From sequence record MK295204: 64,000 nt of DNA. The stretch is one strand, 5' to 3'. The notes beneath the pieces are model-generated. The model had not been told where the DNA came from, did no database searches, and was given only the letters and a program-made list of their open reading frames with translations. The DNA comes from Shigella phage vB_SdyM_006. The position numbers were made by a program, and so were the translations under genes. Below are positions 1 through 64,000 of this stretch, one piece after another; position 1 is the first letter of the stretch; the number at the start of each line of letters is the position of its first letter.

Positions 1-2046
1 TTATAGATCCTTTGGTTTTAAGTTATCATTTATAATTTTAACTTGTTCTGATGTTAATTCCGGTAAGTTAAAAATATAATAATACAATACAGGGTATTTA
101 TCGCGAATATTGTATTCGTTAGATTCAAAAATAGTTTCTGCTTGTAATTCTATTTTTTGTAATTCATCATATAATTCTGGGTCAGAATACATCGTAACAC
201 GTTTTAATTCATGATACTGACTTGGATTAATTTTGGGTTTATAATCTTTAATATTAGCAAGGTCTTTAATCCATGGTAATTTTTTAATTACATCACCATT
301 TAAAAATTTAGTTGAGTAATTAACAGGGATAGAATACGCTGTTAATTTTGCTTTTTTAATCTTTTCAGATACCAAATCTATAGCATTTGTTTCTTCGCAA
401 TAACGATATGCGGCTGGACGTATTACATGGATTTCTTTTATATCTAGATATTCACAAATTTTAACAGCCAAACGTTCTGCAATATATTTTCTATTATCAG
501 GTGAACATATAATGCTATTATCAAATGAATACAACACCGGCCCTTTTATTTCTCTGACTTCAGAAGCTGTCATAAATTTATCACGTTTAGAAAAATATTT
601 GTTCCATTTATCTTCTACTAATGACCATACTTGAACATTAGAAGCTTTAGGACGAGCTTCAGCAGGTTTTACTGATTTATACTTCTGTCTTAGTTCTGAT
701 AATTTATATAGTGTGACATCTTTACCCATAAATTCATTAATTGAATCTATAGCATATGTATCAGTATCTTTTACTACAACACATAATGAGTCAACACGAA
801 AATCAGTTGTCATGCCTCTAATAGTAGAAATTTTATTTTTACCTTTAGCGTCATCAATGATAACTACTAAATTGTCTACAGAAAAATTAAGGACTGAACT
901 TATATTCTTCTTATATTTTGTTGCTGTCTTGTATTGACCAATTCGTACTAATTTAGGAGCATTGCAAATATAATAACCTTGGAGTTCTAAGTTTGGAAAA
1001 TCATTATACTTTTTAACTAAGCCTGCAATTCGACCAAACTTTTCAGAAGAAAACCTTTGAGTAATATATGTGCTTAATGTGTATGGCTTATTATTAACGT
1101 ATCTAAGTAAAGCACGTTCGTCGTCAAAAGAATCAATATCCTTTTTAATTTCAGCAAATAGTTTATCTGTAACTTCTTTTATACGAGTTTTAATATTATT
1201 AGTTGTTTCTTCATCATAAGAAATTTCTTCACGAGAAGGAGCAATATCAAGTTCGCCTAATTTAAAACGTACAAATAACTTTTTATCATAATCTCTTAAG
1301 ACACGTATTCCAGAAAAATCGAAATGTTCACTTTTTAATGGATATCTAATTTTGCCCATAATAGCATAGACTTCAGTTTTATCATAGGCAATACCAGATT
1401 CACTAAAGAATGCTTCTTTATTAGGTAAATATTTAACATCTAATTGTTGACCAATAAAATTAGGCTTGATATCACAGAAAGTAGCAAATACGTAATGTGC
1501 TTCACCATACCATTTAGAAACATCTTTTTCTAAAACAGGAACAGTGACTTCTAATCCAGAAGGACTATCATCTTCAACATCAAATGTTGGAATTAATGAA
1601 GGTTCACCATTGTCTAAGCATGCTGTATATCCACGAGCTCGACCTTCAAAACGAGAAACAATAGAAAATGTTTCTGTATATCCAAATGGAGATTTAGAGC
1701 CAAGACCTAATGCTCCAATAAAATCGTTTGAATCAGATTTTGTTGATTCAAAATATGTTGTGTACATATGTGTAACATCTTCATCTGATAATCCAGGACC
1801 ATAGTCTCGAATAATAAAACGTGGGTCAATAGCAGAAGGAAGTGTAATGTCAAATGATTTAGTGTGCCCAGCTAAAAGATGAGCATCTGCAGCGTTACAA
1901 CTCAATTCACGAATAATTGCTCTAATCTGATTTGAATATAAGTTTTGTGATAAAACTTTAAATGCTTTAGCAGACGTGGCAATTGTAAATTTAGTGGAGC
2001 CTTTTTGGCTCCCTAACATGGTTTCATTAGTATTATGTAACTTCAT
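1..2046 (-). CDS. rIIA: rIIA protein (membrane-associated, GHKL-ATPase-like N-terminus)
   Basis: 681 aa; N-terminus MKLHNTNETMLGSQKGSTKFTIATSAKAFKVLSQNLYSNQIRAIIREL and DFIGALGLGSKSPF match remembered T4 rIIA; first gene of T4-type map; ATG at 2044-2046. Confidence 0.85.
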   Translation of the reverse strand: MKLHNTNETMLGSQKGSTKFTIATSAKAFKVLSQNLYSNQIRAIIRELSCNAADAHLLAGHTKSFDITLPSAIDPRFIIRDYGPGLSDEDVTHMYTTYFESTKSDSNDFIGALGLGSKSPFGYTETFSIVSRFEGRARGYTACLDNGEPSLIPTFDVEDDSPSGLEVTVPVLEKDVSKWYGEAHYVFATFCDIKPNFIGQQLDVKYLPNKEAFFSESGIAYDKTEVYAIMGKIRYPLKSEHFDFSGIRVLRDYDKKLFVRFKLGELDIAPSREEISYDEETTNNIKTRIKEVTDKLFAEIKKDIDSFDDERALLRYVNNKPYTLSTYITQRFSSEKFGRIAGLVKKYNDFPNLELQGYYICNAPKLVRIGQYKTATKYKKNISSVLNFSVDNLVVIIDDAKGKNKISTIRGMTTDFRVDSLCVVVKDTDTYAIDSINEFMGKDVTLYKLSELRQKYKSVKPAEARPKASNVQVWSLVEDKWNKYFSKRDKFMTASEVREIKGPVLYSFDNSIICSPDNRKYIAERLAVKICEYLDIKEIHVIRPAAYRYCEETNAIDLVSEKIKKAKLTAYSIPVNYSTKFLNGDVIKKLPWIKDLANIKDYKPKINPSQYHELKRVTMYSDPELYDELQKIELQAETIFESNEYNIRDKYPVLYYYIFNLPELTSEQVKIINDNLKPKDL

Positions 2047-2258
2047 TATTCACCTTTAGTATAAACTTTTTTAGTATAAACTTTATTTAATTCCCAGATA
2101 CATTTTTCGATACTATGTCCTTTAATATAATATTCTATGTCATTAATAGAAACTTCTAAAATATAGTATATTAAATCAGGATAAAAGCCAACAGAATAAA
2201 CCGGAGTTAATTCACCTTTATAAACTTTCCCTTCAATATCAATTCCAATATCAGCCAT
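2046..2258 (-). CDS. hypothetical protein (rIIA.1 position)
   Basis: 70 aa ORF, ATG start, 1-nt overlap with rIIA start; identity by position only. Confidence 0.4.
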   Translation of the reverse strand: MADIGIDIEGKVYKGELTPVYSVGFYPDLIYYILEVSINDIEYYIKGHSIEKCIWELNKVYTKKVYTKGE

Positions 2259-2267
2259 AATTCTACC

Positions 2268-2498
2268 TTAATCAAAAAAGTCTTGACGTTTTTCTAGTAG
2301 TTTACGAGCACCAAATAACGCATCTTCGATAGTAGTACCAAATTCTACCACGCATTCTTTGTTATCATTATAGACTTTAACTTCATATCCAATTAATTCG
2401 ACATAAAACGTCATCATTTCATAAATGGGAAGTACGGAGACTTCCCGTACTTTTCCTTTAAACCAAAAACCAACTTCACTTGTCATGATTTCATCCAT
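2268..2498 (-). CDS. hypothetical protein
   Basis: 76 aa ORF, ATG start, overlaps stop of topoisomerase gene (translational coupling). Confidence 0.35.
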   Translation of the reverse strand: MDEIMTSEVGFWFKGKVREVSVLPIYEMMTFYVELIGYEVKVYNDNKECVVEFGTTIEDALFGARKLLEKRQDFFD

Positions 2499-4306
2499 TC
2501 TTTTCTAAGCTCTGCATTATCACCAAATAACATTTCAAAAAGTTCTTTATAATTATCAGGCAGCTCAACAACGTCGTATACCGGTTTTTTAAGAACACGT
2601 TCGTATTCTTCAGAAGTTAATGACGCAAGCCCTTTAATATATCTAGGAGAACTCCAACCTTTTAATTTCGGTTTTTCTTTTTCGTATTCTTCAGCATTAT
2701 AATACCATTTTTGTTCTTTACCTTTTTGGATAATAATTAAAGGTGTTTTACAAAAACGGATTCTTTGTTCTTTATACAGTTCTGGCCATTTAGCAAAAAA
2801 TGCTAATAATGAAGGATAAATTGAACCTTGGCCATCGACATCGGCATCCGTCATAATAGCTATATTATCATACATTAAATTTTCAGGTTTTTCGCCAAGA
2901 ACAAGTCCTGTAATAGCCATGATATCAAATGCTTCTTTACTAGCCATAATATCAACATCTTTCATACCCCAAGTATTTAAAAATTTACCACGTAATGGAT
3001 AACCACCTTGTGTATCTTGGTCTCGAGATGTTAATAATTCATTTAAAGCAGAATCACCTTCTGTTAAAAACAGAGTAGTACCAGTTCCAGGTTTTCCATA
3101 TAAGTTAGCTTTAATATGTTTTGCAACTTTAGCCTTAGCAGCTTTTTTTGCTGCTTTTGTAGCCGCAGCCTGTTCAGCAGCAAGTTTACGTGCTAATACT
3201 GCTTCAATAATTGGCATTAAAACCGCTTCATTTCTCATTAACTGAGAAGCTAATTTTTTAACGTCAATATCGACATGGTTTTTAACTTCACCCCATGTAT
3301 TTGATAATCGTTCTTTTGTTTGACTATCAAACTTAAGATTACTCATATCACGAACAAATAAAAGTAGTGTCAAACATTCTTTAATTCGAGCTTTTGTGAT
3401 ATCAATTTTAAACTTACGCTTAATCATAGGCATAAGTTCAGTACATAATTCGTCCATCAACCAATCAACATGAGAGCCACCTTTTTTAGTATGGATATTA
3501 TTAACATAAGAGATATGTCTGAATCCATCAGGTGAGCGTCCAATGGCGACAGAGCAATTAGTTTGGTCTAAGACAATAGATTCTTCATCAAACTGTTTAG
3601 AATACTTCTTGAAGTTCCCTACGACTTTCTTACCATTAAATTTAAATTCAATATCAGGAAATACAACAGCTAGTGTCATTAAACGGTCAAGTGTCACATT
3701 TTTATATACATCAGATAAACTTGTATCATCAAAATGTTCAAAATCTGGAACAAATTTTACTTCTGTTCCGTGATAAGATGCTTTTTTAGTTTTCCATGAA
3801 ATATTTTCTGCACCGTCAGTACAATTAACTGTAATTTCTGTTTCGCCATTACAAGTCACACCAACAAATAATGTAGAGAAAATATTTGTTAACGCAGAAC
3901 CAACACCATTCATCCCACCAGTTTTACGTTCCGAGTCATCGCCAAAATTACCGCCAGCTCGAGGACGTGTCCATGCAGCAACAGGACCTGGGATTTCATC
4001 ACCTTCAGGAGTTAAGACTAAAGCCTGTGGTAATCCGCGACCATTATCTTTAACAGTTACAGTATCATTTTCGATAGAAACTTCAATTTTATTAGCGAAT
4101 TTAAAATTAGTTCTAATAGCTTCATCTACTGAGTTATCAATAATTTCGTCTATAATCTTAACAATACCAGGAACATATTTTATAGTGGTATACTCACCAA
4201 ACAAAAATTGTTCATTATTTTCTGATGATGAAGAACCAATATACATCCCAGAACGTTTAATGATATGTTCACGGTCACTTAAAATTTTAATTTCGTGTTT
4301 ATTCAT
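2483..4306 (-). CDS. 39: DNA topoisomerase II large subunit (gp39 with gp60-equivalent C-terminus fused)
   Basis: 607 aa; MNKHEIKILSDREHIIKRSGMYIGSS, GyrB-like ATPase motifs (DNGRGLP, GGMNGVGS), close to remembered T4 gp39; continuous ORF covering the region split into 39 and 60 in T4. Confidence 0.85.
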   Translation of the reverse strand: MNKHEIKILSDREHIIKRSGMYIGSSSSENNEQFLFGEYTTIKYVPGIVKIIDEIIDNSVDEAIRTNFKFANKIEVSIENDTVTVKDNGRGLPQALVLTPEGDEIPGPVAAWTRPRAGGNFGDDSERKTGGMNGVGSALTNIFSTLFVGVTCNGETEITVNCTDGAENISWKTKKASYHGTEVKFVPDFEHFDDTSLSDVYKNVTLDRLMTLAVVFPDIEFKFNGKKVVGNFKKYSKQFDEESIVLDQTNCSVAIGRSPDGFRHISYVNNIHTKKGGSHVDWLMDELCTELMPMIKRKFKIDITKARIKECLTLLLFVRDMSNLKFDSQTKERLSNTWGEVKNHVDIDVKKLASQLMRNEAVLMPIIEAVLARKLAAEQAAATKAAKKAAKAKVAKHIKANLYGKPGTGTTLFLTEGDSALNELLTSRDQDTQGGYPLRGKFLNTWGMKDVDIMASKEAFDIMAITGLVLGEKPENLMYDNIAIMTDADVDGQGSIYPSLLAFFAKWPELYKEQRIRFCKTPLIIIQKGKEQKWYYNAEEYEKEKPKLKGWSSPRYIKGLASLTSEEYERVLKKPVYDVVELPDNYKELFEMLFGDNAELRKEWMKS

Positions 4307-4320
4307 TATGTCTCCTTGAT

Positions 4321-4659
4321 TTAAGACGGCATCTTATCAAAAATAAAAACATAAGCATTATGTTCTTCTACCGAAAATGGTTTAACAGAAACTTCTAAAT
4401 ATTTTAAGTCTTCTTCATACATATAAGCAGAAAAATCTTTTATATCTCTTAAAGAATGTTCTTGATGTTTAAGAAGATCTCCTATTAATTTAGGATTCTG
4501 GTCCCAAACTTTAACTGGTTTTCTATATACATGAGTGATTCTAAAAGGTCTGTTATCTAACATCCATTGGTATTTGTTGAAAAGCTTCCACTGTTCAGTA
4601 TATTCTGGATTTAATCTATATAAACAATTTTGACTTAGTTCTTTTGCTGGCACCCACAT
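4321..4659 (-). CDS. hypothetical protein (goF position)
   Basis: 112 aa ORF, ATG start; position downstream of gene 39 as goF in T4; no motif recognised. Confidence 0.3.
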   Translation of the reverse strand: MWVPAKELSQNCLYRLNPEYTEQWKLFNKYQWMLDNRPFRITHVYRKPVKVWDQNPKLIGDLLKHQEHSLRDIKDFSAYMYEEDLKYLEVSVKPFSVEEHNAYVFIFDKMPS

Positions 4660-4673
4660 ATTGTCTCCATACT

Positions 4674-4694
4674 AAAAAGGACCCGAAGGTCCTT
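4674..4694 (-). terminator. intrinsic terminator hairpin (GGACC-UUCG-GGUCC plus U-run on minus strand)
   Basis: aaaaaggacccgaaggtcctt; 7-bp stem, tetraloop, A-run on plus = U-run after hairpin on minus; sits between two minus-strand genes. Confidence 0.6.
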
Positions 4695-4707
4695 AATTCA
4701 GATTAGA

Positions 4708-5100
4708 TTAGAAAAATGCTTCTAATAATTTACAAAGAGATTCTGCTTGTTCTTTTGTTTTAACTTCTAGATTCAATTTAATACTTTTACTAGAGACTTC
4801 AGTCACATCATCTTTTGGTTGTATTTCTAAATGAGAAGAATTATCTAAAGAAACACAGTATTTGTCTAAATCAAAATCAGATAGTACATAGGTGGGATAT
4901 TCTTTTGAATCAAAAATATAACCGCCACCCCAATAAAATTTTTCACATGAAATGACTTGGTCATAATCACGAAGAAATGGTTTTTCTATAAGGTCATTAT
5001 CAATTACATACTTTTTAAAATCTTTAGAAGCTTGATGATTTTTATTACTGGTAAAATCTAAAAATGCTGACATGGATTTAAATCTAAAAGTTTTAAACAT
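4708..5100 (-). CDS. hypothetical protein, member of 3-copy tandem paralog family
   Basis: 130 aa; shares FKFKS-like N-terminal motif and LLxxIEK-like C-terminus with the next two ORFs. Confidence 0.45.
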   Translation of the reverse strand: MFKTFRFKSMSAFLDFTSNKNHQASKDFKKYVIDNDLIEKPFLRDYDQVISCEKFYWGGGYIFDSKEYPTYVLSDFDLDKYCVSLDNSSHLEIQPKDDVTEVSSKSIKLNLEVKTKEQAESLCKLLEAFF

Positions 5101-5102
5101 TT

Positions 5103-5531
5103 TTAAGCCTTTTCAATATAATCTAAAAGTGTATTAATAAGTTCACGTGCTTCTTTAACTGATGTCACAGAAGATGATATTAATAATTCCTTTTTAGGTG
5201 TATCAGATTCTTTAAAATCACTTAGTTCTAAATATTCTAGAATACTCGAATCTAACTGAGACCCGATCATAGGAAAAACATAGCTTTCTTCGCCGAAATC
5301 GTCAAAAACTTGCCCATTAGAAAATACAAGTTTTAAACCTGGTAAAGGATCATCAACATTAGCTTGCTCTAATTCATAATCTTCAAAATGGAAAAGTTCA
5401 AATGGGGTGTCAAATAAATTATGATAATTAATAAACCGGATAAATCTTTGTCTAACTGGGATATCATGTCGCTCATAATGTCTAATCAACATATCAGAAG
5501 ATTTAATTTTAAATTTACCTAAACTAGTCAT
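5103..5531 (-). CDS. hypothetical protein, member of 3-copy tandem paralog family
   Basis: 142 aa; MTSLGKFKIKSSD... ...LLDYIEKA. Confidence 0.45.
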   Translation of the reverse strand: MTSLGKFKIKSSDMLIRHYERHDIPVRQRFIRFINYHNLFDTPFELFHFEDYELEQANVDDPLPGLKLVFSNGQVFDDFGEESYVFPMIGSQLDSSILEYLELSDFKESDTPKKELLISSSVTSVKEARELINTLLDYIEKA

Positions 5532-5533
5532 AA

Positions 5534-5947
5534 TTATTTCTCGATAAAATCTAAAAGTTTAATAATTAAAGCCTTTGCATCAGCTTTAGTAATAATAGGG
5601 CTGTCAACTACAATACCGTGACTTAAATTTAATTCAGCAGGACATATATAAGTGAGCATCACTGGATTTAAACGTGTGGCATTGTTTTCAAGATTAAAAA
5701 TATAGTAATCTAAATCTGCATCAGTAAATACCATGCCGTTTTCAAAAACAACTTCAATATCATTCAAATAATAGTCTTTAGATTCTACAATTCTAATATT
5801 AAAAGCAGAATCTCTAAGATTGTTTGACACTAAAAACTCGGCAAATTTAAGTCTTGAGATATTAAAAGTTTCTGCTCCAACATAATCTTTAATACTTTTT
5901 TCTGATTTGAACTTAAAAGTTCCTAGGTCTTTAATTAATTTGCTCAT
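5534..5947 (-). CDS. hypothetical protein, member of 3-copy tandem paralog family
   Basis: Track ORF 5534..5965; start moved to in-frame ATG at 5947 (AAGG Shine-Dalgarno, ATGA overlap with upstream gene); ...LGTFKFKSEK... ...LLDFIEK. Confidence 0.45.
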   Translation of the reverse strand: MSKLIKDLGTFKFKSEKSIKDYVGAETFNISRLKFAEFLVSNNLRDSAFNIRIVESKDYYLNDIEVVFENGMVFTDADLDYYIFNLENNATRLNPVMLTYICPAELNLSHGIVVDSPIITKADAKALIIKLLDFIEK

Positions 5948-6885
5948 AATACGGCCTTTGCCCATTTAGAAGTTTTGGATTTGATTTGTTGATTCAACTC
6001 ATCAATAACAACACACATTAAGTCTTTGTCATTAACCAGTTCATATTCAGGTTTACTACGATAATTCAGCCATAATGTATCGATTAAACAGTTAATAACA
6101 TCAGCTGCTTCACCAGTAGCGCATTCATCAACTTCATCTTGACGAAATGTAGCTTTAGAATATTCGCCAACTTCTTCTACTAAGTGTGCAAATACAATTG
6201 CTAAATCACGTTCAGGTGCTTTAATACACATTTTAACAGTTGGACTAATGTCTAAAATGGGTTCACAATCGAAAGATTCAATTGTCATTTTATCTAGCTC
6301 TTTTTGGTCTGCGTATTGAACAATGCTTAAATGTGTTAATTCAAAAAATTCTTTTTCGCGCTTATTGTATTGTTCTGTTCCAAAATCACCTAAATGGGCA
6401 AATGACCAAAACATTTCACCTTGGTTGTCAAAGTATTCGCCATTTAGACTAATAGATGTAGGATGACCATCTTTATCTGCTTCCAAAATAGTTAAAGTGT
6501 TAATACCTATTTTTGAATATTTTGCATTTAAAATAGGGTATAGCTCCTTTTGTTCACGTGTAATTTGTTGTGGAAGAGCTACAAAAGTATATGTACGTCC
6601 GGCCTGAAGTAATTTACGACGTGTGAATGCTTGTGCTAAACTAGATTTTGATAAAACACACCAAAACTGGTCTTTTTCATAGTCTTCTAATTCAATAATT
6701 TGATTATTGACAAGAATTTTAGACGCGCCTTCAAAGTCAATACCGTTTTGATTTATAGAAACGGTTTCTAAAATTTGAACTTCCATATTATCAAATAGCT
6801 CAATTCCACGTTCTTCTAAAATGTGTGAAAACGAACCAGTTGAAGCAGAAGAAAGATTTAATGTATATAATGCACCGTTATTCAT
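5944..6885 (-). CDS. hypothetical protein with C-terminal MazG-like NTP-pyrophosphohydrolase motif
   Basis: 313 aa; C-terminal segment LAIVFAHLVEEVGEYSKATFRQDEVDECATGEAADVINCLIDTL resembles MazG EExxE/ExxD helices; N-terminal 220 aa unassigned. Confidence 0.4.
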   Translation of the reverse strand: MNNGALYTLNLSSASTGSFSHILEERGIELFDNMEVQILETVSINQNGIDFEGASKILVNNQIIELEDYEKDQFWCVLSKSSLAQAFTRRKLLQAGRTYTFVALPQQITREQKELYPILNAKYSKIGINTLTILEADKDGHPTSISLNGEYFDNQGEMFWSFAHLGDFGTEQYNKREKEFFELTHLSIVQYADQKELDKMTIESFDCEPILDISPTVKMCIKAPERDLAIVFAHLVEEVGEYSKATFRQDEVDECATGEAADVINCLIDTLWLNYRSKPEYELVNDKDLMCVVIDELNQQIKSKTSKWAKAVL

Positions 6886-6889
6886 AATA

Positions 6890-7105
6890 TTATCCTCTTA
6901 AATTTTCAAAAAAGAACTCAGTTTTAGCATCAGTTCCAGTTGAACTGATAACACGTGTATAAACTTCAACGACTTTATTGTTTTCAAACACATAAAGATT
7001 TGTTAAATGAATCATATGAGAAACACAAGATTCTTTTTGGGTCACAGACATTGTATTTGAATATAAAACATCTTCAAATTGGTCACGACTAATTTCGATT
7101 TTCAT
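6890..7105 (-). CDS. hypothetical protein
   Basis: 71 aa ORF, ATG start. Confidence 0.3.
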   Translation of the reverse strand: MKIEISRDQFEDVLYSNTMSVTQKESCVSHMIHLTNLYVFENNKVVEVYTRVISSTGTDAKTEFFFENLRG

Positions 7106-7152
7106 TATAAACTCCGTTGTATTTGTTTTGATGTTTGTATAGTACTAAATAA

Positions 7153-7173
7153 AAGAGGTCTTGTAAACCTCTT
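7153..7173 (-). terminator. putative intrinsic terminator hairpin
   Basis: aagaggt-cttgtaa-acctctt followed by T/A-rich runs on both strands; intergenic after dexA stop. Confidence 0.4.
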
Positions 7174-7180
7174 TTTTGAA

Positions 7181-7861
7181 TTATTTTTTAATTGATACAG
7201 GATCGATATCTTGTTCGTCTGGGACTTCTTCTAATCCAAGAGCATATCGTTCTGCAGTTTTAAGCATAATAATGTCTTTAGCACAGTCATGAATAGAGTC
7301 ATGCAAAACAAACCCGTTTAAAACACCTTTACGAATAGGACACATTGTCATATCACGGTCTAATAAAAGCTTTCTAATAGAAGTTCTTGTGTCATTTTGG
7401 TTCCAGAAAACAATGAATTCTTTTTTAAATGTATCAATATCTTCGATCTTAACACCAGAATCAAGTTCACGTTGTGTTATCATGTGTTTTAAAATTGGAA
7501 AGTCAAAAGACATACCACGAGAATATCCTTGAGACTTCCAGAAATCAATTCCTTGAGAGTCTAAATATTCTTTTAATATATCTAAACCTTCATTAATAGA
7601 CACATCCTGTGGGGACCTGGCTAAATTCTTTTTAGCTTCTTGTGATTGTCCTTTCCACCATTCAACAGTAGATTTATAGAAAACTCTTTTTCCTTTTTGT
7701 GAAGCCAAATCAAATTTAATTCGGAGACCACGTTTAACTAAATCTTCAAACGATTCAACTATAGTTGGGTCTGAATTAAATGTTATAATAGAAAGGTCGA
7801 TAACAGCCGAATCTGGCTGATTACCAAAAGTTTCTAAGTCAAATACAAAATCAATTGCCAT
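7181..7861 (-). CDS. dexA: exonuclease A (DnaQ-like 3'-5' exonuclease)
   Basis: Track ORF 7181..7951 begins at an upstream alternative start; in-frame ATG at 7861 gives MAIDFVFDLETFGNQ (DnaQ exo motif I), 1-nt TAATG overlap with dda stop; T4 order dda-dexA. Confidence 0.7.
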   Translation of the reverse strand: MAIDFVFDLETFGNQPDSAVIDLSIITFNSDPTIVESFEDLVKRGLRIKFDLASQKGKRVFYKSTVEWWKGQSQEAKKNLARSPQDVSINEGLDILKEYLDSQGIDFWKSQGYSRGMSFDFPILKHMITQRELDSGVKIEDIDTFKKEFIVFWNQNDTRTSIRKLLLDRDMTMCPIRKGVLNGFVLHDSIHDCAKDIIMLKTAERYALGLEEVPDEQDIDPVSIKK

Positions 7862-9183
7862 TATATATACCACACATTTTTCTGAGCACGAGTTGTTCCA
7901 ACATACAATAACTGTGAAGCAACATCGACTTCTGCATATTTTATAATACAAGGAGTATAAAGAAAACTATTTTTTACAGTAACACCTTGTGCCTTATGAA
8001 TTGTACTACATGGTATTGGTTTAACTTTGGAAAATGCATCTTTGATTTCCCAGAAATCATCCCAATAAGCACGCCCATTTCCTGATTTATATTGTTGGGC
8101 AACTTTACCTAAAAACATCCAAAGTTGAGTCTGGTTTTCTTCACCATAAACAACGTTAATGTAATTCGTTGTACCTTCGTCAATAGATTGAACTTTTAAA
8201 AGAAAATATGGCAAACTGATTTTAAAATCAACACCACGACATTCTAGTTTACGGTTCATTTCTTTTATTTCTAGAACTTGTACAACTTCGCCGTTATTAA
8301 AGATGATTTCTTTCATCTTTTTACCTTCAAACTTAATAGTTTGCATAAACGGCTCTTGCATTACTAAAGATTCACCCACAATAAATGGTGCTTCAGACTT
8401 ATAAAAATTCTTACGAATGATCTGGTTTAATTTGTCAACAGATTTATTTGTGTATGCAAAAAATCTATTATCAAAAAAATCTTCTTGACATTTAATTTGC
8501 TTAAAATAATCCAGCATCATATCACGTAAAGACGATGGGTGGAAAACGCCTTCTCCATTCTGGATGTTTTCTCGAATCCACCCACCATTTCTAATTTCTG
8601 TAGCAACTTCAATAATAGGTTGATTAGAACGTTTTACTTCTGTTAGATGCATTTGTTTAAAACGCTGATCTGTAAAAAATCTTGATACACCTGGATCGTC
8701 TTGTGGCTTCAACTGGGCTTTATCACCAATAGCAATAACAAGAGTCCAAGGCATAATATTATTCATTAATAACTCAAAAAGCTTAGTGTCATAAAATGAA
8801 GCTTCTTCACAAATAAGAACACGAATTTTATCTAATTCTGGAGCCTTGCGTTGTTCAAAAATACGGTGCTCTTCGTATGTGACTGGGTTTATTTTTAAGA
8901 TACTATGAATTGTAGAAACTTCTCGGCCTGTAAAATCTGCAAGAACTTTTTTAGATGCGTGTGTTGGTGCAGCTAAAACAACCCCAGGAATACCTTCTTG
9001 TTCAATAAAGTCCATAATAAACTTCATTAACAAACTTTTACCTGTACCTGCAGGGCCATTAATAGTTAAATGCGATACTTTAGCTTTCCAATTTGATTCT
9101 TGTTCATAAGCTTGTGTTATTAAATCTGTCGCACATTCATACGCTTCCCTTTGACCTTTTGTCAAGTCGTCAAATTCAATCAT
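7861..9183 (-). CDS. dda: Dda DNA helicase (SF1)
   Basis: 440 aa; HLTINGPAGTGKS Walker A, AAPTHASKKVL, STIHSILKINPVTYEE match remembered T4 Dda. Confidence 0.85.
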   Translation of the reverse strand: MIEFDDLTKGQREAYECATDLITQAYEQESNWKAKVSHLTINGPAGTGKSLLMKFIMDFIEQEGIPGVVLAAPTHASKKVLADFTGREVSTIHSILKINPVTYEEHRIFEQRKAPELDKIRVLICEEASFYDTKLFELLMNNIMPWTLVIAIGDKAQLKPQDDPGVSRFFTDQRFKQMHLTEVKRSNQPIIEVATEIRNGGWIRENIQNGEGVFHPSSLRDMMLDYFKQIKCQEDFFDNRFFAYTNKSVDKLNQIIRKNFYKSEAPFIVGESLVMQEPFMQTIKFEGKKMKEIIFNNGEVVQVLEIKEMNRKLECRGVDFKISLPYFLLKVQSIDEGTTNYINVVYGEENQTQLWMFLGKVAQQYKSGNGRAYWDDFWEIKDAFSKVKPIPCSTIHKAQGVTVKNSFLYTPCIIKYAEVDVASQLLYVGTTRAQKNVWYI

Positions 9184-9473
9184 ACTATTTTCACCCTTTT
9201 AACATAAAGTGTATCTAACATTCTCTTATAGAGTGTCGTCAAATATTCCGGTTTGTTGATTATTGTTTTTTCCTCTCGTTTAAACCAAAGGAATCGATGA
9301 TATTTTATATTGTATTTTGGTTTAAGCTCTTTAGAAAGATATTCTTTAAAACGTTTAAAGGCCTCATTAGAGAGACCTTTTGTTTTATATATCATTAGAA
9401 CTTGAGTATCAGGGTCTTGACATATAACATCAAATCCTGAAGAGTCTTTGTAGACTATCGCATAATAATACAT
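9180..9473 (-). CDS. hypothetical protein (dda.1 position)
   Basis: 97 aa, ATG start, ATGA overlap with dda. Confidence 0.35.
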   Translation of the reverse strand: MYYYAIVYKDSSGFDVICQDPDTQVLMIYKTKGLSNEAFKRFKEYLSKELKPKYNIKYHRFLWFKREEKTIINKPEYLTTLYKRMLDTLYVKRVKIV

Positions 9474-10089
9474 AAAGTTCTTTTCCTACTCTTTTATAAG
9501 AAGAATCTAATGAAATACCTAAATATAATTTTAATTTATCTAATTTAGATAGCTTATTAAATCTTTCTCCAGACTTAATAATAGTTTTTAATATACTAAT
9601 ATCTTTATCTTTAGATTTAACACATTTTTTATATTCTTTATTAAGACGTTTCATTTGCGCTTCTTTTAATCTAACAGATTCTGCTAATTGTTTATCATTT
9701 GGACAACACGCTAAACGCTTTTTAAGTTGGTTCAATTTTATTTGAGCTCTATCAAGTCCAGCTTTTGTTGTCTCTTTTGAGTTTTCACGTGATTTAATTA
9801 TAGCTTTAAGACCTTCTATATCTCGGTCGCCTTTATATTGATTATAAATTCCTTTGATAGGAATAACATTCCCTTTAACATAACCTTTGGAATTATCGAA
9901 TCGTTCAAAAGTAAGAGCATTCGGGTCATTTCGTTTAAATGACACAGAAATCGGTTCATCTGAATAAGCACACTTTGTTTGCTCACAAATATTTTGAACG
10001 TATCGCTTGGATAAATTAAACTCTTTATTGCGGGCTTTAGCAGACTGTTTTAAGTGCTTGAATTTACTACTTAATTGTTTAGAATCCAT
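9430..10089 (-). CDS. hypothetical protein, basic, coiled-coil C-terminus
   Basis: 219 aa, ATG with strong AGGAGG Shine-Dalgarno; occupies the srd/modA/modB region of T4 but no ART or sigma motif recognised. Confidence 0.4.
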   Translation of the reverse strand: MDSKQLSSKFKHLKQSAKARNKEFNLSKRYVQNICEQTKCAYSDEPISVSFKRNDPNALTFERFDNSKGYVKGNVIPIKGIYNQYKGDRDIEGLKAIIKSRENSKETTKAGLDRAQIKLNQLKKRLACCPNDKQLAESVRLKEAQMKRLNKEYKKCVKSKDKDISILKTIIKSGERFNKLSKLDKLKLYLGISLDSSYKRVGKELYVLLCDSLQRLFRI

Positions 10090-10145
10090 TTTTTCCTCCT
10101 AGATTTGATGGAAAGAATAATATAATAATCTAGGAGGAATGTAAA

Positions 10146-10340
10146 CTAATTAATGTAAACTATTTTTCCATTGATAGAGTATGTGATGGAAATTTCTTTT
10201 TTAAATCTATCTTTAATGCTTTCCGGGTAAATAGGAAGAATAGAATCGACAATTCTTAATTGGTCTTCTACACTCATAGAAGGACTAACAGGAAAGCCTT
10301 GTTTTTGAAGGATTCTAGACATTTGCATTAATGTTAGCAT
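10146..10340 (-). CDS. hypothetical protein
   Basis: 64 aa ORF, ATG start, stop-start overlap with gene 56. Confidence 0.3.
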   Translation of the reverse strand: MLTLMQMSRILQKQGFPVSPSMSVEDQLRIVDSILPIYPESIKDRFKKEISITYSINGKIVYIN

Positions 10341-10864
10341 TAATAACCTCGGCTTTGACGATCAAAGTTCTCTGCATTTTTTAAATAATACAAAACAAAG
10401 ATTTCTTCTGAAGACATACCAAGTCCAATAAGTTTATTCATAAAGAAATGCACTTGGTCAATCAATTCAAATTTTACTTCAAGTTGATCTGCTTCCGATA
10501 ACTCATCAAAAGGTTTTTTAGACATTTCTTCATGGCGAGCTTTCCAAGGTTTCCATACTGCTGATGCTTCTTTATCGCCATTAGACATACCGCCTAAAGA
10601 TGTATATAATTCACGGGTTTCGTCGTTTAAATAGTCATCTTGACTACGCATCCATTTAAGGATATCGCCACAAGTTTTTAATTCATCAGGTGACTGATTA
10701 TTAAATGGTTTATTTTTTGCTAAAAACACTTGCAATGATTTTTGCATATCAAGCATAACTTGTAAAGGATCACGTCCTGTTGAAACAATATCAGAATATG
10801 CTTCACGTGCTTTTGATAAAGAGTCTTCATCTACTAAAGTTGAACATACATTAAAATGAGCCAT
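10340..10864 (-). CDS. 56: dCTP pyrophosphatase gp56 (MazG-like)
   Basis: 174 aa; MAHFNVCS...DPLQVMLDMQKSLQ...ETRELYTSLGGMSNGDKEASAVWKPWK...EEIFVLYYLKNAENFDRQSRGY closely matches remembered T4 gp56. Confidence 0.8.
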   Translation of the reverse strand: MAHFNVCSTLVDEDSLSKAREAYSDIVSTGRDPLQVMLDMQKSLQVFLAKNKPFNNQSPDELKTCGDILKWMRSQDDYLNDETRELYTSLGGMSNGDKEASAVWKPWKARHEEMSKKPFDELSEADQLEVKFELIDQVHFFMNKLIGLGMSSEEIFVLYYLKNAENFDRQSRGY

Positions 10865-10872
10865 AATTTTCC

Positions 10873-11436
10873 TTATTCATAATGGATTAAAGTTTTTTGT
10901 GGTTGAGTAACGTTAATAACAGAACAAATTTTATCACATGACGGGTCTAAAGCTGAAATCCAAAAACCTGAGTCGTTCCATAAAGGCTCTTCAGAATATG
11001 CATAGATATCACCGTTTCGGTTTGTAGCAATATAATTTTTATCCTTTTTTATAAAAAGGGTTTTGCCAAAATATTCAACTTGTTTATATATCTCTTCAAC
11101 ACAATGGTCCCAAATAATTGAAGGGTCTTCTTGTTTAATTAAAAAATCTTTTGCTTCTTGTTCGGTATCAAAATAAAGACCTTCTGGTTTATGTGAACCG
11201 ACATAATAAAAAATTCTGTCTGGTGTATTTACTTGTTCTAAATCTTTTAATCTGTATGTATTAAATGCACCATTATCCCAGTTCACTTTAACACAATATC
11301 CATTAGTACCTTGATATTCTTCAGTAATTGTCCCTTCGACATGTGGATTTTCACGTTCTGGATTGGTAGAGTACCATTCAGAAGTTTTAGAAATACGTAC
11401 ACGATTACCTGGATAAAGCTGGTTTTTCTCTAACAT
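10873..11436 (-). CDS. hypothetical protein, tandem paralog family (copy A)
   Basis: 187 aa; N-terminal GNRVRISKTSEW...NP..EGTIT motif and C-terminal NYIATNRNGDIY shared with next ORFs. Confidence 0.45.
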   Translation of the reverse strand: MLEKNQLYPGNRVRISKTSEWYSTNPERENPHVEGTITEEYQGTNGYCVKVNWDNGAFNTYRLKDLEQVNTPDRIFYYVGSHKPEGLYFDTEQEAKDFLIKQEDPSIIWDHCVEEIYKQVEYFGKTLFIKKDKNYIATNRNGDIYAYSEEPLWNDSGFWISALDPSCDKICSVINVTQPQKTLIHYE

Positions 11437-11651
11437 TATACTTTCCTTAAACTTTTAGTCCAATGCACATTAATAGAGCATTTATCAATATAAAATATAT
11501 CACCAGGTGTAACCCAAATATACCCAGGATTTAAATATGGCCTTTTAGTGAATCCATATAAACGCCCATCAGATTCCATAGCAACATATTTTACATCATC
11601 ATTAACAGATAACTGTAGACCTAAATAATCTACAGTTTTTGTATTAACCAT
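11436..11651 (-). CDS. hypothetical protein, truncated paralog (C-terminal domain only)
   Basis: 71 aa; DYLGLQLSVNDDVKYVAMESDGRLYGF resembles C-terminal halves of flanking paralogs. Confidence 0.35.
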   Translation of the reverse strand: MVNTKTVDYLGLQLSVNDDVKYVAMESDGRLYGFTKRPYLNPGYIWVTPGDIFYIDKCSINVHWTKSLRKV

Positions 11652-12201
11652 ATTCTACAAGAGAATTTTTAGCTGTAAACGGTGCAGCACTGTTAAAACT
11701 ACCAATCCAATAGCAATTTTTATCGTAGGCCCGCCATTTTTGTAATAGATTATCGTATTCTGGTTTATCCCAGAATCCATTTACAATACCATCGACATTA
11801 GTAGCAATATAATTAATTGATTCCGGGACTTCAAATTCTTTGCCTAAGTAGTTCAGAACTTTTGTTTTGTCTTTAGGTCTTTCAACAAAAGAGCCCCAAT
11901 CAATAGTTTTTAATTGCAAATTACGTAAATGTTCTTTTGCTTCTTGTTCGGTGTCAAATACTTGAAGTGTTTCATTATTAAGAACACCATACACAAACAC
12001 TGGGTTGTTTACTAAATACAGATCTTCTTCTTTGTATTCATTATAAGACCCAAGGTCCCATTTTACACCAATAGGAAGAGTATTTCCAACAACAATGTCA
12101 GTTATAGTTCCTTCACAATTTGGATTAGCCTCTGTATTACCAGCAGCAATCCAATTAGAATTAGAACTAATTTTTACACGATCGCCTTTTTTAAATTTCA
12201 T
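11644..12201 (-). CDS. hypothetical protein, tandem paralog family (copy B)
   Basis: 185 aa; MKFKKGDRVKISSNSNW...NPNCEGTITD; FDTEQEAKEHL shared with copy A (FDTEQEAKDFL). Confidence 0.45.
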   Translation of the reverse strand: MKFKKGDRVKISSNSNWIAAGNTEANPNCEGTITDIVVGNTLPIGVKWDLGSYNEYKEEDLYLVNNPVFVYGVLNNETLQVFDTEQEAKEHLRNLQLKTIDWGSFVERPKDKTKVLNYLGKEFEVPESINYIATNVDGIVNGFWDKPEYDNLLQKWRAYDKNCYWIGSFNSAAPFTAKNSLVEYG

Positions 12202-12776
12202 TATAATTCCACCAAAGAATTTTTAGGATTTTCGATAACTTCTGCTCTAATAAGCAGTTCTACTTCTATGTCGCCACACTCGTCAGACCAAATACCGTCA
12301 TCTTCGTCATAAGTAGGTTTATGCATAAACGAATAAATATCGCCATCTTCATCAGTAGCAATATAATAATGGTCATCTTTAACTAATAATTCAACACCAA
12401 GATAATTAACAGATTTATATCCAGGAATATGTTGTTTATACGAAACTTTAAGTTTTGGTTCTTTATATGTAAGTTTTTCTAATTCCAAATTAGCCGTATG
12501 TAGTGAAGCAAATGTGCCATTTTTAGGGTCACCAAAAAATCCAATAGTGTAAAGAATTTTAGGCTCTATATTTTTAGCAGAAACTAAATCTTCTCCACGA
12601 TAAGTATTCGTGTAGCCCGAGTCCCATTGAACCTTGATAAAATGAGTGTCTTCATCGATTTGAGGGTACAATTCAATAACTATTCCTTTTACATCAGATG
12701 GGTTGTGGTCTGACTTGCCAAAATATTGTGAGCCAGGAGCAAGTAATACTTTATCACCGATATTAAATTCGCTCAT
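12201..12776 (-). CDS. hypothetical protein, tandem paralog family (copy C)
   Basis: 191 aa; MSEFNIGDKVLLAPGSQYF...NPSDVKGIVIE; HYYIATDEDGDIYSF. Confidence 0.45.
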   Translation of the reverse strand: MSEFNIGDKVLLAPGSQYFGKSDHNPSDVKGIVIELYPQIDEDTHFIKVQWDSGYTNTYRGEDLVSAKNIEPKILYTIGFFGDPKNGTFASLHTANLELEKLTYKEPKLKVSYKQHIPGYKSVNYLGVELLVKDDHYYIATDEDGDIYSFMHKPTYDEDDGIWSDECGDIEVELLIRAEVIENPKNSLVEL

Positions 12777-12786
12777 TATGAGTCCT

Positions 12787-13239
12787 TTATTTTAAGATAT
12801 TTGAAGCTAATTGGATATCATAAAAGGATAACCCAATTAAGCCATTAACTTGAATGAAGTTGCCTTCTAGGCCATATACATAATGCTGAATAGAATCATC
12901 TAATACAACATATTTTTCGACTTTATGGTCTAAAACATACCTTAAGATACTTACACCGCGTGATCGTCCGCCACCAGTATAATCTATTGTATCATAGATG
13001 TCTATTCCTAGAGCTTCAGAGATTTCTTTTTCTCGCTCTTTGCATTTGGGGTCTCCAGACGGTCTGGCCCAAGAAGAAATTAAAACAACTTTAGCGTCGA
13101 CACACGATAATAGGTCATGGAAACGTTGCAATTCATAGTGTCCAATATAACCTAAACGTGTTCTAACTGCTAAATCATCGTCAAAACATGATCGTTGGCT
13201 ATTTAACACACCGTCAATATCAAGAAATATCACATTCAT
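12787..13239 (-). CDS. HAD-superfamily hydrolase-like protein
   Basis: Track ORF 12787..13254; start moved to ATG at 13239 (TAATG coupling); MNVIFLDIDGVLN = HAD motif I (DxDG). Confidence 0.45.
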   Translation of the reverse strand: MNVIFLDIDGVLNSQRSCFDDDLAVRTRLGYIGHYELQRFHDLLSCVDAKVVLISSWARPSGDPKCKEREKEISEALGIDIYDTIDYTGGGRSRGVSILRYVLDHKVEKYVVLDDSIQHYVYGLEGNFIQVNGLIGLSFYDIQLASNILK

Positions 13240-13424
13240 TAGTTTTCTTCCCATGCATCACATTCTGTTGTGTCATCACGAACTACGTCTTCGTCAATTA
13301 ACACACCACAACCGTATTCTTCAACATCTTTTAAAGCCTCTTCAATTGTTTCAGCTTCAACTTCATAAATCCGTCGTCCGCGAACATATCCTGAAAAGTT
13401 TACTCCAACTTTAAATTTGGCCAT
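13239..13424 (-). CDS. hypothetical acidic small protein
   Basis: Track start is TTG; first ATG at 13424 with GGAG Shine-Dalgarno; 61 aa. Confidence 0.3.
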   Translation of the reverse strand: MAKFKVGVNFSGYVRGRRIYEVEAETIEEALKDVEEYGCGVLIDEDVVRDDTTECDAWEEN

Positions 13425-13740
13425 ATTCTTCTCCAATTTTAATTAAAATTTTTGCCAATGCTTCTTGGTATGTTTTTCCTGCTAAACTAGAGTCAAAATT
13501 AGAACTTATTAAGCTATCACTTTCCGAAGTCCAAAAATCTCTATGATGTGTAACAGAAATTTTATGCTTCTCGATAACTTCAAAAATATTCTTAGGTGGA
13601 TTTTTAAAGAAGTCGAATTCATACCAATTATATCCATCACCCCAATGAATAGTATCACCAGAACCATCAGACACATCTTCCCAGTCAACAAACAAAGAAA
13701 GTAATTTTTGATTCATTTCTTTTTTAGTCATATCAGACAT
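13411..13740 (-). CDS. hypothetical protein
   Basis: 109 aa ORF, ATG start. Confidence 0.35.
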   Translation of the reverse strand: MSDMTKKEMNQKLLSLFVDWEDVSDGSGDTIHWGDGYNWYEFDFFKNPPKNIFEVIEKHKISVTHHRDFWTSESDSLISSNFDSSLAGKTYQEALAKILIKIGEEYGQI

Positions 13741-13742
13741 AA

Positions 13743-14762
13743 TTATCCCTTACAGTATTTTGCATGTCTAAGTTTAGCTTCCAATCCAGAACATATATTA
13801 TCTTTCATATATTGCTCTATTTCTTCTGCAGTAGCACCTTCTTTAACAATCATATCATTGACATCTTTGGATGTAAACTTTAATTTATCCCACATAACAA
13901 CTTTTTCACCGGCTTCAATTAATTTTTCCAGACGTTTTGATGTATCTGGATGTCTAGGTTCATTATCTAGTACCCACACACGAGTATGCGGGAATGGAAC
14001 AAAATCAAGACTTAAAGTACCGCCTGTTATTGCACAGGAATTAGGAATAAACAAAGAATCTAACGGCCCTTCAAACATAAAAACAGTTTTATTTGGGTCA
14101 ACTGTATCTTGTCCGTATATCTTAGTAGAACTCTCAGAAGCTTTTATTGTCACATATTTTGCATTAGATTTCTTTAAAGCCCTTCCTTGGAAACTTTCTA
14201 TCTCACCATCTTTATTGAAAATAGGAATAACTAATCTATATTCTTGTTTTGGCGTGTCGTAAGTCCCAGGAACAACACTGTTACATAATCCTTGCCAATC
14301 TGTAGTAAACCATAACCTTGACCATTTGTCTTTAGGAATCTTCCTGGCCTTAACATAAGATATAATAGGGTGCGATTCCGGTAATTTATCTAATCGTTCA
14401 GAAAAATTTAATTTTTCTATTATCTTTTTAGGGGCATGTTTGGGTTCGAATTTTTCTACGGGTTTATAAAAAACATTTTGTTCTTTTCTGCGCTCCATTA
14501 ATAAAGAAGGCCAGAGTTCAGGATGATGGTCTTTAACAAATTCAGTAAAAGGTCTGCTATAATCACAGTTAAAGCATTTTACCCAGAGACAATCCATTTC
14601 TTGGAGTTCTATAATCCAGAATCTAGCTTTAGTTTCAGAAACAGCCGAATCACCACAAATAGGACACCTACAGTTAACCCTAAATGGTGAATTACTAGTC
14701 TTTTTATACATTGGTTCAAATCTGACAATATTGTCAGCAAAATCATAATCAGCTAAAAACAT
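13743..14762 (-). CDS. 61: DNA primase gp61
   Basis: 339 aa; zinc ribbon CRCPICGDS...C..C, then VKARKIPKDKWSRLWFTTDW, ESFQGRALKK, RVWVLDNEPRHPDT, SKDVNDMIVKEGAT match remembered T4 gp61. Confidence 0.85.
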   Translation of the reverse strand: MFLADYDFADNIVRFEPMYKKTSNSPFRVNCRCPICGDSAVSETKARFWIIELQEMDCLWVKCFNCDYSRPFTEFVKDHHPELWPSLLMERRKEQNVFYKPVEKFEPKHAPKKIIEKLNFSERLDKLPESHPIISYVKARKIPKDKWSRLWFTTDWQGLCNSVVPGTYDTPKQEYRLVIPIFNKDGEIESFQGRALKKSNAKYVTIKASESSTKIYGQDTVDPNKTVFMFEGPLDSLFIPNSCAITGGTLSLDFVPFPHTRVWVLDNEPRHPDTSKRLEKLIEAGEKVVMWDKLKFTSKDVNDMIVKEGATAEEIEQYMKDNICSGLEAKLRHAKYCKG

Positions 14763-14775
14763 ATATCCTCTATAC

Positions 14776-14798
14776 CAAAAAAGGAGCCATGGCTCCTT
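14776..14798 (-). terminator. intrinsic terminator hairpin
   Basis: aaaaaaggagccatggctcctt palindrome with A-run (U-run on minus) between 123-aa ORF and gene 61. Confidence 0.5.
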
Positions 14799-14809
14799 TA
14801 TATCATAAT

Positions 14810-15181
14810 TTAATTAGTAGCATCTTTTTTCTTTTTCTTGCCTAATTTATTAGGGCCTTTTGAAGTAATAGAACCGGTGGTTTTTCCTGATGCAATGTTT
14901 TCTATACTTCCACCAGAATCGCCAGCTACCATTTCTTCTATAATCGGATGTTCTAAAAATGATTCATCCAAATTATAGTCATCCATTATCTCATATACTT
15001 TTTTAACCCGTTCAGCATAAATTTTTGAACCTTGCTTTAACCACCTTACATCTTTGTGTAACCGGGTATAAGAAGGGTCATGCATAACAAATTTAATAAC
15101 ATCACCGTTTTCATTAATGATGCCTTTTTTAAAGGCATCCCATTCAGTAAAAGGCATTTCTAATAATTCAATTATGCTCAT
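14810..15181 (-). CDS. hypothetical protein with lysine-rich C-terminal tail
   Basis: 123 aa, ATG start, ATGA overlap with gene 41. Confidence 0.35.
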   Translation of the reverse strand: MSIIELLEMPFTEWDAFKKGIINENGDVIKFVMHDPSYTRLHKDVRWLKQGSKIYAERVKKVYEIMDDYNLDESFLEHPIIEEMVAGDSGGSIENIASGKTTGSITSKGPNKLGKKKKKDATN

Positions 15182-16599
15182 AAAATTAATCCTTCTAAAC
15201 TATCTGCTAATTTATCAATCTTATCACGAGTATTTAATTCTGCTTGGTTAATCATTTTACCTTGGACTACATTAAGGTCTGGTTCTTCTTTGATAGTCGA
15301 ATCAGTTTCTACCCAGCGTTGATTACCCTTTTTAACAATTAAATTAAACTTGTTCCATTTATTTTTATCTCCATATCGAGATTTAATTTGTTTAATTAAT
15401 TGTTGTCCCATTTGGGCCAGTTCTTCTGTTTCTACAACACCCAACATAAAATCTGCTGTGGCTGGTAAACCTGCTGATTCAGCCACATCTGCCATTTCCA
15501 TATCAGACGCTGACCAGGCTTGTCTTCCGGTTTGAGCAGCTGTCCATAGTACTGTTTGGGTTTCAATAGCAAGACCACGTAATTCTTCAGCAATTGCTTT
15601 AATTAAAGTATAGCTATTTTCTGTGAATTTTAAACGAGTACTACCACAAATGCCAAGATAGTCGATAATAATAACATCTGGAATAAACCCATCTTTTAAT
15701 TTAAGTTCATTTAAAAGAGCTCGGAATGTATTAGCATTAGCGCCGCCAGTCGGATATTGTTTGAATTTTAATCTTCCTGGGGTTTTTCCACCGGAACCTT
15801 TTTTAAGGCGTTCCATTTTTGCCTTAAATTCCGCATAAGTAATATTATTATTATCAATGTCATCTAATGAGACATCCAGTAAATTGGCGTCAATACGTTT
15901 TGCACAGACATGCTCTGCCATTTCCATACTGATATATAAAACGTTATATCCAGTTTGTAAATAGTCTGCAGCTAAAGAACATAGACCAAGTGATTTACCA
16001 ACGTTAACACCTGCCATTAAAATGTTAAGTGTACCTTTTTCAGCACCACCTTTAGTTATTCTATTAAGAATAGATAGTTTAAAAGGAATCTTATTAGCTT
16101 TTGTTTGGTACAATAACCAGCGTTTTTCATAATCATCAAAATAATCATGACCAATATCAGAATCAAAGCAAATAGACAATGCTTCTTGAAGAATCTCAGG
16201 AATAATTCCTTTATCTGGGAGTCTTTTATCGCGTTTGGATTCTTCTAAAGTTGCATTAGTTTGAATTTCGATACTTTTAGACATAGCATTATAAAGAGCT
16301 ATATCTTGGACATACTTTTCTGTAGATTTGACCAGCCAATCAAAATCTTCAGGAGTATTTTTCATTTTCCCTAAAAATTCTTTAGCGGCTTTAAATTGGG
16401 CTTCACCAAGAGAACTATTATCAATAGCAATATCTAATGCTGTCATTGATGGGACAGATTTAAATTCTTCTACGTGTTTTTTAATAGTGTCAAAAACCGT
16501 TTTAGAAGACCCGTCAAAATATTCTTGTTTTAAATATGGCCATACTTTAATGAAATAGTCTTTATTATAAATTAGCTGAGATAATATTACATTAACCAT
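15178..16599 (-). CDS. 41: replicative DNA helicase gp41 (DnaB-like)
   Basis: 473 aa; NILMAGVNVGKSLGL Walker A, RecA-like core, size and position as T4 gp41. Confidence 0.85.
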   Translation of the reverse strand: MVNVILSQLIYNKDYFIKVWPYLKQEYFDGSSKTVFDTIKKHVEEFKSVPSMTALDIAIDNSSLGEAQFKAAKEFLGKMKNTPEDFDWLVKSTEKYVQDIALYNAMSKSIEIQTNATLEESKRDKRLPDKGIIPEILQEALSICFDSDIGHDYFDDYEKRWLLYQTKANKIPFKLSILNRITKGGAEKGTLNILMAGVNVGKSLGLCSLAADYLQTGYNVLYISMEMAEHVCAKRIDANLLDVSLDDIDNNNITYAEFKAKMERLKKGSGGKTPGRLKFKQYPTGGANANTFRALLNELKLKDGFIPDVIIIDYLGICGSTRLKFTENSYTLIKAIAEELRGLAIETQTVLWTAAQTGRQAWSASDMEMADVAESAGLPATADFMLGVVETEELAQMGQQLIKQIKSRYGDKNKWNKFNLIVKKGNQRWVETDSTIKEEPDLNVVQGKMINQAELNTRDKIDKLADSLEGLIL

Positions 16600-16961
16600 T
16601 AGTGTCCCTTAAAGATGTCAAAAATACTAAAACCTTTTTTAACTTCAGTATTTTCAATTTGTGTTTTAATACATTTTTCTATGTGAGGTTCTAAAATATC
16701 TTTAGGTAAATCAGAAAGCGTAGAATAATCATATTCTACTTTACCGTTTTTAATATCTATAGAATGGATATACACTAAGTGTGGAGTATTATTGATTAAT
16801 ACAATTATTTCTTGGATAACATTTTTCATAGATTCTTTAACAACTTCTAATGACTTTTCATATATCTCTTGGTCATTTCCGATGTCATCAAGAATCTTAA
16901 ATTCTTGGTCAAAGTTTTGCATAGATATAGTTTCCGCAGTCCCAAATTCGTCGAAGACCAT
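16599..16961 (-). CDS. hypothetical protein (gene 40 position)
   Basis: 120 aa, ATG start; lies between gene 41 and the uvsX side as gene 40 does in T4; sequence not recognised. Confidence 0.3.
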   Translation of the reverse strand: MVFDEFGTAETISMQNFDQEFKILDDIGNDQEIYEKSLEVVKESMKNVIQEIIVLINNTPHLVYIHSIDIKNGKVEYDYSTLSDLPKDILEPHIEKCIKTQIENTEVKKGFSIFDIFKGH

Positions 16962-18288
16962 TATTATAACAGTTTTCTACTTCAGTTAATTTAGGATTAA
17001 AATAGTTAAGTTTATCTTTTAATTTATGTTTCATAAAAGACGATCGATGATATAACTTATCCTTTACAACATAATAATAACATGGTTCTGTTGTTCCAAT
17101 ATAAGTAAGGGCTAGTTTATTATACACATTACCTTGAGACCATCGTCTATTGGCATAAGATATAAACGATAAACCATTAAGAAGTCTAGAAGCTCCGCCA
17201 ACAACAGTATGTCCTATTTTAGAACATAATCTAAGAAGTTCTAGGTCATAATTATTATTATATCTAGTTTTACCTAAAACAGCCACTTGGACTAGTTCAT
17301 TATTATAAAATAGGCCTTTGTATATCGAACCAGGGCATTTTCCTTGTAAATGATTCTGTTCAACGAACTCATTAGCAAGCTGCTTATCTATATCCTTTAA
17401 TTCACACTTACGAGCATAAATTCTTTTAGATAACCCAAGTTTGTTTTTTATGACAGATTTCCATATTTCTTTTTTAATAGGGTCAATCCATTCGCTTTCA
17501 AAAATATGAAGAAGATGTATTCCTTTAGATTCACATAATTCGGTTTTATCTAAATGATACTTAGATAATCGTTTATCATCTTCTTTTGTTCCTGAAGAAT
17601 GCCAATAAATGCCATTAAATTCTATTGCCAGGGAATGACCAGGAACATAAATATCTAATTCATATGGTAATATAACTTGTTTAGTGTTGTGTTCACAGGA
17701 CACACCTAGAGAACACACGTAGTCATATACTTCTTGTTCTAATTGAGATTTTCCTGATAATGATTTAATAGGATACCCATGTTTTTCCATGAACTTAAAA
17801 GCAGAGGAATGAGAATTTAAAGATAGTCCAAAATGCTCAGCAACATAAGTCCAATGTTTATTTGATAAAGATTCCATTATCTCTTTATTTTTTATGTCAT
17901 CCAGGTTTTTATATTCCAATTGTAGTGGATGTTCACCTAGATTATATTTCTTTCCTCCCCATTTTCGTTGTTTACCGTATTTAGAAACACACGTTGCTTT
18001 TGTTTTGTCTTGGACTTTTTTAGATTTAATAGAACATCTATTAGAACAGACTTCAAGAAGTTTATTTCTATATACAATAACTGGTTTACCACAATGGCAT
18101 TTAGGTATATCATTAGAACAATTTATTCCATTTTCAAGAAACACAACAACCTGGGGTAAAGACACCCCAGGAAAGTTTTTAGTTATTTCTTGAAATAAGT
18201 CTTTACGGTTCTTTTCTAGCCAGGCTAAATTTCTTTTAGAAACTAATCGCCCATTAGAATAGCATAAAGATTTTATTTCATTTATCAT
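16909..18288 (-). CDS. putative freestanding nuclease (homing-endonuclease-like), Cys-rich N-terminus plus Vsr/DUF559-like PD-(D/E)xK motif
   Basis: 459 aa inserted between uvsX and gene 40 (absent in T4 there); CHCGKP...CSNRC; ELDIYVPGHSLAIEFNGIYWHS resembles Vsr-type endonuclease core; ATGA coupling to uvsX. Confidence 0.4.
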   Translation of the reverse strand: MINEIKSLCYSNGRLVSKRNLAWLEKNRKDLFQEITKNFPGVSLPQVVVFLENGINCSNDIPKCHCGKPVIVYRNKLLEVCSNRCSIKSKKVQDKTKATCVSKYGKQRKWGGKKYNLGEHPLQLEYKNLDDIKNKEIMESLSNKHWTYVAEHFGLSLNSHSSAFKFMEKHGYPIKSLSGKSQLEQEVYDYVCSLGVSCEHNTKQVILPYELDIYVPGHSLAIEFNGIYWHSSGTKEDDKRLSKYHLDKTELCESKGIHLLHIFESEWIDPIKKEIWKSVIKNKLGLSKRIYARKCELKDIDKQLANEFVEQNHLQGKCPGSIYKGLFYNNELVQVAVLGKTRYNNNYDLELLRLCSKIGHTVVGGASRLLNGLSFISYANRRWSQGNVYNKLALTYIGTTEPCYYYVVKDKLYHRSSFMKHKLKDKLNYFNPKLTEVENCYNNGLRRIWDCGNYIYAKL

Positions 18289-19436
18289 AGTTCGTCCATA
18301 GCATTAAGTTCTTCAATAGTAGAACGAATACCAGATGAACCAAAAACGTGTTCTTCCACTTTTAGATTCATTAAGTCTTCAACTTCTTGTTCTACTGATT
18401 CGTCATTAATCATCTGTCCTAATTTATAACGTGTTTCAATAGCTTCACGGAACGGGCCATGTTTTAATAATGGTCCCCAGAATGCTACGCATCTTGTATC
18501 TTTAGCACGCCAATTCTTTTCTTCAGGAACGATTTCACCCGTTTCTGTGTCTAAAAATGCTTGAGTATACCAGCCATTTTTAGGTTTAACAACAAATCCT
18601 AATTCCAGACCCATATCAAGCAAACCAGAATAAGGGTCAATACCGCCATCAAATGTGACATCAATAAAGAATTTAGATTTTTCTTTAACTGTACGTGATT
18701 TTTCGACATTTAATACAAATTGATAACCTTGAAGATCTGTACCATCTTTAATTTGACGTCGACCAATAATATATACATTATCAGCAGAATACATTACACC
18801 TGTTCCGCCTGTCATAACAGTTTTACTAAACATTTCCATTGTTTCAATTGTATGGTTAATCCCGACACATGGAATATCTTTTAATGTAAAATATGGAGTG
18901 GCCATACGGAACAATGATTTTAACTGCTTGGCCCGTGTCATATCTGCAACAGATTTTTCATTTAATGCATCTTCAACTTCTTTCTTAGAAGCCAGGTTAC
19001 CAATAGAGTCGATAAATACAATAACCTTTTCACCTCGTTCAATAGTTTCTAATTGATTAATCATATCAATTTTAAGTTCTTCAACGTTTTTAACTGGTGT
19101 ATGAACAACACGGTCTGGGTCAACACCCATAGAACGAAGATAAGCACTTGTGATACCAAATTCTGAGTCATAAAATAAGCAAATTGCATCTTTATATGCT
19201 TTCATATAAGCAGCAACTAATGTTAAACCCATATTTGATTTAAAGTGTTTACTTGGACCAGCTAAAATAGTAATACCAGATTGAAGGCCACCTGTGATAT
19301 CACCGGACAATGCAATATTTAATGTTGGAATTTTAGTTCTTACAACAGACTTCTCATTAAAAAACTTTGATTCACTAAGTACAGAAGTCATTTTATTTGT
19401 TGAAGCTTTCATTAAACGTGTTTTTAAGTCTGACAT
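18285..19436 (-). CDS. uvsX: UvsX recombinase (RecA/Rad51-like)
   Basis: 383 aa; MSDLKTRLMKASTNK...ILAGPSKHFKSN...near-collinear with remembered T4 UvsX. Confidence 0.9.
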   Translation of the reverse strand: MSDLKTRLMKASTNKMTSVLSESKFFNEKSVVRTKIPTLNIALSGDITGGLQSGITILAGPSKHFKSNMGLTLVAAYMKAYKDAICLFYDSEFGITSAYLRSMGVDPDRVVHTPVKNVEELKIDMINQLETIERGEKVIVFIDSIGNLASKKEVEDALNEKSVADMTRAKQLKSLFRMATPYFTLKDIPCVGINHTIETMEMFSKTVMTGGTGVMYSADNVYIIGRRQIKDGTDLQGYQFVLNVEKSRTVKEKSKFFIDVTFDGGIDPYSGLLDMGLELGFVVKPKNGWYTQAFLDTETGEIVPEEKNWRAKDTRCVAFWGPLLKHGPFREAIETRYKLGQMINDESVEQEVEDLMNLKVEEHVFGSSGIRSTIEELNAMDEL

Positions 19437-19490
19437 TTTTTATCCTTTAAAAATGACAAACATAATATTTTACTCAAATCACAAATTAAT

Positions 19491-20405
19491 TTAGATTTCC
19501 CAAATTGGGCCTTGAACTATAATATCTTCGTATTTAGGTAATGCATAAATGCATTGTACATTACATTTAAAATATATAAATTCTGCTAAACCTGGATGGA
19601 ATACTTTTTCTGGGTTTTCTTCATATATGATAGTTGGTTTAGACTTCAATGCATGGTAATAATTAGGCTTATTTAATTTTAATAATTCACAATCAGGATA
19701 TTTTTCTTTATCCCAAGAATCATTAGGGTCTGTTATAACCAATTTCAAATCATATCTTTTACATAGTTTATACACATAATCAAAATCATAACATTTATCT
19801 GATATCCTAAACGGAAAGAATACTGTATTCTTCCAATCAAAGTCTATACAAGATTGTTGCATAAACTTCTCAGGAACACCAGGACGAATTACTTCTTGTG
19901 TGACAAGTATTTTATCACTATACGCCCCATAACTAACTAGAACGTCTTTCTGGCACTTATTTAAGACTGTTGTATAGATACTTGAGTTAACAGATTCAAC
20001 ATCAGTATAAATGAACTCGTCTATATATGATCTTGGATTCAAAGGGTCTTTAGTAATATTAAAATTATAAAATACTGGAAAGGTTCCTTTATATCCTGTT
20101 ATATCAGAAACTACTGCATCTAAATGGTAAAATTCGGCAATAGAATCGATAATAAATGTATTATATTCCCAGAAATATTTTCGAGTTTTATATGCATTTT
20201 CTTGATAAACAACTTCTTCAAAAATCACGTTAGGAAAATATTCTTTAAGTTCAGTTATATCTTCGCATTGTAAACTATGAGGAATTACAATTACATCTCC
20301 ATCTTGGTACCGATTTAAATGTAATTGAAGATTACCGTCTTTTAACAGGGAGTATTTCCCTGTTTTATAAGACCTCATAGAATAGATAGGCACAATTAAA
20401 TTCAT
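19491..20405 (-). CDS. hypothetical protein in beta-gt position (candidate transferase, unproven)
   Basis: 304 aa, ATG start; occupies the slot of beta-glucosyltransferase next to gene 42 but shows no resemblance to remembered T4 beta-gt. Confidence 0.3.
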   Translation of the reverse strand: MNLIVPIYSMRSYKTGKYSLLKDGNLQLHLNRYQDGDVIVIPHSLQCEDITELKEYFPNVIFEEVVYQENAYKTRKYFWEYNTFIIDSIAEFYHLDAVVSDITGYKGTFPVFYNFNITKDPLNPRSYIDEFIYTDVESVNSSIYTTVLNKCQKDVLVSYGAYSDKILVTQEVIRPGVPEKFMQQSCIDFDWKNTVFFPFRISDKCYDFDYVYKLCKRYDLKLVITDPNDSWDKEKYPDCELLKLNKPNYYHALKSKPTIIYEENPEKVFHPGLAEFIYFKCNVQCIYALPKYEDIIVQGPIWEI

Positions 20406-20415
20406 AATTATTCTC

Positions 20416-21108
20416 TTATAGAAATGAATTTACATATTCTATATCACGTTCAAAAATATGCGCAGAAACCATTGAATGTGTGTAATGGCCAATTTCTACG
20501 TTACATTCTGAAGCAATATATTCCATTAATTTACCTTGTAAGTAAATATCAAGTTGTAATACTATAGCACAATTTTGAGAACGCATATGAGTATGGGCAT
20601 ATAATTTATTATCACGAATATAATATGTGACAGAATCAGTACATGGATATTCCAATGTTTCGTCGTCAAGTGATAATAATGCTTGGTCTTGTTCTTGAAG
20701 AATTTGAAAAACAACACGTCTCGAACCAGGTTTTTCTTTAAGTTCTTTAAGTAAAACTGGAAGTTGAGCTACAATACGAGGACCATAGAATGTATTGAAG
20801 TTTTCTGGAAGGATATCGCTTTTAGGCTTATCAATAAATTTAGCAACATTAGGATATTCTTTAAATGCTTCAATAGCGTTGGTCCCACCAGAAATCATAA
20901 ATTGCCAGAAATCTTCTGCGTACTTATAATCAATACGGTTTATTTTTTCGTCACTAAATTTATATGTAGAAGGGTCCATTACACGAAATGTTAATGACCC
21001 TATTTCTCTACATGGCCCAATACGAGAATCTACTTTAAATTCATATAGATCAATAACGGTTTCATTAACAGCTTTAAAAGCTTCTTCAAAAGTATTTCTG
21101 ATAATCAT
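20416..21108 (-). CDS. 42: dCMP hydroxymethylase-like (thymidylate synthase superfamily) gp42
   Basis: 230 aa; EYPCTDSVTYYIRD (active-site Cys region) and RSQNCAIVLQLD resemble gp42/TS motifs; position as T4 gene 42. Confidence 0.7.
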   Translation of the reverse strand: MIIRNTFEEAFKAVNETVIDLYEFKVDSRIGPCREIGSLTFRVMDPSTYKFSDEKINRIDYKYAEDFWQFMISGGTNAIEAFKEYPNVAKFIDKPKSDILPENFNTFYGPRIVAQLPVLLKELKEKPGSRRVVFQILQEQDQALLSLDDETLEYPCTDSVTYYIRDNKLYAHTHMRSQNCAIVLQLDIYLQGKLMEYIASECNVEIGHYTHSMVSAHIFERDIEYVNSFL

Positions 21109-21479
21109 AACATTTCCTGTAATTTTTTAGAGTAATTCATTAAAAACACTAATAATGGTTGTGCCTCTGGTGGTGTTTGTTGTAATTTTTTAGATTCAAC
21201 GACACCATTATACACTGGAAATCCTTTAGCCTTTTTGGTTTGACCTATTTTAATGGCTAATTTATTACGTGCATTAAACAATTCGATCATTTGTTTATCT
21301 ATTTCTTGAATAGCTTTACGATCTTCGTCTAATGTGTCTTTAACATGCCCTTTTAATTGTTCTTTTAATTGTTCTTTGATTAATCTTTGATTACATTCTT
21401 TAATAAATCCTTTAGGAAACGGTGGTACTTCTATCCCAGGATAAATAGGCCAAACCGGTGCGCCATCTATATGATGCAT
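21105..21479 (-). CDS. chorismate mutase-like (AroQ class) protein
   Basis: 124 aa; residues ~45-124 DRKAIQEIDKQMIELFNARNKLAIKIGQTKK...YSKKLQE align to AroQ catalytic positions (R, R, K, E, S, Q); ATGA coupling with gene 42. Confidence 0.45.
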   Translation of the reverse strand: MHHIDGAPVWPIYPGIEVPPFPKGFIKECNQRLIKEQLKEQLKGHVKDTLDEDRKAIQEIDKQMIELFNARNKLAIKIGQTKKAKGFPVYNGVVESKKLQQTPPEAQPLLVFLMNYSKKLQEML

Positions 21480-21664
21480 TATTTCACCTCTATTGAAATG
21501 TTTATACGTTCTACAGGTCTAGGAAGTTCTAAATAAATATTATTTCCTTTAGACCTTACTTTATATCCTTGGGCTTTAAATGTATCTATAATGATTTGTT
21601 TACAGCTACTTGAATAAATCACACCATTTTTATTAGGAGTATCGGTCTCAATTAATTTTACCAT
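21479..21664 (-). CDS. hypothetical protein
   Basis: 61 aa, ATG start, 1-nt overlaps on both sides. Confidence 0.3.
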   Translation of the reverse strand: MVKLIETDTPNKNGVIYSSSCKQIIIDTFKAQGYKVRSKGNNIYLELPRPVERINISIEVK

Positions 21665-21873
21665 TATTTACCTACTATTTTGCCAGTTTCTGGTCCTTCA
21701 TACAAAGTGGACTTTACTATAAAGTCACTTAACCCTTTATTATATCTTTTAAACTTTGACACTTCAGAATCACATATTAATTGAGCTAGATTCTCTTGAT
21801 ACATCATTAAGCAGGGAATAACCCTGCTTAAAAAGGTTTTCTTTGTATTAATTTTCTGGATATCTTGATTCAT
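21664..21873 (-). CDS. hypothetical protein
   Basis: Track start is GTG at 21882; first ATG at 21873; overlaps 3' end of next ORF. Confidence 0.25.
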   Translation of the reverse strand: MNQDIQKINTKKTFLSRVIPCLMMYQENLAQLICDSEVSKFKRYNKGLSDFIVKSTLYEGPETGKIVGK

Positions 21874-23014
21874 CGTCAGCACCGTCTAAAACTTTAATTT
21901 CAATTTCGTCTGGACGACGATCATTTTTAGATAATTGACGTTTATAATATCGTTCACAATATTTACAAGTCGTTCCGCAGATTTCGTTAGCACAATCAAA
22001 ATCAGGGTGTTTAAACCATCGTTTCTCTAAAAATCCATCTAACAATGATGTTTCTAAATACACCTGGTGTTCATGATCTAATTCTGATTTACCATTATAA
22101 ATTGTTTCTAATGGTTTCCAAAGTTCAAGTAAATTACCTGTGAATTGTTCTGATGCATAGGCTTCTAGAACTTTAACAATATATTCTGTTGTGCCTGTAC
22201 GTCCAGAAACTTTAAATTGAGAAATACCAATAGAACGATATAACTCTAAATCTTGTGGACGAACAAATCGAGTTCTAAGCCAGTTAAACGGGTCTGTATC
22301 ACGGGCTTTAATACAATGTTGCATTGGATATCCACCTAAAGATTGAGCATCTTCAGCTGTTATATCTGTAGAATGGAAAATATAACAAGAATCTCTGTAA
22401 GAACAGTGTGTTGTATATCCTTTACCAGCATTAGAACAAAATTCATTAACTAAGACTTCAAAAATAATATTATTTTTATTACAGAACTCAGCTGCACGTT
22501 TTAAGAACGAAACACTTCGGTTTTTATGAATACCACAACAAACTTTTTTAATATTATATTGGTCATGAAGATATTTTATTTGTGTGACAGCATCAACGTG
22601 TAGAATAGTCGAAACTTCAAATTGAATATGTTTATTTACTTCACGGATGATTTCCATAATAATTGGATTGGCAACAGTCACACGATAAACGCCAATACTC
22701 CATAAATATTGAACATAATCTTGGATGGCTTTCTTTTTCCAATCCTGTAGTTCACGTTTAGAGCCAGGGTTAATCGTGTTCAAAGTATAGTTGAAACATA
22801 TTCCTAAATCATTACAACGTTGTACGTATATTTCTAGTTGTTCGTCTTTGACATCCGGTAATCTAAAATCTGGTCGTGCTGCAGCAAAAGCCATTGCACG
22901 TGTACTTCCATAAACTTCATTAATAACACTATTAGGATATTTTTCGTTTAATTCAACGATTTTATCAAGTAAAGCCAAATCAAAATTTGTTCCTACTTTA
23001 AATGTATTTTTCAT
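21848..23014 (-). CDS. peptidase U32-family-like protein (RlhA/TrhP/UbiU-type, candidate Fe-S hydroxylase)
   Basis: Track start TTG 23032 lies in terminator hairpin; ATG at 23014 has AAGGA Shine-Dalgarno; GISQFKVSGRTGTTEY resembles U32 signature G[VI]xx[FL]K[IV]EGR; EFCSNAGKGYTTHCS Cys motif; C-terminal CxxxxCxxxCxxC. Confidence 0.45.
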   Translation of the reverse strand: MKNTFKVGTNFDLALLDKIVELNEKYPNSVINEVYGSTRAMAFAAARPDFRLPDVKDEQLEIYVQRCNDLGICFNYTLNTINPGSKRELQDWKKKAIQDYVQYLWSIGVYRVTVANPIIMEIIREVNKHIQFEVSTILHVDAVTQIKYLHDQYNIKKVCCGIHKNRSVSFLKRAAEFCNKNNIIFEVLVNEFCSNAGKGYTTHCSYRDSCYIFHSTDITAEDAQSLGGYPMQHCIKARDTDPFNWLRTRFVRPQDLELYRSIGISQFKVSGRTGTTEYIVKVLEAYASEQFTGNLLELWKPLETIYNGKSELDHEHQVYLETSLLDGFLEKRWFKHPDFDCANEICGTTCKYCERYYKRQLSKNDRRPDEIEIKVLDGADDESRYPEN

Positions 23015-23030
23015 TTTAGTCCTTATTACC

Positions 23031-23049
23031 AAAAAGGCCTTTCGGCCTT
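23031..23049 (-). terminator. intrinsic terminator hairpin (AAGGCC-GAAA-GGCCUU plus U-run)
   Basis: aaaaaggcctttcggcctt; near-identical copy at 47483-47502. Confidence 0.55.
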
Positions 23050-23052
23050 ATA

Positions 23053-23259
23053 TTATTTTTTCTTTAACTGTGTTGCTGCGTCTTCTAATTTAAGAGACAT
23101 ATCTTTAAAATTAACATCTTTGCCTTGAATACCAGAAACAATGCCAGAAACAAGAATCATAAATGCTAATAATACCGCAAACAATAATACAAAAACCGAA
23201 CACGCTACACCAATAAGAATACCTAATACAAGATTTTTAAAATAGTTTAATACTTTCAT
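23053..23259 (-). CDS. small membrane protein (imm-like by position)
   Basis: 68 aa, hydrophobic LVLGILIGVACSVFVLLFAVLLAFMILVSGIV; lies between genes 42 and 43 as imm in T4. Confidence 0.35.
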   Translation of the reverse strand: MKVLNYFKNLVLGILIGVACSVFVLLFAVLLAFMILVSGIVSGIQGKDVNFKDMSLKLEDAATQLKKK

Positions 23260-23819
23260 AATTGTCCTAATTTCGTGTTAATATAATTTGTTACATCTGC
23301 ATAAGAATAACCAGATAGAACATTATTATTTGAATCATGTTCTAATAACTTAAAATTTCTAATACCAAATTCTTCATAAAACATGTCATACACCGTAATG
23401 ATATCATTGAACTGTTCTTTTGATAACTTAATTAAGTCATCTTCAAAATCAGAATTAATTTTATTTCTAGTTAATCCGATAACCAAACATTTGTTTTTTA
23501 AATTAATAAGGTCCATAACATAATTATTAAATGTTTCTTGAGTCTCTTTAATAACAAATGATTTACCATGGTGTTTACGATAGATATAATAAACCATATT
23601 ACTTAAAAAGCAACGGTCTAATATATACTTTTTAGATGGGTCTAAATGATTTAGCATTGTATCAAAAATTGCTACTTCATTACGAGTAGCAATAGTAAAT
23701 AATCCATCTGAAGTTTTCTTAGGGAACTCTAATAAAGTAAATCCTTCATTATTGATTAAGTGTTGTATTAGAGTTGTTTTACCAGTATTATCAGGTCCTT
23801 CAATAGCAACAATATTCAT
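23256..23819 (-). CDS. P-loop kinase (thymidylate/nucleoside-kinase-like)
   Basis: 187 aa; MNIVAIEGPDNTGKTTL Walker A at N-terminus typical of small nucleotide/sugar kinases; ATGA coupling. Confidence 0.5.
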   Translation of the reverse strand: MNIVAIEGPDNTGKTTLIQHLINNEGFTLLEFPKKTSDGLFTIATRNEVAIFDTMLNHLDPSKKYILDRCFLSNMVYYIYRKHHGKSFVIKETQETFNNYVMDLINLKNKCLVIGLTRNKINSDFEDDLIKLSKEQFNDIITVYDMFYEEFGIRNFKLLEHDSNNNVLSGYSYADVTNYINTKLGQL

Positions 23820-24193
23820 TTTATCTCCGGAGTATATGGTTTGGCCGATTCTAAAGTAGACATTCTAACATGGTTTTTAAATGTTTGTGGGTCCATTGCT
23901 TTGTCATCGATAATCCAGTCATAAGATGGTTTATGGGTCAAAAGCTCATGATATTTCAATCCAATTTTATTAAGATTAATAACGAGTCCAGGAACTATTT
24001 CTGATGCTATTTTACCAGGTCCAACAGAAGTCATACCACGAGAAGTATAAAGTGTGATATGATGGCCCTGGTCGTACAGGGCGTTAATCATAGCTACCAT
24101 TTCTTCATCAGGTACAAAGTTCTCATAATCTCTATTATTATTCCATAATGTGATTGTATTATCAATGTCAAAAAACAGTTTTAAAGGTTTCAT
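23816..24193 (-). CDS. HAD-superfamily phosphatase
   Basis: 125 aa; LFFDIDNTIT = HAD motif I DxDxT; ATGA coupling with flanking genes. Confidence 0.55.
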   Translation of the reverse strand: MKPLKLFFDIDNTITLWNNNRDYENFVPDEEMVAMINALYDQGHHITLYTSRGMTSVGPGKIASEIVPGLVINLNKIGLKYHELLTHKPSYDWIIDDKAMDPQTFKNHVRMSTLESAKPYTPEIK

Positions 24194-25839
24194 TTAATTA
24201 AAATCCATTGTTTATGCAATTCTGATTGAATATGATTCATCATATAAACTTGTCCGGTTTCTCTATCATGGAGTTCCCATTTAGAAGGACATTTAGTAAT
24301 AATAGAGGCTGTCACGGGTTCTTTTGTTTCAGGAACTATTGCTCCATCTGTAAGGACACGTGGAAGCCCTTTAACAAATGAAGTTAATAAGTACATTCCA
24401 TAAAAATATGCAGATACCGCTTTTAATGGATTATTTTTAAAATATCCACCTAATGCTATCCAGATAATTCCTAGCCATAATTTATGTTTTGGCGTAACAA
24501 AATCTTGGTCTAAATAATCTGTCATTAAAGGTTTAATATCAACTATTGCTGAATCTCCTTCAATAGATAGACCACCCCATAATGGGTCTGCATTAAACTC
24601 GTCATATCCACTTAAAGCATAGAGAATTTTAGCTTCGTCATAAGTTCGTGGACCATAAAGTTCAGTGTGTCCAAAATATCCTCGTGGGTCAATAAATTTT
24701 ATTTCATTATCATCACTAAGCATAATATTACTAAAATTTAAGTCACCATGAATTAATTGATATTCTGTTTCTTTTAAATGAGGTAAAACTCTTTTTAAAA
24801 GACGGTTCAATGAGCCAATTTTAACCCCGTTAACATATTTGATTCCAAAAGAATCAATCATGTCTTGAATAGATGCACACCGGTCAATAACTTTTGTATA
24901 AGCTTCTTGTTTAATGTCGGCATCAATCTGATTCTTTTCAGGAATATATCTATCCCCAAATACACTTTCTTTGAGAATTTTTGGCAATAATTCTGGTGTA
25001 AACTTTTCATACATAGAAGAACCGTAGATTCTTTCCATTGTCATGATATTACATGTTTCTGTAGGTGTCATATAAATCATAGGAACATTACGGACACCTT
25101 TTAAATTAAGATACCAATTAAGTTCCTTTTTCTGAAGTTCTTCACCTTTAGGGTTTAAAGCTTTTTTAATAACATAACCATCTTTTAATGTAATTTCATT
25201 AAACTCTCGATTTAATTCTTTACTATCATGGGCTTGCCTTAATTTAGGAATATCGCCAATATCAATTAAATCAAATAAACTTTCTTCTTGAAAATCTGAA
25301 GCTTTTAAAAACTCTACAAAATCATGCCCTTTAGTTATATAATCAGGAATAGGTTCTAAAAAATCAAAATTTGTTTGATAGATACCAACGATGTTTCCAC
25401 CTGTAGCACCAACGTTATCGATTTTTCCATCTTTAAAACTATATCGACATTTATCCCCGTAAGTATAAATTTTATTTTTACCCCATTCGAATTCACGTCG
25501 TCCGTAAAATTTAGGAATAACATCACACCAATTGTAAATGACATTATGTCCATCAACATCAGAATGGATTTTATTAATTGCATACATAGAACCGTATGCT
25601 TCATCAACACATCTAACAGTTATAGTTAAGCCCATAGTTTTTGCATAACCTTGAACAAGGTCTTTAAATTTACTATGGACTACAACAATAATTTCTTCTG
25701 CCCCAACATTAGTATACAAATCATATAAATGTTTTAAAACAGTATGTTGTTTATAATTGACTAAGACTTTTGGAATATGTGATGTAATAGGATAAAGTCT
25801 GGTCGCAAGACCAGAACCAAGAATAACAACTTTCTTCAT
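24190..25839 (-). CDS. bifunctional sugar-1-phosphate nucleotidyltransferase / APH-choline-kinase-like kinase
   Basis: 549 aa; N-terminal VVILGSGLATRLYP (G-x-G-T-R-L NTP-transferase motif); C-terminal LIHGDLNFSNIML...IDPRG (Brenner kinase motif). Confidence 0.6.
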   Translation of the reverse strand: MKKVVILGSGLATRLYPITSHIPKVLVNYKQHTVLKHLYDLYTNVGAEEIIVVVHSKFKDLVQGYAKTMGLTITVRCVDEAYGSMYAINKIHSDVDGHNVIYNWCDVIPKFYGRREFEWGKNKIYTYGDKCRYSFKDGKIDNVGATGGNIVGIYQTNFDFLEPIPDYITKGHDFVEFLKASDFQEESLFDLIDIGDIPKLRQAHDSKELNREFNEITLKDGYVIKKALNPKGEELQKKELNWYLNLKGVRNVPMIYMTPTETCNIMTMERIYGSSMYEKFTPELLPKILKESVFGDRYIPEKNQIDADIKQEAYTKVIDRCASIQDMIDSFGIKYVNGVKIGSLNRLLKRVLPHLKETEYQLIHGDLNFSNIMLSDDNEIKFIDPRGYFGHTELYGPRTYDEAKILYALSGYDEFNADPLWGGLSIEGDSAIVDIKPLMTDYLDQDFVTPKHKLWLGIIWIALGGYFKNNPLKAVSAYFYGMYLLTSFVKGLPRVLTDGAIVPETKEPVTASIITKCPSKWELHDRETGQVYMMNHIQSELHKQWILIK

Positions 25840-25886
25840 TTCAAATCCTTATTAATTTAGTGTATAAGAATAGTATCATTAAATTC

Positions 25887-26519
25887 TTATAAGCTCTCAC
25901 TTTTAAGGGCTTTACCTAATGACCCACCAGGATGAAATGTTAAAAAGTCTTGACGTGTAAATCCACGTTCTGCAGATAGATTAATAGCAAAGGTGTCAAT
26001 TAGTGCTAAAAGAACTGTTGTGCTTGTAGTTGGAGCGAGATTGTTCTCATCTGATTCTACAACGTTACCAGTACAAAAATCATAGTCAAAAATAGAACGT
26101 GTACCTTGGTATAGGTCTTCATTACAATGTAACAAGATTTGTTTAACATTTGGTCTAATCTGACGTAGATGTTGAGCAGCATATAAAAGTTCTTGTGTTT
26201 TACCAGAACGAGAAATATGAATAATAACATCATTAGGACCAATAAAACCTGCATCGCCGTGAGAATAATGAGCTGTATTTAAATACATACTTGGAATTCC
26301 AAGTGAAGCAAATGTTTCTGAAGCCTTAGTGGCGATATTAGCATTTTTACCAATGCCTGTTATGATTACTCGACTTTCATAGTTAGATAAACCAGGCGCT
26401 CTTAGAACGTCTAATATTTGATTATACTTATCGGCATCCATTGTAATAGTAAGTCCAAGCGCATGTAAAGTTTTAGCTTGAATCATAATAGAACTACAAG
26501 CTCTTTTAATTGGATTCAT
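25887..26519 (-). CDS. SIS-domain sugar-phosphate isomerase (KdsD/GutQ-like arabinose-5-phosphate isomerase)
   Basis: 210 aa; VIITGIGKNANIATK...HISRSGKTQEL...APTTSTTVLLALIDTFA...HPGGSLGKAL aligns with KdsD SIS domain. Confidence 0.65.
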   Translation of the reverse strand: MNPIKRACSSIMIQAKTLHALGLTITMDADKYNQILDVLRAPGLSNYESRVIITGIGKNANIATKASETFASLGIPSMYLNTAHYSHGDAGFIGPNDVIIHISRSGKTQELLYAAQHLRQIRPNVKQILLHCNEDLYQGTRSIFDYDFCTGNVVESDENNLAPTTSTTVLLALIDTFAINLSAERGFTRQDFLTFHPGGSLGKALKSESL

Positions 26520-26969
26520 TTATTTTTTCTCGCAAAGTTTCTTTAATGTAGGAATGTCATACTTAACAACCTGAGAATAATCACCAGTTGTCATTGCATT
26601 TTGTTGCATAACACGGTATGTGATAACAGCTCGTTGATAACAATTGAGCTCAACTTTTTTAGGTTGTTCCATTGGAGGAAGATTTCTATCTTTAGCTAAT
26701 TGAGCGTCAACTCGTGCTGAAGCTTCTGCGATTTCAGCACGAACACGTAATCTGTCTGCTTCTCTTTTGGCATCAAGTTGACGTTCTAATTCAGCTCTAG
26801 ATTGATATTGTGGATTTTTATTAAAATAAGCGATTCCATTAGATGTTGATGCTAACTGCCCAGATTGTTGCATTCTAGCTTCACGTTTAGCTTTATAAGC
26901 TTCGTATTCAGCTTGGCTCATACATCCAGTCATAGTTAAACAAATAAGGCCGATTAAAATGTGTTTCAT
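26520..26969 (-). CDS. predicted lipoprotein
   Basis: Track start TTG; ATG at 26969 with GAGGAG Shine-Dalgarno; MKHILIGLICLTMTGC signal plus lipobox; Ala/Arg/Gln-rich mature part. Confidence 0.45.
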   Translation of the reverse strand: MKHILIGLICLTMTGCMSQAEYEAYKAKREARMQQSGQLASTSNGIAYFNKNPQYQSRAELERQLDAKREADRLRVRAEIAEASARVDAQLAKDRNLPPMEQPKKVELNCYQRAVITYRVMQQNAMTTGDYSQVVKYDIPTLKKLCEKK

Positions 26970-27024
26970 AATATGTCTCCTCAATAAATTTAATCGGAAC
27001 TATATCACTTATTTTGTGTCAGCA

Positions 27025-29736
27025 TTAAAAATCAAACAAATCAGCTAAAGAAGATTTTTTCTCATAATCGATTTTAGCGGCTGATGTAAATGATGTTAAA
27101 GGTTTAACAAAAGTTTTATTAAACAATTCTTGATAGTCAAGATTCCGTTTAACAAATTCTTCAATTTCTTGTGGTAAATCAGATCCAGATGGCCAAGAAA
27201 TACATTTTTCATTGAACGGATTGCCTTCTTTTAATGGAAGAACTTTAACTTTCTCACCTTCAAAAATAGGAGGAGCACCATCAACATGTTTTGTTGCTCG
27301 ATTATATGCTAATACACCTTTAACATGATAAGGACATCCTTTAGTAGGAAATCCTTCTGCATCAGAATACTTCATAAGATTATTAGCACTTGATACAGAA
27401 GCTATTGAGCTATAATCGTTTTCTCTGAATTGTTTTTCAAATTCTTTATAATATTCTTGTAATGATTCTTCACCTTCTTGAAGCATTCTTCGAATACATT
27501 CTTTTAACGCAACTTGACAACTTTTTGGTGTACTAGATTTTTGTGTTTCTAGACCCATGATTTTTAATTCTGGTGTTTCGTATCTGGTACCTTCCATATC
27601 CCAGACATTTAATGCATATCGTTTCTTAGCAGTCCAGAATCCACCAAGACCTTTTGTTCCTAGAGGAGGACCAGCAATGGCTTCTCGGTCCATGAACATC
27701 AAATGTTCTCTGTTGTTCATGTATTCTTTTAATTCACGATACGCTGTATCAATTGCAGGTTCCATTTTCTTAGAAGCAAATTCTGATAAGAAATCTACTA
27801 ATTTTTGTGTATCATTATTAAATTTGTGTTCAATTTTATCAACTAAATTATCAACACACACATAAACAGAATCCGTGTCACCTGCAATGACATAAGAATG
27901 ATTTTCTGTTCCAAGTGTTGCATTTAAATATTCGTTAATTTTACGTTCAATCCATTGGATTGCTAGTTGTCCAAATAATGTAATAGCTGATGCATTTCGT
28001 AAATCATAGTAACGGAAGTAAATATTACCTAAAGCGCCATAACAAGAGTTAATCAATAATTTTCTGTTAATTTGGGCTGTATTAGATGTTACAATAACCC
28101 ACTCGCAGTATTCTAATAATTTCTCTAAAGATTCTTTAGAAGCAGTATTTAATAAAGCTTTAAAGTCTTCATTAAAATCAAATCTGCCGTCAACTTCTGG
28201 TAATGTTAAGTTACCAAATTGATCTTTATGAATTGCAGCTTTTACTAATTCTGCATTACGTTTAGCTGCTAACATATATCCTTTATGTTCTTTACGCTGT
28301 AAGAATACTTTTTCTACTTCTTCAGGAATAACGCCTTTATATGTTTTATCATACATCCAACCATTAGGAGAACATGAATAAACATCACTTGGTCTTGGAG
28401 CAGTTTTATTAATATAATCCGACATTGGCGAAACAGGGAAGCTTCCTACTAATGTTTCTGGACTAATATTACCTTGTCTAATGATACTTGGGTACAGACT
28501 TGTAAGGTCAAAACTTAAGACCCAACGATACGCATTAGGAATAGGTTCTTTAACATAAGCACCTGGATAACTCTGTCTGATATGTTGTTTTAATTCAGGA
28601 ATAACTTTCTTTTTATCTTTAAGTGAGTTAAAGATAATTGCATCCCAAGTTTTAATAGGACTAAACACTGATTGAATTTGCATTTTAGAATAATATCCAA
28701 GAGATAATGCAAGTTCAATAAACTGACGTTTCTTATCAATTGCCTGTACACGATTAACGTCTTCGATGTTATAACTAATATATCGGTTATGATTTAACAT
28801 CCTTAATTTATTAATCGCCCCGTCATATTTTAATTTACCTTTACCAGTTTCGTATTCAGCAATAAAATCTAAATTATAAGCTGGCTGATTAGTAAAACTA
28901 AATTTCTTATATAAGTCTAAATAATCAAGAATAGAAACACCCATGATATCAAAAATTTGTTTATCACCATAAATGTTTTGAATTACTTTAGAACGTATTT
29001 TACGACATGGAGACATTCTCTTTGCAACTCGTTCACCTAAAACATTAGTGATTCTATTAATGATATAAGGAATATCAAAACCTTCTACGTTCCAACCAGT
29101 AAAAATAACAGGAGGTTTTTCTTCCCATAATCGAACATATTCTAATAATAATTCTTCTTCTGTTTCGAAAGGAAGATAAACAACTTTATCAATAATTTCT
29201 TGAGATAATTCGTCACCACCTTGATTTTCTGGTAACGCAGCTAATTTAGAGTCCCATTTAGAGACACTGCCAAAAGCAGAATTTAATAAGTCAAATACAT
29301 AAAACTTATCATCAATCGAATCGTAATGGGTGATTGCATCTATTTCGTATAGAGCTAGTTCTGGTTTAGGAAAATCAGTACCAGTAACTTCGATATCACA
29401 GTTTGCAATACGAATGTATTTTCGATTATACATAACATCGTAAGCATAATTATCGCTGATGTACGCTAATTTAAAATCATCCATACCCATGACTTCTTGG
29501 CCTACATCTTTCATTCGTTTAGACCAATCACGTGCATCTTGGATAGTCTTAAATTTTTTACGTGTACAATACTTTCCATAGATATCTTTATATTTTGTTT
29601 CAGTTCCTTCTACTGTGTGCCAAAACAATGATGGTTCATATTGTACCGTTCGACGTCGTTCTTTACCATCTGAATCGATATATCGTTCAAAAATGTTATT
29701 ACCAATTTGTTCTACATTTAAATAAAATGGTTTCAT
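27025..29736 (-). CDS. 43: DNA polymerase gp43 (family B)
   Basis: 903 aa; MKPFYLNVEQIGNNIFERYID..., exo and pol motifs (FDIE, YGDTDS-like GDTDSVYV, SLYPSII) collinear with remembered T4 gp43. Confidence 0.9.
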   Translation of the reverse strand: MKPFYLNVEQIGNNIFERYIDSDGKERRRTVQYEPSLFWHTVEGTETKYKDIYGKYCTRKKFKTIQDARDWSKRMKDVGQEVMGMDDFKLAYISDNYAYDVMYNRKYIRIANCDIEVTGTDFPKPELALYEIDAITHYDSIDDKFYVFDLLNSAFGSVSKWDSKLAALPENQGGDELSQEIIDKVVYLPFETEEELLLEYVRLWEEKPPVIFTGWNVEGFDIPYIINRITNVLGERVAKRMSPCRKIRSKVIQNIYGDKQIFDIMGVSILDYLDLYKKFSFTNQPAYNLDFIAEYETGKGKLKYDGAINKLRMLNHNRYISYNIEDVNRVQAIDKKRQFIELALSLGYYSKMQIQSVFSPIKTWDAIIFNSLKDKKKVIPELKQHIRQSYPGAYVKEPIPNAYRWVLSFDLTSLYPSIIRQGNISPETLVGSFPVSPMSDYINKTAPRPSDVYSCSPNGWMYDKTYKGVIPEEVEKVFLQRKEHKGYMLAAKRNAELVKAAIHKDQFGNLTLPEVDGRFDFNEDFKALLNTASKESLEKLLEYCEWVIVTSNTAQINRKLLINSCYGALGNIYFRYYDLRNASAITLFGQLAIQWIERKINEYLNATLGTENHSYVIAGDTDSVYVCVDNLVDKIEHKFNNDTQKLVDFLSEFASKKMEPAIDTAYRELKEYMNNREHLMFMDREAIAGPPLGTKGLGGFWTAKKRYALNVWDMEGTRYETPELKIMGLETQKSSTPKSCQVALKECIRRMLQEGEESLQEYYKEFEKQFRENDYSSIASVSSANNLMKYSDAEGFPTKGCPYHVKGVLAYNRATKHVDGAPPIFEGEKVKVLPLKEGNPFNEKCISWPSGSDLPQEIEEFVKRNLDYQELFNKTFVKPLTSFTSAAKIDYEKKSSLADLFDF

Positions 29737-29790
29737 GTATTTTCCTAGTTTTAATTCCGAGTGATTAGAATATTAAAAGGGACGTTGTCC

Positions 29791-29988
29791 CTATATTTCG
29801 ACTACTGTTCTTTCCCAGTTTGGAAATCTATCTGCGTTGTATGTAAAAACCGATATACATTTTATTTCTGGGTTAGTTCGAACAGCTTTAGATACTTGTG
29901 TTGCTATTTGTTGGGTCATTGATTGTGATTCGAAAAAAGAAGGGCCTCTAGAGGCCACATTCCAAAATTCTTTATTATAATAATCCAT
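29791..29988 (-). CDS. hypothetical protein
   Basis: Track start GTG; first ATG at 29988 immediately after regA stop; 65 aa. Confidence 0.3.
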   Translation of the reverse strand: MDYYNKEFWNVASRGPSFFESQSMTQQIATQVSKAVRTNPEIKCISVFTYNADRFPNWERTVVEI

Positions 29989-29989
29989 A

Positions 29990-30355
29990 TTAATTACCAA
30001 TTCGATATTTGTGGATAAGTTTCCAATCTTCTTTTTGTTTAAAAGAAATAACACGGAAATTATGTTCTTCTGGAAGGTCTAAACTTTGTCCTTTAATAAT
30101 ATCACAAAGTTCCCAAGACTCTAATAAAGTTGCGATAGAATCTCGACGTTGAATGTCTTCTTTAGAAATATCAACTTTACGTCCGTCTAATTTTAATAAT
30201 TCTTTAAAATGGACAATAAAGTATTTTCCTTGTTTTTGGAGAATATGACAGCTTTGATATAGTTCTTTTTTAGAATTATTCGCAATACCAATTCGAGTTA
30301 ATGTTTCACGGATTTTTAGAAAATCTTCAGGAGTTTTTAATTTAATTTCAATCAT
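29990..30355 (-). CDS. regA: translational repressor RegA
   Basis: Start moved from TTG to ATG at 30355; MIEIKLKTPEDFLKIRETLTRIGIANN...NFRVISFKQKEDWKL matches remembered T4 RegA (122 aa). Confidence 0.8.
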   Translation of the reverse strand: MIEIKLKTPEDFLKIRETLTRIGIANNSKKELYQSCHILQKQGKYFIVHFKELLKLDGRKVDISKEDIQRRDSIATLLESWELCDIIKGQSLDLPEEHNFRVISFKQKEDWKLIHKYRIGN

Positions 30356-30357
30356 AA

Positions 30358-30930
30358 TTACCAAGCCTTTACAAGTTTATTGATTTTTGTTCTATCGGTT
30401 TTATTTTTAATAACTGTTTTTAAGAAATCTTCAGTTACCATAGCCTTAGTTTTCTTTAAAAAATTAGTTAAAGTTCCTTTGGCTTTCATTATTTTATAAT
30501 ATTCATCTGCATCTCTTGTATTAATTACAAAATAATTAGAGATTAATTGTAATATTACTTTATATTCGGAATCATCATTATATTTTGCCCATTTTCCATA
30601 GCGTTTTCCAGCTTGTATCGATGCACGATAATAATTATAATGGGCCTCATCTGATAATTCAGAACCATATAGATTCATATAATGAACTGGGATAATACAA
30701 TCTACATGTTGACTCAAAGCATTGTCAACCCAATGCTTTGAGTATTGTTCAGATTGCTCAATTGTTAAATCATTTTTTGATACGGTTATCCCATTTAAAA
30801 TAGAAAACATAACATTTTCGGAATCTTCTTTAAAGGAATCTGCTAGTTTCTTAACAGTGTCCCAATCTTGATTCATCCATGCTAATTCGTGTTCGTTTAA
30901 ATCAGGTTCGTCTTCAAATAAATTATACAT
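30358..30930 (-). CDS. 62: clamp loader small subunit gp62
   Basis: 190 aa; LNEHELAWMNQDW...GKRYGKWAK resembles T4 gp62; position between 44 and regA. Confidence 0.8.
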   Translation of the reverse strand: MYNLFEDEPDLNEHELAWMNQDWDTVKKLADSFKEDSENVMFSILNGITVSKNDLTIEQSEQYSKHWVDNALSQHVDCIIPVHYMNLYGSELSDEAHYNYYRASIQAGKRYGKWAKYNDDSEYKVILQLISNYFVINTRDADEYYKIMKAKGTLTNFLKKTKAMVTEDFLKTVIKNKTDRTKINKLVKAW

Positions 30931-31885
30931 TCCATGTTAATCCCACAGCTAAGCTGACAAAAGTTGACATTAACAAAAGTTCTGTATTAGATGCTAGGCC
31001 AAAAAATTTATTAGCATCACCTACGGTCTCATACATATGGACAACACCTACTGGTTTTAATAGTGGGTATAATTCATTAGCTAGTTGAAGTATAAAGGTT
31101 TTAAAGTCTGGGGCATATTTTATTGCAAGAACTCGTAAATCTTTTATATTTTTATTCTTTAATGCTGTTATCACATCATCAATTTGTGATTTTTTGTCTA
31201 CAATACGACTTAAAATACCAGTATCAATTTTACCGTTTACAGAATAGATATCAAGTTCATTAACGGTTTTTCTTAAATCAGGAAAATTCTGTTTAACTAA
31301 ATGAGCCAAGATCTTAATATCTTCTATTTCAATATTTTCGGCTTTACAAATTTCAGTACAACGTTTAATCATGTCCTTCATCATCGTGATTTTATCTTCA
31401 TCTGATGGGTCAGTGAATTTAATAACACGAGCACGAGACTGAAGTGGTTTAATAATACCTTCTAAATTATTTGCCGTAATAATAATTGAGCAATTTTTAG
31501 AATAGGTTTCCATAAAAGACCGTAAATGACGTTGTGCATCACCTAATCCAGCTCTATCAAATTCATCAATAATGATAATTTTATTGCGTCCTTCTAAAGA
31601 ACCAGATGAAGCAAAAGGTGTTAATTGTGTTCTAATAAAGTCAATCTTACAGTCTGCACCATTAACAAACATATATTCAGAATTAGTTTGTTTAGCCAGG
31701 ATTAAAGCTGTTGTAGTTTTACCTGTTCCTGGGCTAGGTGATGTTAAAATTAAATGCGGAATACGGCCCTTATTAATAAGGGCATTAAACGTTTCTTTAT
31801 CATGTTTAGGTAAAATACATTCATCAATAGTTTGAGGGCGATATTTCTGCTCAAACATAAACTCGTCTTTATTAATAGAAATCAT
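30923..31885 (-). CDS. 44: clamp loader large subunit gp44 (AAA+)
   Basis: 320 aa; FEQKYRPQTIDECILP, SPSPGTGKTT Walker A, IIIIDEFD Walker B. Confidence 0.85.
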   Translation of the reverse strand: MISINKDEFMFEQKYRPQTIDECILPKHDKETFNALINKGRIPHLILTSPSPGTGKTTTALILAKQTNSEYMFVNGADCKIDFIRTQLTPFASSGSLEGRNKIIIIDEFDRAGLGDAQRHLRSFMETYSKNCSIIITANNLEGIIKPLQSRARVIKFTDPSDEDKITMMKDMIKRCTEICKAENIEIEDIKILAHLVKQNFPDLRKTVNELDIYSVNGKIDTGILSRIVDKKSQIDDVITALKNKNIKDLRVLAIKYAPDFKTFILQLANELYPLLKPVGVVHMYETVGDANKFFGLASNTELLLMSTFVSLAVGLTWNV

Positions 31886-31899
31886 AACATTAGTTTACC

Positions 31900-32580
31900 T
31901 TAAAATGTGTGAGATGATTCTTGTTCCAGTACAATAACGTATTTAAATGTAGGTGTTTCGAATTTAATTGCGCCTTTACTTGAAATCATAATTTTATAAT
32001 CAGCCATCAGTAACTTCATGTTATTCATGTTGATAACAAATTTAAATGTTTCTGAAGATTCCCATTCACCTACTTCGATGGAAAATAAAACTTTTTCTAA
32101 ACTAGAATCCACAGCTTTATTATAACCGTTAATCACAATTTTATTGTCTAATGATTCAATAGCAATAGTATCAGCACCAACAGCACGAGTCATTTTAGTG
32201 ATTTGCTGGAGATCTTCAGCTTTTAATTCAAAAATAACGTCAGCAACAGGAAAACCAATCGGATTTTTCGGAACAACAATCGTACTTAAATCTGCTGTAG
32301 CAAAAAATACTTCAGTTCGATCATTTTTAATGACAGCCACACGTTCGCGTTCATTATGGGTAATTGTCGCATCTTCACCAACAAGACTCAAAATAGATAA
32401 AAATCCAGGTAAATCATAAATAGGCATTTCTGAATCGATTTCATCAGCAATAGTTGCATCAGCATAAATTGTCTTGTTAATAGCTCGGGTCATGATAAAA
32501 TTGCCTGGTTTTAAAACAATACCAGGATTAATAGAACTAAAGTTTTTAAGAACAGTTAAAGTGTCTTTACTAAATTTCAT
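31900..32580 (-). CDS. 45: sliding clamp gp45
   Basis: 226 aa; MKFSKDTLTVLKNFSSINPGIVLKPGNFIMTRAIN collinear with remembered T4 gp45. Confidence 0.85.
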   Translation of the reverse strand: MKFSKDTLTVLKNFSSINPGIVLKPGNFIMTRAINKTIYADATIADEIDSEMPIYDLPGFLSILSLVGEDATITHNERERVAVIKNDRTEVFFATADLSTIVVPKNPIGFPVADVIFELKAEDLQQITKMTRAVGADTIAIESLDNKIVINGYNKAVDSSLEKVLFSIEVGEWESSETFKFVINMNNMKLLMADYKIMISSKGAIKFETPTFKYVIVLEQESSHTF

Positions 32581-32589
32581 TATATTACC

Positions 32590-32910
32590 TTATTTCAAAT
32601 TTTTAATTACTATTGAGGCTGCTTTTAATAATACATCAGAAGTATCGATTTGATATTTCTCTTCAAGAATATCAGTTCCTGGAATTAACTTTGCGCCGTT
32701 AGCAATGGCTGTTGTTTTATAATCTTTTAACCATTGAACATATTCTTTAGATACTTTTGAATCAAGGTCTTTATATAAAGAAAACCGTTGTTCTTTTGGT
32801 AAAGAGAGGAATTTTGTTTTATGTTTTTCCGGTAATTGTGATACCCATGCTTGACGAATTGCATTTTTAAAATCTTTATCTTTGAGTTTAGTTTCTTTAA
32901 TCATATACAT
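32590..32910 (-). CDS. hypothetical protein (rpbA position)
   Basis: Track start TTG; first ATG at 32910; position as rpbA after gene 45. Confidence 0.35.
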   Translation of the reverse strand: MYMIKETKLKDKDFKNAIRQAWVSQLPEKHKTKFLSLPKEQRFSLYKDLDSKVSKEYVQWLKDYKTTAIANGAKLIPGTDILEEKYQIDTSDVLLKAASIVIKNLK

Positions 32911-33079
32911 CCTCAACAGTCCAGTAATTGTGTCTGTTATTCATAATTTTAGGAAGTTCGTCTCCGAACTTCTCTTCAAGTTGTTGTTTTGTAACCAGTA
33001 TTATATCATCTGAGTATCTATTGCAAAGATAATATTTTTTTATTTCTGGATAAGTTTCTAAATCTGTAAATAATCTCAT
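32897..33079 (-). CDS. hypothetical protein
   Basis: 60 aa, ATG start, ATGA coupling with gene 46. Confidence 0.3.
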   Translation of the reverse strand: MRLFTDLETYPEIKKYYLCNRYSDDIILVTKQQLEEKFGDELPKIMNNRHNYWTVEDVYD

Positions 33080-34761
33080 TGTTCTTCTTTAACTGTAAAT
33101 CGGCCAACTTTATTCATTATAATATGTCTATCATAATCTTGTGGATTATGGTCACTATGAGAAATAATAAACACGTTATGATCTTCCATTGAATTAAGAA
33201 TTGACATGATTCCTTTAGAAGCCTCAGAATCCATACTACCATCAAAAACTTCATCTAAAAACAACGTTTTTATATTAACACCAGATATCATCGATGCAAT
33301 ATCATGCCATGTAAATAAAATTGCCGAATCAATTCTTGCCTTTTCACCTTCACTAAACGAAAAATAAGAAAATGTTTCTCGTCCACGAGAATTAATAGTT
33401 TCTACAAATTCTTCGTTTAAAGTGACTTGATAATCAGCACCTAATTTAGATAAATGTTTATTCAGTTGTTTATTAAACAAAGGAATATATTTAGAAATTA
33501 TGGCGCCTTTAATACCAGAATCTTTTAACATCTCTGTTAAAATACCTCTATGATATTTTTCCATAACCATATCGGTTTTAAGTTTAACAATTTTATCAAG
33601 ATCTTTTAGTAAAGCTTCGATTTTATCTGTGTTATCGATTTTTTCTTTTGATGCTTGCTCTATTGCTGAATTTAATTTATCAACATTGCTTGACGCCTTT
33701 AATATTGATTCTGTAATAGACCGGATTTCCATGTTCAGTTCAGAAACTTTTCGTTCTTGCTGTCTAAACATATCAAGTTTGTGTTCAACGTCTTTAGACA
33801 TATCAGAAAGCTTATTTAAGGCATTATCACACTTAGTAATAGATTCTTTAATGACTGGGACTTTAGACGTTCCTTGAAGTTCCTGCATACATGTAGGACA
33901 TGCACCACCTTTATCATATAATGATACAACTCGTGTGTAATTATCCTTTTCAGCCTTGACTTTAGAAATAGCTTGAACAATTTTAGTCATAGATAATTGT
34001 GGATTATCGCCTAAAACTATTTCTGATAATTGTTTTTGCAATTCTTCTATTTTAGCTTTACCTTCTTGTATTTCAGAAAGTTGTTTATCTTTTAATTCTT
34101 GGTACCGTTCAATATTAGCAGAAGACATTTTTTCTTGAGATTCTGCAAATTCTTTTTGGACCTTTAATTGGGCATCAATAGAATCTTTTTTAGTATCAAC
34201 AATAGCAAGCTTTTGATTTAATTCTCTGATGTAAGTTTTATTAAGTTTATCCATCACCCCTAATGTGTTTACATTTAAAAGGTCTTCTACTAACCTACGT
34301 CTTTCCGGGGTCTTTTGTTGCATAAAAGGAATAAAGCCTGCAGTACCAAGGACAATTGTATTTTTAAACGTTTCCATATTCATTCCAATCATTTGTTCAA
34401 ACTTTTCTTGGAAATCTTTTACAGAAGCATCTTCGTCTAAAGGTTGTCCATTAACTTGGATTTCAAATACAGTTGGCTTTTGTCCTCGTTTAACATAATA
34501 TTCATCAGAGCCGTATTTAAACCACAAGTCAACTAATAATTCTTTTTTATTAAATGTGTTAACTAATAAACCCTTTTTAATAGGTCTAAATGGTTTTCCG
34601 AATAATGCAAAACATACTGCTTCTAGCATAGTACTTTTACCAGCACCATTTTTACCTGTAATAAGTGTTTTATGGTGTTGGTCTAATGAAATATCAATAG
34701 GAGATTGTCCTACTGATAATATGTTTTTGTATTTTACTCTAATTAATTTAAATTCTTTCAT
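33076..34761 (-). CDS. 46: recombination endonuclease subunit gp46 (SbcC/Rad50-like ATPase)
   Basis: 561 aa; TGKNGAGKSTMLEA Walker A, long coiled coil, C-terminal LFLDEVFDGSMD signature/Walker B. Confidence 0.85.
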   Translation of the reverse strand: MKEFKLIRVKYKNILSVGQSPIDISLDQHHKTLITGKNGAGKSTMLEAVCFALFGKPFRPIKKGLLVNTFNKKELLVDLWFKYGSDEYYVKRGQKPTVFEIQVNGQPLDEDASVKDFQEKFEQMIGMNMETFKNTIVLGTAGFIPFMQQKTPERRRLVEDLLNVNTLGVMDKLNKTYIRELNQKLAIVDTKKDSIDAQLKVQKEFAESQEKMSSANIERYQELKDKQLSEIQEGKAKIEELQKQLSEIVLGDNPQLSMTKIVQAISKVKAEKDNYTRVVSLYDKGGACPTCMQELQGTSKVPVIKESITKCDNALNKLSDMSKDVEHKLDMFRQQERKVSELNMEIRSITESILKASSNVDKLNSAIEQASKEKIDNTDKIEALLKDLDKIVKLKTDMVMEKYHRGILTEMLKDSGIKGAIISKYIPLFNKQLNKHLSKLGADYQVTLNEEFVETINSRGRETFSYFSFSEGEKARIDSAILFTWHDIASMISGVNIKTLFLDEVFDGSMDSEASKGIMSILNSMEDHNVFIISHSDHNPQDYDRHIIMNKVGRFTVKEEQ

Positions 34762-35780
34762 TATGAGTTAACCGATTCAACATGTAGGCTTAAGGCATAT
34801 TTAAATAATATTTCTTTTTCGTCTTCAGACAAGCCTTCTAATGCATTGATATATTCTCGAATGATAGTTTCTAAACTTTCAACAACAATATCATCAGAGT
34901 CATCAACTTCAGGTCCATCTGTAGCTACTTTAGAAACAACCTTTAATGAATGGACTACGGATTCTAATTTAGATTCAAATTCTGTAAATTTATCATCCAT
35001 TTTATTAACAATAACACGAACAGCGATATCTTTATAATCTTCAGGGTTAATATCTGAAGGATATTGAACACGTTGGTGCCACATTGTTTTATTTTGAACA
35101 AACTCTACACTAGAATCTTTAGGGTTAAATATCCATACACCTCTAGGGTCATCCTCATCGCCAGCAGTAATTGAATATGGAGTTCCAATATATAATACAT
35201 TACCAGCTTCAGAAATCGTATGGAAGTGGCCTGAATAGACTTTATCATATTTTTTAAGAAAGTCTGGTTCTAGTCCATGGGATTTCATTCCTTTATAAAA
35301 ATAAAATCCGTTTAATTCCCAATGTCCAATACATATTTTAGCATTAGACTTTTTAATATGGTCTAAAATCTCTTTAGTGTTTTCATCGCACATCCAAGGA
35401 ATTAAATCAATTAATGTTCCTTCTATTTCGACTGTTGTTGGTTTATCATAAATTGTTATATTATCATGTTTTGATAATAATTCCGAAACCGAGTTAGGAT
35501 GGATTTTATTTTTGAAATGTAAATCATGATTACCAATAATAACATGCAAGTTAATACCAGCTTCTTTAAGTAAATCCACATTTTCTCTACTAAATTCCAT
35601 TGTGACATGTGTAATGGCTTTACGTACATCGAACCAATCACCAAATTGAATAACTTCTGTGATTTTGTTTTGTTTACAAATTTCGATAATTTGTTTTATT
35701 GAATCTCTTTGGATATTTTGAATCCAAGGGTCGTCTTTAGCGACCCCATAATGTAAATCACCTACAAATAAAATCATCAT
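34761..35780 (-). CDS. 47: recombination endonuclease subunit gp47 (SbcD/Mre11-like phosphoesterase)
   Basis: Track start is GTG at 35810; ATG at 35780 with AAGGA Shine-Dalgarno gives MMILFVGDLHYG (Mre11 motif I), GNHD motif present. Confidence 0.8.
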   Translation of the reverse strand: MMILFVGDLHYGVAKDDPWIQNIQRDSIKQIIEICKQNKITEVIQFGDWFDVRKAITHVTMEFSRENVDLLKEAGINLHVIIGNHDLHFKNKIHPNSVSELLSKHDNITIYDKPTTVEIEGTLIDLIPWMCDENTKEILDHIKKSNAKICIGHWELNGFYFYKGMKSHGLEPDFLKKYDKVYSGHFHTISEAGNVLYIGTPYSITAGDEDDPRGVWIFNPKDSSVEFVQNKTMWHQRVQYPSDINPEDYKDIAVRVIVNKMDDKFTEFESKLESVVHSLKVVSKVATDGPEVDDSDDIVVESLETIIREYINALEGLSEDEKEILFKYALSLHVESVNS

Positions 35781-35794
35781 AATATCCTTGTCAA

Positions 35795-35989
35795 TTAAAA
35801 TTGATACCACTTTTTAATTCGTGCATTATCAGCAATAACTTCTTCTTTACCAGAGAAATTATAAGGAACCTGTGTAGATATCATCTTTGCACTTTTTTTA
35901 TTAAGCTTTACAAAATAATCATTGCCAAATTCAAATAAAGAATCAGGCTTAAGTTTTTTAAATGTCGTCTTTAGTATCATTTTTAGCAT
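35795..35989 (-). CDS. hypothetical protein
   Basis: Track start TTG; first ATG at 35989; 64 aa. Confidence 0.3.
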   Translation of the reverse strand: MLKMILKTTFKKLKPDSLFEFGNDYFVKLNKKSAKMISTQVPYNFSGKEEVIADNARIKKWYQF

Positions 35990-36287
35990 CTTCAATTATT
36001 TTAAATAAGGCTTTTCTTGATGTTTCATAACAATAGTCAAGAACTGCTTTATCTGTTGATTGTTTATAAATTTTACGAAGTTTACCTAAAGCATAAACAA
36101 ATTGTTCTTTATTACCTTTAAGTAAAGAATCTTCATAAAGTCCTTTTAAACGTTTAATTTCTCGTCGTTCTTTACGAAGAATAACGTCGGCCCGTTTTTT
36201 AGCTTCTTCAAAAAGTTTTTCTTCATAGTCTTTAACTTCAGGGTCTAATTGAGATAAAGAATCAATTTTTATTTCTTGATTAGTCAT
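35958..36287 (-). CDS. hypothetical protein
   Basis: Track start TTG; first ATG at 36287; 109 aa. Confidence 0.3.
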   Translation of the reverse strand: MTNQEIKIDSLSQLDPEVKDYEEKLFEEAKKRADVILRKERREIKRLKGLYEDSLLKGNKEQFVYALGKLRKIYKQSTDKAVLDYCYETSRKALFKIIEDAKNDTKDDI

Positions 36288-36483
36288 TATATTTCCATTC
36301 AAAATCAAAATAAATATTAAAATCCTCTATAGTATAGAAATAAGAAAACTCTCCCTGTTCAACAGAGATTGTCTCATCATATACATTAGTCGGATCAATT
36401 AAAACTGGTATATTGTACTTCTCTTTTAATAGAAGCTTAATAAGATATGGTAATGCATTTATATCGTTATATTCTTCAATCAT
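36280..36483 (-). CDS. hypothetical small protein
   Basis: Full track ORF (to 36588) overlaps gene 55 by >100 nt; internal ATG at 36483 avoids overlap; weak call. Confidence 0.2.
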
Positions 36484-37024
36484 CGGGGTTAGATTGAGTT
36501 TCTGCTTTAAGTAATTCATAAAAATCATCCAATGTCGGTCCTGTATCATCAGCCTTTTTTGACCCGCTAGATTTAACAGAACTTTCATAAGAGTTTAATT
36601 TATCATATATGTCTTGTATAAACGTTTCGTCTGCAATTTGAGATAAATCTGTATCAAATTCATCATAAACGTTATGGACAAAGTAGCTATATTTTATTGC
36701 CATTTCTTTTCGTTCTTTTTTAATACGCTGAACAAATGCATTAAAACAAGCCTTAGTGATGTAAGCATGTGGATTATTATATTTCTTCTCATCAAAGCCA
36801 TATAAACCTTTTATAGTAGCTTCAATACCGTCCCAATACATTTCTTGTTTCCAATCAGGTGTATATCCAGAAAAGTTATAACGATAGGAAAGGCCTTCAG
36901 CTATAAGCATAATAGCGCGTCCAATAGAATCAGGGATTTTTACCTGATAACCAGCATCATAACAGTCTTGTTTCCACTTACAAATTTCTTTATATAATTC
37001 TTTATTGTTAATATAATTATTCAT
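36476..37024 (-). CDS. 55: late-transcription sigma factor gp55
   Basis: Start moved from TTG to ATG at 37024 (GGAGG Shine-Dalgarno 6 nt upstream); [22 protein letters not shown]...[24 protein letters not shown] matches remembered T4 gp55. Confidence 0.85.
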
Positions 37025-37073
37025 CAAGAACCTCCAAGTTAATTATATACAAAAATAATATTTTGCATTTGCA

Positions 37074-37096
37074 ATCAAGGAGCTGCGCTCCTTGAT
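37074..37096. terminator. GC-rich perfect hairpin with T-run on plus strand only
   Basis: atcaaggagc-tgc-gctccttgat (10-bp stem) followed by atatttttattatttt on plus strand; on minus strand no U-run follows. Confidence 0.35.
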
Positions 37097-37129
37097 ATTT
37101 TTATTATTTTATTAAGTTCTTTATATATT

Positions 37130-37232
37130 ATATATAACTATTAAGTAATAAATTAGTAACTCTAGTAAATTAATTTATTAAAAGTCTAGTATATTCTATA
37201 TAACTATTAAGTAATAAATTAATAACTCTATG
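37130..37232. repeat. two ~34-bp direct repeats (1 mismatch) spaced ~67 bp in intergenic region
   Basis: tatataactattaagtaataaatta[g/a]taactcta at ~37131-37164 and ~37197-37230; minus-strand reading contains GTTACT...17 nt...TATATAAT-like sigma70/T4-early promoter elements. Confidence 0.6.
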
Positions 37233-37235
37233 TTA

Positions 37236-38657
37236 CTATTTTCTGGTATGTTCTATCCAGTCTTTTACTATTTTTTGATCTTCTATATTATCAGGGTCTA
37301 ATTTTCTACCTAGTTTTCTTAGAAGATACATATAACGATATTTTTCTTTAGTAGTCATTTCGTATTGTTTTTGAAATGATAATCGCTTTCTTGTTTGTTT
37401 TGCTTTAGGAACTTCTAACATGTAATCAGTACAGATAGTAGCATTTTTAAAATACTTATCTTTTATATACTTTGCTAATCTCATATCAGGAACAAATAAA
37501 TTAACTTTTTTATTGCTTTTATTGACCCGGATATTAGTTCTTGCACATAATTGAAAAGCCGGTTCAAGATATTTTGATACTATATAAGCGTTAACTAATT
37601 CATCTTCTTCTAACCCTGCTGATATAGCAAGTTCTTTTAGTATAGGAATTTGCCATGGTAATGGGTTAAAGCTAAACATGACTACAACGTTCCTATAATC
37701 CGTATAGGAGTTTAATCCATGTGGGTTATATGGAACTTCAAGTCCTTTATTAAAACGCGCCCTGTATGAATTCCTGGTGTATATAAATGGCTCATCTCCA
37801 ATTAACCCGTCAAGAATATTTTTGATTCTGGAATAATTGGTTAAACCATCAATTTCTTTATCAGCATTATGTTTAGACCAAGAATTTTCAAACATAACGT
37901 TTATTTGGATTCTTGAAGTATTAGAATATTCTTTAAATACGAGTTTATCTTCTAGAGGTGATTTAACAAAATCCCATTTGTTAAAATATTTTAGAATTTT
38001 ACCAGTAAAAGTGTCTTCTATATTTGCTGCAGAAATAGTTACTTTATCAAAAACTTCCCAATCTTTACTAGACACGTCATTAATAAAATAGCATGTTGCG
38101 CCAGATTCCGTTTTAGATATTTTTGTTGGAATACCTTGTAATAAAGCTTTGTATAAAGGGAGTAAACTCACACAGATATCATCTAATTGGTTAATACCCT
38201 GTAATGCAAGTTCTTCTATTTCTTCTTTATATTTTTCATCTAAAATAAGATCTGATAATCCATCACTTATAGGAAGACAATATTTAAGGATTTCTTCTAA
38301 ATTATGAGAAAACGTAAATTTATTAAATGACACTAATTCTGGGACTTCATCAATATATAGACTAAATCCTTTGAACTTACTAAAATCCGTAATTGATAAC
38401 AATGCAGAATGAGTTATAAACAAAACATCTGCTTGTGTTTCTTCAATAGCTTTATTAACAGACTTTGAGCCAAGTTTATTGTCAGAATCAATTAATACCC
38501 CTTGTCCGCCCAACGAGCAAAAATAATCAAAGGATTGCTTAGACAAAAGCCTCGATATCGAGGCTATAATTGATTTTTCTTTTTTATTGACAATATTTTC
38601 TACAATGGCTTTAGTCTTTCCAGCAGCTGGAATTGCTTTTAAGACTTCAATTTTCAT
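37236..38657 (-). CDS. P-loop NTPase (Walker A and B), function unknown
   Basis: 473 aa; KAIPAAGKTKA Walker A near N-terminus, LYIDEVPE Walker B; no counterpart of this size remembered between nrdH and 55 in T4. Confidence 0.45.
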   Translation of the reverse strand: MKIEVLKAIPAAGKTKAIVENIVNKKEKSIIASISRLLSKQSFDYFCSLGGQGVLIDSDNKLGSKSVNKAIEETQADVLFITHSALLSITDFSKFKGFSLYIDEVPELVSFNKFTFSHNLEEILKYCLPISDGLSDLILDEKYKEEIEELALQGINQLDDICVSLLPLYKALLQGIPTKISKTESGATCYFINDVSSKDWEVFDKVTISAANIEDTFTGKILKYFNKWDFVKSPLEDKLVFKEYSNTSRIQINVMFENSWSKHNADKEIDGLTNYSRIKNILDGLIGDEPFIYTRNSYRARFNKGLEVPYNPHGLNSYTDYRNVVVMFSFNPLPWQIPILKELAISAGLEEDELVNAYIVSKYLEPAFQLCARTNIRVNKSNKKVNLFVPDMRLAKYIKDKYFKNATICTDYMLEVPKAKQTRKRLSFQKQYEMTTKEKYRYMYLLRKLGRKLDPDNIEDQKIVKDWIEHTRK

Positions 38658-38968
38658 TATTTAAATCCATTTGCACGTAATTTTTTATATTTACGAATAC
38701 CTTTTGTAGTAATTTCTGTAGGACCTTGGATATTAGGCTCGACACCAAATGCCTGAATACCAAAGTTATTTAGAATAGACTCTACCATAATTTCTCTAAT
38801 ACCTGTTTTAGAAATTTGGTGATGGTCTTTGTTAAGAGAGGAATGAAGCTTTTGTTCATGTATATCTAAAAATCTTGGAGTTACAATTTTATCTTCACTT
38901 AATAATTCTTCAGCGATAGGAAAAATATAATTTTTAATTTCATTGCGAAGTAACTTACTCATAATCAT
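38657..38968 (-). CDS. hypothetical protein
   Basis: Track start TTG; ATG at 38968; 1-nt overlap with ATPase gene. Confidence 0.3.
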   Translation of the reverse strand: MIMSKLLRNEIKNYIFPIAEELLSEDKIVTPRFLDIHEQKLHSSLNKDHHQISKTGIREIMVESILNNFGIQAFGVEPNIQGPTEITTKGIRKYKKLRANGFK

Positions 38969-39233
38969 CTCCAATATATTTTTTTAATCCAGATAAACCA
39001 CCAACTGATTTATCATTAATGAATATTTGTGGGTATATAATACTAAGGTTTTGTTTATTAAGCATTTTTGCTAGAGAAATAATTGTTTCTCTGTGATAAT
39101 CAAATCCTTCTGGTGTATTATATAGAACCGGGATAAAAGTGTACTCTAATTTATGTTCTTCACATAATCTAACAGCTTCTTTACATGAATAACAACGACC
39201 AACTTCTTCAGGAATGCCATAAATTATTATCAT
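38955..39233 (-). CDS. nrdH: glutaredoxin-like protein NrdH
   Basis: 92 aa; CYSC redox motif near N-terminus, thioredoxin-fold length; adjacent to nrdG/nrdD. Confidence 0.6.
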   Translation of the reverse strand: MIIIYGIPEEVGRCYSCKEAVRLCEEHKLEYTFIPVLYNTPEGFDYHRETIISLAKMLNKQNLSIIYPQIFINDKSVGGLSGLKKYIGDDYE

Positions 39234-39466
39234 AAAAATTTAGTAAGGCCAACATTCATATAAAATCTATGTTTGATATTAGGACCTTTAACTTCAATTG
39301 CCATTTTGTCATAAATTATCCAAATATACTGATAATCTACATCAGAAGGGAGATTGAACATATTATTGTCTTCTAATTTAGCATTTAAAAATTTAATGCT
39401 TAAAAAGCCTAATCCAAAGTCACATTCTTCCCAACTTCGGATTCCTAGTTGTTCTTCAATTGTCAT
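39230..39466 (-). CDS. hypothetical protein (paralog of next ORF)
   Basis: 78 aa; GIRSWEECDF...NMFNLP similar to GIESWESDWF...NIFGLP in neighbour. Confidence 0.35.
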   Translation of the reverse strand: MTIEEQLGIRSWEECDFGLGFLSIKFLNAKLEDNNMFNLPSDVDYQYIWIIYDKMAIEVKGPNIKHRFYMNVGLTKFL

Positions 39467-39467
39467 A

Positions 39468-39710
39468 TTATTCTCTTTCTAAAATAAATTTTTTAATATT
39501 GTAATCTATACCATCAGATTCTTCAACGTCTTTAACATTGAAGCCATCGCCATAATAAGTTATAGAATAATAATTAGGCAAATTTTCTGGTTTAGGAGGC
39601 AATCCAAATATGTTATTTTCTTTTAGGACAACACCACAAAAACATTCTTGTTCTCTATCAAACCAATCAGATTCCCAGCTTTCAATACCATAAGCATCAT
39701 CTAAAATCAT
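39468..39710 (-). CDS. hypothetical protein (paralog of previous ORF)
   Basis: 80 aa, ATG start. Confidence 0.35.
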   Translation of the reverse strand: MILDDAYGIESWESDWFDREQECFCGVVLKENNIFGLPPKPENLPNYYSITYYGDGFNVKDVEESDGIDYNIKKFILERE

Positions 39711-39718
39711 AATAACCC

Positions 39719-40195
39719 CTAGTTATAGTTAACCCATTTATTATTAATTTTTCTATACATTTTTTGATTATCTGAACCACGATAAGGCTTATCAGTTGGT
39801 TTAGTATAGTCATACTTTCCATCTATAATAACATCAACATACTCTAAAAGCTCTAAGGCTTCTTCTGGGATATCATTAAATTCATATCCGGTCCAAAGCC
39901 ATACATCTTTCCCTGTTTGTTCTTTAACTTTTTTACAGATATCAATAACGGATTTAATGTTAGAACGATACAAAGGGTCGCCGCCTGTGATTGTTAAACC
40001 TTTAATATATGATTTATTAACCATAGAGATTAAATCGTCTAGAGTTGATTCTGTGAACTCCTGTCCATTACGCTGGTTCCAAGTAGACTTGTTATAGCAT
40101 TGTTCACATTTATGAGAACATCCAGTAACAAAAAGGACCGTTCTAAATCCTTCGCCGTTTAAAGAATCACATGGGACAAGTGATGCATAATTCAT
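39719..40195 (-). CDS. nrdG: anaerobic ribonucleotide reductase activating protein NrdG (radical SAM)
   Basis: Start moved to ATG at 40195 (GGAG Shine-Dalgarno); MNYASLVPCD...FVTGCSHKCEQCYN (CxxxCxxC), GGDPLY; matches T4 NrdG. Confidence 0.8.
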   Translation of the reverse strand: MNYASLVPCDSLNGEGFRTVLFVTGCSHKCEQCYNKSTWNQRNGQEFTESTLDDLISMVNKSYIKGLTITGGDPLYRSNIKSVIDICKKVKEQTGKDVWLWTGYEFNDIPEEALELLEYVDVIIDGKYDYTKPTDKPYRGSDNQKMYRKINNKWVNYN

Positions 40196-40209
40196 TTTAT
40201 TCTCCATAC

Positions 40210-40231
40210 CAAAAAGGACCCGAAGGTCCTT
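40210..40231 (-). terminator. intrinsic terminator hairpin (identical to 4674-4694 element)
   Basis: aaaaaggacccgaaggtcctt; U-run on minus strand; upstream of nrdG start. Confidence 0.6.
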
Positions 40232-40233
40232 AA

Positions 40234-40566
40234 TTAACAATAAGCGTAGCATTCATTAGATTTTTTCTTATATACAGAATCACTATTTGTCCAGTCAACA
40301 TCTTCGGGGTCAAAATAACATTCTGCATCTTCATATGAACTTTCTAATCTAAGAGCTTTATGGGCAATTAGACGTTTGTCAGAACGAGATATTTTAGCTT
40401 GAACATTTTTAACTTCGGAAGAGATTCCTTTCCAACGTTTAGGTTTATCAGAGTGAAAAATATTATTTGATACTTCTGTTTGACAGATATTACCACGTGG
40501 TTTTCTTGAAGTAACATCATAATAACCATTATTTTTAACAGTTTTTCTTCTAATAGTTTTACCCAT
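40234..40566 (-). CDS. hypothetical basic protein
   Basis: 110 aa, ATG start. Confidence 0.35.
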   Translation of the reverse strand: MGKTIRRKTVKNNGYYDVTSRKPRGNICQTEVSNNIFHSDKPKRWKGISSEVKNVQAKISRSDKRLIAHKALRLESSYEDAECYFDPEDVDWTNSDSVYKKKSNECYAYC

Positions 40567-40575
40567 ATTAATTCC

Positions 40576-40839
40576 TTATGCTAAATGTCTACTCAAATGC
40601 GAAAACCCATTATCTTCTAACTTTTTAATATTTCTTTCTAAAGAATCTTTGTCGTATACAAAATACCCATCATCGGCTTTTATAATAGTACTTTGGCCAG
40701 TTTCAGGGTCTCTTGCAATAGCCAAACCAATATGATGAAGGACTGTTGTATTAATAAAATACAAAAGACCTAAATCCGACATATCATTCCAGTCTAATTC
40801 TGGTTTTTCTGGAATAATATTAATTCCTCTTTGTTGCAT
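40576..40839 (-). CDS. hypothetical protein
   Basis: 87 aa, ATG start. Confidence 0.3.
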   Translation of the reverse strand: MQQRGINIIPEKPELDWNDMSDLGLLYFINTTVLHHIGLAIARDPETGQSTIIKADDGYFVYDKDSLERNIKKLEDNGFSHLSRHLA

Positions 40840-40849
40840 ATATTAATCC

Positions 40850-41041
40850 TTAAAACAATTGGATTCGTTCTTCTAAAATATTTTCATATTCTATCATAGT
40901 GTTTAATTGAACTGTTAATAAAGCTTGTTCTTTTTCACTTAAAGAGTTAAACATGTCGGTCGTTCTAAAAGATGATAATTTATAAATTTTATCACTTAAT
41001 TCGGTCTTTTCATCAATTACTCGTTGTTGATGTGGTTGCAT
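40850..41041 (-). CDS. hypothetical protein
   Basis: 63 aa, ATG start. Confidence 0.3.
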   Translation of the reverse strand: MQPHQQRVIDEKTELSDKIYKLSSFRTTDMFNSLSEKEQALLTVQLNTMIEYENILEERIQLF

Positions 41042-41084
41042 ATATTAATCCTTTATCAAATCCAGTGGCAGGATGCCATGGTAA

Positions 41085-42956
41085 TTAGTCTAATTTATCA
41101 TTTAATATTGGTTTAGCAATATGTTTTGTTCTATGGATAACTTCTTTTTGTTTACCTTCGTTAAACCCACGAGAAGCAGGATTTCCAAGATATCCACAGG
41201 TACGACGGACAACAGACATTTTCTTTACATCCATTTCACCACATTTTGGACATTTAAACCCATTTTCTGTAGGAATAAATTCTCCATGGAATTCACATGT
41301 AAAGCATTGGTCAACAGGAGTATTTGTTCCAAAATAATCTAGATTTTCTACAGCATAATCCCAGACCTGTTCTAATGCATCAAGATTATCCTTCATATTA
41401 GGGAGCTCAACATAAGAAATATGACCACCAGATGCAATACGGTGATAATCCTTTTCAAATTCAATTTTCTCAAATGGATTAACTTTACGTTCAACATCAA
41501 GATGGAAACTATTTGTGTACCAACCTTTATCTGTAATTCCTTTAACAGAACCAAATTCTGCTTTATCTAATTTGCAGAATCTGTGACATAAACTTTCTGC
41601 GGGAGTAGAATAAAGACTAAATGCATATCCAGTTTCTTCTTTCCATTTAGAAAGATAATAATTTATTTCTTTAAGAATATGTTTACCAAATTCTTGGGCT
41701 TCTTTATTATCAAATGGTTCATCATTAAAAATCAGTTTTAATGTTTCGTGTAAACCAATATATCCTAGCGAAATAGAACTTCGTCCATTTTTAAATAATG
41801 ATAATATTTCGTCATTAGGGTTCATACGAACACCAAAAGCGCCACCACAATATAAAATTGGAGCTACAGAAGCTTTTGCACCACGTAAAGAATCAATTCT
41901 AGTCATAAGAGCAGTATAACAGAGGCCAAGACGATCTCTCAATGATTGGATATATGATTCTTTAGATAAATTGTCACTACCTAATTCCAGGGCTATTCTA
42001 GGAAGATTTAATGTGACTACACCTAGATTATTGCGTCCATCTAAAATTTCTTTGCCATTTTCTTTATAGACACTTAAAAAAGATCTACACCCCATAGGAG
42101 AAACTGGGACCGAACTACCGGTTATTTCTTTATTAATTTTAGACGAAATAATATCTGGGTACATTCTTTTAGCTGAACATTCTAATGCTAATTTTTTAAT
42201 AAAATAATTAGGGTCTTCAGGTTTAAGATTAATTCCTTCTTCAATAAAGAAGACTAATTTAGGAAATATCGCAGTTACTTCATCTTTGCCTAAGCCTTTA
42301 ATTCTATTTTTAAGAATAGCTTCTTGGATAACTGTGCCGGCCCATGAAGTAGAAGTTCCAAAAGAAATAGTCACAAATGGCGTTTGTCCATTAGAGCTAA
42401 AAAGCGTATTTATTTCATATTCATACGCTTGGAAAGCGTCATAAACATCTTTTTCTGTCTTCTTCATAGCATAATCTTCCCAATCAGGAATACGCCATTC
42501 AAAAGCTTCATTAAGATGTTTTTGGTATGTAGCTTCTACGTAAGGCTCAAGAACAACATCAACATTTGCAAATGTTGTTCCACCATATTGATGAGAAGCA
42601 ACTTGGGCTGTGACTTGGGCCATAATTGCACAAGCTACACCAATTGATTTAGGTGTTTCTATTTCCGCGTTACCAAGCTTAAATCCATTTTCAAACATGC
42701 CTTTTAAATCAACTAAACAACAATTTGTAAAAGGCAGTGATACACTATAATCTAAGTCATGATAATGAATAATACCTTTGTCGTGTGCTTCTACGACATT
42801 AGAAGGCAATCTACTACGAGCCACGTACTTGGAAGCAATTCCGGCCAGTAAGTCACGTTGAGTAGGAAAGACACCATAGGGCTTGTTTGCATTTTCTGTA
42901 GAAAGTTCATTTGATTCACGATTACATACCTCATTAATTTGAGAAATTAAGTTCAT
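41085..42956 (-). CDS. nrdD: anaerobic ribonucleoside-triphosphate reductase NrdD (glycyl radical enzyme)
   Basis: 623 aa; C-terminal zinc ribbon CFTCEF...CPKCG and glycyl radical motif RRTCGYLG; continuous ORF (no intron). Confidence 0.85.
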   Translation of the reverse strand: MNLISQINEVCNRESNELSTENANKPYGVFPTQRDLLAGIASKYVARSRLPSNVVEAHDKGIIHYHDLDYSVSLPFTNCCLVDLKGMFENGFKLGNAEIETPKSIGVACAIMAQVTAQVASHQYGGTTFANVDVVLEPYVEATYQKHLNEAFEWRIPDWEDYAMKKTEKDVYDAFQAYEYEINTLFSSNGQTPFVTISFGTSTSWAGTVIQEAILKNRIKGLGKDEVTAIFPKLVFFIEEGINLKPEDPNYFIKKLALECSAKRMYPDIISSKINKEITGSSVPVSPMGCRSFLSVYKENGKEILDGRNNLGVVTLNLPRIALELGSDNLSKESYIQSLRDRLGLCYTALMTRIDSLRGAKASVAPILYCGGAFGVRMNPNDEILSLFKNGRSSISLGYIGLHETLKLIFNDEPFDNKEAQEFGKHILKEINYYLSKWKEETGYAFSLYSTPAESLCHRFCKLDKAEFGSVKGITDKGWYTNSFHLDVERKVNPFEKIEFEKDYHRIASGGHISYVELPNMKDNLDALEQVWDYAVENLDYFGTNTPVDQCFTCEFHGEFIPTENGFKCPKCGEMDVKKMSVVRRTCGYLGNPASRGFNEGKQKEVIHRTKHIAKPILNDKLD

Positions 42957-43423
42957 TTTAAAGATTTCCTTAAAGCTTTTTTGTATCTTTTAGTTAACTC
43001 GGTTTTTGTATCTGTTTCTAGATATTCAAATCCGTGTAATACCATTTCTTCTATCATTTCTTCTTTAGACAACCGAGAAAACTCTTTAGATTTGTCTATT
43101 ATATACTGTGGATGGATAGGATTTTCACTGCTGTCTTTTTTTAAGTAAAATAAAAGGTTCTCCATCCAATTAATATATTCTACTTTAGATTTTAGTCCTG
43201 AACGATTAAATTTATGCTTCAACTGTCCTTCTGCTGCATTACATAAAGGGCATAATAATCCACGAACTCTTCCAGCTTCAGGACCAGATAACGCATGGTC
43301 ATGGTCCAAATGATTTTTTTGAACATCTTTATCTAATTCTAAACGACAAATACAACAAAGGCCCTTTTGGGCCTTATATAATTTTTCTTTTTCTTGTTTA
43401 AATGATTTTCCGGATAATAACAT
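42953..43423 (-). CDS. 49: recombination endonuclease VII gp49
   Basis: 156 aa; GLCCICRLELD...NHLDHDHALSGPEAGRVRGLLCPLCNAAEGQLKHKFNRSGLK closely matches remembered T4 endo VII. Confidence 0.85.
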   Translation of the reverse strand: MLLSGKSFKQEKEKLYKAQKGLCCICRLELDKDVQKNHLDHDHALSGPEAGRVRGLLCPLCNAAEGQLKHKFNRSGLKSKVEYINWMENLLFYLKKDSSENPIHPQYIIDKSKEFSRLSKEEMIEEMVLHGFEYLETDTKTELTKRYKKALRKSLK

Positions 43424-43462
43424 TATAACCCCTATAATTTATCATATAGAGGTATTTATTAA

Positions 43463-43717
43463 TCACCAAACCAAATATTGTGGAGTCAGCTTTTTAGTAT
43501 ACTTAATAAGATTTCTTATTTGTTTTCTTGTAGGTTTAACATCAAAAACATTTAAAGCCACACGTTCATGTGGATATTCACCCACTTTAACTTTTAATGT
43601 CCATCCTAAAACTATATGTGGAGCCATTTTACAATAAGAAATTTGTACCTTTACCGGATTTTTAGCATCATTACTTGAATACTGTATAATTGATGGTGTA
43701 TTAATTTCATAGCTCAT
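43463..43717 (-). CDS. hypothetical protein
   Basis: 84 aa, ATG start. Confidence 0.3.
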   Translation of the reverse strand: MSYEINTPSIIQYSSNDAKNPVKVQISYCKMAPHIVLGWTLKVKVGEYPHERVALNVFDVKPTRKQIRNLIKYTKKLTPQYLVW

Positions 43718-43720
43718 AGC

Positions 43721-43876
43721 TCATAGTTCACCTGTCTCATACCATTTTTGTTCTTGCTCATCTGTATCAAAGAAACCTTCAAGTCCAGTAGGAAGAGCAC
43801 CCGAAATTCTACTTAGAAGGCTATATAATTTTTCGTTTTGGTCTTCTAAATAAGCAATACGATCTTTATCGTTCAT
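43721..43876 (-). CDS. hypothetical small protein
   Basis: Track ORF extends to 43924 overlapping nrdC; ATG at 43876 follows nrdC stop with AAGGA Shine-Dalgarno. Confidence 0.25.
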   Translation of the reverse strand: MNDKDRIAYLEDQNEKLYSLLSRISGALPTGLEGFFDTDEQEQKWYETGEL

Positions 43877-44138
43877 TAATATATTCCTTAAATTTATCAA
43901 ATCCACCAATAGATTTATCATCAATAAAAATCTGTGGCATTGTTAATCCAACTTCTGAGCGTCGGTTTAAACGTTGTACTAATTCATCAATAACTTGTTT
44001 ATTAAGAACAGGTCCTTCAGATTCTGAAACAGGAATAAAAGTATATTCGAGTTTTTTAACATCTGCTAATCGTTTAGCGTTAATACATGGAACACATTTA
44101 AAGTGTTTAGGGTCAAATCCGTAAATTTCTATTTTCAT
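43866..44138 (-). CDS. nrdC: glutaredoxin NrdC
   Basis: 90 aa; MKIEIYGFDPKHFKCVPCINAKRL...GLTMPQIFIDDKSIGGFDKFKEY matches remembered T4 NrdC. Confidence 0.75.
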   Translation of the reverse strand: MKIEIYGFDPKHFKCVPCINAKRLADVKKLEYTFIPVSESEGPVLNKQVIDELVQRLNRRSEVGLTMPQIFIDDKSIGGFDKFKEYINER

Positions 44139-44404
44139 TTAGATACTGCCATTCTTGTTAATACTGCAGGTAAAGTGAATAATGTAATACTTGGGTGGTC
44201 GACCCAATCGATTTCTTCTACTTCGCCATCATCATCTACAATAGTTTCTTTAAAGAAATCGGCTTCACGAAAATATTGACCTGCAACAGAAGAAAATTGT
44301 TCGCGATTAAGGCCATATTTAGCTAGGGTTTCATCAGAAACTTCTTCATTAGTTAAAACATCAATAGAATGAAAATATTTAGATTTTGTTCTTGTTACTT
44401 GCAT
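44135..44404 (-). CDS. hypothetical protein
   Basis: 89 aa, ATG, ATGA coupling. Confidence 0.3.
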   Translation of the reverse strand: MQVTRTKSKYFHSIDVLTNEEVSDETLAKYGLNREQFSSVAGQYFREADFFKETIVDDDGEVEEIDWVDHPSITLFTLPAVLTRMAVSK

Positions 44405-44414
44405 ATAAATGACC

Positions 44415-44639
44415 TTATTTAATTAAAAAATTGACATAACGTTTACACACGGTATGGATAAAAATAAACACATTTGAAATGATAGTGAGAGTAAAAATTA
44501 ATGGCCACAACAATAAAAGTATAACAAAAGCCTGTACAGGGCTCTCGATATCCATTGTTTTTAATCTAGAATCAAATTTAAAACAAGCAGAAGCTATAAC
44601 GAAAGATACTACAATATAACTAATAATATACAATAGCAT
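44415..44639 (-). CDS. hypothetical membrane protein
   Basis: 74 aa, two hydrophobic segments. Confidence 0.3.
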   Translation of the reverse strand: MLLYIISYIVVSFVIASACFKFDSRLKTMDIESPVQAFVILLLLWPLIFTLTIISNVFIFIHTVCKRYVNFLIK

Positions 44640-44652
44640 TTTATTTCCTCAA

Positions 44653-44832
44653 TTAAAAAGTCATTTTGCAATGTCGACATTTATATTTTAAGTCTTTATA
44701 TTGCCATGATACTAATTGCACCTGGTTTGTCCCACACCCCGGACAGTGCGGAATATTTTTAGAAGCATCTTCACGACGCTTCACCATTTCTTCTACTTTT
44801 TCCCAATTAATAATATCTTTATGAAGAACCAT
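44653..44832 (-). CDS. small zinc-ribbon protein (not in ORF track, 59 aa)
   Basis: Hand-translated: MVLHKDIINWEKVEEMVKRREDASKNIPHCPGCGTNQVQLVSWQYKDLKYKCRHCKMTF; CPGCG...CRHC four-Cys ribbon; fills gap between flanking genes. Confidence 0.35.
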   Translation of the reverse strand: MVLHKDIINWEKVEEMVKRREDASKNIPHCPGCGTNQVQLVSWQYKDLKYKCRHCKMTF

Positions 44833-44834
44833 TA

Positions 44835-45830
44835 TTATTCCTTAAAATTGTAGTAGCTTTTTACTTCTTGTAAATAAACATCATGGATAAACTTATTCCA
44901 AAATTCTGTATCAACCTGTTTAGGCATACCATTTTTAGCAGCAATTATTGCTTTCTTTTCAACATCATCTACAATTGCTTCTAAATTCTGTTGAACGAGT
45001 TTAAAATCGATTTTACCTTGTTTGATATCTAATATTTGTCCTGACATTTTTAATGGCATAACTAAATCGCCAGTATCATAGATTTCGGCTAATTGTACAC
45101 CTGCTCTATATGCATGGCTTAAAGCTTTCCAATCAATACCTTCATTAGCTTCTGCTTTACGAGCTCGTTCGCCATAATTTTGTTCTAGTTTAACAAGAAC
45201 TTTGTTGAATTCAGCATTAGTGAGTGTATCTTGGAATTTTCGGTCTAATAGGCTATAAAATGTTTGTTTACCCGTTTTTTCATTTTCTGTGCTTGTCCAG
45301 AATGCAACACTTGATTTAGGAAGAGCACCTTTCATATGTTCTAAACGAATTGGTGCTCCATTATCAAACACAGGACCCCAGTCATTTGAAACTTTTAACG
45401 CAGCTCTTAACGCAGCTAATCTTGAACCTTTTACACCGTATTTCGATGCCTGTTTACGAACATATCCTAAATAGGCCTTCATATTAGTTGTATAAAATCT
45501 CGAACGATTATCTCTAATAAACCGCCATACTTCTGGTAAATCAGAATGAATGACCATTTGGTCTGGTGCATGGATTAAATCAAGCGCTACGGTTTCACCA
45601 GATGCCGCTAGGTTTAAAAAGTATTTTAACGAATATAATTCATGATCAACATCATCTGAAGTGTTCTTAGATGACCCAGGATTGGTATTCATGTTAAAAT
45701 GCTCTTTAACACGACATGAAATAATACTTTTGGCATCTGGAATATAAATTTCTTTATAATCTAAATCCGATTCTGGAGTACTAGTTCCATATAAATGAGA
45801 ACCAAATAAAATTTTTGCTACAGATTTCAT
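44835..45830 (-). CDS. hypothetical protein with Pol-beta-type nucleotidyltransferase-like N-terminal motif
   Basis: 331 aa; FGSHLYGTSTPESDLDYK resembles G[SG]x(9-13)DxD NTase signature. Confidence 0.35.
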   Translation of the reverse strand: MKSVAKILFGSHLYGTSTPESDLDYKEIYIPDAKSIISCRVKEHFNMNTNPGSSKNTSDDVDHELYSLKYFLNLAASGETVALDLIHAPDQMVIHSDLPEVWRFIRDNRSRFYTTNMKAYLGYVRKQASKYGVKGSRLAALRAALKVSNDWGPVFDNGAPIRLEHMKGALPKSSVAFWTSTENEKTGKQTFYSLLDRKFQDTLTNAEFNKVLVKLEQNYGERARKAEANEGIDWKALSHAYRAGVQLAEIYDTGDLVMPLKMSGQILDIKQGKIDFKLVQQNLEAIVDDVEKKAIIAAKNGMPKQVDTEFWNKFIHDVYLQEVKSYYNFKE

Positions 45831-45832
45831 TA

Positions 45833-46306
45833 TTATTCCTGTTCTTGTAAAGAATTAATAGTATCATTATAAATTCGTTTAGCTTTTTCTTTGTCCGAAA
45901 CGTATCCAAAAAGATAATCTAAAGCTTCTTTCGAAATATCTTGATACTTCACTTTCCACTCTTTGTAGTATTCGGTCAATTGCTGGTCTTTTTTAAACAA
46001 TTCATCTAATAAAGGAATGACTTTTTTATAATGGAAAATACAGGTTCCAATAACTTCCGAAATGTATTCATCTTTAACAGGAGTGCCAGACGTAATTAAA
46101 TTATCTGTGATTTGTAAATTAAAGAACGCTGTTTTGCAATCTGATAACACTGGATTGTTAAAAGCATACAAGTCTTCACATAATTCAGTTATTCGTTTTT
46201 CTGCTTTCTTTTGTTTTGCTGACGGGTTAACAAGCCCACCGAATAATTGGATTGGAGGATATTTTGCAATATTAGAAATAAAAGTTCTTTGTAATTGTAA
46301 AGACAT
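45833..46306 (-). CDS. hypothetical protein
   Basis: 157 aa, ATG start. Confidence 0.3.
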   Translation of the reverse strand: MSLQLQRTFISNIAKYPPIQLFGGLVNPSAKQKKAEKRITELCEDLYAFNNPVLSDCKTAFFNLQITDNLITSGTPVKDEYISEVIGTCIFHYKKVIPLLDELFKKDQQLTEYYKEWKVKYQDISKEALDYLFGYVSDKEKAKRIYNDTINSLQEQE

Positions 46307-46315
46307 ACTTTATCC

Positions 46316-46534
46316 TTATAATAAAACCCATTTGCCATTGTAGTTATTATCATCATTATCTGTAGACACAATAAGATGATCACCGTCAGTCCAAAGTTTA
46401 ATTTTGTAAAGATCATCGCATATACGCCTAGCGTAGTAAATTCTGTTTTCTTCAATGCCATTAACTAAGTTATTATGGTCATCTTTATTACTAATACAGC
46501 CTAATTTAACTAATTGTGTCATTCTTTCATCCAT
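46316..46534 (-). CDS. hypothetical protein
   Basis: 72 aa, ATG start. Confidence 0.3.
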   Translation of the reverse strand: MDERMTQLVKLGCISNKDDHNNLVNGIEENRIYYARRICDDLYKIKLWTDGDHLIVSTDNDDNNYNGKWVLL

Positions 46535-46752
46535 CCATACACAGAATATTTAATTTTAAAATCCATTTCTTCAGAATATGTATATGACTGTGTCATTCTA
46601 TTATACTCAACAACTATATCTTTAGCGTTTGGATTTGAAAAAATAGCTACAGGATTTAATCCCATAGCAGAATAAACAACATCACTTTTAAATTTATAAT
46701 CTAAGCCATTAACTTTGTATACTTTATTTTCTTTTAACATTGTGGTTCCCAT
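46519..46752 (-). CDS. hypothetical protein
   Basis: 77 aa, ATG start. Confidence 0.3.
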   Translation of the reverse strand: MGTTMLKENKVYKVNGLDYKFKSDVVYSAMGLNPVAIFSNPNAKDIVVEYNRMTQSYTYSEEMDFKIKYSVYGWMKE

Positions 46753-47312
46753 TTTAAATTAAAGGCGTCCATTGCTGTGTTATCGGAGCTGCGAATAAGA
46801 ATTGGTTCTTTATCGTCTTCTTGTATTAATACAGTCTTATCTGTTAAATACAAAACTTTAAATTGTTTGCCTTTATTCGAAGTGATAACATCATCTTCTT
46901 TAAGTTGTACCCAAGAATAGCCTTTAGTTTCTTTTGACCAGGTCATATCGGATAAATTAATCGGATTATTATTTTTATAAACTGTCAAAATCATATTTGC
47001 AGGAATTATAATAGACCCTGAAGAAATAAACTCATATAAATTGACACCTTTAAAAGATGACATGATGTTCCCAAGAACAGCACCAGAGCTAAATTGTTTA
47101 GAAATCACGCTTATTGTATCTCTTAAAGGACTTACATAAATTACTTTGGCCTTAAGACGAAATGGAAGAGCAGTGTTTTGATATAAAGGGGCCCACATAT
47201 CTATAGGGTCTTTAATTGGCTTTTCTGATAAAATAATTTCAATTTGATCATCTTCTTTTAAATGAACCGCTGTTTTAGTTGTAGTTCCGTATTTACTTTG
47301 TAAAATAGCCAT
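46734..47312 (-). CDS. hypothetical protein
   Basis: 192 aa, ATG start. Confidence 0.35.
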   Translation of the reverse strand: MAILQSKYGTTTKTAVHLKEDDQIEIILSEKPIKDPIDMWAPLYQNTALPFRLKAKVIYVSPLRDTISVISKQFSSGAVLGNIMSSFKGVNLYEFISSGSIIIPANMILTVYKNNNPINLSDMTWSKETKGYSWVQLKEDDVITSNKGKQFKVLYLTDKTVLIQEDDKEPILIRSSDNTAMDAFNLKWEPQC

Positions 47313-47482
47313 TATGCACCTTGATATACTTGTTCAATAATTAATTTAAGTTTTAATGCATCTTCTTTAGATAAAACAACAAGGTCATCATCTTGTTCAA
47401 TAATAAAATTATCGGTTTTATCTGAAATGCCTGCTTTAAAATCATCACTAATAAATTTATTTCCAATCCACATAATTTCTCC

Positions 47483-47502
47483 AAAAAAGGCCTTTCGGCC
47501 TT
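47483..47502 (-). terminator. intrinsic terminator hairpin (AAGGCC-GAAA-GGCCUU plus U6)
   Basis: aaaaaaggcctttcggcctt immediately downstream of stop at 47506; same element as 23031-23049. Confidence 0.6.
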
Positions 47503-47505
47503 GTA

Positions 47506-48228
47506 TTATTTAAATTCGATAAAGTTACAATGTTTGCCTTTAAAAGATTCATGGATTTCTTCAGTTAAAGATTTCTCACGTAATTCAATATCTTTTTTGA
47601 TATTAGTATGTTCTAAACGAGCTTTAAGTTTTCTTTGTGCAATCTTTTTAGGGATATAATCACAGAATAGCCAAACACCGCCAACAATAATGACAAACAC
47701 AAGACAACATACAACTGCAAATAGAATAGCACCTAGAATATAAGCACCGATTGTTAATCCAGTTCCAAGAGTAATACCATAATAAGTAAGAATATTAATT
47801 AATGCTGTTCCACCTAAAGAACCAAAAGCACCACATAAAGCAGCAATAAGGAATGTAAAGAACAAACTTCGACCTAATAAATTCCAGAAATACCCACAGA
47901 TGCTTTTTGGCATACTAGCTTTAGGTGTAATTAATTTAGTTAATTTATAGTGCCAAGTATCTTTTTTAATTTCAATTTTCGGTGCAACAGAAGATAATCT
48001 GATGTCAACAATATCATTACCCCAGATATGATACTCATTATCAATAACTTTAAAATCTGTATTAACAATATAGCCATTTGAAAATACAAAGATATCGTGT
48101 TTATTAGATTTAGCGAGTTCAATTAAATTATTTGCAATTATAGATGCTTCTTCTTTAGTGGCCCATTCAGAATTAATACGGTGCCATTTAGGAGTTTCGG
48201 TATTAATTAAAAGTTCAATAGTATACAT
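47506..48228 (-). CDS. hypothetical membrane protein
   Basis: 240 aa; central Gly/Ala-rich transmembrane block (FFTFLIAALCGAFGSLGG...VFVIIVGGVWL). Confidence 0.35.
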   Translation of the reverse strand: MYTIELLINTETPKWHRINSEWATKEEASIIANNLIELAKSNKHDIFVFSNGYIVNTDFKVIDNEYHIWGNDIVDIRLSSVAPKIEIKKDTWHYKLTKLITPKASMPKSICGYFWNLLGRSLFFTFLIAALCGAFGSLGGTALINILTYYGITLGTGLTIGAYILGAILFAVVCCLVFVIIVGGVWLFCDYIPKKIAQRKLKARLEHTNIKKDIELREKSLTEEIHESFKGKHCNFIEFK

Positions 48229-48446
48229 TATATTTCCTTAAAAGAGTTTAGTAAAGCTTTAAATCTACGAAGTTCATCAATATCTGCACCAGAAGTTATA
48301 ACACCACTAAATTCAAAAGCATAGTCAAATTCGTCTTTATATTTGTGTTGAATTAAAACTGTTTGACGACGATTTAACGGTCCATAATTAATAATGCGTT
48401 TTGTTCTAACAGGAACACCTTCGGTAATTTCAGTTTTTATTTCCAT
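48228..48446 (-). CDS. hypothetical protein
   Basis: 72 aa, ATG start. Confidence 0.3.
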   Translation of the reverse strand: MEIKTEITEGVPVRTKRIINYGPLNRRQTVLIQHKYKDEFDYAFEFSGVITSGADIDELRRFKALLNSFKEI

Positions 48447-48708
48447 CTCGGTTCTCTAGCTCTGTCTCTGGTAAACAAGAAATGCCAGAAGAAGCGTTTT
48501 GATATGAGGCCATGACCCAACATGTCACTTTATACTCAGAATCTTTAATTTTAAAAATAGTTGGCTCATACTCAAACTTGTACCAGCCGGATTTAGATTT
48601 AAGGCTGATTGATGTTGTCTTTACATCTAAGACATCTAATGTTTTTTGTTTATCTTCGGCATAAGCACTAACAGATAAAGCAACTAACAAAGCAATTAAG
48701 TACTTCAT
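48430..48708 (-). CDS. hypothetical secreted protein
   Basis: 92 aa; MKYLIALLVALSVSAYA signal peptide. Confidence 0.35.
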   Translation of the reverse strand: MKYLIALLVALSVSAYAEDKQKTLDVLDVKTTSISLKSKSGWYKFEYEPTIFKIKDSEYKVTCWVMASYQNASSGISCLPETELENRDGNKN

Positions 48709-48915
48709 TTAAAGCCCTTTATTCTTAATAAAATGAGTATTCCATGTATTTGAATTGAATGCCCAGATTAAAATAGCAAGCCATCCAAAAACAGTCCATC
48801 CAAAAACAAAGTTAGCAATAAAAATAGAAGTCTTTGCACAATGATCTCTGTACCATGCCACAAAGAATGGTAAAAAATAAACAACAACTAAAGCTATCAG
48901 AGTTAAAAGTTCCAT
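48709..48915 (-). CDS. hypothetical membrane protein
   Basis: 68 aa, hydrophobic. Confidence 0.3.
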   Translation of the reverse strand: MELLTLIALVVVYFLPFFVAWYRDHCAKTSIFIANFVFGWTVFGWLAILIWAFNSNTWNTHFIKNKGL

Positions 48916-49109
48916 TACTGTTCCTTTTTAATTAAACGAGATGCATAAGGAATTTCGTCATTAAATTTAATAAAACGTTCTTTTTCAATGAGAAGTCCAA
49001 GACCATAAACAACTATACCAGTTAAACCAGTATACATAACAATATACTCCATAGATTCAACAATAATTGTATCACCTATGTTAATAAGACCTAATTCTGA
49101 TAGCTTCAT
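48915..49109 (-). CDS. hypothetical membrane protein
   Basis: 64 aa, hydrophobic core. Confidence 0.3.
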   Translation of the reverse strand: MKLSELGLINIGDTIIVESMEYIVMYTGLTGIVVYGLGLLIEKERFIKFNDEIPYASRLIKKEQ

Positions 49110-49110
49110 T

Positions 49111-49296
49111 TTAACCTCTATCTTTTAAAGATTGACGACGTTGGTCGTATTGATATTCTTGAACAAGACGTTCTATTTGTGACTGTGACAGAACTACACA
49201 ATCATGACCTTGGTCTAGCATATACGAACCAGATTCGGTAGATGTTACTCTTACATCTAAGTTTCTGTTTTTATTATCAACCAAATAAAAATGCAT
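49111..49296 (-). CDS. hypothetical protein
   Basis: 61 aa, ATG start. Confidence 0.3.
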   Translation of the reverse strand: MHFYLVDNKNRNLDVRVTSTESGSYMLDQGHDCVVLSQSQIERLVQEYQYDQRRQSLKDRG

Positions 49297-49422
49297 TAAT
49301 CCTCCAGAAACTGCTTTTTATGTTTTTGTTTACGATTTGAATCTTGTTCACATTTCTTTTTATCTTTGTGAACTGAAGCACGATTAAAGTCGTGTTTAGC
49401 TACAAAATTATTTTGTTTCATA

Positions 49423-49686
49423 TTACCTCAACTGTGAGTCTTTAGAACCACGTCTGTTGTAATAAGATGTGGTTATAATATCATGACTTTCTTGACAAGT
49501 ACAACAATAATTACAATTTTTTATTATTTGTCTACGACGTTCAGGGATCTCTTCACCACAATCAAGACAGTATATATCATTATTTGAAGAAGAATTGAGC
49601 AGGCTTAACCTGGCCCACTCAATAGCATCTTTTATGATAGCTTCTTTAGTTGCAAAACTATCATCTGAAGGACCCCATCCGTTCAT
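49423..49686 (-). CDS. DksA/TraR-like C4 zinc-finger protein
   Basis: 87 aa; CLDCGEEIPERRRQIIKNCNYCCTCQ resembles DksA/TraR C4 finger. Confidence 0.4.
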   Translation of the reverse strand: MNGWGPSDDSFATKEAIIKDAIEWARLSLLNSSSNNDIYCLDCGEEIPERRRQIIKNCNYCCTCQESHDIITTSYYNRRGSKDSQLR

Positions 49687-50001
49687 TTAAGCACCTATAA
49701 AAACCATCATTGCAGCAATAAGAACATTTTCATGAGAAGCCGATAAATCAAAAGTAAATGTAGTAGGGCCTACATGTTTAAGATTTTTATACGCAGCTGG
49801 GTTAAGATGTTCTTCAAAATTAATAGAAATATTGTGTTTGCTCATAATAGGTAAAGCTTGTTCAACGTTAAAACACGGATTAAAAATAATCCAAGAATCA
49901 CGAAGACGGATTTCAAAATTGTGCTTAAAGCAAACCACTTCCAGGCCTAATTTTTCTGCTACTTTTTTATTAAGATAAAATACATTTTCTGCACTAATCA
50001 T
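49687..50001 (-). CDS. hypothetical protein
   Basis: 104 aa, ATG start. Confidence 0.3.
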   Translation of the reverse strand: MISAENVFYLNKKVAEKLGLEVVCFKHNFEIRLRDSWIIFNPCFNVEQALPIMSKHNISINFEEHLNPAAYKNLKHVGPTTFTFDLSASHENVLIAAMMVFIGA

Positions 50002-50570
50002 TTCTGCACCATAAAATTGTAAATAAATCGATAAACATCATCAGGGTTTTTCTGTTCCCAGATATCTAATTTTGGCTCATGGGAGACAATCTTCTGATAA
50101 TGATTGTGCACATTTAAATGATTTTGATGAAGCCAATTAACAAATGCTTGGCCAATTCGCTGAGTACCCTTATCAGCTTCTTTATCCCAATACATGTACC
50201 AATCATGCATGTCACAGTAATTTAAAAGTTTAGGGATGTCTTTTTGAAGAGAATCAATAAATTTTTGTTTTTCATGCGCAGATAATGCTTCGTAATCATC
50301 AAGAGTCATTGTGGGCTCACATTTTGTATTGCTGAATTTTAAAGCATCTACATACATATTAAAGGCTTTAACATTTTTATTTCCATTAAAACCTAAATCA
50401 TCAATGCAGACGGTTTTGACTTGTAGGTTATTAGTCAGAACAGAAATACTTCTGTTAGATGGATTCCAATGACTAACAACTTCATATTCAATAACATTTT
50501 TATTTTGGCCTGAAACACCAACATAAAACTTTTTACCGATATTTAAATCAGTCAGTTTAATACTAGACAT
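49998..50570 (-). CDS. hypothetical protein
   Basis: 190 aa, ATG start. Confidence 0.35.
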   Translation of the reverse strand: MSSIKLTDLNIGKKFYVGVSGQNKNVIEYEVVSHWNPSNRSISVLTNNLQVKTVCIDDLGFNGNKNVKAFNMYVDALKFSNTKCEPTMTLDDYEALSAHEKQKFIDSLQKDIPKLLNYCDMHDWYMYWDKEADKGTQRIGQAFVNWLHQNHLNVHNHYQKIVSHEPKLDIWEQKNPDDVYRFIYNFMVQK

Positions 50571-50573
50571 AAA

Positions 50574-50738
50574 TCACCGTTTAAAGTTTTTAGAATGATA
50601 AGATTTATCTTGAGCAACTGGTAAGTCAAGAACGTCAGAAATACCAATTTTAGCTGGGCGAGCTGTCAGCCTATCTTGGACATCAACTTTCTTTTCAAAC
50701 TGACCAGCTAACAGGTAATATAAACGATCATTAGACAT
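50574..50738 (-). CDS. hypothetical small protein (not in ORF track, 54 aa)
   Basis: Hand-translated MSNDRLYYLLAGQFEKKVDVQDRL...; ATG with GGAGAG Shine-Dalgarno. Confidence 0.25.
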   Translation of the reverse strand: MSNDRLYYLLAGQFEKKVDVQDRLTARPAKIGISDVLDLPVAQDKSYHSKNFKR

Positions 50739-50803
50739 AATTCTCTCCATTTGTTTTAATGAGGCTATACTATTACAAAATATAGCCTTTGTACACTTAT
50801 TTT

Positions 50804-51226
50804 TTAGATTTTTTCAAAACCTGATTCGTCGCAATCATTTTCATCATAAAACACGGTGTACCCAAGTTTTATCATAGCTTGTAGAGTAGCATTCATGATA
50901 TCAATATTTTCTTCAGAATGGTTCATATTTAAATAAACATAAGCAGAATCACCTGTATGCTCTTTATACTCGTCTTCATTAATTGTCACAACAAAAATAG
51001 ATTTTGGTGATTTGTTTCGTGTAAAATACAGTCGAAAGCACTCTAAATTGTAAGCAATAAGTTCACAAATGGAATTAGTTTTATTTCTCACATTTAAAGA
51101 TTCAAATGAATCTTTAAAAATAGATGAATTTAATTCTTTAGATTCTAAATTGATGCAATCAATAATATCGTTTACTGCTTTGATTTTATCATCACAAAGA
51201 ATCAAAGCTCTAGAACACATTCCCAT
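50804..51226 (-). CDS. hypothetical protein
   Basis: 140 aa, ATG start. Confidence 0.3.
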   Translation of the reverse strand: MGMCSRALILCDDKIKAVNDIIDCINLESKELNSSIFKDSFESLNVRNKTNSICELIAYNLECFRLYFTRNKSPKSIFVVTINEDEYKEHTGDSAYVYLNMNHSEENIDIMNATLQAMIKLGYTVFYDENDCDESGFEKI

Positions 51227-51227
51227 T

Positions 51228-51839
51228 TTATTGTCCCTCTACTTTTTTAGTCATGGAATCAAAAACTAAACCAACACTTTCATTCAAAACAGATTTTAAA
51301 GAATTAAACATCTGTCCATCATTCATATGACTCAACCGATCATAAGCGACCCAACCTGCATCATTAGTAAATGTACCCCATTCAGATTCAAAAAATGCAC
51401 GAACTTTCTCGATTTCTTCTTTAGTTGGCACTTTTAATCCAACAAAAGTGTCTTCTAATTTTTGTTCCAAGTTACGAGACGTTTCTCTGTATACTGCTTC
51501 TAAAGAACCAATAAGAATTGACGGATCACGAGTATACGCTAAAGCTTCTTCATAAGTATAAAATGAAAAGTGATTATTGTAACGAGAACGATCAGGATTA
51601 GGCATAATGATGTTCATATCTTGTAAAGAACGCTTAACAATTTGGTCTGGGTCATAAGGCGATTTACAATCTACCCACCAGGCCCATGCCTCAGTATATC
51701 TGAATTTTTCATTGTATGGCAAAGAAACAACGGTCAATTTAACTGCATTATTAATATTAGAACCACTAATAGTTTGACCATACCCAACATAAAAAGTAAA
51801 TCCAGGAACAAGGTCTTCAAACTTAACATTCTTAATCAT
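51228..51839 (-). CDS. hypothetical protein
   Basis: 203 aa, ATG start. Confidence 0.35.
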   Translation of the reverse strand: MIKNVKFEDLVPGFTFYVGYGQTISGSNINNAVKLTVVSLPYNEKFRYTEAWAWWVDCKSPYDPDQIVKRSLQDMNIIMPNPDRSRYNNHFSFYTYEEALAYTRDPSILIGSLEAVYRETSRNLEQKLEDTFVGLKVPTKEEIEKVRAFFESEWGTFTNDAGWVAYDRLSHMNDGQMFNSLKSVLNESVGLVFDSMTKKVEGQ

Positions 51840-51916
51840 GATAATTCTCCTTTGATTTGATAAAGCTTATAATATCATAGACCAAGGCAAAGTAAACAAT
51901 TATTTTCATTTAAAAC

Positions 51917-51941
51917 CAAAAAAGGAACCTTTTGGTTCCTT
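51917..51941 (-). terminator. intrinsic terminator hairpin overlapping stop codon
   Basis: aaaaaaggaaccttttggttcctt; U-run on minus; same stem as 63721-63746 element. Confidence 0.55.
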
Positions 51942-52314
51942 ATGATAACGATAACAAATACTTAGTCTTTTTACAAAGTGTCATAATTTCATCTAATGCA
52001 GATTGTCCTGCACTACAAGTCGAGTCGTAGATTTCTTCTCCTAAAGAAATTATTTTATCTAATATTTCTGTAGATGATTCTATTTTTGTTGGGAAATTTC
52101 TAGTGTAAGCACCACCACTCCCTAGATATATCTCAACAAATGTGTCTATTAATTCTGGCATATCTTCATAGAAATCTTCATATACTTTATGATGCGCATA
52201 GCTTTTTGTTTCGAAGTGATATGAGTGCATGTAAGAAGAACTTATTAAACATAATCCAATAAATTCACTATGCCTTGTAGACTTGGGTTTTACAAACGTA
52301 GAAAAATCATTCAT
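51940..52314 (-). CDS. hypothetical protein (rI.-1 position)
   Basis: 124 aa, ATG, overlaps rI stop. Confidence 0.3.
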   Translation of the reverse strand: MNDFSTFVKPKSTRHSEFIGLCLISSSYMHSYHFETKSYAHHKVYEDFYEDMPELIDTFVEIYLGSGGAYTRNFPTKIESSTEILDKIISLGEEIYDSTCSAGQSALDEIMTLCKKTKYLLSLS

Positions 52315-52609
52315 CGTGTACTAATTCCTTTTTAAGATTGTATACGTATTCTTGTGCTGCTGTTTTGCCATCTTCACTACATTTGTTATTTTGACAGTTT
52401 GTTTCTTCCCATTTGGTTCTAATGAAAGCATAAAACTGCTCAGATTCTTCTTTAGAAGGTTCTTTCAATTTACTGTACACAGACATGGCACCTTCAGCGT
52501 ATACATTAAAATATTTATCGTCTGATGCATACGCGCTAGAAAACCCAATGCATAGTGTTAAAACACATGCAATTATGCCAGGTGAAAAGTAATTTTTGAA
52601 CTCGGCCAT
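52307..52609 (-). CDS. rI: lysis-inhibition regulator rI-like (signal-anchored periplasmic protein)
   Basis: 100 aa; N-terminal hydrophobic anchor GIIACVLTLCIGFSSAYA; EQFYAFIRTKWEE resembles remembered rI segment; located just 5'-distal of tk as in T4. Confidence 0.5.
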   Translation of the reverse strand: MAEFKNYFSPGIIACVLTLCIGFSSAYASDDKYFNVYAEGAMSVYSKLKEPSKEESEQFYAFIRTKWEETNCQNNKCSEDGKTAAQEYVYNLKKELVHDE

Positions 52610-52636
52610 AAGGCCTCCATTATTCTAGTAAATCAT

Positions 52637-52849
52637 TTAATGACTTATAATCTTAAATTTATAAATCATCTTGACTTCAGAGAAATAGTTGAGTAGCTTT
52701 TTATACTGCAAATAATCAGCATGACTTTGGGTTTTATCAAACTCAAGCTCTGCCATTTTTAAACACGGCTTAAATTCTCTTATATGAATACCTAGTTCTA
52801 ATGCTGACATATTTCTTAAAGTTTTTTTAGAAAGCATATCAATAGTCAT
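52637..52849 (-). CDS. hypothetical protein
   Basis: 70 aa, ATG start. Confidence 0.3.
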   Translation of the reverse strand: MTIDMLSKKTLRNMSALELGIHIREFKPCLKMAELEFDKTQSHADYLQYKKLLNYFSEVKMIYKFKIISH

Positions 52850-52870
52850 AAAATCTCCAGTCAGTTTATA

Positions 52871-53437
52871 TTATTTATTAAATTCAAAATAATGCTTACG
52901 ACAAAATGATTTGTACTTATCATCACCTCCTATTTCAATTGTGTCTCCTTCTTTAACTGCTTTTCCTGAAGGGCTACACTTTGCTGTATGGGTTGCTTTT
53001 CTTCCACACCAACAAACTGCTTTTAGTTCTTCTAATTTATCAGCCCAGGCTAATAAAGCAGCTGAGCCTTCAAACAATTCACCTTTAAAATCAGTTTTTA
53101 ACCCAAAGCACATAACTGGGATCTGATGATTGTCGACAATTTTTGTCAATTGAAGAACCTGAGCCTTTGTTAAAAATTGACATTCATCAATAAGAATAGC
53201 TGCATTGTTTGTACCAATACTTAAATAAAGATTATACAAATCAGTTTCTTTAGAAAATAAAATACACTGTTCTTTTATCCCAACCCTACTAGAAATAACA
53301 CCTTTATCACGAGTATCAATATCGGGTTTAAGAAGTAAACAACTCATTTTTTGCTCTTTATAATTATTATTAACGGATAACAATTTTAAAGATTTACCAG
53401 CTGCCATAGAACCATATACAAAATACAATTGAGCCAT
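52871..53437 (-). CDS. tk: thymidine kinase
   Basis: Start moved to ATG at 53437 (AAGGA Shine-Dalgarno); MAQLYFVYGSMAAGKS Walker A, ILIDECQFL, C-terminal zinc site CWCG...CRKH; matches remembered T4 Tk. Confidence 0.8.
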   Translation of the reverse strand: MAQLYFVYGSMAAGKSLKLLSVNNNYKEQKMSCLLLKPDIDTRDKGVISSRVGIKEQCILFSKETDLYNLYLSIGTNNAAILIDECQFLTKAQVLQLTKIVDNHQIPVMCFGLKTDFKGELFEGSAALLAWADKLEELKAVCWCGRKATHTAKCSPSGKAVKEGDTIEIGGDDKYKSFCRKHYFEFNK

Positions 53438-53438
53438 A

Positions 53439-53651
53439 TTATTCCTTAATCCATTTAACCCAAAGAACACATTCTGCTTCTTTAGGTTTACCTGTTTTTG
53501 TTTTATAAGTATATACTACTTTGTGTTCTAAAAATTTAATAGGGTCTGTTAAGCCTACCCATGTCTTAGTTTCTCTAATAGATTCATGATGACTCAGAGA
53601 AATAAGGCGTCCTTCTTTTTCCATTTTAAATGGATGCGGTAAATGTGTCAT
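53439..53651 (-). CDS. hypothetical protein
   Basis: 70 aa, ATG start. Confidence 0.3.
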   Translation of the reverse strand: MTHLPHPFKMEKEGRLISLSHHESIRETKTWVGLTDPIKFLEHKVVYTYKTKTGKPKEAECVLWVKWIKE

Positions 53652-53767
53652 TCAAATGTACCTCTAAAAGCAAAAAATATACAAATAGCCAAAACTGGAA
53701 AAAGAATAACAGAAACTAAGGTATTAATAAACAATTCGCTAAGTAAAAATTCCATATTTGTTCCAAA

Positions 53768-54208
53768 TTATTTTAATTCTTTAAATCTCATTTTATCATG
53801 ACCATCTATTCGATAAGTCCCGTATTGTCCAACATTATCCACTATATTAACAACAATTTCACCATTGCAAACTCTAAATAGTCTAGCAAGTTTAGTCACT
53901 TCATACTTATTGATAATAAACTGGGGACCAAGAATGTCCCCATGAACTGCTCGATTACACCCAGAAACAAAAAATTTACCATTAGGAATAGATATAGAAT
54001 CAGAATGGTCAATTAAAGAATAAAATGTTGCTCCAAAGACACGTTTTTTAGGTTGCCAAACAATTTCTATATTTGACTTTTTGAGACCTGCATTTTCTAT
54101 CAAAGACCCAGATATTCCGTATAATTTAGGATTTACATATCCTGGGACTTCATACCATGAGAAAGTGCAAGAACTAAAAAATATAAGACATGCTAATAAG
54201 TATTTCAT
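53768..54208 (-). CDS. hypothetical secreted protein or lipoprotein
   Basis: 146 aa; MKYLLACLIFFSSCTF signal/lipobox-like. Confidence 0.35.
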   Translation of the reverse strand: MKYLLACLIFFSSCTFSWYEVPGYVNPKLYGISGSLIENAGLKKSNIEIVWQPKKRVFGATFYSLIDHSDSISIPNGKFFVSGCNRAVHGDILGPQFIINKYEVTKLARLFRVCNGEIVVNIVDNVGQYGTYRIDGHDKMRFKELK

Positions 54209-54519
54209 TGATTTATCCCTGCAATGTATTTGTCCATTAATGCTCCTCTATATGTTTCACATATTTCGCTATTAGGCGCCTTTTCGCATAAAGAAGATAG
54301 TGAATTTGCTTTATTTTTTAAAGCAGATATTTTGTACTCCGCATCTTTTTTTGATTGTAAAAATCCTTCATGAAAAGAAGTGCTCAATTCAACAGATAAA
54401 ATATTGATACATTCTATATCATCACCACAAAAGTATTTTGCTACATCTATAGATTCTGACATATTATTAGATGCAATCACCGGAAATGTTACTAAAAATA
54501 ACAATAAAAGTTTTTTCAT
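54205..54519 (-). CDS. hypothetical secreted protein
   Basis: 104 aa; MKKLLLLFLVTFPVIAS signal peptide. Confidence 0.35.
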   Translation of the reverse strand: MKKLLLLFLVTFPVIASNNMSESIDVAKYFCGDDIECINILSVELSTSFHEGFLQSKKDAEYKISALKNKANSLSSLCEKAPNSEICETYRGALMDKYIAGINQ

Positions 54520-54522
54520 AAC

Positions 54523-55083
54523 TTACTCCATTGTGTTTCCTACAATAGAATTAGATTTAAGATATTCTGCAATTGTTCGAACTTCATAAGAATATGTTTG
54601 TCCAGGTTTATATTTCCAATTATAGCCGGCATTGTAGCTTGCCAAAGCTTTATTGATATCTCCTTTATGGACTTTTAACCAACTTTTAAGTTCTACATGG
54701 CTCCAATATGCAGAATTTCCTCTATCTAATAGTTCTTTAATTATATCAGAATCTGGCTTAGGAGTTCCGGCTAATTTAAGACGGTTCCTAACAGTTTTAA
54801 TATAATTTTGGAACATACCATAAGCATGGTGGTTTTTCCGGTAAACTACCAAATTTGGGTTCTCGTACCCAGAACTTTCTTTAAATGCTATAGCAGCAAA
54901 TATATACCCAAGATGCTCTTCATCTTTTTCAAAGTCTCTTGGTTCTCCGTTTTTGTTAAATTGTTGTCCAAAATGGTATGCATAATTTAGATTATCATAT
55001 TGTTCGTATGATAAATTATTAGGCAAATAAACTGCACTACAAGAAACCGAGACAAATAATAAAGCGATTAATAAATATTTCAA
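54523..55083 (-). CDS. secreted lytic transglycosylase (SLT domain)-like protein
   Basis: 186 aa; signal peptide; AIAFKESSG (catalytic E-S), AYGMFQ, SYNAGYN SLT-like motifs; apparent TTG start overlapping regB stop. Confidence 0.5.
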   Translation of the reverse strand: MKYLLIALLFVSVSCSAVYLPNNLSYEQYDNLNYAYHFGQQFNKNGEPRDFEKDEEHLGYIFAAIAFKESSGYENPNLVVYRKNHHAYGMFQNYIKTVRNRLKLAGTPKPDSDIIKELLDRGNSAYWSHVELKSWLKVHKGDINKALASYNAGYNWKYKPGQTYSYEVRTIAEYLKSNSIVGNTME

Positions 55084-55499
55084 AATTTAATTACCTTTGT
55101 TGAAATTTTAGATGATAAACGTGTTGGATTAACTATAGCCATACGACATGTTAATCCATATGTTCCCTGTGTTCCTTCAGATGAAGTGAATCCAATCCAT
55201 AGTTTCCCATCTGTAATTTCTAACCTAGTAGGTCTATATTCGATATTAGGGTCTGGATTTTCTATAGGCATATCAGGCAATTTACAGTAGTCTAAAATAG
55301 ATTCCTTTGCCTGATATAATTTATTTAATAGACTAAAAATATCACTTAACGGAATTCCACGTTCTAAAGTCCTGTCAATAATATGACTTTGGAATTTAAT
55401 ATGGAACCCAGCGTTTTCTTGATTTAATTTTGAGTTAATTTCTGAGAAAGCATCAGCGAACTTCCTACGTGCTTTGGCTCGTTCTACATGAATGTTCAT
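55080..55499 (-). CDS. regB: endoribonuclease RegB
   Basis: 139 aa; ...IEYRPTRLEITDGKLWIGFT...CRMAIVNPTRLSSKISTKVIKF matches remembered T4 RegB. Confidence 0.75.
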   Translation of the reverse strand: MNIHVERAKARRKFADAFSEINSKLNQENAGFHIKFQSHIIDRTLERGIPLSDIFSLLNKLYQAKESILDYCKLPDMPIENPDPNIEYRPTRLEITDGKLWIGFTSSEGTQGTYGLTCRMAIVNPTRLSSKISTKVIKF

Positions 55500-55897
55500 T
55501 AAATAGTCTCCAATTTTTTACCATAAAACTTATACCAATCAGGTTTTTGAGCGATTTTTTCATCTAATCTTGATTTAGATAAAGATATATCGTCTTCAGA
55601 CGGTGTATAATCATTATACCATTCTTTAGGAAAAATGAAATCAATTTTTTCAAAAGAAATGTTAAAGCCACGTTTTTTACATTCTTGGACTATCTGTTGT
55701 TGGCGAATTTCTAAAAATTTGAGTTTGTTATAAAAGAATTTGACATGACCTGTACCAAGGACGTAGTTGGCAGGAATTTTGACTGGTTTACCAAAAGCTT
55801 TTAAAGCCAAAGTAAACACACGTGGAAGTTCGCGATATTCAGCGATGAGATGTTGATCGGTAAGAAGTGCTGGGTCTAAAAGATTAATACGTGTCAT
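55499..55897 (-). CDS. denV: endonuclease V (pyrimidine dimer DNA glycosylase) DenV
   Basis: 132 aa; MTRINL...DQHLIAEYRELPRVF...GTGHVKFFYNKLKFL...RLDEKIAQKPDWYKFYG matches remembered T4 DenV. Confidence 0.85.
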   Translation of the reverse strand: MTRINLLDPALLTDQHLIAEYRELPRVFTLALKAFGKPVKIPANYVLGTGHVKFFYNKLKFLEIRQQQIVQECKKRGFNISFEKIDFIFPKEWYNDYTPSEDDISLSKSRLDEKIAQKPDWYKFYGKKLETI

Positions 55898-55949
55898 ATA
55901 TCCTCCATTAATTTAAGAATATACTAACACGTATTTTTATTAAAGTAAA

Positions 55950-56318
55950 CTAAATTGTATCAGTAAATGTTCTGTTAATTACATCTTCTTTCTGTTCATC
56001 AGTTAAAGAATTAAATCTAACAGCGTATCCAGAAACTCGGATAGTTAACTGTGGGTATTTTTCTGGATTTTCTCTTGCGTCTAATAACATTTCTTTGTTC
56101 AATACATTAACATTTAGATGCTGGCCACCTTCGATTCGTGGAGCAAATTCTAAAGCTAAATCTTTTTGAGTAGAATTACCAAATGAAGTCATTGGAACAA
56201 CTTCATCTTCTTTAAAATATTTTGATGCTAAAATTCTACAATTATTTGTTTCTGTATCTACTAAAAAGATTGTTCCATAAAAAGGACCAGAAACAAGTTG
56301 TCTTGCTTGAATTGACAT
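55950..56318 (-). CDS. autonomous glycyl radical cofactor (GrcA/YfiD-like; T4 Y06I-type)
   Basis: 122 aa; [11 protein letters not shown]...[34 protein letters not shown] nearly identical in pattern to E. coli GrcA glycyl-radical domain. Confidence 0.85.
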
Positions 56319-56482
56319 TATTTTACCTCGTACATGTATGGATTAGTATCGTTAATATCTTTAACAAATCCATAGAATTTTTTATTGACATATAATGCAA
56401 TAGCATTTTTATGTTGGACCCATGCTAAATTATATAACTTATCAGAATTACCAAACGCACCTTTAGCTTCATTTAAAATCAT
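56318..56482 (-). CDS. hypothetical small protein (not in ORF track, 54 aa)
   Basis: Hand-translated [54 protein letters not shown]; TAATG coupling to GrcA-like gene. Confidence 0.25.
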
Positions 56483-56484
56483 AA

Positions 56485-56973
56485 TCAACACCCAATAAAA
56501 TATATAATAGGATAATAGCCAGTAAAAGCTATTGTACTTGTTAAAGCATCAATAAAATCAAAAGTGTTAAGTCCCATAGGTTCTTCAATAATAAAAATTG
56601 GAGAATTTAAACAACGGCCTCTAAAACGATTATGCCAACTTGGATTGGATAATGCTCTTCTGGAAGCTTTAATAAACTCTACACTTTTAATAGGTTTAAT
56701 GCCTGTCTTTTCAACATGGCCATTATATTTTAGTTTTGTGTCTAAAGCAGTATGCCCGATAATAAAAATATCTCTATGTGGATTTCTTAGTTTTTGTTCT
56801 AAAGCAAATTCTGATATTTGAGTAGATTTGTAAGTTTGACGTCCAAAATCAAGTTTGCATTGACGATATTCATAAACTACACTAAATATTGAACGTGTTA
56901 CCGTCCTCATTTTATTAGTATCATTTGCTTCACATTTATCTAAAAATTGTGTCATTAAATCATAGTAGTTCAT
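56485..56973 (-). CDS. hypothetical protein
   Basis: 162 aa, ATG start. Confidence 0.35.
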   Translation of the reverse strand: MNYYDLMTQFLDKCEANDTNKMRTVTRSIFSVVYEYRQCKLDFGRQTYKSTQISEFALEQKLRNPHRDIFIIGHTALDTKLKYNGHVEKTGIKPIKSVEFIKASRRALSNPSWHNRFRGRCLNSPIFIIEEPMGLNTFDFIDALTSTIAFTGYYPIIYFIGC

Positions 56974-57164
56974 TTGTTTCTCCTAATGGCCTTACTAGAT
57001 GAAATAGTAAGGCGTAGTGATAATTTAAGTTAAAATAGCCTTTTCTAATATTTCTGCTTTGGTCCAAGTAATGCCAAAACATTCCATTGGCGTTTTATCG
57101 TTAGTAAATAAATTGTTTACTAGTTGTTTGCACTCAATTTCTATGAGTTTTAAATCGGTTTCTG

Positions 57165-57347
57165 TCATAGATTTACTTCTTTAATTACAATTTTTTCGCT
57201 ATACCCAGGATAATCACATTTAATATAACTATCTTGGGATAATTTACTTTCAAACATCCAATCTTCTAATTGTTGTTCACCAGAACATGACATAAAGGCC
57301 ATAAACGATTCGGCTAAATGGTCATCAATCTCTATAGTAATTTGCAT
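57165..57347 (-). CDS. hypothetical acidic small protein
   Basis: 60 aa, ATG start. Confidence 0.3.
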   Translation of the reverse strand: MQITIEIDDHLAESFMAFMSCSGEQQLEDWMFESKLSQDSYIKCDYPGYSEKIVIKEVNL

Positions 57348-57348
57348 A

Positions 57349-57720
57349 TTATCTCTTTAATTGGAAATGAGGACCATCTTTAAATGTTTTCCAATCACCA
57401 CCCCATTCTATAGCAATACCAAGTTCATTTGCTGCTTGTTTCATTGCTTTGGCAACGAGTTCAAATTTAGACCAATCTTGCCATGGGATAGCTTTATTAA
57501 CTAATGGTCCTAAGTCTACGGCTTCACCTGTCAAATGATAAGAATTCATAGTTTTAGAAACGCCTTTTCGGACATTTTCTTTTTGCTGTTCTACCGAACG
57601 TAGGCCTTCAATAACCATAAAATCTATCTCGGTTATTTGAATTGCTCGCTCTACAACTTTAACAAGCTCAGGTTTAACGCCTTTTAATCTATCTTTTGAT
57701 CTTTGTGATAATACGTACAT
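57349..57720 (-). CDS. endolysin, L-alanyl-D-glutamate peptidase (peptidase M15C)
   Basis: 123 aa; NSYHLTGEAVDL (SxHxxGxAxD) and DGPHFQL (zinc ligands) as in T5-type M15 endolysin; replaces T4 e-lysozyme in this region. Confidence 0.65.
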   Translation of the reverse strand: MYVLSQRSKDRLKGVKPELVKVVERAIQITEIDFMVIEGLRSVEQQKENVRKGVSKTMNSYHLTGEAVDLGPLVNKAIPWQDWSKFELVAKAMKQAANELGIAIEWGGDWKTFKDGPHFQLKR

Positions 57721-57759
57721 AAGTTTCTCCTTTGTTTGCTTATGTACGTATTTATTAAA

Positions 57760-58209
57760 TTAGAAATCCTTATATCCTGGTGATAATTCACTAAGCATGT
57801 CTAAAAAGTGTTTAGAATCTGCAGCTAGCTCATCTTTGTTAACAGCCAATAGAATTGGTTCATTAAGTAGATTATACTTTTTAACCATTGCTTTAAAATA
57901 TGCTAAAAGATGATTATCAGTTTTTACTGATACATGGATATCGTCATCATAAGAATCAAACCCGTCATCATAAGTAGTATATCCATAAATGGTAAATACA
58001 ACATTTTTTAATTCTTCTAAAGGATTTTCTACATCAGGGAAATGCTTAGTTAATAAAGGTTTTAGACTTTCGCCATAAGAAGCAAGCACTTTATCTGTTA
58101 GTTCTAAAGTAATCTCACATTCAACCATGTCGTGTTTAATTCGTCCACCTTCTTCAAAATCACCAACTTCAGCAATTAAATCAAATAGTTCTTTATCGTT
58201 AATAATCAT
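57760..58209 (-). CDS. hypothetical acidic protein
   Basis: 149 aa, ATG start. Confidence 0.3.
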   Translation of the reverse strand: MIINDKELFDLIAEVGDFEEGGRIKHDMVECEITLELTDKVLASYGESLKPLLTKHFPDVENPLEELKNVVFTIYGYTTYDDGFDSYDDDIHVSVKTDNHLLAYFKAMVKKYNLLNEPILLAVNKDELAADSKHFLDMLSELSPGYKDF

Positions 58210-58450
58210 TTTGTTTCCTTAAAATAGATGTACCATAATTAATATAATAAACATCATCTTTGTCTAAGCAACAGGTTCCAATAAAAATCTTATGGGTACA
58301 AGATTGCAATGAAGCTAATGCTTCTTTAAATGTTATTGCATTAACTACAGCAAGTTCATTTGTTAAGATGGTATGATTGCCTACATAAGCAAAATCATAT
58401 TCACTATTATTGATGACCCTAATAATAGTTGTTGGATGTATTTCGGTCAT
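58199..58450 (-). CDS. hypothetical protein
   Basis: 83 aa, ATG start. Confidence 0.3.
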   Translation of the reverse strand: MTEIHPTTIIRVINNSEYDFAYVGNHTILTNELAVVNAITFKEALASLQSCTHKIFIGTCCLDKDDVYYINYGTSILRKQNDY

Positions 58451-58740
58451 TGAATTTTATCCTTAAACCGTTCTTGTGTCCATTCGTCAAGTCGTATAAT
58501 AAAGTCGTTATCAGTAGGGCCTATATATTTTTCTACTGCTAAAATATGAAGTTCTACTACAGAAGACGTATCATTATAAACAGCTTGGGCCAATTCTTCT
58601 AGAGACCCTTTAAATGCTCTAGAATAACATTGACCTAAAACACCTGAACTAATAAAAACTGGCTCAGTTTGTCGTTTTACAGATAAATTAGGATAAAAAT
58701 ATTTTACAAGATTAATAAACTCTTCAGTTAAGTCTGTCAT
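58447..58740 (-). CDS. hypothetical protein
   Basis: 97 aa, ATG, ATGA coupling. Confidence 0.3.
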   Translation of the reverse strand: MTDLTEEFINLVKYFYPNLSVKRQTEPVFISSGVLGQCYSRAFKGSLEELAQAVYNDTSSVVELHILAVEKYIGPTDNDFIIRLDEWTQERFKDKIQ

Positions 58741-59147
58741 AAATCTAGTACCTTAATTAACAATTTAGCCTGGGATTTTGAGCAATATTTAGAGATATCA
58801 TTCAAATCAACCCATTTAAATTGGTCGTTTTCTGGGAATGTTTTACCATATTTAGTATACATACTAGTACATACACAGGTCTCAGCATCAGGAAAGTGTT
58901 CACTATCATATAAAAACAAATGCATGTTTTTGCCTTTATAATAAAAGTGTTCGCCCAAATCAATTAGTTCTTCAGGGTCTTTAACATCAAAATTTGTTTC
59001 TTCTTTAACTTCTCTTAAAGCGGCTTCTAATGCTGTTTCACCTTCATCAATATGGCCTTTAGGAATACCCCAATAAGGAGTATTTGTTGCATGGCATAAA
59101 AGGATTTGTTCGTTTTTTATAAAAATAATTCCAGATGAGATTTCCAT
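58737..59147 (-). CDS. nudE: Nudix hydrolase NudE
   Basis: 136 aa; Nudix box GHIDEGETALEAALREVKEETN. Confidence 0.7.
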   Translation of the reverse strand: MEISSGIIFIKNEQILLCHATNTPYWGIPKGHIDEGETALEAALREVKEETNFDVKDPEELIDLGEHFYYKGKNMHLFLYDSEHFPDAETCVCTSMYTKYGKTFPENDQFKWVDLNDISKYCSKSQAKLLIKVLDL

Positions 59148-59155
59148 TTTTATCC

Positions 59156-59377
59156 TTAATATTCAGCGTTATATAATCGAGACATAAGGTCTCTTAACAT
59201 TTTTGCTTCTTCATTAGATAGACTTAATGATTCGCGATAATTAATGTCACTTGGGATATCTGAATTATTTTTTAAAGTGTCAAATAAAACATCCATGCCA
59301 TGTTCTGTAAATTCTACATCCTCACAGAACAAATAATGATCACTAGATTCGCTAGTGATATGAAAAGCTATATACAT
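59156..59377 (-). CDS. hypothetical protein
   Basis: 73 aa. Confidence 0.3.
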   Translation of the reverse strand: MYIAFHITSESSDHYLFCEDVEFTEHGMDVLFDTLKNNSDIPSDINYRESLSLSNEEAKMLRDLMSRLYNAEY

Positions 59378-59637
59378 TTTATATCCTCTATAATTGAAAG
59401 AGTGTAATTAAGACTATATTTAAATTGTGTGGATTCACTCCATGAGACATCTCCTCGATATCCATACATAGTATCATAAACTATAAGAACACGGTCAGCA
59501 CCATTATCTAATAAAAAGCCATAATAAATTGTAAATTGACGGTCTTTAACACTATTATAGATATAGCAGTCTTTATATCCTAAAGTGGTTTTTATTTTTA
59601 AGGTGCTTCCAATTTCAATTACTAAATTAGGGTTCAT
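59368..59637 (-). CDS. hypothetical protein
   Basis: 89 aa. Confidence 0.3.
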   Translation of the reverse strand: MNPNLVIEIGSTLKIKTTLGYKDCYIYNSVKDRQFTIYYGFLLDNGADRVLIVYDTMYGYRGDVSWSESTQFKYSLNYTLSIIEDIKCI

Positions 59638-59897
59638 TTTCTTTTGGCCTTTATATAATCGTTTATATTTTCTATGCGTTCTAATTCTTTTTCTTTTTTA
59701 ATAGACCTGTAATTAAACACATATTTTATGCCTTCATAAATGAAAATCATAATAGGTATAACTACCATTACAGAACTACATAGTAAAAATATTTGTCCTT
59801 TATTAAAATCTTCTGATAAAGTCTCGTCAATTAGTCCGGATATTAAAACTGCTATGCATGACCACATAAGCCAGATTACTAAAATTGTCTCAACCAT
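59634..59897 (-). CDS. hypothetical membrane protein
   Basis: 87 aa; two hydrophobic helices. Confidence 0.3.
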   Translation of the reverse strand: MVETILVIWLMWSCIAVLISGLIDETLSEDFNKGQIFLLCSSVMVVIPIMIFIYEGIKYVFNYRSIKKEKELERIENINDYIKAKRK

Positions 59898-60163
59898 TAT
59901 AAATGTCCTCGCTTAGAGTTAATGTATGTCTCGACTTCTCTTTTTGTACGGTCAAAAGCTTCTTTTTGCTCATATACTTCTTGAGATTTTTTATATTGCT
60001 TATTAGCATTGATTTCTTTATAATTAGCAGCATATACGTAAATATAAAAGGCCCAGACCATAGGACAAATCATGGATGTAAATTTAGTATAAAACGGTTT
60101 GTTTACAATAGGATATAAACACCAAAAGAAGAACGTAAATATAATATAATTAGCCCAAATCAT
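59897..60163 (-). CDS. hypothetical membrane protein
   Basis: 88 aa; hydrophobic N-terminal half. Confidence 0.3.
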   Translation of the reverse strand: MIWANYIIFTFFFWCLYPIVNKPFYTKFTSMICPMVWAFYIYVYAANYKEINANKQYKKSQEVYEQKEAFDRTKREVETYINSKRGHL

Positions 60164-60639
60164 TTTGTGTCTCCTTTAATTTCATCAAGAAAGTCAAAAT
60201 AAGCGTTAGGATAAAACAATAGAATAAATGGTGTCATTGCTAGCCCAATAGAATACAATATCATACTCAATAAATCTGTAGAATAATGTATAAAGAAAGG
60301 CCAAACTATTAAAATATACATCATTATCATAAAAATAGTGTTCATCATATAAATATTGGACAATTTATGCGGTACACTGTAATACCCGTTTTGGTATCTA
60401 TTGTTATTATTACTTAATGAAATTACAATATCACCTACCGTCTCTTTATCGAAACCTAAATTTATTGTTTCAAACATGACAAAGAGTCCTAAAACTATAC
60501 AACTTATTAAAAATAATAATGAATATGCAAACCCTGCTCCTGTGTTTGCCCACATATCAAATGAGAACAATGTATTTCCAGATAACACAAGTAAAAATAT
60601 AAAGACAACTTTGTTGATTTGAGATAATAAATAATTCAT
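60160..60639 (-). CDS. hypothetical polytopic membrane protein
   Basis: 159 aa; several hydrophobic segments. Confidence 0.35.
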   Translation of the reverse strand: MNYLLSQINKVVFIFLLVLSGNTLFSFDMWANTGAGFAYSLLFLISCIVLGLFVMFETINLGFDKETVGDIVISLSNNNNRYQNGYYSVPHKLSNIYMMNTIFMIMMYILIVWPFFIHYSTDLLSMILYSIGLAMTPFILLFYPNAYFDFLDEIKGDTK

Positions 60640-61127
60640 AATTTTTTCCTACATTGCATAATATATTCTTCAAGAAAAGTTAATTTATTTTCCAGAACGT
60701 CTAAATATTCTTTTTCAAAATTAAAAACAAATTCAATAAGGTCAACATTAGTATTAAAGCATTTTCTATAAGATTCAAAAGATGAAAAATAATGTGCATT
60801 ATCTACGCCAACAAAAAAAGTAATGGCTATATCATCCTTTTTAAAACCAAATAACACATTTGATGATTTTAATGTATCTTCAATTTGGTCAAACTGTATA
60901 ATTGTTTTATTTTTGTCGTCTTTATAAGAAGTAGAATAACACCATATGGATTTAAATGGGTACACTATATCATTTAAAGAACAGTGATTCAACAAGATAT
61001 TTTTTATAGCATTAGCTTTAGCTTCAGGCATATTAAATAGTGGAATCACATAAGAAGTATCGCTTAGTTTTGAATATTTAGAAATAGGGTCTACTAATCT
61101 TAGTACTTCATTAAGCCATTGTTGCAT
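60636..61127 (-). CDS. hypothetical protein
   Basis: 163 aa; ATG with GGAGG Shine-Dalgarno. Confidence 0.35.
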   Translation of the reverse strand: MQQWLNEVLRLVDPISKYSKLSDTSYVIPLFNMPEAKANAIKNILLNHCSLNDIVYPFKSIWCYSTSYKDDKNKTIIQFDQIEDTLKSSNVLFGFKKDDIAITFFVGVDNAHYFSSFESYRKCFNTNVDLIEFVFNFEKEYLDVLENKLTFLEEYIMQCRKKL

Positions 61128-61144
61128 TATAACCTCCTAGTAAA

Positions 61145-61162
61145 ATGGGCCTTTCGGCCCAT
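61145..61162 (-). terminator. putative terminator hairpin
   Basis: atgggcc-tttc-ggcccat followed on minus strand by TTTT then Shine-Dalgarno of next gene. Confidence 0.4.
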
Positions 61163-61177
61163 TAATCAGTTTACTGA

Positions 61178-61774
61178 TTATTTGTTAAAAGTATCAACAT
61201 ATAATTCGAGTTCAGACATATTAACCGAAACATTAGAGCTTTCTGTAAATGTGTCAACTTCTGTAATAATAGTATCAACATCTACTAATACATGGTCTGT
61301 AGAAGCCATTACATCTTCAGGTAATTTGATACCTAATGCATCAGTTTCTTTGTTCAATTTAATAACTTCTAAATTAGCTTTAATTTCTTCTAATTTATCA
61401 GCAAGTTCAACAACTTTTTCTGCGATCGTAATAATAGATTTTTTACGATTTTCAACTTCGGTTTCTAAAGCTTCACCCAATTTTTTATATTGCAAAGCAG
61501 CGATAAAATATGCTTTTGGCACGGCTTGTTCTTTGCTTTTTAAGAGACGAATATGGTCTTCTTTTAGTTTACTGTTTTTAAAGTGGTCTTGAGCCTTGGC
61601 TTTTAAGTGCTCAATGCTTTGAGTTGCAGTAATTTCAGCATGACGTAAACTGTCAATTTTATTGATGATTAACGTCGCAGCTTGGGTATAACGTTCTTCA
61701 GCAGATAAATTGCTTTTGAAGAAAGAAGTTAATTTAGTAGATACGAAGTTTTTAGCAGTTTTTAATAAGCTCAT
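61178..61774 (-). CDS. hypothetical coiled-coil protein
   Basis: 198 aa; heptad-rich, Lys/Glu-rich. Confidence 0.35.
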   Translation of the reverse strand: MSLLKTAKNFVSTKLTSFFKSNLSAEERYTQAATLIINKIDSLRHAEITATQSIEHLKAKAQDHFKNSKLKEDHIRLLKSKEQAVPKAYFIAALQYKKLGEALETEVENRKKSIITIAEKVVELADKLEEIKANLEVIKLNKETDALGIKLPEDVMASTDHVLVDVDTIITEVDTFTESSNVSVNMSELELYVDTFNK

Positions 61775-61965
61775 TTTATTTCCTTACATGTATTAGTTTC
61801 AAAATCAACAATAATATTTTTACGTTCAATGCCAAGATTAATTAATTTAGAAATACATTGACCTTGGATTTTTTGGTCTTCTAAACCTTTAGAAACACTT
61901 TTAGATAATGCACTCCATGAAAAACAAATAACTATTAAAATAACACATCCAATTAAATATTTCAT
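61771..61965 (-). CDS. hypothetical secreted small protein
   Basis: Track ORF to 62025; ATG at 61965 with GGAG Shine-Dalgarno gives MKYLIGCVILIVICFSWSALS signal peptide. Confidence 0.3.
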   Translation of the reverse strand: MKYLIGCVILIVICFSWSALSKSVSKGLEDQKIQGQCISKLINLGIERKNIIVDFETNTCKEIK

Positions 61966-62031
61966 GATATACTCCATTTGTTTTGATGTGTCTATAGTAT
62001 TATAGATTTTTTGTGTTGTAAACATTTATTT

Positions 62032-62487
62032 TTAATTTTTTGAAATTAATTTTCGACATTGGTTTATGTATGCTTTGCGCTGGTTGTCCTCTAATTTTTC
62101 TAGATACGCAGCTTTTTGATCTTTAAAATTAACTAATCTTTCACTTATCTTATTAAATGTATCAGATTTAAGATAAAATACAGATCTTTTAGATTTAAAT
62201 TCAAAATAAGCTATAACAGTTCTTGACACATTTTCTCCTGGCTTCACTTGTGTCCTAGTACTTAATGGAAAATTCAAGTACATTGCAGCTGTGTATTCAG
62301 CCAAGAAGAAAGTCACTTTATCGACGTTATATAAGAGCCAGGACAATATATCATCTTCATTGATATATCTAAATTCAGATTCAATTAAAAGCCTATACCG
62401 AAGATCTGAGACTTGACATTTGCCAGCTTCATAAGAAGGCTCAAAACTTTCTGTGATGACAGAAAGTTCATCTAAATTATAATTCAT
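62032..62487 (-). CDS. hypothetical protein, tandem paralog family (copy 1)
   Basis: 151 aa; shares YxxxxxxVxFxxAEYTAAMYLNFPL and C-terminal AYIxxCRK with next two ORFs. Confidence 0.4.
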   Translation of the reverse strand: MNYNLDELSVITESFEPSYEAGKCQVSDLRYRLLIESEFRYINEDDILSWLLYNVDKVTFFLAEYTAAMYLNFPLSTRTQVKPGENVSRTVIAYFEFKSKRSVFYLKSDTFNKISERLVNFKDQKAAYLEKLEDNQRKAYINQCRKLISKN

Positions 62488-62914
62488 TTAGAGATTCCTT
62501 TATTTTATTTCTACATGATTCAATATAAGCTAAACGTTCAGAAGTTTTGATGGCTTCAATAAATTTGGTTCTTTTATTTTTAAAATCGTCAAACTCAGAA
62601 TATACACTATTGAAAAAATCAGCATCTAAATATACTACGTATTTTTTGTCGTCAAGCATAAATTCAGCTATAACCATACTAGTATATTTTGGGGCTTTTG
62701 AGCCAAGATATATTTTATTTAAACCTTTTAATGGAAAATTCCCGTATGTAGCATACTCGTAGTCAGCGCAATAAAATCTAACAGAACTTACATTATGGTA
62801 CATCCAATTGACAAAGTACTTAGTATACTGTTTATTTTTTCTACGTAAATCAGCAACTAAATATCCTGCTTCTTCTTCATCAAATAATGCAATAAAGTCA
62901 AAATTATTTTTCAT
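62477..62914 (-). CDS. hypothetical protein, tandem paralog family (copy 2)
   Basis: Track start TTG at 62950; first ATG 62914; YCADYEYATYGNFPL, AYIESCRNKIK. Confidence 0.4.
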   Translation of the reverse strand: MKNNFDFIALFDEEEAGYLVADLRRKNKQYTKYFVNWMYHNVSSVRFYCADYEYATYGNFPLKGLNKIYLGSKAPKYTSMVIAEFMLDDKKYVVYLDADFFNSVYSEFDDFKNKRTKFIEAIKTSERLAYIESCRNKIKESLNEL

Positions 62915-63374
62915 GGGTATGACCTTTAATTTTACGACGACATTTTTCAATATAGAAGTCTAATTCATTGGTATACTTAGAATTTACATAAATTTGTTTA
63001 TTTTTACTAAAACCTGAAATACCTTTTAAAACACCTTTGGCTTGATTATAGTCTATAAAGAACACATGTTCTTTATTATCGTACATAAATCTTAAAGCAA
63101 AAGTATCTTTATAGATATTAGATTCTTTTGTAACGATAGAATTAGTAGATTTATCAAGTGGCAAATTACATGCAAGAGCACAAGTATACTCACACTCATA
63201 TAATGTCACATAATTTGTATTAGTATACAAAAAATCTAGAATCTCATCAGAGGTCCAAGCTTTCTCAATATCATTTCCTAGAACACGTAGTTTCCAAAAA
63301 GTGGATTGACGTATATCAGCCCAGATAACATTATTATCTTTGCCTGCTTCAGGTCCTTTAAAAATATCAATCAT
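62904..63374 (-). CDS. hypothetical protein, tandem paralog family (copy 3)
   Basis: 156 aa; ECEYTCALACNLPL, FYIEKCRRKIK. Confidence 0.4.
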   Translation of the reverse strand: MIDIFKGPEAGKDNNVIWADIRQSTFWKLRVLGNDIEKAWTSDEILDFLYTNTNYVTLYECEYTCALACNLPLDKSTNSIVTKESNIYKDTFALRFMYDNKEHVFFIDYNQAKGVLKGISGFSKNKQIYVNSKYTNELDFYIEKCRRKIKGHTHEK

Positions 63375-63664
63375 TATATCCTCTCACAAAAAGCCCAATT
63401 AGCATGATAAACTGAAGCGCCTTTAGTATCATTCATGCACACTAAGTCTACAGGAGACACCACTCTATATAAAACAGGTTCTCCACCTAATGAACGCGCA
63501 GCTCTTCCGGCATAAATTTTAGCCAAACCTAAATCTTCAGTAAAGAAAACTCGGTCTAAATTTTTCTTACGTCCTTTTTCAGAAATAGTCTCAGTTGTTT
63601 CTGGTGGAAGTAACATATGTTCAATACCACATACAGAAGAAGAACCATGATAAAAAGTTTTCAT
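63374..63664 (-). CDS. small protein with Arr-like (rifampin ADP-ribosyltransferase-type) motif pattern
   Basis: 96 aa; FYHGSSS near N-terminus, then RVFFTEDL and GGEPVLYRV resemble Arr H-G-T / Y-F-S / Y-I-Y-x-V-E pattern; weak, by eye. Confidence 0.3.
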   Translation of the reverse strand: MKTFYHGSSSVCGIEHMLLPPETTETISEKGRKKNLDRVFFTEDLGLAKIYAGRAARSLGGEPVLYRVVSPVDLVCMNDTKGASVYHANWAFCERI

Positions 63665-63720
63665 TATAGACTCCGTTTTTAAATTATGTAGCTATTATAC
63701 ACACAATTTTTAATTTGTAC

Positions 63721-63746
63721 ATACTATAAACGAAAAAAGGAACCAA
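63721..63746 (-). terminator. intrinsic terminator hairpin (bidirectional-looking)
   Basis: cgaaaaaaggaaccaaaaggttcctt; U-run on minus strand; follows stop of partial gene at 63752. Confidence 0.55.
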
Positions 63747-63751
63747 AAGGT

Positions 63752-64000
63752 TCCTTTAATTTTAGATACATCCACCACAAGAACTATGTCGCCAATCTTC
63801 TTCGTTAATATGTGGATAAAGAGCATATAAGATTTTTTCGATATCTTTAAATCCATGTCTTTTTAAAGACGAAACTAATGAGTTAGTATCGTGTTTCAAC
63901 ATTAATTGGACCCAACTTTCTGGACTTAACCCTGCTGTATAAGAATCCCATTCTTCAGACCAATTATCGTCAAAACGCCAGGTGTCATAAGATTTACGTG
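63752..64000 (-). CDS. hypothetical protein, C-terminal fragment (N-terminus beyond window end)
   Basis: Hand-translated open frame ending ...HINEEDWRHSSCGGCI-stop at 63752; no start inside window. Confidence 0.35.

What the first reader, a model, noticed from the sequence alone, without database searches (positions are those of the whole stretch)
23256..26519. Operon-like nucleotide-sugar pathway: SIS isomerase, HAD phosphatase, nucleotidyltransferase-kinase fusion, P-loop kinase
Seen in sequence: four consecutive, translationally coupled genes with clear motifs (KdsD/GutQ-like SIS domain; DxDxT HAD motif; GxGTRL nucleotidyltransferase N-domain fused to an APH/choline-kinase-like HGDLN domain; N-terminal Walker A kinase). 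Inference: ribulose-5-P -> arabinose-5-P (SIS) -> arabinose (HAD) -> arabinose-1-P (kinase) -> NDP-arabinose (nucleotidyltransferase), i.e. a self-contained donor-sugar pathway. Established knowledge: T4 glucosylates hmC using host UDP-glucose, and RB69 has been reported to arabinosylate hmC. This window is not RB69 (gp43 is clearly diverged), so this would be a related but possibly distinct system; the P-loop kinase is not explained by the simple pathway.
Basis: partly seen in the sequence, partly recalled or inferred. Interest (0 to 1): 0.75.

Follow-up and report, generated by a model that had tools for sequence, protein, structure and literature searches.

The report
Phage genes for arabinosylating DNA cytosine
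These four phage genes are an already described toolkit that makes UDP-arabinose and a modified cytosine nucleotide, so the phage can coat its DNA cytosines with arabinose; two neighbouring genes may be an undescribed oxygen-free way to hydroxylate cytosine.

Summary
The window is a Bragavirus (99.5% identical to Proteus phage phiP4-3). All four genes are orthologues (39-71% identity) of genes in the RB69/HY126 cytosine-arabinosylation cluster. That cluster was characterised in 2025-2026, and Bragaviruses were named as carriers. The kind is therefore already known.

Three corrections apply:
- The acceptor base is 5-hydroxycytosine, not hmC. The adjacent thymidylate-synthase homologue carries the published L143E/D169N/N177D signature.
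- The experimentally supported sugar route is Ru5P -> Ara5P -> Ara-1,5-P2 -> Ara-1-P -> UDP-Araf. The kinase acts before the phosphatase, and there is no free arabinose.
- The "unexplained" P-loop protein has a thymidylate-kinase fold. It travels with the base-modifying genes, not the sugar genes, so it is most likely a 5-hydroxy-dCMP kinase.

Only one arabinosyltransferase was found, which predicts mono-arabinosylation.

The interesting part lies just outside the coordinates. A U32-family Fe-S-type protein (at least 80% identical in 221 phage records) sits beside a chorismate mutase. In unrelated viral contigs, U32 sits in glycosyltransferase/kinase/sugar operons that lack the TS-type hydroxylase. 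Some of these operons carry DAHP-synthase::chorismate-mutase fusions. This suggests a prephenate-dependent, O2-independent cytosine hydroxylase.

The parts
25887..26519 (-). Single-domain SIS arabinose-5-phosphate isomerase (Ru5P <-> Ara5P). Orthologue of RB69 gp55 and the HY126 API.
   Evidence: Pfam SIS E=1.7e-10. The best NCBIfam hits are KpsF/GutQ (3e-31) and KdsD (3.9e-29), with no heptose or glucosamine isomerase hit. The best PDB matches are the APIs 3etn, 5uqi and 2xhz. It is 71% identical to the HY126 API. KdsD residues K59, H88, E111, E152 and H193 are invariant. It has no CBS domains.
25240..25839 (-). N-terminal sugar-1-phosphate nucleotidyltransferase domain of the AfhE-like fusion (about aa 1-200; the boundary is approximate). 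Ara-1-P + UTP -> UDP-Araf.
   Evidence: Pfam NTP_transferase E=1.3e-7 over aa 3-81. NCBIfam hits to UDP-glucose and MurU-type uridylyltransferases. PDB 1jyk. G8, G10, R14, L15 and K24 are invariant across 4 phage genera.
24190..25239 (-). C-terminal APH/choline-kinase-like domain of the AfhE-like fusion (about aa 201-549). Ara5P -> Ara-1,5-bisphosphate.
   Evidence: Weak Pfam hits to Fructosamin_kin, APH and RIO1 around aa 338-407. H364, G365, D366, N371 and D384 are invariant. The whole protein is 51% identical over its full length to the HY126 AfhE orthologue. PHROG 4098 E=7e-243.
23816..24193 (-). Small HAD phosphatase, AfhF-like. Ara-1,5-bisphosphate -> Ara-1-P.
   Evidence: DIDNT motif I. 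PDB 9iqw, a 134-aa 'capsule biosynthesis protein', E=8.5e-49; PDB 1xpj E=3e-8. TIGR01689 capsule biosynthesis phosphatase E=4e-11. It is 64% identical to the HY126 orthologue. ATGA overlaps on both sides.
23256..23819 (-). Thymidylate-kinase-fold P-loop nucleotide kinase, orthologue of RB69 gp45. Proposed 5-hydroxy-dCMP kinase.
23053..23259 (-). 68-aa hydrophobic ORF, translationally coupled to the kinase gene. Function unknown.
   Evidence: ATGA overlap. Weak DUF308 hit. Annotated as gp180 in phiP4-3.
23034..23049 (.). GC-rich palindromic hairpin followed by a T-run. A terminator-like boundary of the coupled gene run.
   Evidence: The minus strand reads AAGGCCGAAAGGCC followed by TTTTT. The terminator scan reports it on the plus strand.
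21848..23014 (-). U32-family ('peptidase U32') TIM-barrel protein with 10 invariant cysteines, orthologue of RB69 gp50. Proposed prephenate-dependent, O2-independent C5 hydroxylase.
   Evidence: Pfam Peptidase_U32 E=5e-11, above the cutoff. It is 83% identical to the HY126 protein and at least 80% identical in all 221 phage records that hold it. It aligns with E. coli UbiU, UbiV, RlhA and TrhP through the E-x-F...C...C region. Invariant Cys set. AF2 pLDDT 87.1; the top PDB hit is U32 protein 5d88. The true start is the ATG at 23014, preceded by TAAGGA.
21105..21479 (-). Small AroQ-type chorismate mutase (chorismate -> prephenate).
   Evidence: Pfam CM_2 E=9.5e-11, above the cutoff. NCBIfam chorismate mutase models. 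EcCM residues R11, R28, K39, S84 and Q88 are invariant; the D48/R51/E52 region is shortened. Close copies occur only in Proteus, Providencia and Morganella phages. Diverged copies sit at the same position in Yersinia, Serratia, Enterobacter and Pectobacterium phages.
20416..21108 (-). Thymidylate-synthase homologue: flavin/O2-dependent dCMP 5-hydroxylase (5hodCMP synthase). It occupies the position of T4 gene 42.
   Evidence: PDB 9iqc and 9iqu, which match the HY126 enzyme described as crystallised, E=1e-110. It is 73% identical to the HY126 protein. L143E, D169N and N177D are present; T4 gp42 keeps D169.
19491..20405 (-). Putative DNA 5-hydroxycytosine arabinosyltransferase (orthologue of RB69 gp46:47). 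It occupies the position of T4 beta-gt.
   Evidence: It is 51% identical to the HY126 299-aa protein. PHROG 3891 E=3e-138. No Pfam or NCBIfam hit. A 27%-identical homologue (E=6e-18) lies next to U32 in an unrelated viral contig.

Best explanation
The four genes are the Bragavirus copy of the known Straboviridae system that replaces DNA cytosine with arabinofuranosyl-5-hydroxycytosine.

Sugar branch:
- The SIS protein diverts host ribulose-5-P to D-arabinose-5-P.
- The C-terminal kinase domain of the 549-aa fusion phosphorylates C1, giving arabinose-1,5-bisphosphate.
- The 125-aa HAD enzyme removes the 5-phosphate.
- The N-terminal nucleotidyltransferase domain of the fusion then makes UDP-arabinofuranose.

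This logic matches the ADP-heptose pathway (GmhA / HldE / GmhB).

Base branch:
- The neighbouring thymidylate-synthase homologue hydroxylates dCMP to 5-hydroxy-dCMP using flavin and O2.
- The P-loop, thymidylate-kinase-fold protein most likely phosphorylates 5-hydroxy-dCMP so that it reaches the dNTP pool.
- After replication, the single 304-aa glycosyltransferase adds arabinose from UDP-Araf to the 5-OH of cytosine in DNA.

Status of each step:
- Shown here: gene structure, orthology, motif and catalytic-residue conservation, folds.
- Shown elsewhere for orthologues: 5hodCMP synthase activity, AfhE and AfhF activities, and the chemistry of RB69, DLP3 and HY126 DNA.
- Inferred: the same activities in this phage, the kinase's substrate, and mono-arabinosylation.
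For: Identity of the window:
- It is 99.5% identical to Proteus phage phiP4-3, genus Bragavirus.
- PMC13326640 names Bragaviruses among the genera with the syntenic cytosine-arabinosylation cluster.

Orthology to HY126:
- API 71%, AfhE-like 51% over the full length, AfhF-like 64%, Tmk-like 39%.
- TS homologue 73%, glycosyltransferase 51%, U32 83%.

Matches to solved structures:
- HAD matches 9iqw at 8.5e-49.
- The TS homologue matches 9iqc/9iqu at 1e-110.

Residue and motif checks:
- The TS homologue has L143E, D169N and N177D. D169N is the published predictor of 5hodCMP synthases, and T4 gp42 lacks it (PMC13326640).
- The KdsD active-site residues K59, H88, E111, E152 and H193 are invariant in the SIS protein.
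- The nucleotidyltransferase and kinase motifs are invariant across four genera.

Synteny:
- The cluster fills the gene-43-to-uvsX interval, where T4 has gene 42 and beta-gt.

Pathway order and enzyme roles:
- These come from PMC13326640, sections 24-27. That paper cites He et al. 2026 (Nat Chem Biol) and Mahler et al. 2025 (Cell Host Microbe).

The P-loop kinase:
- A Tmk-like gene accompanies the 5hodCMP synthase in Rhizobium phage RL38J1, which uses hexoses and has no arabinose genes.
- A Tmk-like gene accompanies glycosyltransferase plus U32 in minimal metagenomic clusters that lack API and AfhE.

Arabinosyltransferase count:
- No RB69 gp3-type second arabinosyltransferase is in the window.
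- None is in any Proteus phage record.
Against: - Nothing has been measured for this phage. Its DNA composition is unknown, and none of its proteins has been assayed.
- The primary biochemical papers (He 2026, Mahler 2025) could not be read here. I rely on the summary of them in PMC13326640, whose Table 1 still lists the older free-arabinose order.
- The Tmk-like protein falls below Pfam's and NCBIfam's thymidylate-kinase cutoffs.
- RB69's T4-gp1-type dNMP kinase already phosphorylates 5hodCMP in vitro. A dedicated 5hodCMP kinase is therefore not strictly required.
- The glycosyltransferase has no profile-library hit. It is assigned only by orthology.
- The nucleotide used (UTP or another NTP) is not determined for this protein.
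Confidence: 0.85

Rival explanations
1. The HAD enzyme dephosphorylates arabinose-5-P to free arabinose. The kinase domain then makes arabinose-1-P, which is activated and transferred to hydroxymethylcytosine, as first reported for RB69.
For: - The domain content is compatible with this route.
- Table 1 of PMC13326640 still words the roles this way.
- Thomas et al. 2018 reported ara-hmC in RB69 (PMC6024577).
Against: - Later NMR and MS work shows an ether link to 5-hydroxycytosine. It calls the hmC assignment erroneous (PMC13326640; PMC13390438).
- AfhE of HY126 is reported to be an Ara5P kinase, and AfhF to act on Ara-1,5-P2.
- The TS homologue here has the hydroxylase signature D169N, not the T4 gp42 state.
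Confidence: 0.07
2. The sugar genes are auxiliary metabolic genes that alter the host envelope (Kdo/LPS or capsule precursors derived from arabinose-5-P), not the phage DNA.
For: - The API is homologous to KdsD, GutQ and KpsF.
- The HAD protein matches the 'capsule biosynthesis phosphatase' family TIGR01689.
- PHROGs files both proteins under 'moron, auxiliary metabolic gene'.
Against: - The genes sit inside the replication and nucleotide-metabolism module, replacing T4 gene 42 and beta-gt.
- They co-occur with the 5hodCMP synthase and a DNA glycosyltransferase across many genera.
- Orthologous clusters belong to phages whose DNA was shown to be arabinosylated.
- No Kdo-8-P synthase or CMP-Kdo synthetase is present in the window.
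Confidence: 0.03
3. The P-loop protein is not a 5-hydroxy-dCMP kinase. It could be an ordinary dTMP kinase, a kinase for another nucleotide or sugar intermediate, or a non-catalytic partner.
For: - Annotated as 'thymidylate kinase'.
- RB69 gp159, a T4 gp1 homologue, already converts 5hodCMP to 5hodCDP.
Against: - The protein is only 16-20% identical to real Tmks and falls below the family cutoffs.
- Its gene is always embedded in hydroxy-pyrimidine glycosylation clusters. These include clusters without arabinose genes (RL38J1; L015, L045 and L046). This argues against a sugar substrate and for a role tied to the modified base.
Confidence: 0.25
4. The U32-like protein is a sugar or heterocycle reductase, or a protease, as labelled in databases and in Table 1 of PMC13326640. 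On this view it has no role in hydroxylation.
For: - The database names are 'peptidase' and 'collagenase-like protease'.
- The published table gives 'Sugar or heterocycle reductase'.
- The second cysteine of the canonical U32 motif is glycine in the phage family.
- The TS homologue alone yields 5hodC in aerobic E. coli.
Against: - Every U32 protein with a known role (RlhA, TrhP, UbiU/V) is tied to O2-independent, prephenate-dependent hydroxylation. One of them produces 5-hydroxycytidine (PMC5727448, PMC6599085, PMC10990095).
- A chorismate mutase sits next to the U32 gene in this window.
- DAHP-synthase::chorismate-mutase fusions sit next to it in unrelated viral operons.
- In 35 of 36 non-Straboviridae loci no TS-family gene lies within the flanks, yet the glycosyltransferase and Tmk-like genes are adjacent.
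Confidence: 0.3

Closest known systems
Afh/Aat cytosine hydroxylation-arabinofuranosylation system of Escherichia phages HY126 and RB69 (Mosigvirus): RB69 gp45-gp55; HY126 AfhE and AfhF
   Same: - Every component is orthologous: API, bifunctional kinase/uridylyltransferase, HAD phosphatase, Tmk-like kinase, U32 protein, TS-type 5hodCMP synthase and first arabinosyltransferase.
- Identities are 39-83%.
- The genomic slot, between gene 43 and uvsX, is the same.
   Different: - The Tmk-like gene lies directly after the HAD gene, as in Dhakavirus JS10, rather than after the glycosyltransferase.
- A chorismate mutase and three small ORFs are inserted between U32 and the TS homologue.
- There is no RB69 gp3-type second arabinosyltransferase, so mono- rather than di-arabinosylation is predicted.
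- A 154-aa lipoprotein-like ORF precedes the API.
Acinetobacter phage DLP3 / Lazarusvirus tri-arabinosyl-5hoC cluster (gp76-gp83)
   Same: API, AfhE-like fusion (about 53% identical), HAD, TS homologue, Tmk-like kinase and first glycosyltransferase.
   Different: The Acinetobacter clusters have two extra arabinosyltransferases and neither a U32 protein nor a chorismate mutase. Acinetobacter is not among the ten commonest organism names for the U32 hits (at most 3 records could be hidden), against 57 Acinetobacter records for AfhE.
ADP-L-glycero-beta-D-manno-heptose pathway of Gram-negative bacteria (GmhA, HldE, GmhB). This comparison rests on established knowledge of that pathway.
   Same: The logic is identical: SIS isomerase, then C1 kinase giving a sugar bisphosphate, then HAD phosphatase removing the distal phosphate, then nucleotidyltransferase. 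In both, the kinase and the nucleotidyltransferase are fused in one protein.
   Different: - The substrate is a pentose, not a heptose.
- The kinase domain is APH/choline-kinase-like, not PfkB.
- The nucleotidyltransferase is GalU/MurU-like, not a cytidylyltransferase-fold enzyme.
- The product is UDP-Araf, used on DNA rather than on LPS.
T4 gene 42 (dCMP hydroxymethylase) with alpha- and beta-glucosyltransferases
   Same: - The strategy is the same: a TS-superfamily enzyme modifies dCMP before replication, and a glycosyltransferase decorates DNA after replication.
- The chromosomal position is the same.
   Different: - T4 uses host UDP-glucose and needs no sugar pathway.
- T4's base is hydroxymethylcytosine.
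- T4 gp42 keeps D169 and uses folate.
U32-family O2-independent hydroxylases of E. coli: RlhA (ho5C2501 of 23S rRNA), TrhP (ho5U34 of tRNA), UbiU/UbiV (ubiquinone)
   Same: - The window's neighbouring U32-like protein shares the Pfam U32 domain.
- Its only specific structural neighbour is the U32 TIM-barrel protein 5d88.
- The E-x-F...C...C region aligns.
- Like those enzymes, it is linked to prephenate, here through adjacent chorismate mutase genes.
- RlhA carries out the same chemical change, hydroxylating cytosine C5.
   Different: - Identity is only 18-21%.
- The spacing of the cysteines differs.
- An extra C-terminal CX4CX3CX2C motif is present.
- The substrate would be a deoxynucleotide or DNA, not RNA or a quinone precursor.
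- The activity is untested.

Membership tests
Phage arabinosyl-5-hydroxycytosine DNA-modification system (RB69/HY126/DLP3 type) | Thymidylate-synthase homologue with the 5hodCMP-synthase signature: D169N, plus N177D and an acidic residue at L143 (E. coli ThyA numbering) | tested here: met
   The alignment with E. coli ThyA, the HY126 enzyme and T4 gp42 shows E, N and D at positions 143, 169 and 177. The match to PDB 9iqc/9iqu is 1e-110.
Phage arabinosyl-5-hydroxycytosine DNA-modification system (RB69/HY126/DLP3 type) | Bifunctional AfhE-type protein: N-terminal sugar-1-P nucleotidyltransferase fused to a C-terminal APH-like kinase | tested here: met
   It is 51% identical to the HY126 orthologue over 549 aa. 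Both domains are detected. The catalytic motifs are invariant.
Phage arabinosyl-5-hydroxycytosine DNA-modification system (RB69/HY126/DLP3 type) | AfhF-type small HAD phosphatase | tested here: met
   It is 64% identical to the HY126 orthologue. PDB 9iqw E=8.5e-49. The DxDxT motif is present.
Phage arabinosyl-5-hydroxycytosine DNA-modification system (RB69/HY126/DLP3 type) | Phage-encoded arabinose-5-phosphate isomerase | tested here: met
   It is 71% identical to the HY126 API. The KdsD catalytic residues are conserved.
Phage arabinosyl-5-hydroxycytosine DNA-modification system (RB69/HY126/DLP3 type) | At least one DNA arabinosyltransferase (RB69 gp46:47 type) adjacent to the TS homologue | tested here: met
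   The 304-aa ORF at 20405-19491 is 51% identical to the HY126 299-aa protein. This is homology only, with no profile-library hit.
Phage arabinosyl-5-hydroxycytosine DNA-modification system (RB69/HY126/DLP3 type) | Virion DNA in which dC is replaced by arabinosyl-5-hydroxy-dC | not testable with these tools
   This needs nucleoside LC-MS or NMR of phage DNA. No such data for phiP4-3 or other Bragaviruses turned up in the papers read here.
Phage arabinosyl-5-hydroxycytosine DNA-modification system (RB69/HY126/DLP3 type) | Second or third beta-arabinosyltransferase (RB69 gp3 / DLP3 gp76-77 type) giving di- or tri-arabinosides. This is a variable feature, not required for membership. | tested here: not met
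   tblastn of RB69 gp3 finds nothing in the window. It also finds no Proteus phage among 212 records.
KdsD/GutQ/KpsF arabinose-5-phosphate isomerases | SIS domain with active-site residues K59, H88, E111, E152 and H193 (the KdsD residue list is recalled from the 2xhz study) | tested here: met
   All five positions are invariant columns in the alignment with E. coli KdsD.
KdsD/GutQ/KpsF arabinose-5-phosphate isomerases | Tandem C-terminal CBS domains (two-domain KdsD/GutQ architecture) and scores above the NCBIfam equivalog cutoffs | tested here: not met
   The protein ends right after the SIS domain. Its scores of 102-109 bits fall below the cutoffs of 204-505. It resembles the single-domain APIs 3etn and 5uqi.
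Thymidylate kinase (Pfam PF02223 / TIGR00041) | Profile score above the curated cutoff | tested here: not met
   Pfam gives 22.1 bits against a cutoff of 27. TIGR00041 gives 26.2 bits against 83. I therefore do not file it as a dTMP kinase.
Thymidylate kinase (Pfam PF02223 / TIGR00041) | P-loop NMP-kinase fold closest to Tmk | tested here: met
U32-family prephenate-dependent hydroxylases (RlhA/TrhP/UbiU/UbiV); applies to the neighbouring gene at 23014-21848 | Pfam Peptidase_U32 domain above cutoff and a U32-type TIM barrel | tested here: met
   Pfam gives 42.7 bits against a cutoff of 22.4. The top Foldseek PDB hit is U32 protein 5d88.
U32-family prephenate-dependent hydroxylases (RlhA/TrhP/UbiU/UbiV); applies to the neighbouring gene at 23014-21848 | Four-cysteine [4Fe-4S] motif of the family | tested here: inconclusive
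   The first and third cysteines align with the E. coli proteins, but the second is Gly. Other invariant Cys lie nearby (C203, C233), and a CX4CX3CX2C tail is present.
U32-family prephenate-dependent hydroxylases (RlhA/TrhP/UbiU/UbiV); applies to the neighbouring gene at 23014-21848 | Functional dependence on prephenate and independence from O2 | not testable with these tools
   The support is contextual only: an adjacent chorismate mutase and DAHPS::CM fusions in related operons.

The most novel reading that the evidence does not exclude
The U32-family protein next to the finding (23014-21848) is a prephenate-dependent, O2-independent pyrimidine C5 hydroxylase acting on a deoxynucleotide or on DNA. 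The small chorismate mutase (21479-21105) supplies its oxygen donor.

In T4-like phages of facultative anaerobes, this would be the anaerobic counterpart of the flavin/O2-dependent thymidylate-synthase-type 5hodCMP synthase. The pairing would mirror the E. coli pairs TrhO/TrhP and UbiIHF/UbiUV.

In other, uncultured phages, U32 would be the only hydroxylase. Their operons read glycosyltransferase-API-AfhE-Tmk-[DAHP synthase::chorismate mutase]-HAD-U32, or dUTPase-Tmk-glycosyltransferase-U32.

I found no paper in the searchable library that makes this link. PMC13326640 labels the protein 'sugar or heterocycle reductase'. It also states that the RNA hydroxylation pathways use no homologue of the 5hodCMP synthase, without noting that a U32 gene sits in the cluster. 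Two paywalled primary papers could not be checked.
Probability: 0.5. Interest if true: 0.8.

Novelty: already known. Interest (0 to 1): 0.4.

Why it matters
For the four genes as flagged, the value lies in correct annotation. Database records call them 'phosphoheptose isomerase', 'thymidylate kinase' and 'hypothetical'. They actually predict that this Proteus/Shigella-infecting phage has arabinosylated 5-hydroxycytosine DNA. That modification affects sensitivity to restriction enzymes, CRISPR-Cas and type IV systems. It also affects sequencing and engineering of a candidate therapeutic phage.

The neighbouring U32/chorismate-mutase module matters more, if the proposal holds:
- It would be the first DNA- or deoxynucleotide-directed member of the U32 hydroxylase family.
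- It would be the first viral use of prephenate as an oxygen donor.
- It would explain how gut phages make an O2-requiring DNA modification in an anoxic habitat.
- The phage protein is compact (about 360-390 aa) and highly conserved. It could give the field a tractable system for an in vitro U32 assay, which PMC10990095 says is still lacking.

Tried and rejected
- A heptose or glucosamine isomerase identity for the SIS protein: rejected. No such profile hit appears, the API families score best, and the KdsD catalytic residues are conserved.
- A second arabinosyltransferase: RB69 gp3 finds nothing in the window and no Proteus phage. A structurally unrelated glycosyltransferase elsewhere in the genome cannot be excluded. 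Pfam scans of ten other hypothetical ORFs of 185-473 aa found no glycosyltransferase.
- Promoter evidence for an operon: the sigma-70-type scan gives 43 sites against 46.6 expected, which is uninformative. T4-type early and middle promoters were not modelled.
- PDB sequence search for the Tmk-like and U32 proteins: it returned nothing useful, so I used structure prediction and fold search instead.
- A strict link between U32 presence and host oxygen lifestyle: only partly supported. Acinetobacter phage clusters lack U32, but so does the E. coli Dhakavirus JS10. I treat U32 as an accessory gene, not as a strict rule.
- KDO-8-P synthase identity for the DAHP_synth_1 domains near U32, which would use Ara5P: rejected. 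The DAHP synthase models score about 1e-47 against about 1e-14 for the KDO8PS models, and the domains are fused to chorismate mutase.
- The two primary papers (He 2026, Mahler 2025) are not held in the library.

Full report
OBSERVATION

- a 210-aa SIS protein (26519-25887);
- a 549-aa nucleotidyltransferase-kinase fusion (25839-24190);
- a 125-aa HAD-type protein (24193-23816);
- a 187-aa P-loop protein (23819-23256).

Profile searches confirm the domains. SIS scores E=1.7e-10. NTP_transferase scores E=1.3e-7 at the N-terminus of the fusion. Weaker fructosamine-kinase, APH and RIO hits surround the HGDLNFSN motif. Thymidylate_kin and AAA hits cover the P-loop protein. Pfam misses the HAD protein, but NCBIfam finds the capsule-biosynthesis phosphatase family TIGR01689, and motif I, DIDNT, is plain in the sequence. 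All four proteins fall into PHROG families with E-values from 1e-36 to 1e-243.

The transcription order is SIS, fusion, HAD, P-loop. Only the fusion/HAD and HAD/P-loop junctions are ATGA overlaps; SIS and the fusion are 47 nt apart, with a TAAGGA ribosome-binding site between them. The coupled run continues into a 68-aa hydrophobic ORF. It ends at a GC hairpin followed by a T-run near 23049-23034.

WHERE THE WINDOW COMES FROM

Positions 19400-27100 are 99.5% identical to Proteus phage phiP4-3, a member of Straboviridae, genus Bragavirus. The P-loop protein is 100% identical to a protein of Shigella phage vB_SdyM_006.

The gene order downstream of the DNA polymerase (gene 43) is:
- a 154-aa ORF;
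- SIS, fusion, HAD, P-loop and the 68-aa ORF;
- a U32 'peptidase';
- two small ORFs;
- a chorismate mutase;
- a thymidylate-synthase homologue;
- a 304-aa protein;
- uvsX.

In T4 the same interval holds imm, gene 42 (dCMP hydroxymethylase) and beta-glucosyltransferase.

WHAT IT IS

The literature held here shows that this cluster type has been solved. Lee et al. (NAR 2026, PMC13326640) show that RB69 and Acinetobacter phage DLP3 replace cytosine with mono-, di- or tri-arabinofuranosyl 5-hydroxycytosine. The sugar is joined by an ether bond to an oxygen that comes from 5-hydroxy-dCMP. A thymidylate-synthase homologue makes that nucleotide using a flavin and O2.

The paper assigns RB69 gp55 as the arabinose-5-P isomerase. 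It relays He et al. (Nat Chem Biol 2026) on phage HY126. AfhE is a bifunctional Ara5P kinase and UDP-arabinose pyrophosphorylase. AfhF is a Mg-dependent phosphatase that converts arabinose-1,5-bisphosphate to arabinose-1-P. It also lists Bragaviruses among the genera with the syntenic cluster. A second paper states outright that the original arabinosyl-hmC assignment for RB69 was erroneous (PMC13390438). As early as 2018, Thomas et al. proposed the SIS and fusion genes as UDP-arabinose candidates (PMC6024577).

TESTS OF ORTHOLOGY DONE HERE

Compared with HY126 (PP658200.1), the identities are:
- SIS protein 71%;
- fusion 51% over its whole length;
- HAD protein 64%;
- P-loop protein 39%;
- TS homologue 73%;
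- 304-aa protein 51%;
- U32 protein 83%.

The HAD protein matches PDB 9iqw at E=8.5e-49. The TS homologue matches 9iqc/9iqu at 1e-110. Those PDB sequences match the HY126 proteins.

In an alignment with E. coli ThyA, the HY126 enzyme and T4 gp42, the window's TS homologue has E, N and D at ThyA positions 143, 169 and 177. T4 gp42 keeps D169. D169N is the published predictor of cytosine hydroxylases.

The SIS protein keeps KdsD residues K59, H88, E111, E152 and H193. It scores best against the KpsF/GutQ/KdsD models and the single-domain APIs 3etn and 5uqi. No heptose or glucosamine isomerase model appears among the hits.

In the fusion, the GxGxxxRL and PK motifs of the nucleotidyltransferase are invariant across Proteus, Escherichia (two genera) and Acinetobacter phages. 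So are the HGDxxxxN and IDPRG motifs of the kinase.

THE 'UNEXPLAINED' P-LOOP KINASE

Sequence alone is weak for this protein. It falls below the Pfam and NCBIfam thymidylate-kinase cutoffs, and the PDB sequence search finds only P-loop noise.

Its genomic associations are informative. A Tmk-like gene sits beside the 5hodCMP synthase in Rhizobium phage RL38J1, which attaches hexoses and has no arabinose genes. Tmk-like genes also sit beside the glycosyltransferase and U32 genes in metagenomic phage clusters that have no API or AfhE at all.

The kinase therefore belongs to the base branch of the pathway, not the sugar branch. Its most likely role is 5-hydroxy-dCMP kinase. One caveat is that RB69's T4-gp1-type dNMP kinase can already perform this step in vitro.

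HOW IT MOST LIKELY WORKS

- Sugar branch: Ru5P -> Ara5P (SIS) -> Ara-1,5-P2 (fusion, C-terminal domain) -> Ara-1-P (HAD) -> UDP-Araf (fusion, N-terminal domain).
- Base branch: dCMP -> 5-hydroxy-dCMP (TS homologue, flavin and O2) -> diphosphate (Tmk-like and/or gp1-type kinase) -> triphosphate -> DNA.
- Final step: the 304-aa glycosyltransferase adds arabinose to the 5-OH of cytosine in DNA.

The sugar branch has the same logic as the ADP-heptose pathway (GmhA, HldE, GmhB), but uses different kinase and transferase folds.

RB69 gp3, the second arabinosyltransferase, has no homologue in the window. It also has none in any Proteus phage among 212 matching records. I therefore predict mono-arabinosylation.

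None of these activities has been measured for this phage.

WHAT LIES JUST OUTSIDE THE COORDINATES

The U32-family gene (23014-21848) stands out for several reasons.
- Its protein is at least 80% identical in all 221 phage records that carry it, from Escherichia to Shewanella phages. The other cluster proteins are only 39-73% identical.
- It is the only part of the region with megablast-level DNA identity to most other phage genera.
- It passes the Pfam U32 cutoff.
- It aligns with E. coli UbiU, UbiV, RlhA and TrhP through the E-x-F...C...C region.
- It has ten invariant cysteines, including a C-terminal CX4CX3CX2C motif.
- Its model (pLDDT 87.1) has the U32 protein 5d88 as its only specific structural neighbour.

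Every U32 protein with a known role is tied to O2-independent, prephenate-dependent hydroxylation. RlhA is required for 5-hydroxycytidine in 23S rRNA (PMC5727448, PMC6599085, PMC10990095).

In this window, a chorismate mutase, the enzyme that makes prephenate, lies two small ORFs downstream of U32. It keeps EcCM residues R11, R28, K39, S84 and Q88. Close copies occur only in Proteus, Providencia and Morganella phages. Diverged copies occupy the same position in Yersinia, Serratia, Enterobacter and Pectobacterium phages.

COMPARATIVE TEST OF THE U32 IDEA

A database search found 333 homologues (E <= 0.001). Among the best 120 listed, those below about 60% identity form a family of roughly 360-aa proteins that are 47-58% identical to the window's. 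I fetched 47 IMG/VR loci plus four metagenome loci.

All 15 Straboviridae loci have the TS homologue. Among the 36 other loci, a TS-profile search at E<=1 finds a TS-family gene in only one. That one has the ordinary ThyA residues L143, D169 and N177.

Within the same 36 loci, the U32 gene has these neighbours within the flanks on the same strand. Some loci are near-duplicates and some contigs are short, so the counts are not fully independent.
- A homologue of the window's glycosyltransferase: 24 loci.
- A Tmk-like kinase: 24 loci.
- A HAD protein: 15 loci.
- An AfhE-like protein: 12 loci.
- An API: 10 loci.

Two recurrent operons appear:
- glycosyltransferase-API-AfhE-Tmk-[DAHP synthase::chorismate mutase fusion]-HAD-U32 (L036, L041, L043);
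- dUTPase-Tmk-glycosyltransferase-U32, next to a PolIII-alpha gene (L015, L045, L046).

The DAHP-synthase domains score about 1e-47 against DAHP synthase models and about 1e-14 against KDO-8-P synthase models.

A glycosyltransferase needs a hydroxyl acceptor on the base. In these phages the only candidate for making it is U32, and some of them bring both the entry enzyme of the shikimate pathway and the prephenate-forming enzyme.

My reading is that U32 is an oxygen-independent, prephenate-dependent C5 hydroxylase. In T4-like phages of facultative anaerobes it would back up the O2-dependent TS-type enzyme. This mirrors the E. coli pairs TrhO/TrhP and UbiIHF/UbiUV.

Evidence against this reading:
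- The second canonical U32 cysteine is glycine in the phage family.
- The TS homologue alone suffices in aerobic E. coli.
- E. coli phage JS10 lacks U32, as do the Acinetobacter phages.
- According to PMC10990095 (2024), no U32 enzyme had been reconstituted in vitro.
- Flanks of 10 kb do not prove that a TS homologue is absent from a contig.

I put the probability at about 0.5.

I found no paper in the searchable library that makes this link. PMC13326640 calls the protein a 'sugar or heterocycle reductase'. The two paywalled primary papers could not be checked.

VERDICT

It is outdated on the acceptor base and on the order of steps.

The four-gene unit is a member of an already known system whose presence in this genus has been published, so its novelty is low. 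The adjacent U32/chorismate-mutase pair is the part worth an experiment.

Noticed in passing
window 21848-23014 (-) and 21105-21479 (-): A U32-family protein with 10 invariant cysteines, at least 80% identical in 221 phage records, lies two small ORFs upstream of a small chorismate mutase. Together they look like a prephenate-dependent, O2-independent hydroxylase module inside the cytosine-modification cluster.
   Followed up: yes
L041 4618-11083, L043 3327-10070, L036 4411-11080 (IMG/VR contigs 3300021256_000085, 3300033463_004353, 3300011005_000048): These are non-Straboviridae viral operons reading glycosyltransferase-API-AfhE-like-Tmk-like-[DAHP synthase::chorismate mutase fusion]-HAD-U32. 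No thymidylate-synthase homologue lies within the fetched flanks.
   Followed up: partly
L015 6232-11792, L045 8424-11086, L046 8552-11086: A minimal cluster reads dUTPase_2-Tmk-like-glycosyltransferase-U32, beside a PolIII-alpha replicase. The glycosyltransferase is 27% identical to the window's 304-aa protein. There are no arabinose genes, which suggests a different sugar on a U32-made hydroxyl.
   Followed up: partly
window 26520-26984 (-): This 154-aa ORF has a stop codon that abuts the API start codon. Its N-terminus MKHILIGLICLTMTGC resembles a lipoprotein signal with a lipobox. It falls in PHROG 20821 (function unknown). It sits where T4 has imm and imm.1.
   Followed up: no
window 23053-23259 (-) and 23034-23049: A 68-aa hydrophobic ORF is ATGA-coupled to the Tmk-like gene. 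A GC hairpin followed by a T-run comes next and separates this gene run from the U32 gene.
   Followed up: partly
window 21848-23032 (-): The mechanical ORF for the U32 gene starts at a TTG at 23032. The real start is probably the ATG at 23014, six bases after TAAGGA. This agrees with the 1167-nt CDS annotated in phiP4-3.
   Followed up: yes
L037 8692-9954: An IS605 OrfB/TnpB-type gene (Cas12f1-like TNB domain, 420 aa) is inserted between the sugar genes and the U32 gene of a metagenomic phage cluster.
   Followed up: no
L007 (phage JS10) 5440-10175 and L008 (phage Lazarus) 5304-12524: The arabinosylation clusters of E. coli Dhakavirus JS10 and of the Acinetobacter Lazarusvirus both lack the U32 gene. 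JS10 shares the window's AfhE-HAD-Tmk order. The window therefore looks like the JS10 arrangement with a U32/chorismate-mutase insertion before the TS homologue.
   Followed up: partly
window 16909-18288 (-): A 459-aa gene annotated as a homing endonuclease lies between uvsX and gene 40 in the phiP4-3 record. The window also differs from phiP4-3 by about 245 nt of indels further along (the ORF coordinates are offset near 5944-6885). This fits the 100% protein match to Shigella phage vB_SdyM_006.
   Followed up: no
public annotation of NC_055737.1 (L001): The RefSeq product names are misleading. The HAD phosphatase is called 'phosphoheptose isomerase'. The Tmk-fold kinase is called 'thymidylate kinase'. 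The 5hodCMP synthase is called 'thymidylate synthase'. The U32 protein is called 'peptidase'. The AfhE-like fusion and the glycosyltransferase are called 'hypothetical'.
   Followed up: yes

What the first reader, a model, noticed from the sequence alone, without database searches (positions are those of the whole stretch)
26520..26969. Lipoprotein encoded immediately downstream of DNA polymerase
Strong GAGGAG Shine-Dalgarno, signal peptide and lipobox (LTMTGC), and an Ala/Arg/Gln-rich mature region unlike neighbouring phage proteins. Phage lipoproteins at such positions often mediate superinfection exclusion or receptor masking.
Basis: partly seen in the sequence, partly recalled or inferred. 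Interest (0 to 1): 0.3.

Follow-up and report, generated by a model that had tools for sequence, protein, structure and literature searches.

The report
Early phage lipoprotein beside DNA polymerase
This is a real, well-conserved gene of a T4-like Proteus phage for a small lipid-anchored protein of the bacterial envelope; its relatives in other T4-like phages sit next to the superinfection-immunity gene, so it probably helps an infected cell shut out other phages, but nobody has tested that.

Summary
A 149-aa ORF on the minus strand (26969 to 26520) lies 55 nt downstream of the T4-type DNA polymerase gene 43. It has a GAGGAG ribosome-binding site, a signal peptide and a lipobox (LTMTG|C). The mature part is rich in Ala, Gln and Arg.

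The window is nearly identical to Proteus phage phiP4-3. The gene is under purifying selection (dN/dS 0.06-0.11). Clear homologues exist only in T4-like phages of Proteus, Providencia and Morganella, always directly after gene 43.

The predicted protein has a lipid anchor, a short conserved N-terminal motif and a variable helical stalk. It ends in a conserved roughly 40-residue helical domain bracketed by two invariant cysteines. No Pfam, PDB or fold match was found.

New here: lipoproteins of 143-150 aa occupy the same slot in Serratia, Enterobacter, Citrobacter and Salmonella T4-like phages. They are weakly but non-randomly similar to this family. In three of those lineages, and in T4 (imm.1), the lipoprotein gene directly precedes imm.

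The phage has canonical spanins and its own imm elsewhere. The best reading is an early outer-membrane lipoprotein that acts in superinfection exclusion or envelope protection. Function is inferred, not shown. Interest is modest.

The parts
26520..26969 (-). Coding sequence of the 149-aa prolipoprotein, stop codon included
   Evidence: ORF list and sequence. 100% identical over 148 aa to phiP43_228 of Proteus phage phiP4-3. Belongs to phrog_20821, function unknown. dN/dS is 0.06-0.11 among Bragavirus copies.
26977..26982 (-). Shine-Dalgarno GAGGAG, 7 nt upstream of the ATG
   Evidence: Read directly from the sequence.
26925..26969 (-). Signal peptide, residues 1-15: n-region MKH, then h-region ILIGLICLTMT with mean Kyte-Doolittle hydropathy 2.5
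   Evidence: The predicted LspA cleavage between G15 and C16 is an inference.
26922..26933 (-). Lipobox M-T-G-C (residues 13-16). Cys16, codon 26924-26922, would be the lipidated first residue of the mature protein
   Evidence: The PS51257 rule is met. Gly15-Cys16 is invariant in all 9 family members. The +2 residue is Met, or Gln in relatives, and never Asp.
26820..26921 (-). Conserved N-terminal segment of the mature protein (residues 17-50). It includes the motif G-x-L-x(5)-G-x-A-Y-F
   Evidence: Invariant S18, Y22, L39 and G45. The motif aligns colinearly with G-x-G-x-V-Y-x-R of the Serratia, Enterobacter, Citrobacter and Salmonella lipoproteins. AF2 confidence here is low.
26685..26798 (-). 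Variable Ala/Arg/Glu-rich helical stalk (residues 58-95)
26523..26648 (-). Conserved C-terminal helical domain (residues 108-149). It is bracketed by invariant Cys110 (26642-26640) and Cys146 (26534-26532), carries the motif TGDYS, and ends in Lys
   Evidence: Most invariant columns of the alignment fall here. AF2 pLDDT is 91-95 with three helices. A disulfide between the two cysteines is inferred and was not measured.
27071..27099 (-). Sigma-70-like promoter match (TTAACA-17-TAAAAT, 10 of 12) inside the 3' end of gene 43. It is a weak candidate only
   Evidence: The region holds no more such sites than shuffled sequence (18 found against 23 expected), so this is not evidence of function. Co-transcription with gene 43 is equally possible.
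27025..29736 (-). Gene 43 DNA polymerase, the conserved upstream neighbour that defines the slot
   Evidence: 903-aa ORF. Annotated as DNA polymerase in phiP4-3 and relatives.

Best explanation
**Expression and maturation.** The gene encodes a small outer-membrane lipoprotein made early in infection by a T4-like Proteus phage. It is transcribed with, or just after, the DNA polymerase gene. The precursor would be exported by Sec, lipidated on Cys16 by Lgt, cut by signal peptidase II and N-acylated. Because residue +2 is Met rather than Asp, the Lol system would carry it to the inner leaflet of the outer membrane.

**Shape.** The 134-residue mature protein then hangs into the periplasm. A roughly 38-residue helical stalk of variable sequence holds a conserved, probably disulfide-clamped, three-helix domain away from the membrane.

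**Proposed function.** That domain is proposed to bind a target in the envelope: either the tip of an incoming phage tail or a host envelope component. The infected cell would thereby exclude superinfecting phages, or be protected against their envelope damage. This is the same functional area as the T4 proteins Imm and Spackle.

**Shown and inferred.** Shown: the gene is real, conserved and selected; it carries a lipoprotein signal; and its slot and its remote relatives are linked to imm. Inferred: lipidation, outer-membrane sorting, the disulfide, early timing and the exclusion function itself.
For: **Real lipoprotein gene**
- The lipoprotein signal meets the PS51257 rule and is rare in the window.
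- The lipobox is invariant across homologues of 37-49% identity.
- Purifying selection: dN/dS 0.06-0.11.

**Early expression**
- Only one TATAAATA late-promoter motif occurs in 64 kb, against 16.6 expected, and it is not near the gene.
- No terminator-like site lies between gene 43 and this gene.

**Conserved slot**
- The gene sits directly after gene 43 in all 13 phage records that carry it, whatever gene follows.
- T4 has a lipoprotein gene, imm.1, in the same slot, followed by imm.
- T4 imm.1 is classed as early RNA and early protein, like sp (PMC9697503 supplementary files 4 and 6).

**Wider set of lipoproteins**
- In a survey of 80 gp43 loci, lipoproteins of 143-150 aa lie within the first four ORFs after gene 43. 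They occur in Serratia, Enterobacter, Citrobacter and Salmonella T4-like phages.
- A profile of the mature part of this family (signal peptide removed) hits the Serratia PS2 lipoprotein at E=9e-4 among 3759 ORFs. Seven of the next 8 hits are the Enterobacter and Citrobacter lipoproteins.
- 0 of 3000 composition-preserving shuffles reach the PS2 score. Only 5-11 of 3000 reach the scores for Merlin and PG7.
- Foldseek against viral models ranks 'Lipoprotein [Serratia phage Muldoon]' second.
- All three cysteines align colinearly across the groups.

**Link to imm**
- imm lies -4 to +32 nt downstream of the lipoprotein in PS2, S16-type, Merlin/Moon and T4.
Against: - No member of this family, of the wider set or of T4 imm.1 has an assigned function, so the imm link is guilt by association only.
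- In this phage imm is not adjacent. It lies at 48709-48915. The CC31/PG7 group also lacks an adjacent imm.
- From my own recollection of the older T4 literature, not checked here, cloned imm alone confers immunity. A lipoprotein partner is therefore not required in T4.
- The similarity between this family and the Enterobacter/Citrobacter/Salmonella group is marginal when compared directly (E 0.2-9).
- T4 imm.1 shows no similarity beyond the signal peptide.
- No fold or sequence match to any protein of known mechanism was found.
- Lipidation, localisation and timing are all predicted, not measured.
Confidence: 0.4

Rival explanations
1. Receptor masking from the periplasmic side, as T5 Llp does to FhuA and Cor does to FhuA. 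The lipoprotein would bind the periplasmic face of the outer-membrane protein that the phage uses as receptor. This would inactivate the receptor, protecting the infected cell and stopping progeny from being wasted on debris.
For: It is predicted to be an outer-membrane lipoprotein with a periplasmic domain and paired cysteines, like Llp (recalled knowledge, not checked here). The family diverges fast and tracks host genus: polymerase C-termini are 62-80% identical while the lipoproteins are 37-49% identical or unrecognisable. That pattern fits a host-surface partner.
Against: No sequence or fold similarity to Llp or Cor families. The gene is next to the polymerase, not next to tail-fibre or adhesin genes, which lie elsewhere in phiP4-3 at 6.6-14.7 kb of that record. 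The association in relatives is with imm, which acts after adsorption.
Confidence: 0.15
2. Envelope stabiliser resembling Braun's lipoprotein. This would be a helical outer-membrane lipoprotein whose C-terminal lysine is linked, covalently or not, to peptidoglycan. It would add tethers between outer membrane and cell wall during infection, for example to delay envelope failure until lysis or to resist lysis from without.
For: Lipoprotein with a long predicted helix. The last residue is Lys in almost every member of this family and of the Serratia, Enterobacter, Citrobacter and Salmonella groups, and in most imm.1 homologues. The tail of 3-9 residues after the last Cys is short and basic. The window's own 1-nt poly-A variant still ends in Lys.
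Confidence: 0.1
3. Periplasmic modulator of lysis timing or of a host envelope enzyme or defence. Examples are a helper of lysis inhibition, or an inhibitor of a host periplasmic hydrolase, protease or envelope-associated anti-phage system. It would be unrelated to exclusion of other phages.
For: The protein is exported and anchored in the periplasm. It is an early gene of a lytic phage sitting in a variable region of host-interaction genes. Nothing in the data specifies the target.
Against: No similarity to RI, RIII or known inhibitor families. No hit of any significance in the defence-system library. The only recurrent gene partner in relatives is imm.
Confidence: 0.2
4. The outer-membrane subunit (o-spanin) of the phage's spanin complex, needed for the last step of lysis.
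For: Small phage lipoprotein with periplasmic cysteines.
Against: No adjacent or embedded inner-membrane spanin gene: the neighbours are the DNA polymerase and a sugar isomerase. Proline is not enriched (3.7%, 1.1 times background). phiP4-3 has a canonical pair, phiP43_043/044, next to alc. These are homologous to T4 pseT.3 and pseT.2 (E 1e-12 and 7e-26).
Confidence: 0.02

Closest known systems
T4 Imm.1 (gene imm.1, Pfam DUF5481/PF17578)
   Same: Both occupy the same genomic slot, the first gene after DNA polymerase gene 43. Both are lipoproteins (T4: MKIAILVIALGLAGC). They are similar in size (125 against 149 aa), have cysteines near the C-terminus and a short basic tail. T4 imm.1 is an early gene. 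Neither has a known function.
   Different: No detectable similarity outside the signal peptide. Shuffle p is about 0.5, and the target gives no PF17578 hit. In T4 imm.1 is followed directly by imm; here imm is about 22 kb away. The relation is positional, and homology is unproven.
Unnamed lipoproteins downstream of gene 43 in other T4-like phages: Serratia PS2/Muldoon, Enterobacter CC31/PG7, Citrobacter Merlin/Moon and Salmonella S16
   Same: Same slot, same length (146-150 aa) and a lipobox. They share a colinear N-terminal G-x-G-x-[VA]-Y motif, a helical middle, a C-terminal helical unit bracketed by two cysteines, and a terminal Lys. Sequence similarity is weak but non-random.
   Different: Identity is only 17-26%. 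The direct link to the Enterobacter/Citrobacter/Salmonella group is below usual thresholds. Most of these relatives are adjacent to imm, and this one is not. All are annotated as hypothetical.
T5 Llp and the Cor proteins of phi80, N15 and T1
   Same: These are phage-encoded outer-membrane lipoproteins that protect the infected or lysogenic cell from further infection (recalled knowledge). The target has the same predicted localisation and small size.
   Different: No sequence or fold similarity. Llp is encoded next to the receptor-binding protein gene, whereas this gene is next to the polymerase. The target is about twice as long and has a helical stalk.
T4 Imm and Spackle (Sp)
   Same: Both are early T4 envelope proteins that block superinfection: Imm in the inner membrane and Sp in the periplasm. 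The proposed functional area is the same, and relatives of the target are genetically linked to imm.
   Different: The target is neither protein. The phage's own Imm homologue is at 48709-48915. There is no similarity to Sp (E 5.1). Sp is a soluble periplasmic protein, not a lipoprotein.
Braun's lipoprotein Lpp
   Same: Small helical outer-membrane lipoprotein ending in Lys.
   Different: No sequence match. The target has a folded C-terminal domain with a probable disulfide rather than a continuous trimeric coiled coil. Attachment to peptidoglycan is untested.

Membership tests
Bacterial lipoprotein (PROSITE PS51257; substrate of Lgt, LspA and Lnt) | Positively charged n-region, uncharged hydrophobic h-region, and a lipobox ending in Cys at position 15-35 | tested here: met
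   K2; ILIGLICLTMT with mean hydropathy 2.5; T-M-T-G-C with Cys16. Met at -3 is allowed by PROSITE but is not the canonical Leu.
Bacterial lipoprotein (PROSITE PS51257; substrate of Lgt, LspA and Lnt) | Lipobox conserved in homologues | tested here: met
   Gly-Cys is invariant. Relatives carry L-S-G-C or L-T-G-C.
Bacterial lipoprotein (PROSITE PS51257; substrate of Lgt, LspA and Lnt) | Actual lipid modification and globomycin-sensitive processing | not testable with these tools
   Needs labelling and inhibitor experiments.
T4 Imm.1 / DUF5481 (PF17578) | Match to the Pfam model or to the T4 Imm.1 sequence | tested here: not met
   No PF17578 hit at E up to 0.1, whereas T4 Imm.1 scores 5e-72. 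hhalign aligns only the signal peptide. Profile scores are no better than shuffles.
T4 Imm.1 / DUF5481 (PF17578) | Lipoprotein gene directly downstream of gene 43 | tested here: met
T4 Imm.1 / DUF5481 (PF17578) | Directly upstream of imm | tested here: not met
   The next gene is a SIS-domain isomerase. imm is at 48709-48915.
Lipoproteins downstream of gene 43 in Serratia, Enterobacter, Citrobacter and Salmonella T4-like phages (unnamed, defined here) | Slot after gene 43, 143-159 aa, lipobox, colinear N-terminal motif, and two cysteines bracketing a C-terminal helical unit | tested here: met
Lipoproteins downstream of gene 43 in Serratia, Enterobacter, Citrobacter and Salmonella T4-like phages (unnamed, defined here) | Statistically supported sequence similarity of the mature parts | tested here: inconclusive
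   To Serratia PS2: E=9e-4 in 3759 ORFs, and 0 of 3000 shuffles reach the score. To the Enterobacter/Citrobacter/Salmonella group: E 0.2-1.3, although they rank directly after PS2, and 5-11 of 3000 shuffles reach the scores. The profiles are thin (Neff 1-2).
T5 Llp / Cor superinfection-exclusion lipoproteins | Sequence or fold similarity to Llp or Cor | tested here: not met
   No such hit in Pfam, PHROGs, BFVD or PDB.
T5 Llp / Cor superinfection-exclusion lipoproteins | Blocks the phage's own receptor | not testable with these tools
   Needs adsorption and binding assays.
Two-component spanin, outer-membrane subunit (Rz1 / T4 PseT.2) | Gene adjacent to, or embedded in, an inner-membrane spanin gene | tested here: not met
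   The neighbours are gp43 and a SIS isomerase. The canonical pseT.3/pseT.2 homologues are elsewhere in phiP4-3.
T4 Spackle | Sequence similarity to Sp | tested here: not met
   phmmer E=5.1.
Braun's lipoprotein Lpp | Match to the Lpp family | tested here: not met
   No Pfam hit.
Braun's lipoprotein Lpp | C-terminal Lys cross-linked to peptidoglycan | not testable with these tools
   A terminal Lys is present and widely conserved. Cross-linking needs biochemistry.

The most novel reading that the evidence does not exclude
T4-like phages of Enterobacterales carry a fast-evolving, host-genus-specific lipoprotein in the slot between gene 43 and imm. This would be a third, so far unrecognised, component of T-even superinfection immunity alongside Imm and Spackle, and T4 imm.1 would be its extreme divergent form. 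It would be an outer-membrane-anchored partner that works with the inner-membrane protein Imm. One possibility is a stalked, possibly peptidoglycan-tethered, periplasmic block to the incoming tail tip or DNA.
Probability: 0.2. Interest if true: 0.6.

Novelty: new variant of a known kind. Interest (0 to 1): 0.35.

Why it matters
Superinfection exclusion in T-even phages is textbook material built on two proteins, Imm and Spackle. The mechanism of Imm is still unclear. A lipoprotein gene recurs in the same slot in several lineages and lies next to imm in T4, Serratia PS2, Salmonella S16-type and Citrobacter Merlin/Moon phages. That gives a concrete, cheap experiment: delete or express the lipoprotein, with and without imm. 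The experiment can be done in T4 itself (imm.1) as well as in Proteus phages.

For phage therapy against Proteus, Providencia and Morganella, such genes decide whether cocktail members exclude one another.

If the gene turns out to have no exclusion role, it remains one more uncharacterised early envelope protein of narrow distribution.

Tried and rejected
**Family and structure searches**
- Pfam, NCBIfam, PADLOC and a PDB sequence-profile search gave nothing above noise. The best hits were Phage_Mu_Gp36 at E 0.033, a de novo TIM barrel at E 0.027 and Cas3f at E 0.002, all on low-complexity helix.
- The afdb50 library was not available.

**Protein database searches**
- The 5.8-billion-protein word search and the exhaustive search of 1.84 billion representatives found only phage members of the same small family, in 4 clusters. 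No bacterial or prophage homologues appeared.
- The profile search with the combined alignment added more Enterobacter-type members but no new bridging sequences.

**Comparisons with T4 proteins**
- Direct homology to T4 imm.1 was rejected on present evidence.
- The short resemblances at the two ends (GPVV..VGKI, and YNSCVKNLTK against FNKCMAKNAK) are noted but not significant.
- The o-spanin reading was rejected.
- Spackle and Imm identity were rejected.

**Regulatory and RNA scans**
- No MotA-box middle promoter and no late promoter lie near the gene.
- The sigma-70-like site in the 3' end of gene 43 is no better than chance.
- Rfam found no RNA element in 25800-27400.

**Other checks**
- GC content of the gene (0.36) is only slightly above its neighbours (0.29-0.34), so there is no sign of recent foreign origin.
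- Literature searches found no functional study of imm.1 or of these lipoproteins. One paper merely lists Imm.1 as a marker of the T4 group (PMC5885020).

Full report
**What is there**

The finding's coordinates delimit an ORF on the minus strand. The ATG is at 26969-26967, the TAA at 26522-26520, and the product is 149 aa. A GAGGAG Shine-Dalgarno sequence lies 7 nt upstream.

The upstream gene, separated by a 55-nt spacer, is a 903-aa T4-type DNA polymerase at 27025-29736. The downstream gene starts at the next base after the stop codon and encodes a SIS-domain sugar-phosphate isomerase. No ORF of 40 aa or more lies on the opposite strand, and Rfam finds no RNA family there.

The window is a close relative of Proteus phage phiP4-3 (Bragavirus, Straboviridae). 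Across this gene it differs by two synonymous changes. It also has one extra A in a poly-A run at the 3' end, which changes the C-terminus from CEKNK to CEKK.

**Is it a lipoprotein gene?**

The N-terminus MKHILIGLICLTMTG|CMSQ meets the PROSITE PS51257 rule. Of 926 start/ORF combinations of at least 40 aa in the window, only three loci meet it, and one of those is a plain membrane protein.

Residue -3 is Met, which is permitted but unusual. Homologues of 37-49% identity have canonical LSGC or LTGC, and Gly-Cys is invariant.

The mature part has no hydrophobic segment: the maximum 19-residue hydropathy is 0.16. It is basic (pI 9.4) and enriched 2.5-3 fold in Ala, Gln and Arg relative to the window's other proteins.

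dN/dS among Bragavirus copies is 0.06-0.11.

Residue +2 is Met, or Gln in relatives, and never Asp. By the E. coli Lol-avoidance rule (established knowledge, applied by inference to Proteus) this predicts outer-membrane sorting.

**Anatomy**

The family alignment and an AlphaFold2 model agree on four parts. The model has mean pLDDT 74, with 83-95 over residues 60-149.
- The lipid anchor.
- A conserved N-terminal stretch (S18, Y22, L39, G45; motif G-x-L-x5-G-x-A-Y-F), modelled with low confidence.
- A single long helix, residues 58-95, whose length and sequence vary between phages.
- A strongly conserved C-terminal unit of three short helices, residues 108-148. It is bracketed by invariant Cys110 and Cys146, carries an invariant TGDY motif and ends in Lys.

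A disulfide between the two cysteines is a reasonable inference for a periplasmic protein but was not measured.

**Distribution**

tblastn finds the protein in 13 phage records. All are T4-like phages of Proteus, Providencia or Morganella. The exhaustive search of 1.84 billion representative proteins finds only four clusters, all from such phages. The family is phrog_20821, function unknown.

In every genome examined the gene follows gene 43 directly, whatever comes next. That is a sugar-nucleotide cluster in Proteus and Providencia phages, and a small membrane protein plus a kinase-like gene in Morganella phage MP1.

**What it is not**

- It is not the phage's o-spanin. phiP4-3 has a canonical pair next to alc, homologous to T4 pseT.3 and pseT.2, and this gene has no inner-membrane partner gene.
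- It is not Imm. The phage's Imm homologue is at 48709-48915 (E 5e-10 to T4 Imm; phrog_1039).
- It is not Spackle.

**The slot**

In T4 the order is 43, imm.1, imm, 42. T4 imm.1 is itself a lipoprotein (MKIAILVIALGLAGC; DUF5481). A time-resolved omics study classes it as early RNA and early protein, the same class as sp (PMC9697503, supplementary files 4 and 6).

I then surveyed 80 loci that encode relatives of the gp43 C-terminus. Among the 33 enterobacterial-type loci, 18 have a rule-positive lipoprotein of at least 120 aa within about 1.5 kb downstream of gene 43. They fall into six groups:
- this family;
- Serratia PS2, Muldoon and Cronobacter VP8;
- Enterobacter CC31 and PG7;
- Salmonella S16-type;
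- Citrobacter Merlin and Moon;
- T4 imm.1.

The non-T4 groups are 143-150 aa long. They align colinearly with the target at the lipobox, at an N-terminal G-x-G-x-[VA]-Y motif and at both C-terminal cysteines.

An AF2 model of the CC31 protein shows a comparable plan. It has short N-terminal strands, a long helix, and a C-terminal helical hairpin that carries the two cysteines, with pLDDT above 90.

**Is the resemblance more than architecture?**

I built profiles from mature sequences only, so that signal peptides could not contribute. These were searched against 3759 ORFs from all fetched DNA.
- The target family's profile hits the PS2 lipoprotein first (E 9e-4).
- Seven of its next 8 hits are the Enterobacter and Citrobacter lipoproteins (E 0.2-1.3).
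- The profile of the Enterobacter, Citrobacter and Salmonella groups also hits PS2 first (E 0.002).

Composition-preserving shuffles give the following.

| Comparison | Shuffles reaching the real score |
|---|---|
| Target-family profile against PS2 | 0 of 3000 |
| Target-family profile against Merlin | 5 of 3000 |
| Target-family profile against PG7 | 11 of 3000 |
| Either profile against T4 imm.1 | about half (no signal) |

Foldseek against viral models independently ranks the Muldoon lipoprotein second (E 0.07).

I conclude three things. The target probably belongs to a wider, very divergent set of lipoproteins found downstream of gene 43. The link through the Serratia member is fairly good and the rest is marginal. 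T4 imm.1 is a positional counterpart whose homology is unproven.

**Link to imm**

In PS2 the lipoprotein gene overlaps imm by 4 nt. In the S16-type phages the gap is 28 nt, in Merlin/Moon 32 nt, and in the T4 group 7-11 nt.

Four lineages therefore keep a lipoprotein-imm pair, with two unrelated or unrecognisably related lipoprotein sequences. In three other loci imm follows gene 43 with no lipoprotein. In the CC31 group and in the target's group the lipoprotein stays in the slot but imm does not.

This is the main evidence, and it is indirect, that the protein acts in the same process as Imm.

**Timing**

The window has a single TATAAATA motif, against 16.6 expected from shuffles, and it is far from the gene. 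No MotA-box promoter match lies near the gene. No terminator-like site separates it from gene 43. A sigma-70-like site within the end of gene 43 is no better than chance. Early or middle expression together with gene 43 is inferred.

**Mechanism**

The best-supported account is an early outer-membrane lipoprotein whose stalk presents a conserved, disulfide-clamped domain in the periplasm. There it would bind an envelope or incoming-phage target and contribute to superinfection exclusion or envelope protection. I give this 0.4.

Rivals:
- Receptor masking in the manner of Llp or Cor (0.15).
- Another periplasmic role, such as control of lysis timing or inhibition of a host enzyme or defence (0.2).
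- An Lpp-like tether to peptidoglycan (0.1). This is suggested by the nearly universal C-terminal Lys, but it is weakened because 20% of the window's ORFs end in Lys and exceptions exist.
- o-spanin (0.02), rejected on present evidence.

**Novelty and score**

The gene is already deposited as a hypothetical protein, and phage lipoproteins that exclude other phages are a known kind. This family is unrelated in sequence and fold to the characterised examples. The recurrent lipoprotein slot next to imm in T4-like phages does not appear in the literature I could search.

I rate it a new variant of a known kind, interest 0.35. The strongest reading not excluded is an unrecognised third component of T-even superinfection immunity: probability 0.2, interest 0.6 if true.

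Noticed in passing
window 21848-26519 (-): Directly downstream of the lipoprotein gene lies a cluster of five genes. They encode a SIS/arabinose-5-phosphate isomerase (phrog_5670), a 549-aa nucleotidyltransferase-kinase fusion, a HAD-type phosphatase, a thymidylate-kinase-like protein and a U32-peptidase-like protein. The cluster resembles the sugar-activation genes proposed for arabinosylated cytosine in RB69-type phages (PMC6024577, PMC13326640). This suggests the Proteus phage hypermodifies its DNA with a pentose.
   Followed up: partly
window 48430-48915 (-): The phage's Imm homologue (68 aa, 48709-48915, phrog_1039) is followed without a gap by a 92-aa protein (48430-48708). That protein has a classical cleavable signal peptide (MKYLIALLVALSVSAYA|ED) and no known function (phrog_3224). 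Next comes a 240-aa membrane protein (47506-48228, phrog_944). Here Imm again has an exported neighbour, which may be a Spackle-like partner. No T4 Sp homologue was found in the window.
   Followed up: partly
window 1-64000: The T4 late-promoter motif TATAAATA occurs once (60348-60355, + strand), against 16.6 +/- 4.1 expected from shuffles. This strong avoidance fits an early/middle gene region transcribed on the minus strand.
   Followed up: no
window 26520-26530: Compared with phiP4-3 and all other family members, the window has one extra A in the poly-A run just before the stop (GAGAAAAAATAA against GAGAAAAATAAATGA). This shortens the C-terminus from CEKNK to CEKK. It also replaces the ATGA overlap with the next gene by TAA followed directly by ATG. 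It may be a real variant or a homopolymer sequencing error.
   Followed up: partly
window 54523-55083 (-): This is the window's second ORF that meets the lipoprotein rule: 186 aa, MKYLLIALLFVSVSC, TTG start, phrog_600, function unknown. It lies between a regB-like endoribonuclease gene and the vs (valyl-tRNA synthetase modifier) gene. It may be a secreted protein rather than a lipidated one.
   Followed up: no
window 23053-23259 (-); L003 6429-6641: A 68-aa membrane protein (phrog_27903) lies within the sugar cluster. In Morganella phage MP1 its homologue directly follows the lipoprotein gene. It is not similar to Imm (E 5.1). It may be a small membrane partner of unknown role.
   Followed up: no
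L002 1544-5950 (Providencia phage PSTCR6); L092 1-2093 (Serratia phage PS2): In these relatives the DNA polymerase gene is split into two ORFs. In PSTCR6 an opposite-strand 374-aa ORF and a 58-aa ORF lie between the halves. In PS2 the halves are annotated gp43A and gp43B. The lipoprotein gene still follows the second half.
   Followed up: no
L018 4010-4414 (Serratia phage PS2): PS2 carries an additional exported 134-aa protein (MKRKLQALTLALLVSVPTAFA...) between gene 43 and its lipoprotein. The region between gene 43 and imm seems to collect envelope-targeted genes.
   Followed up: no
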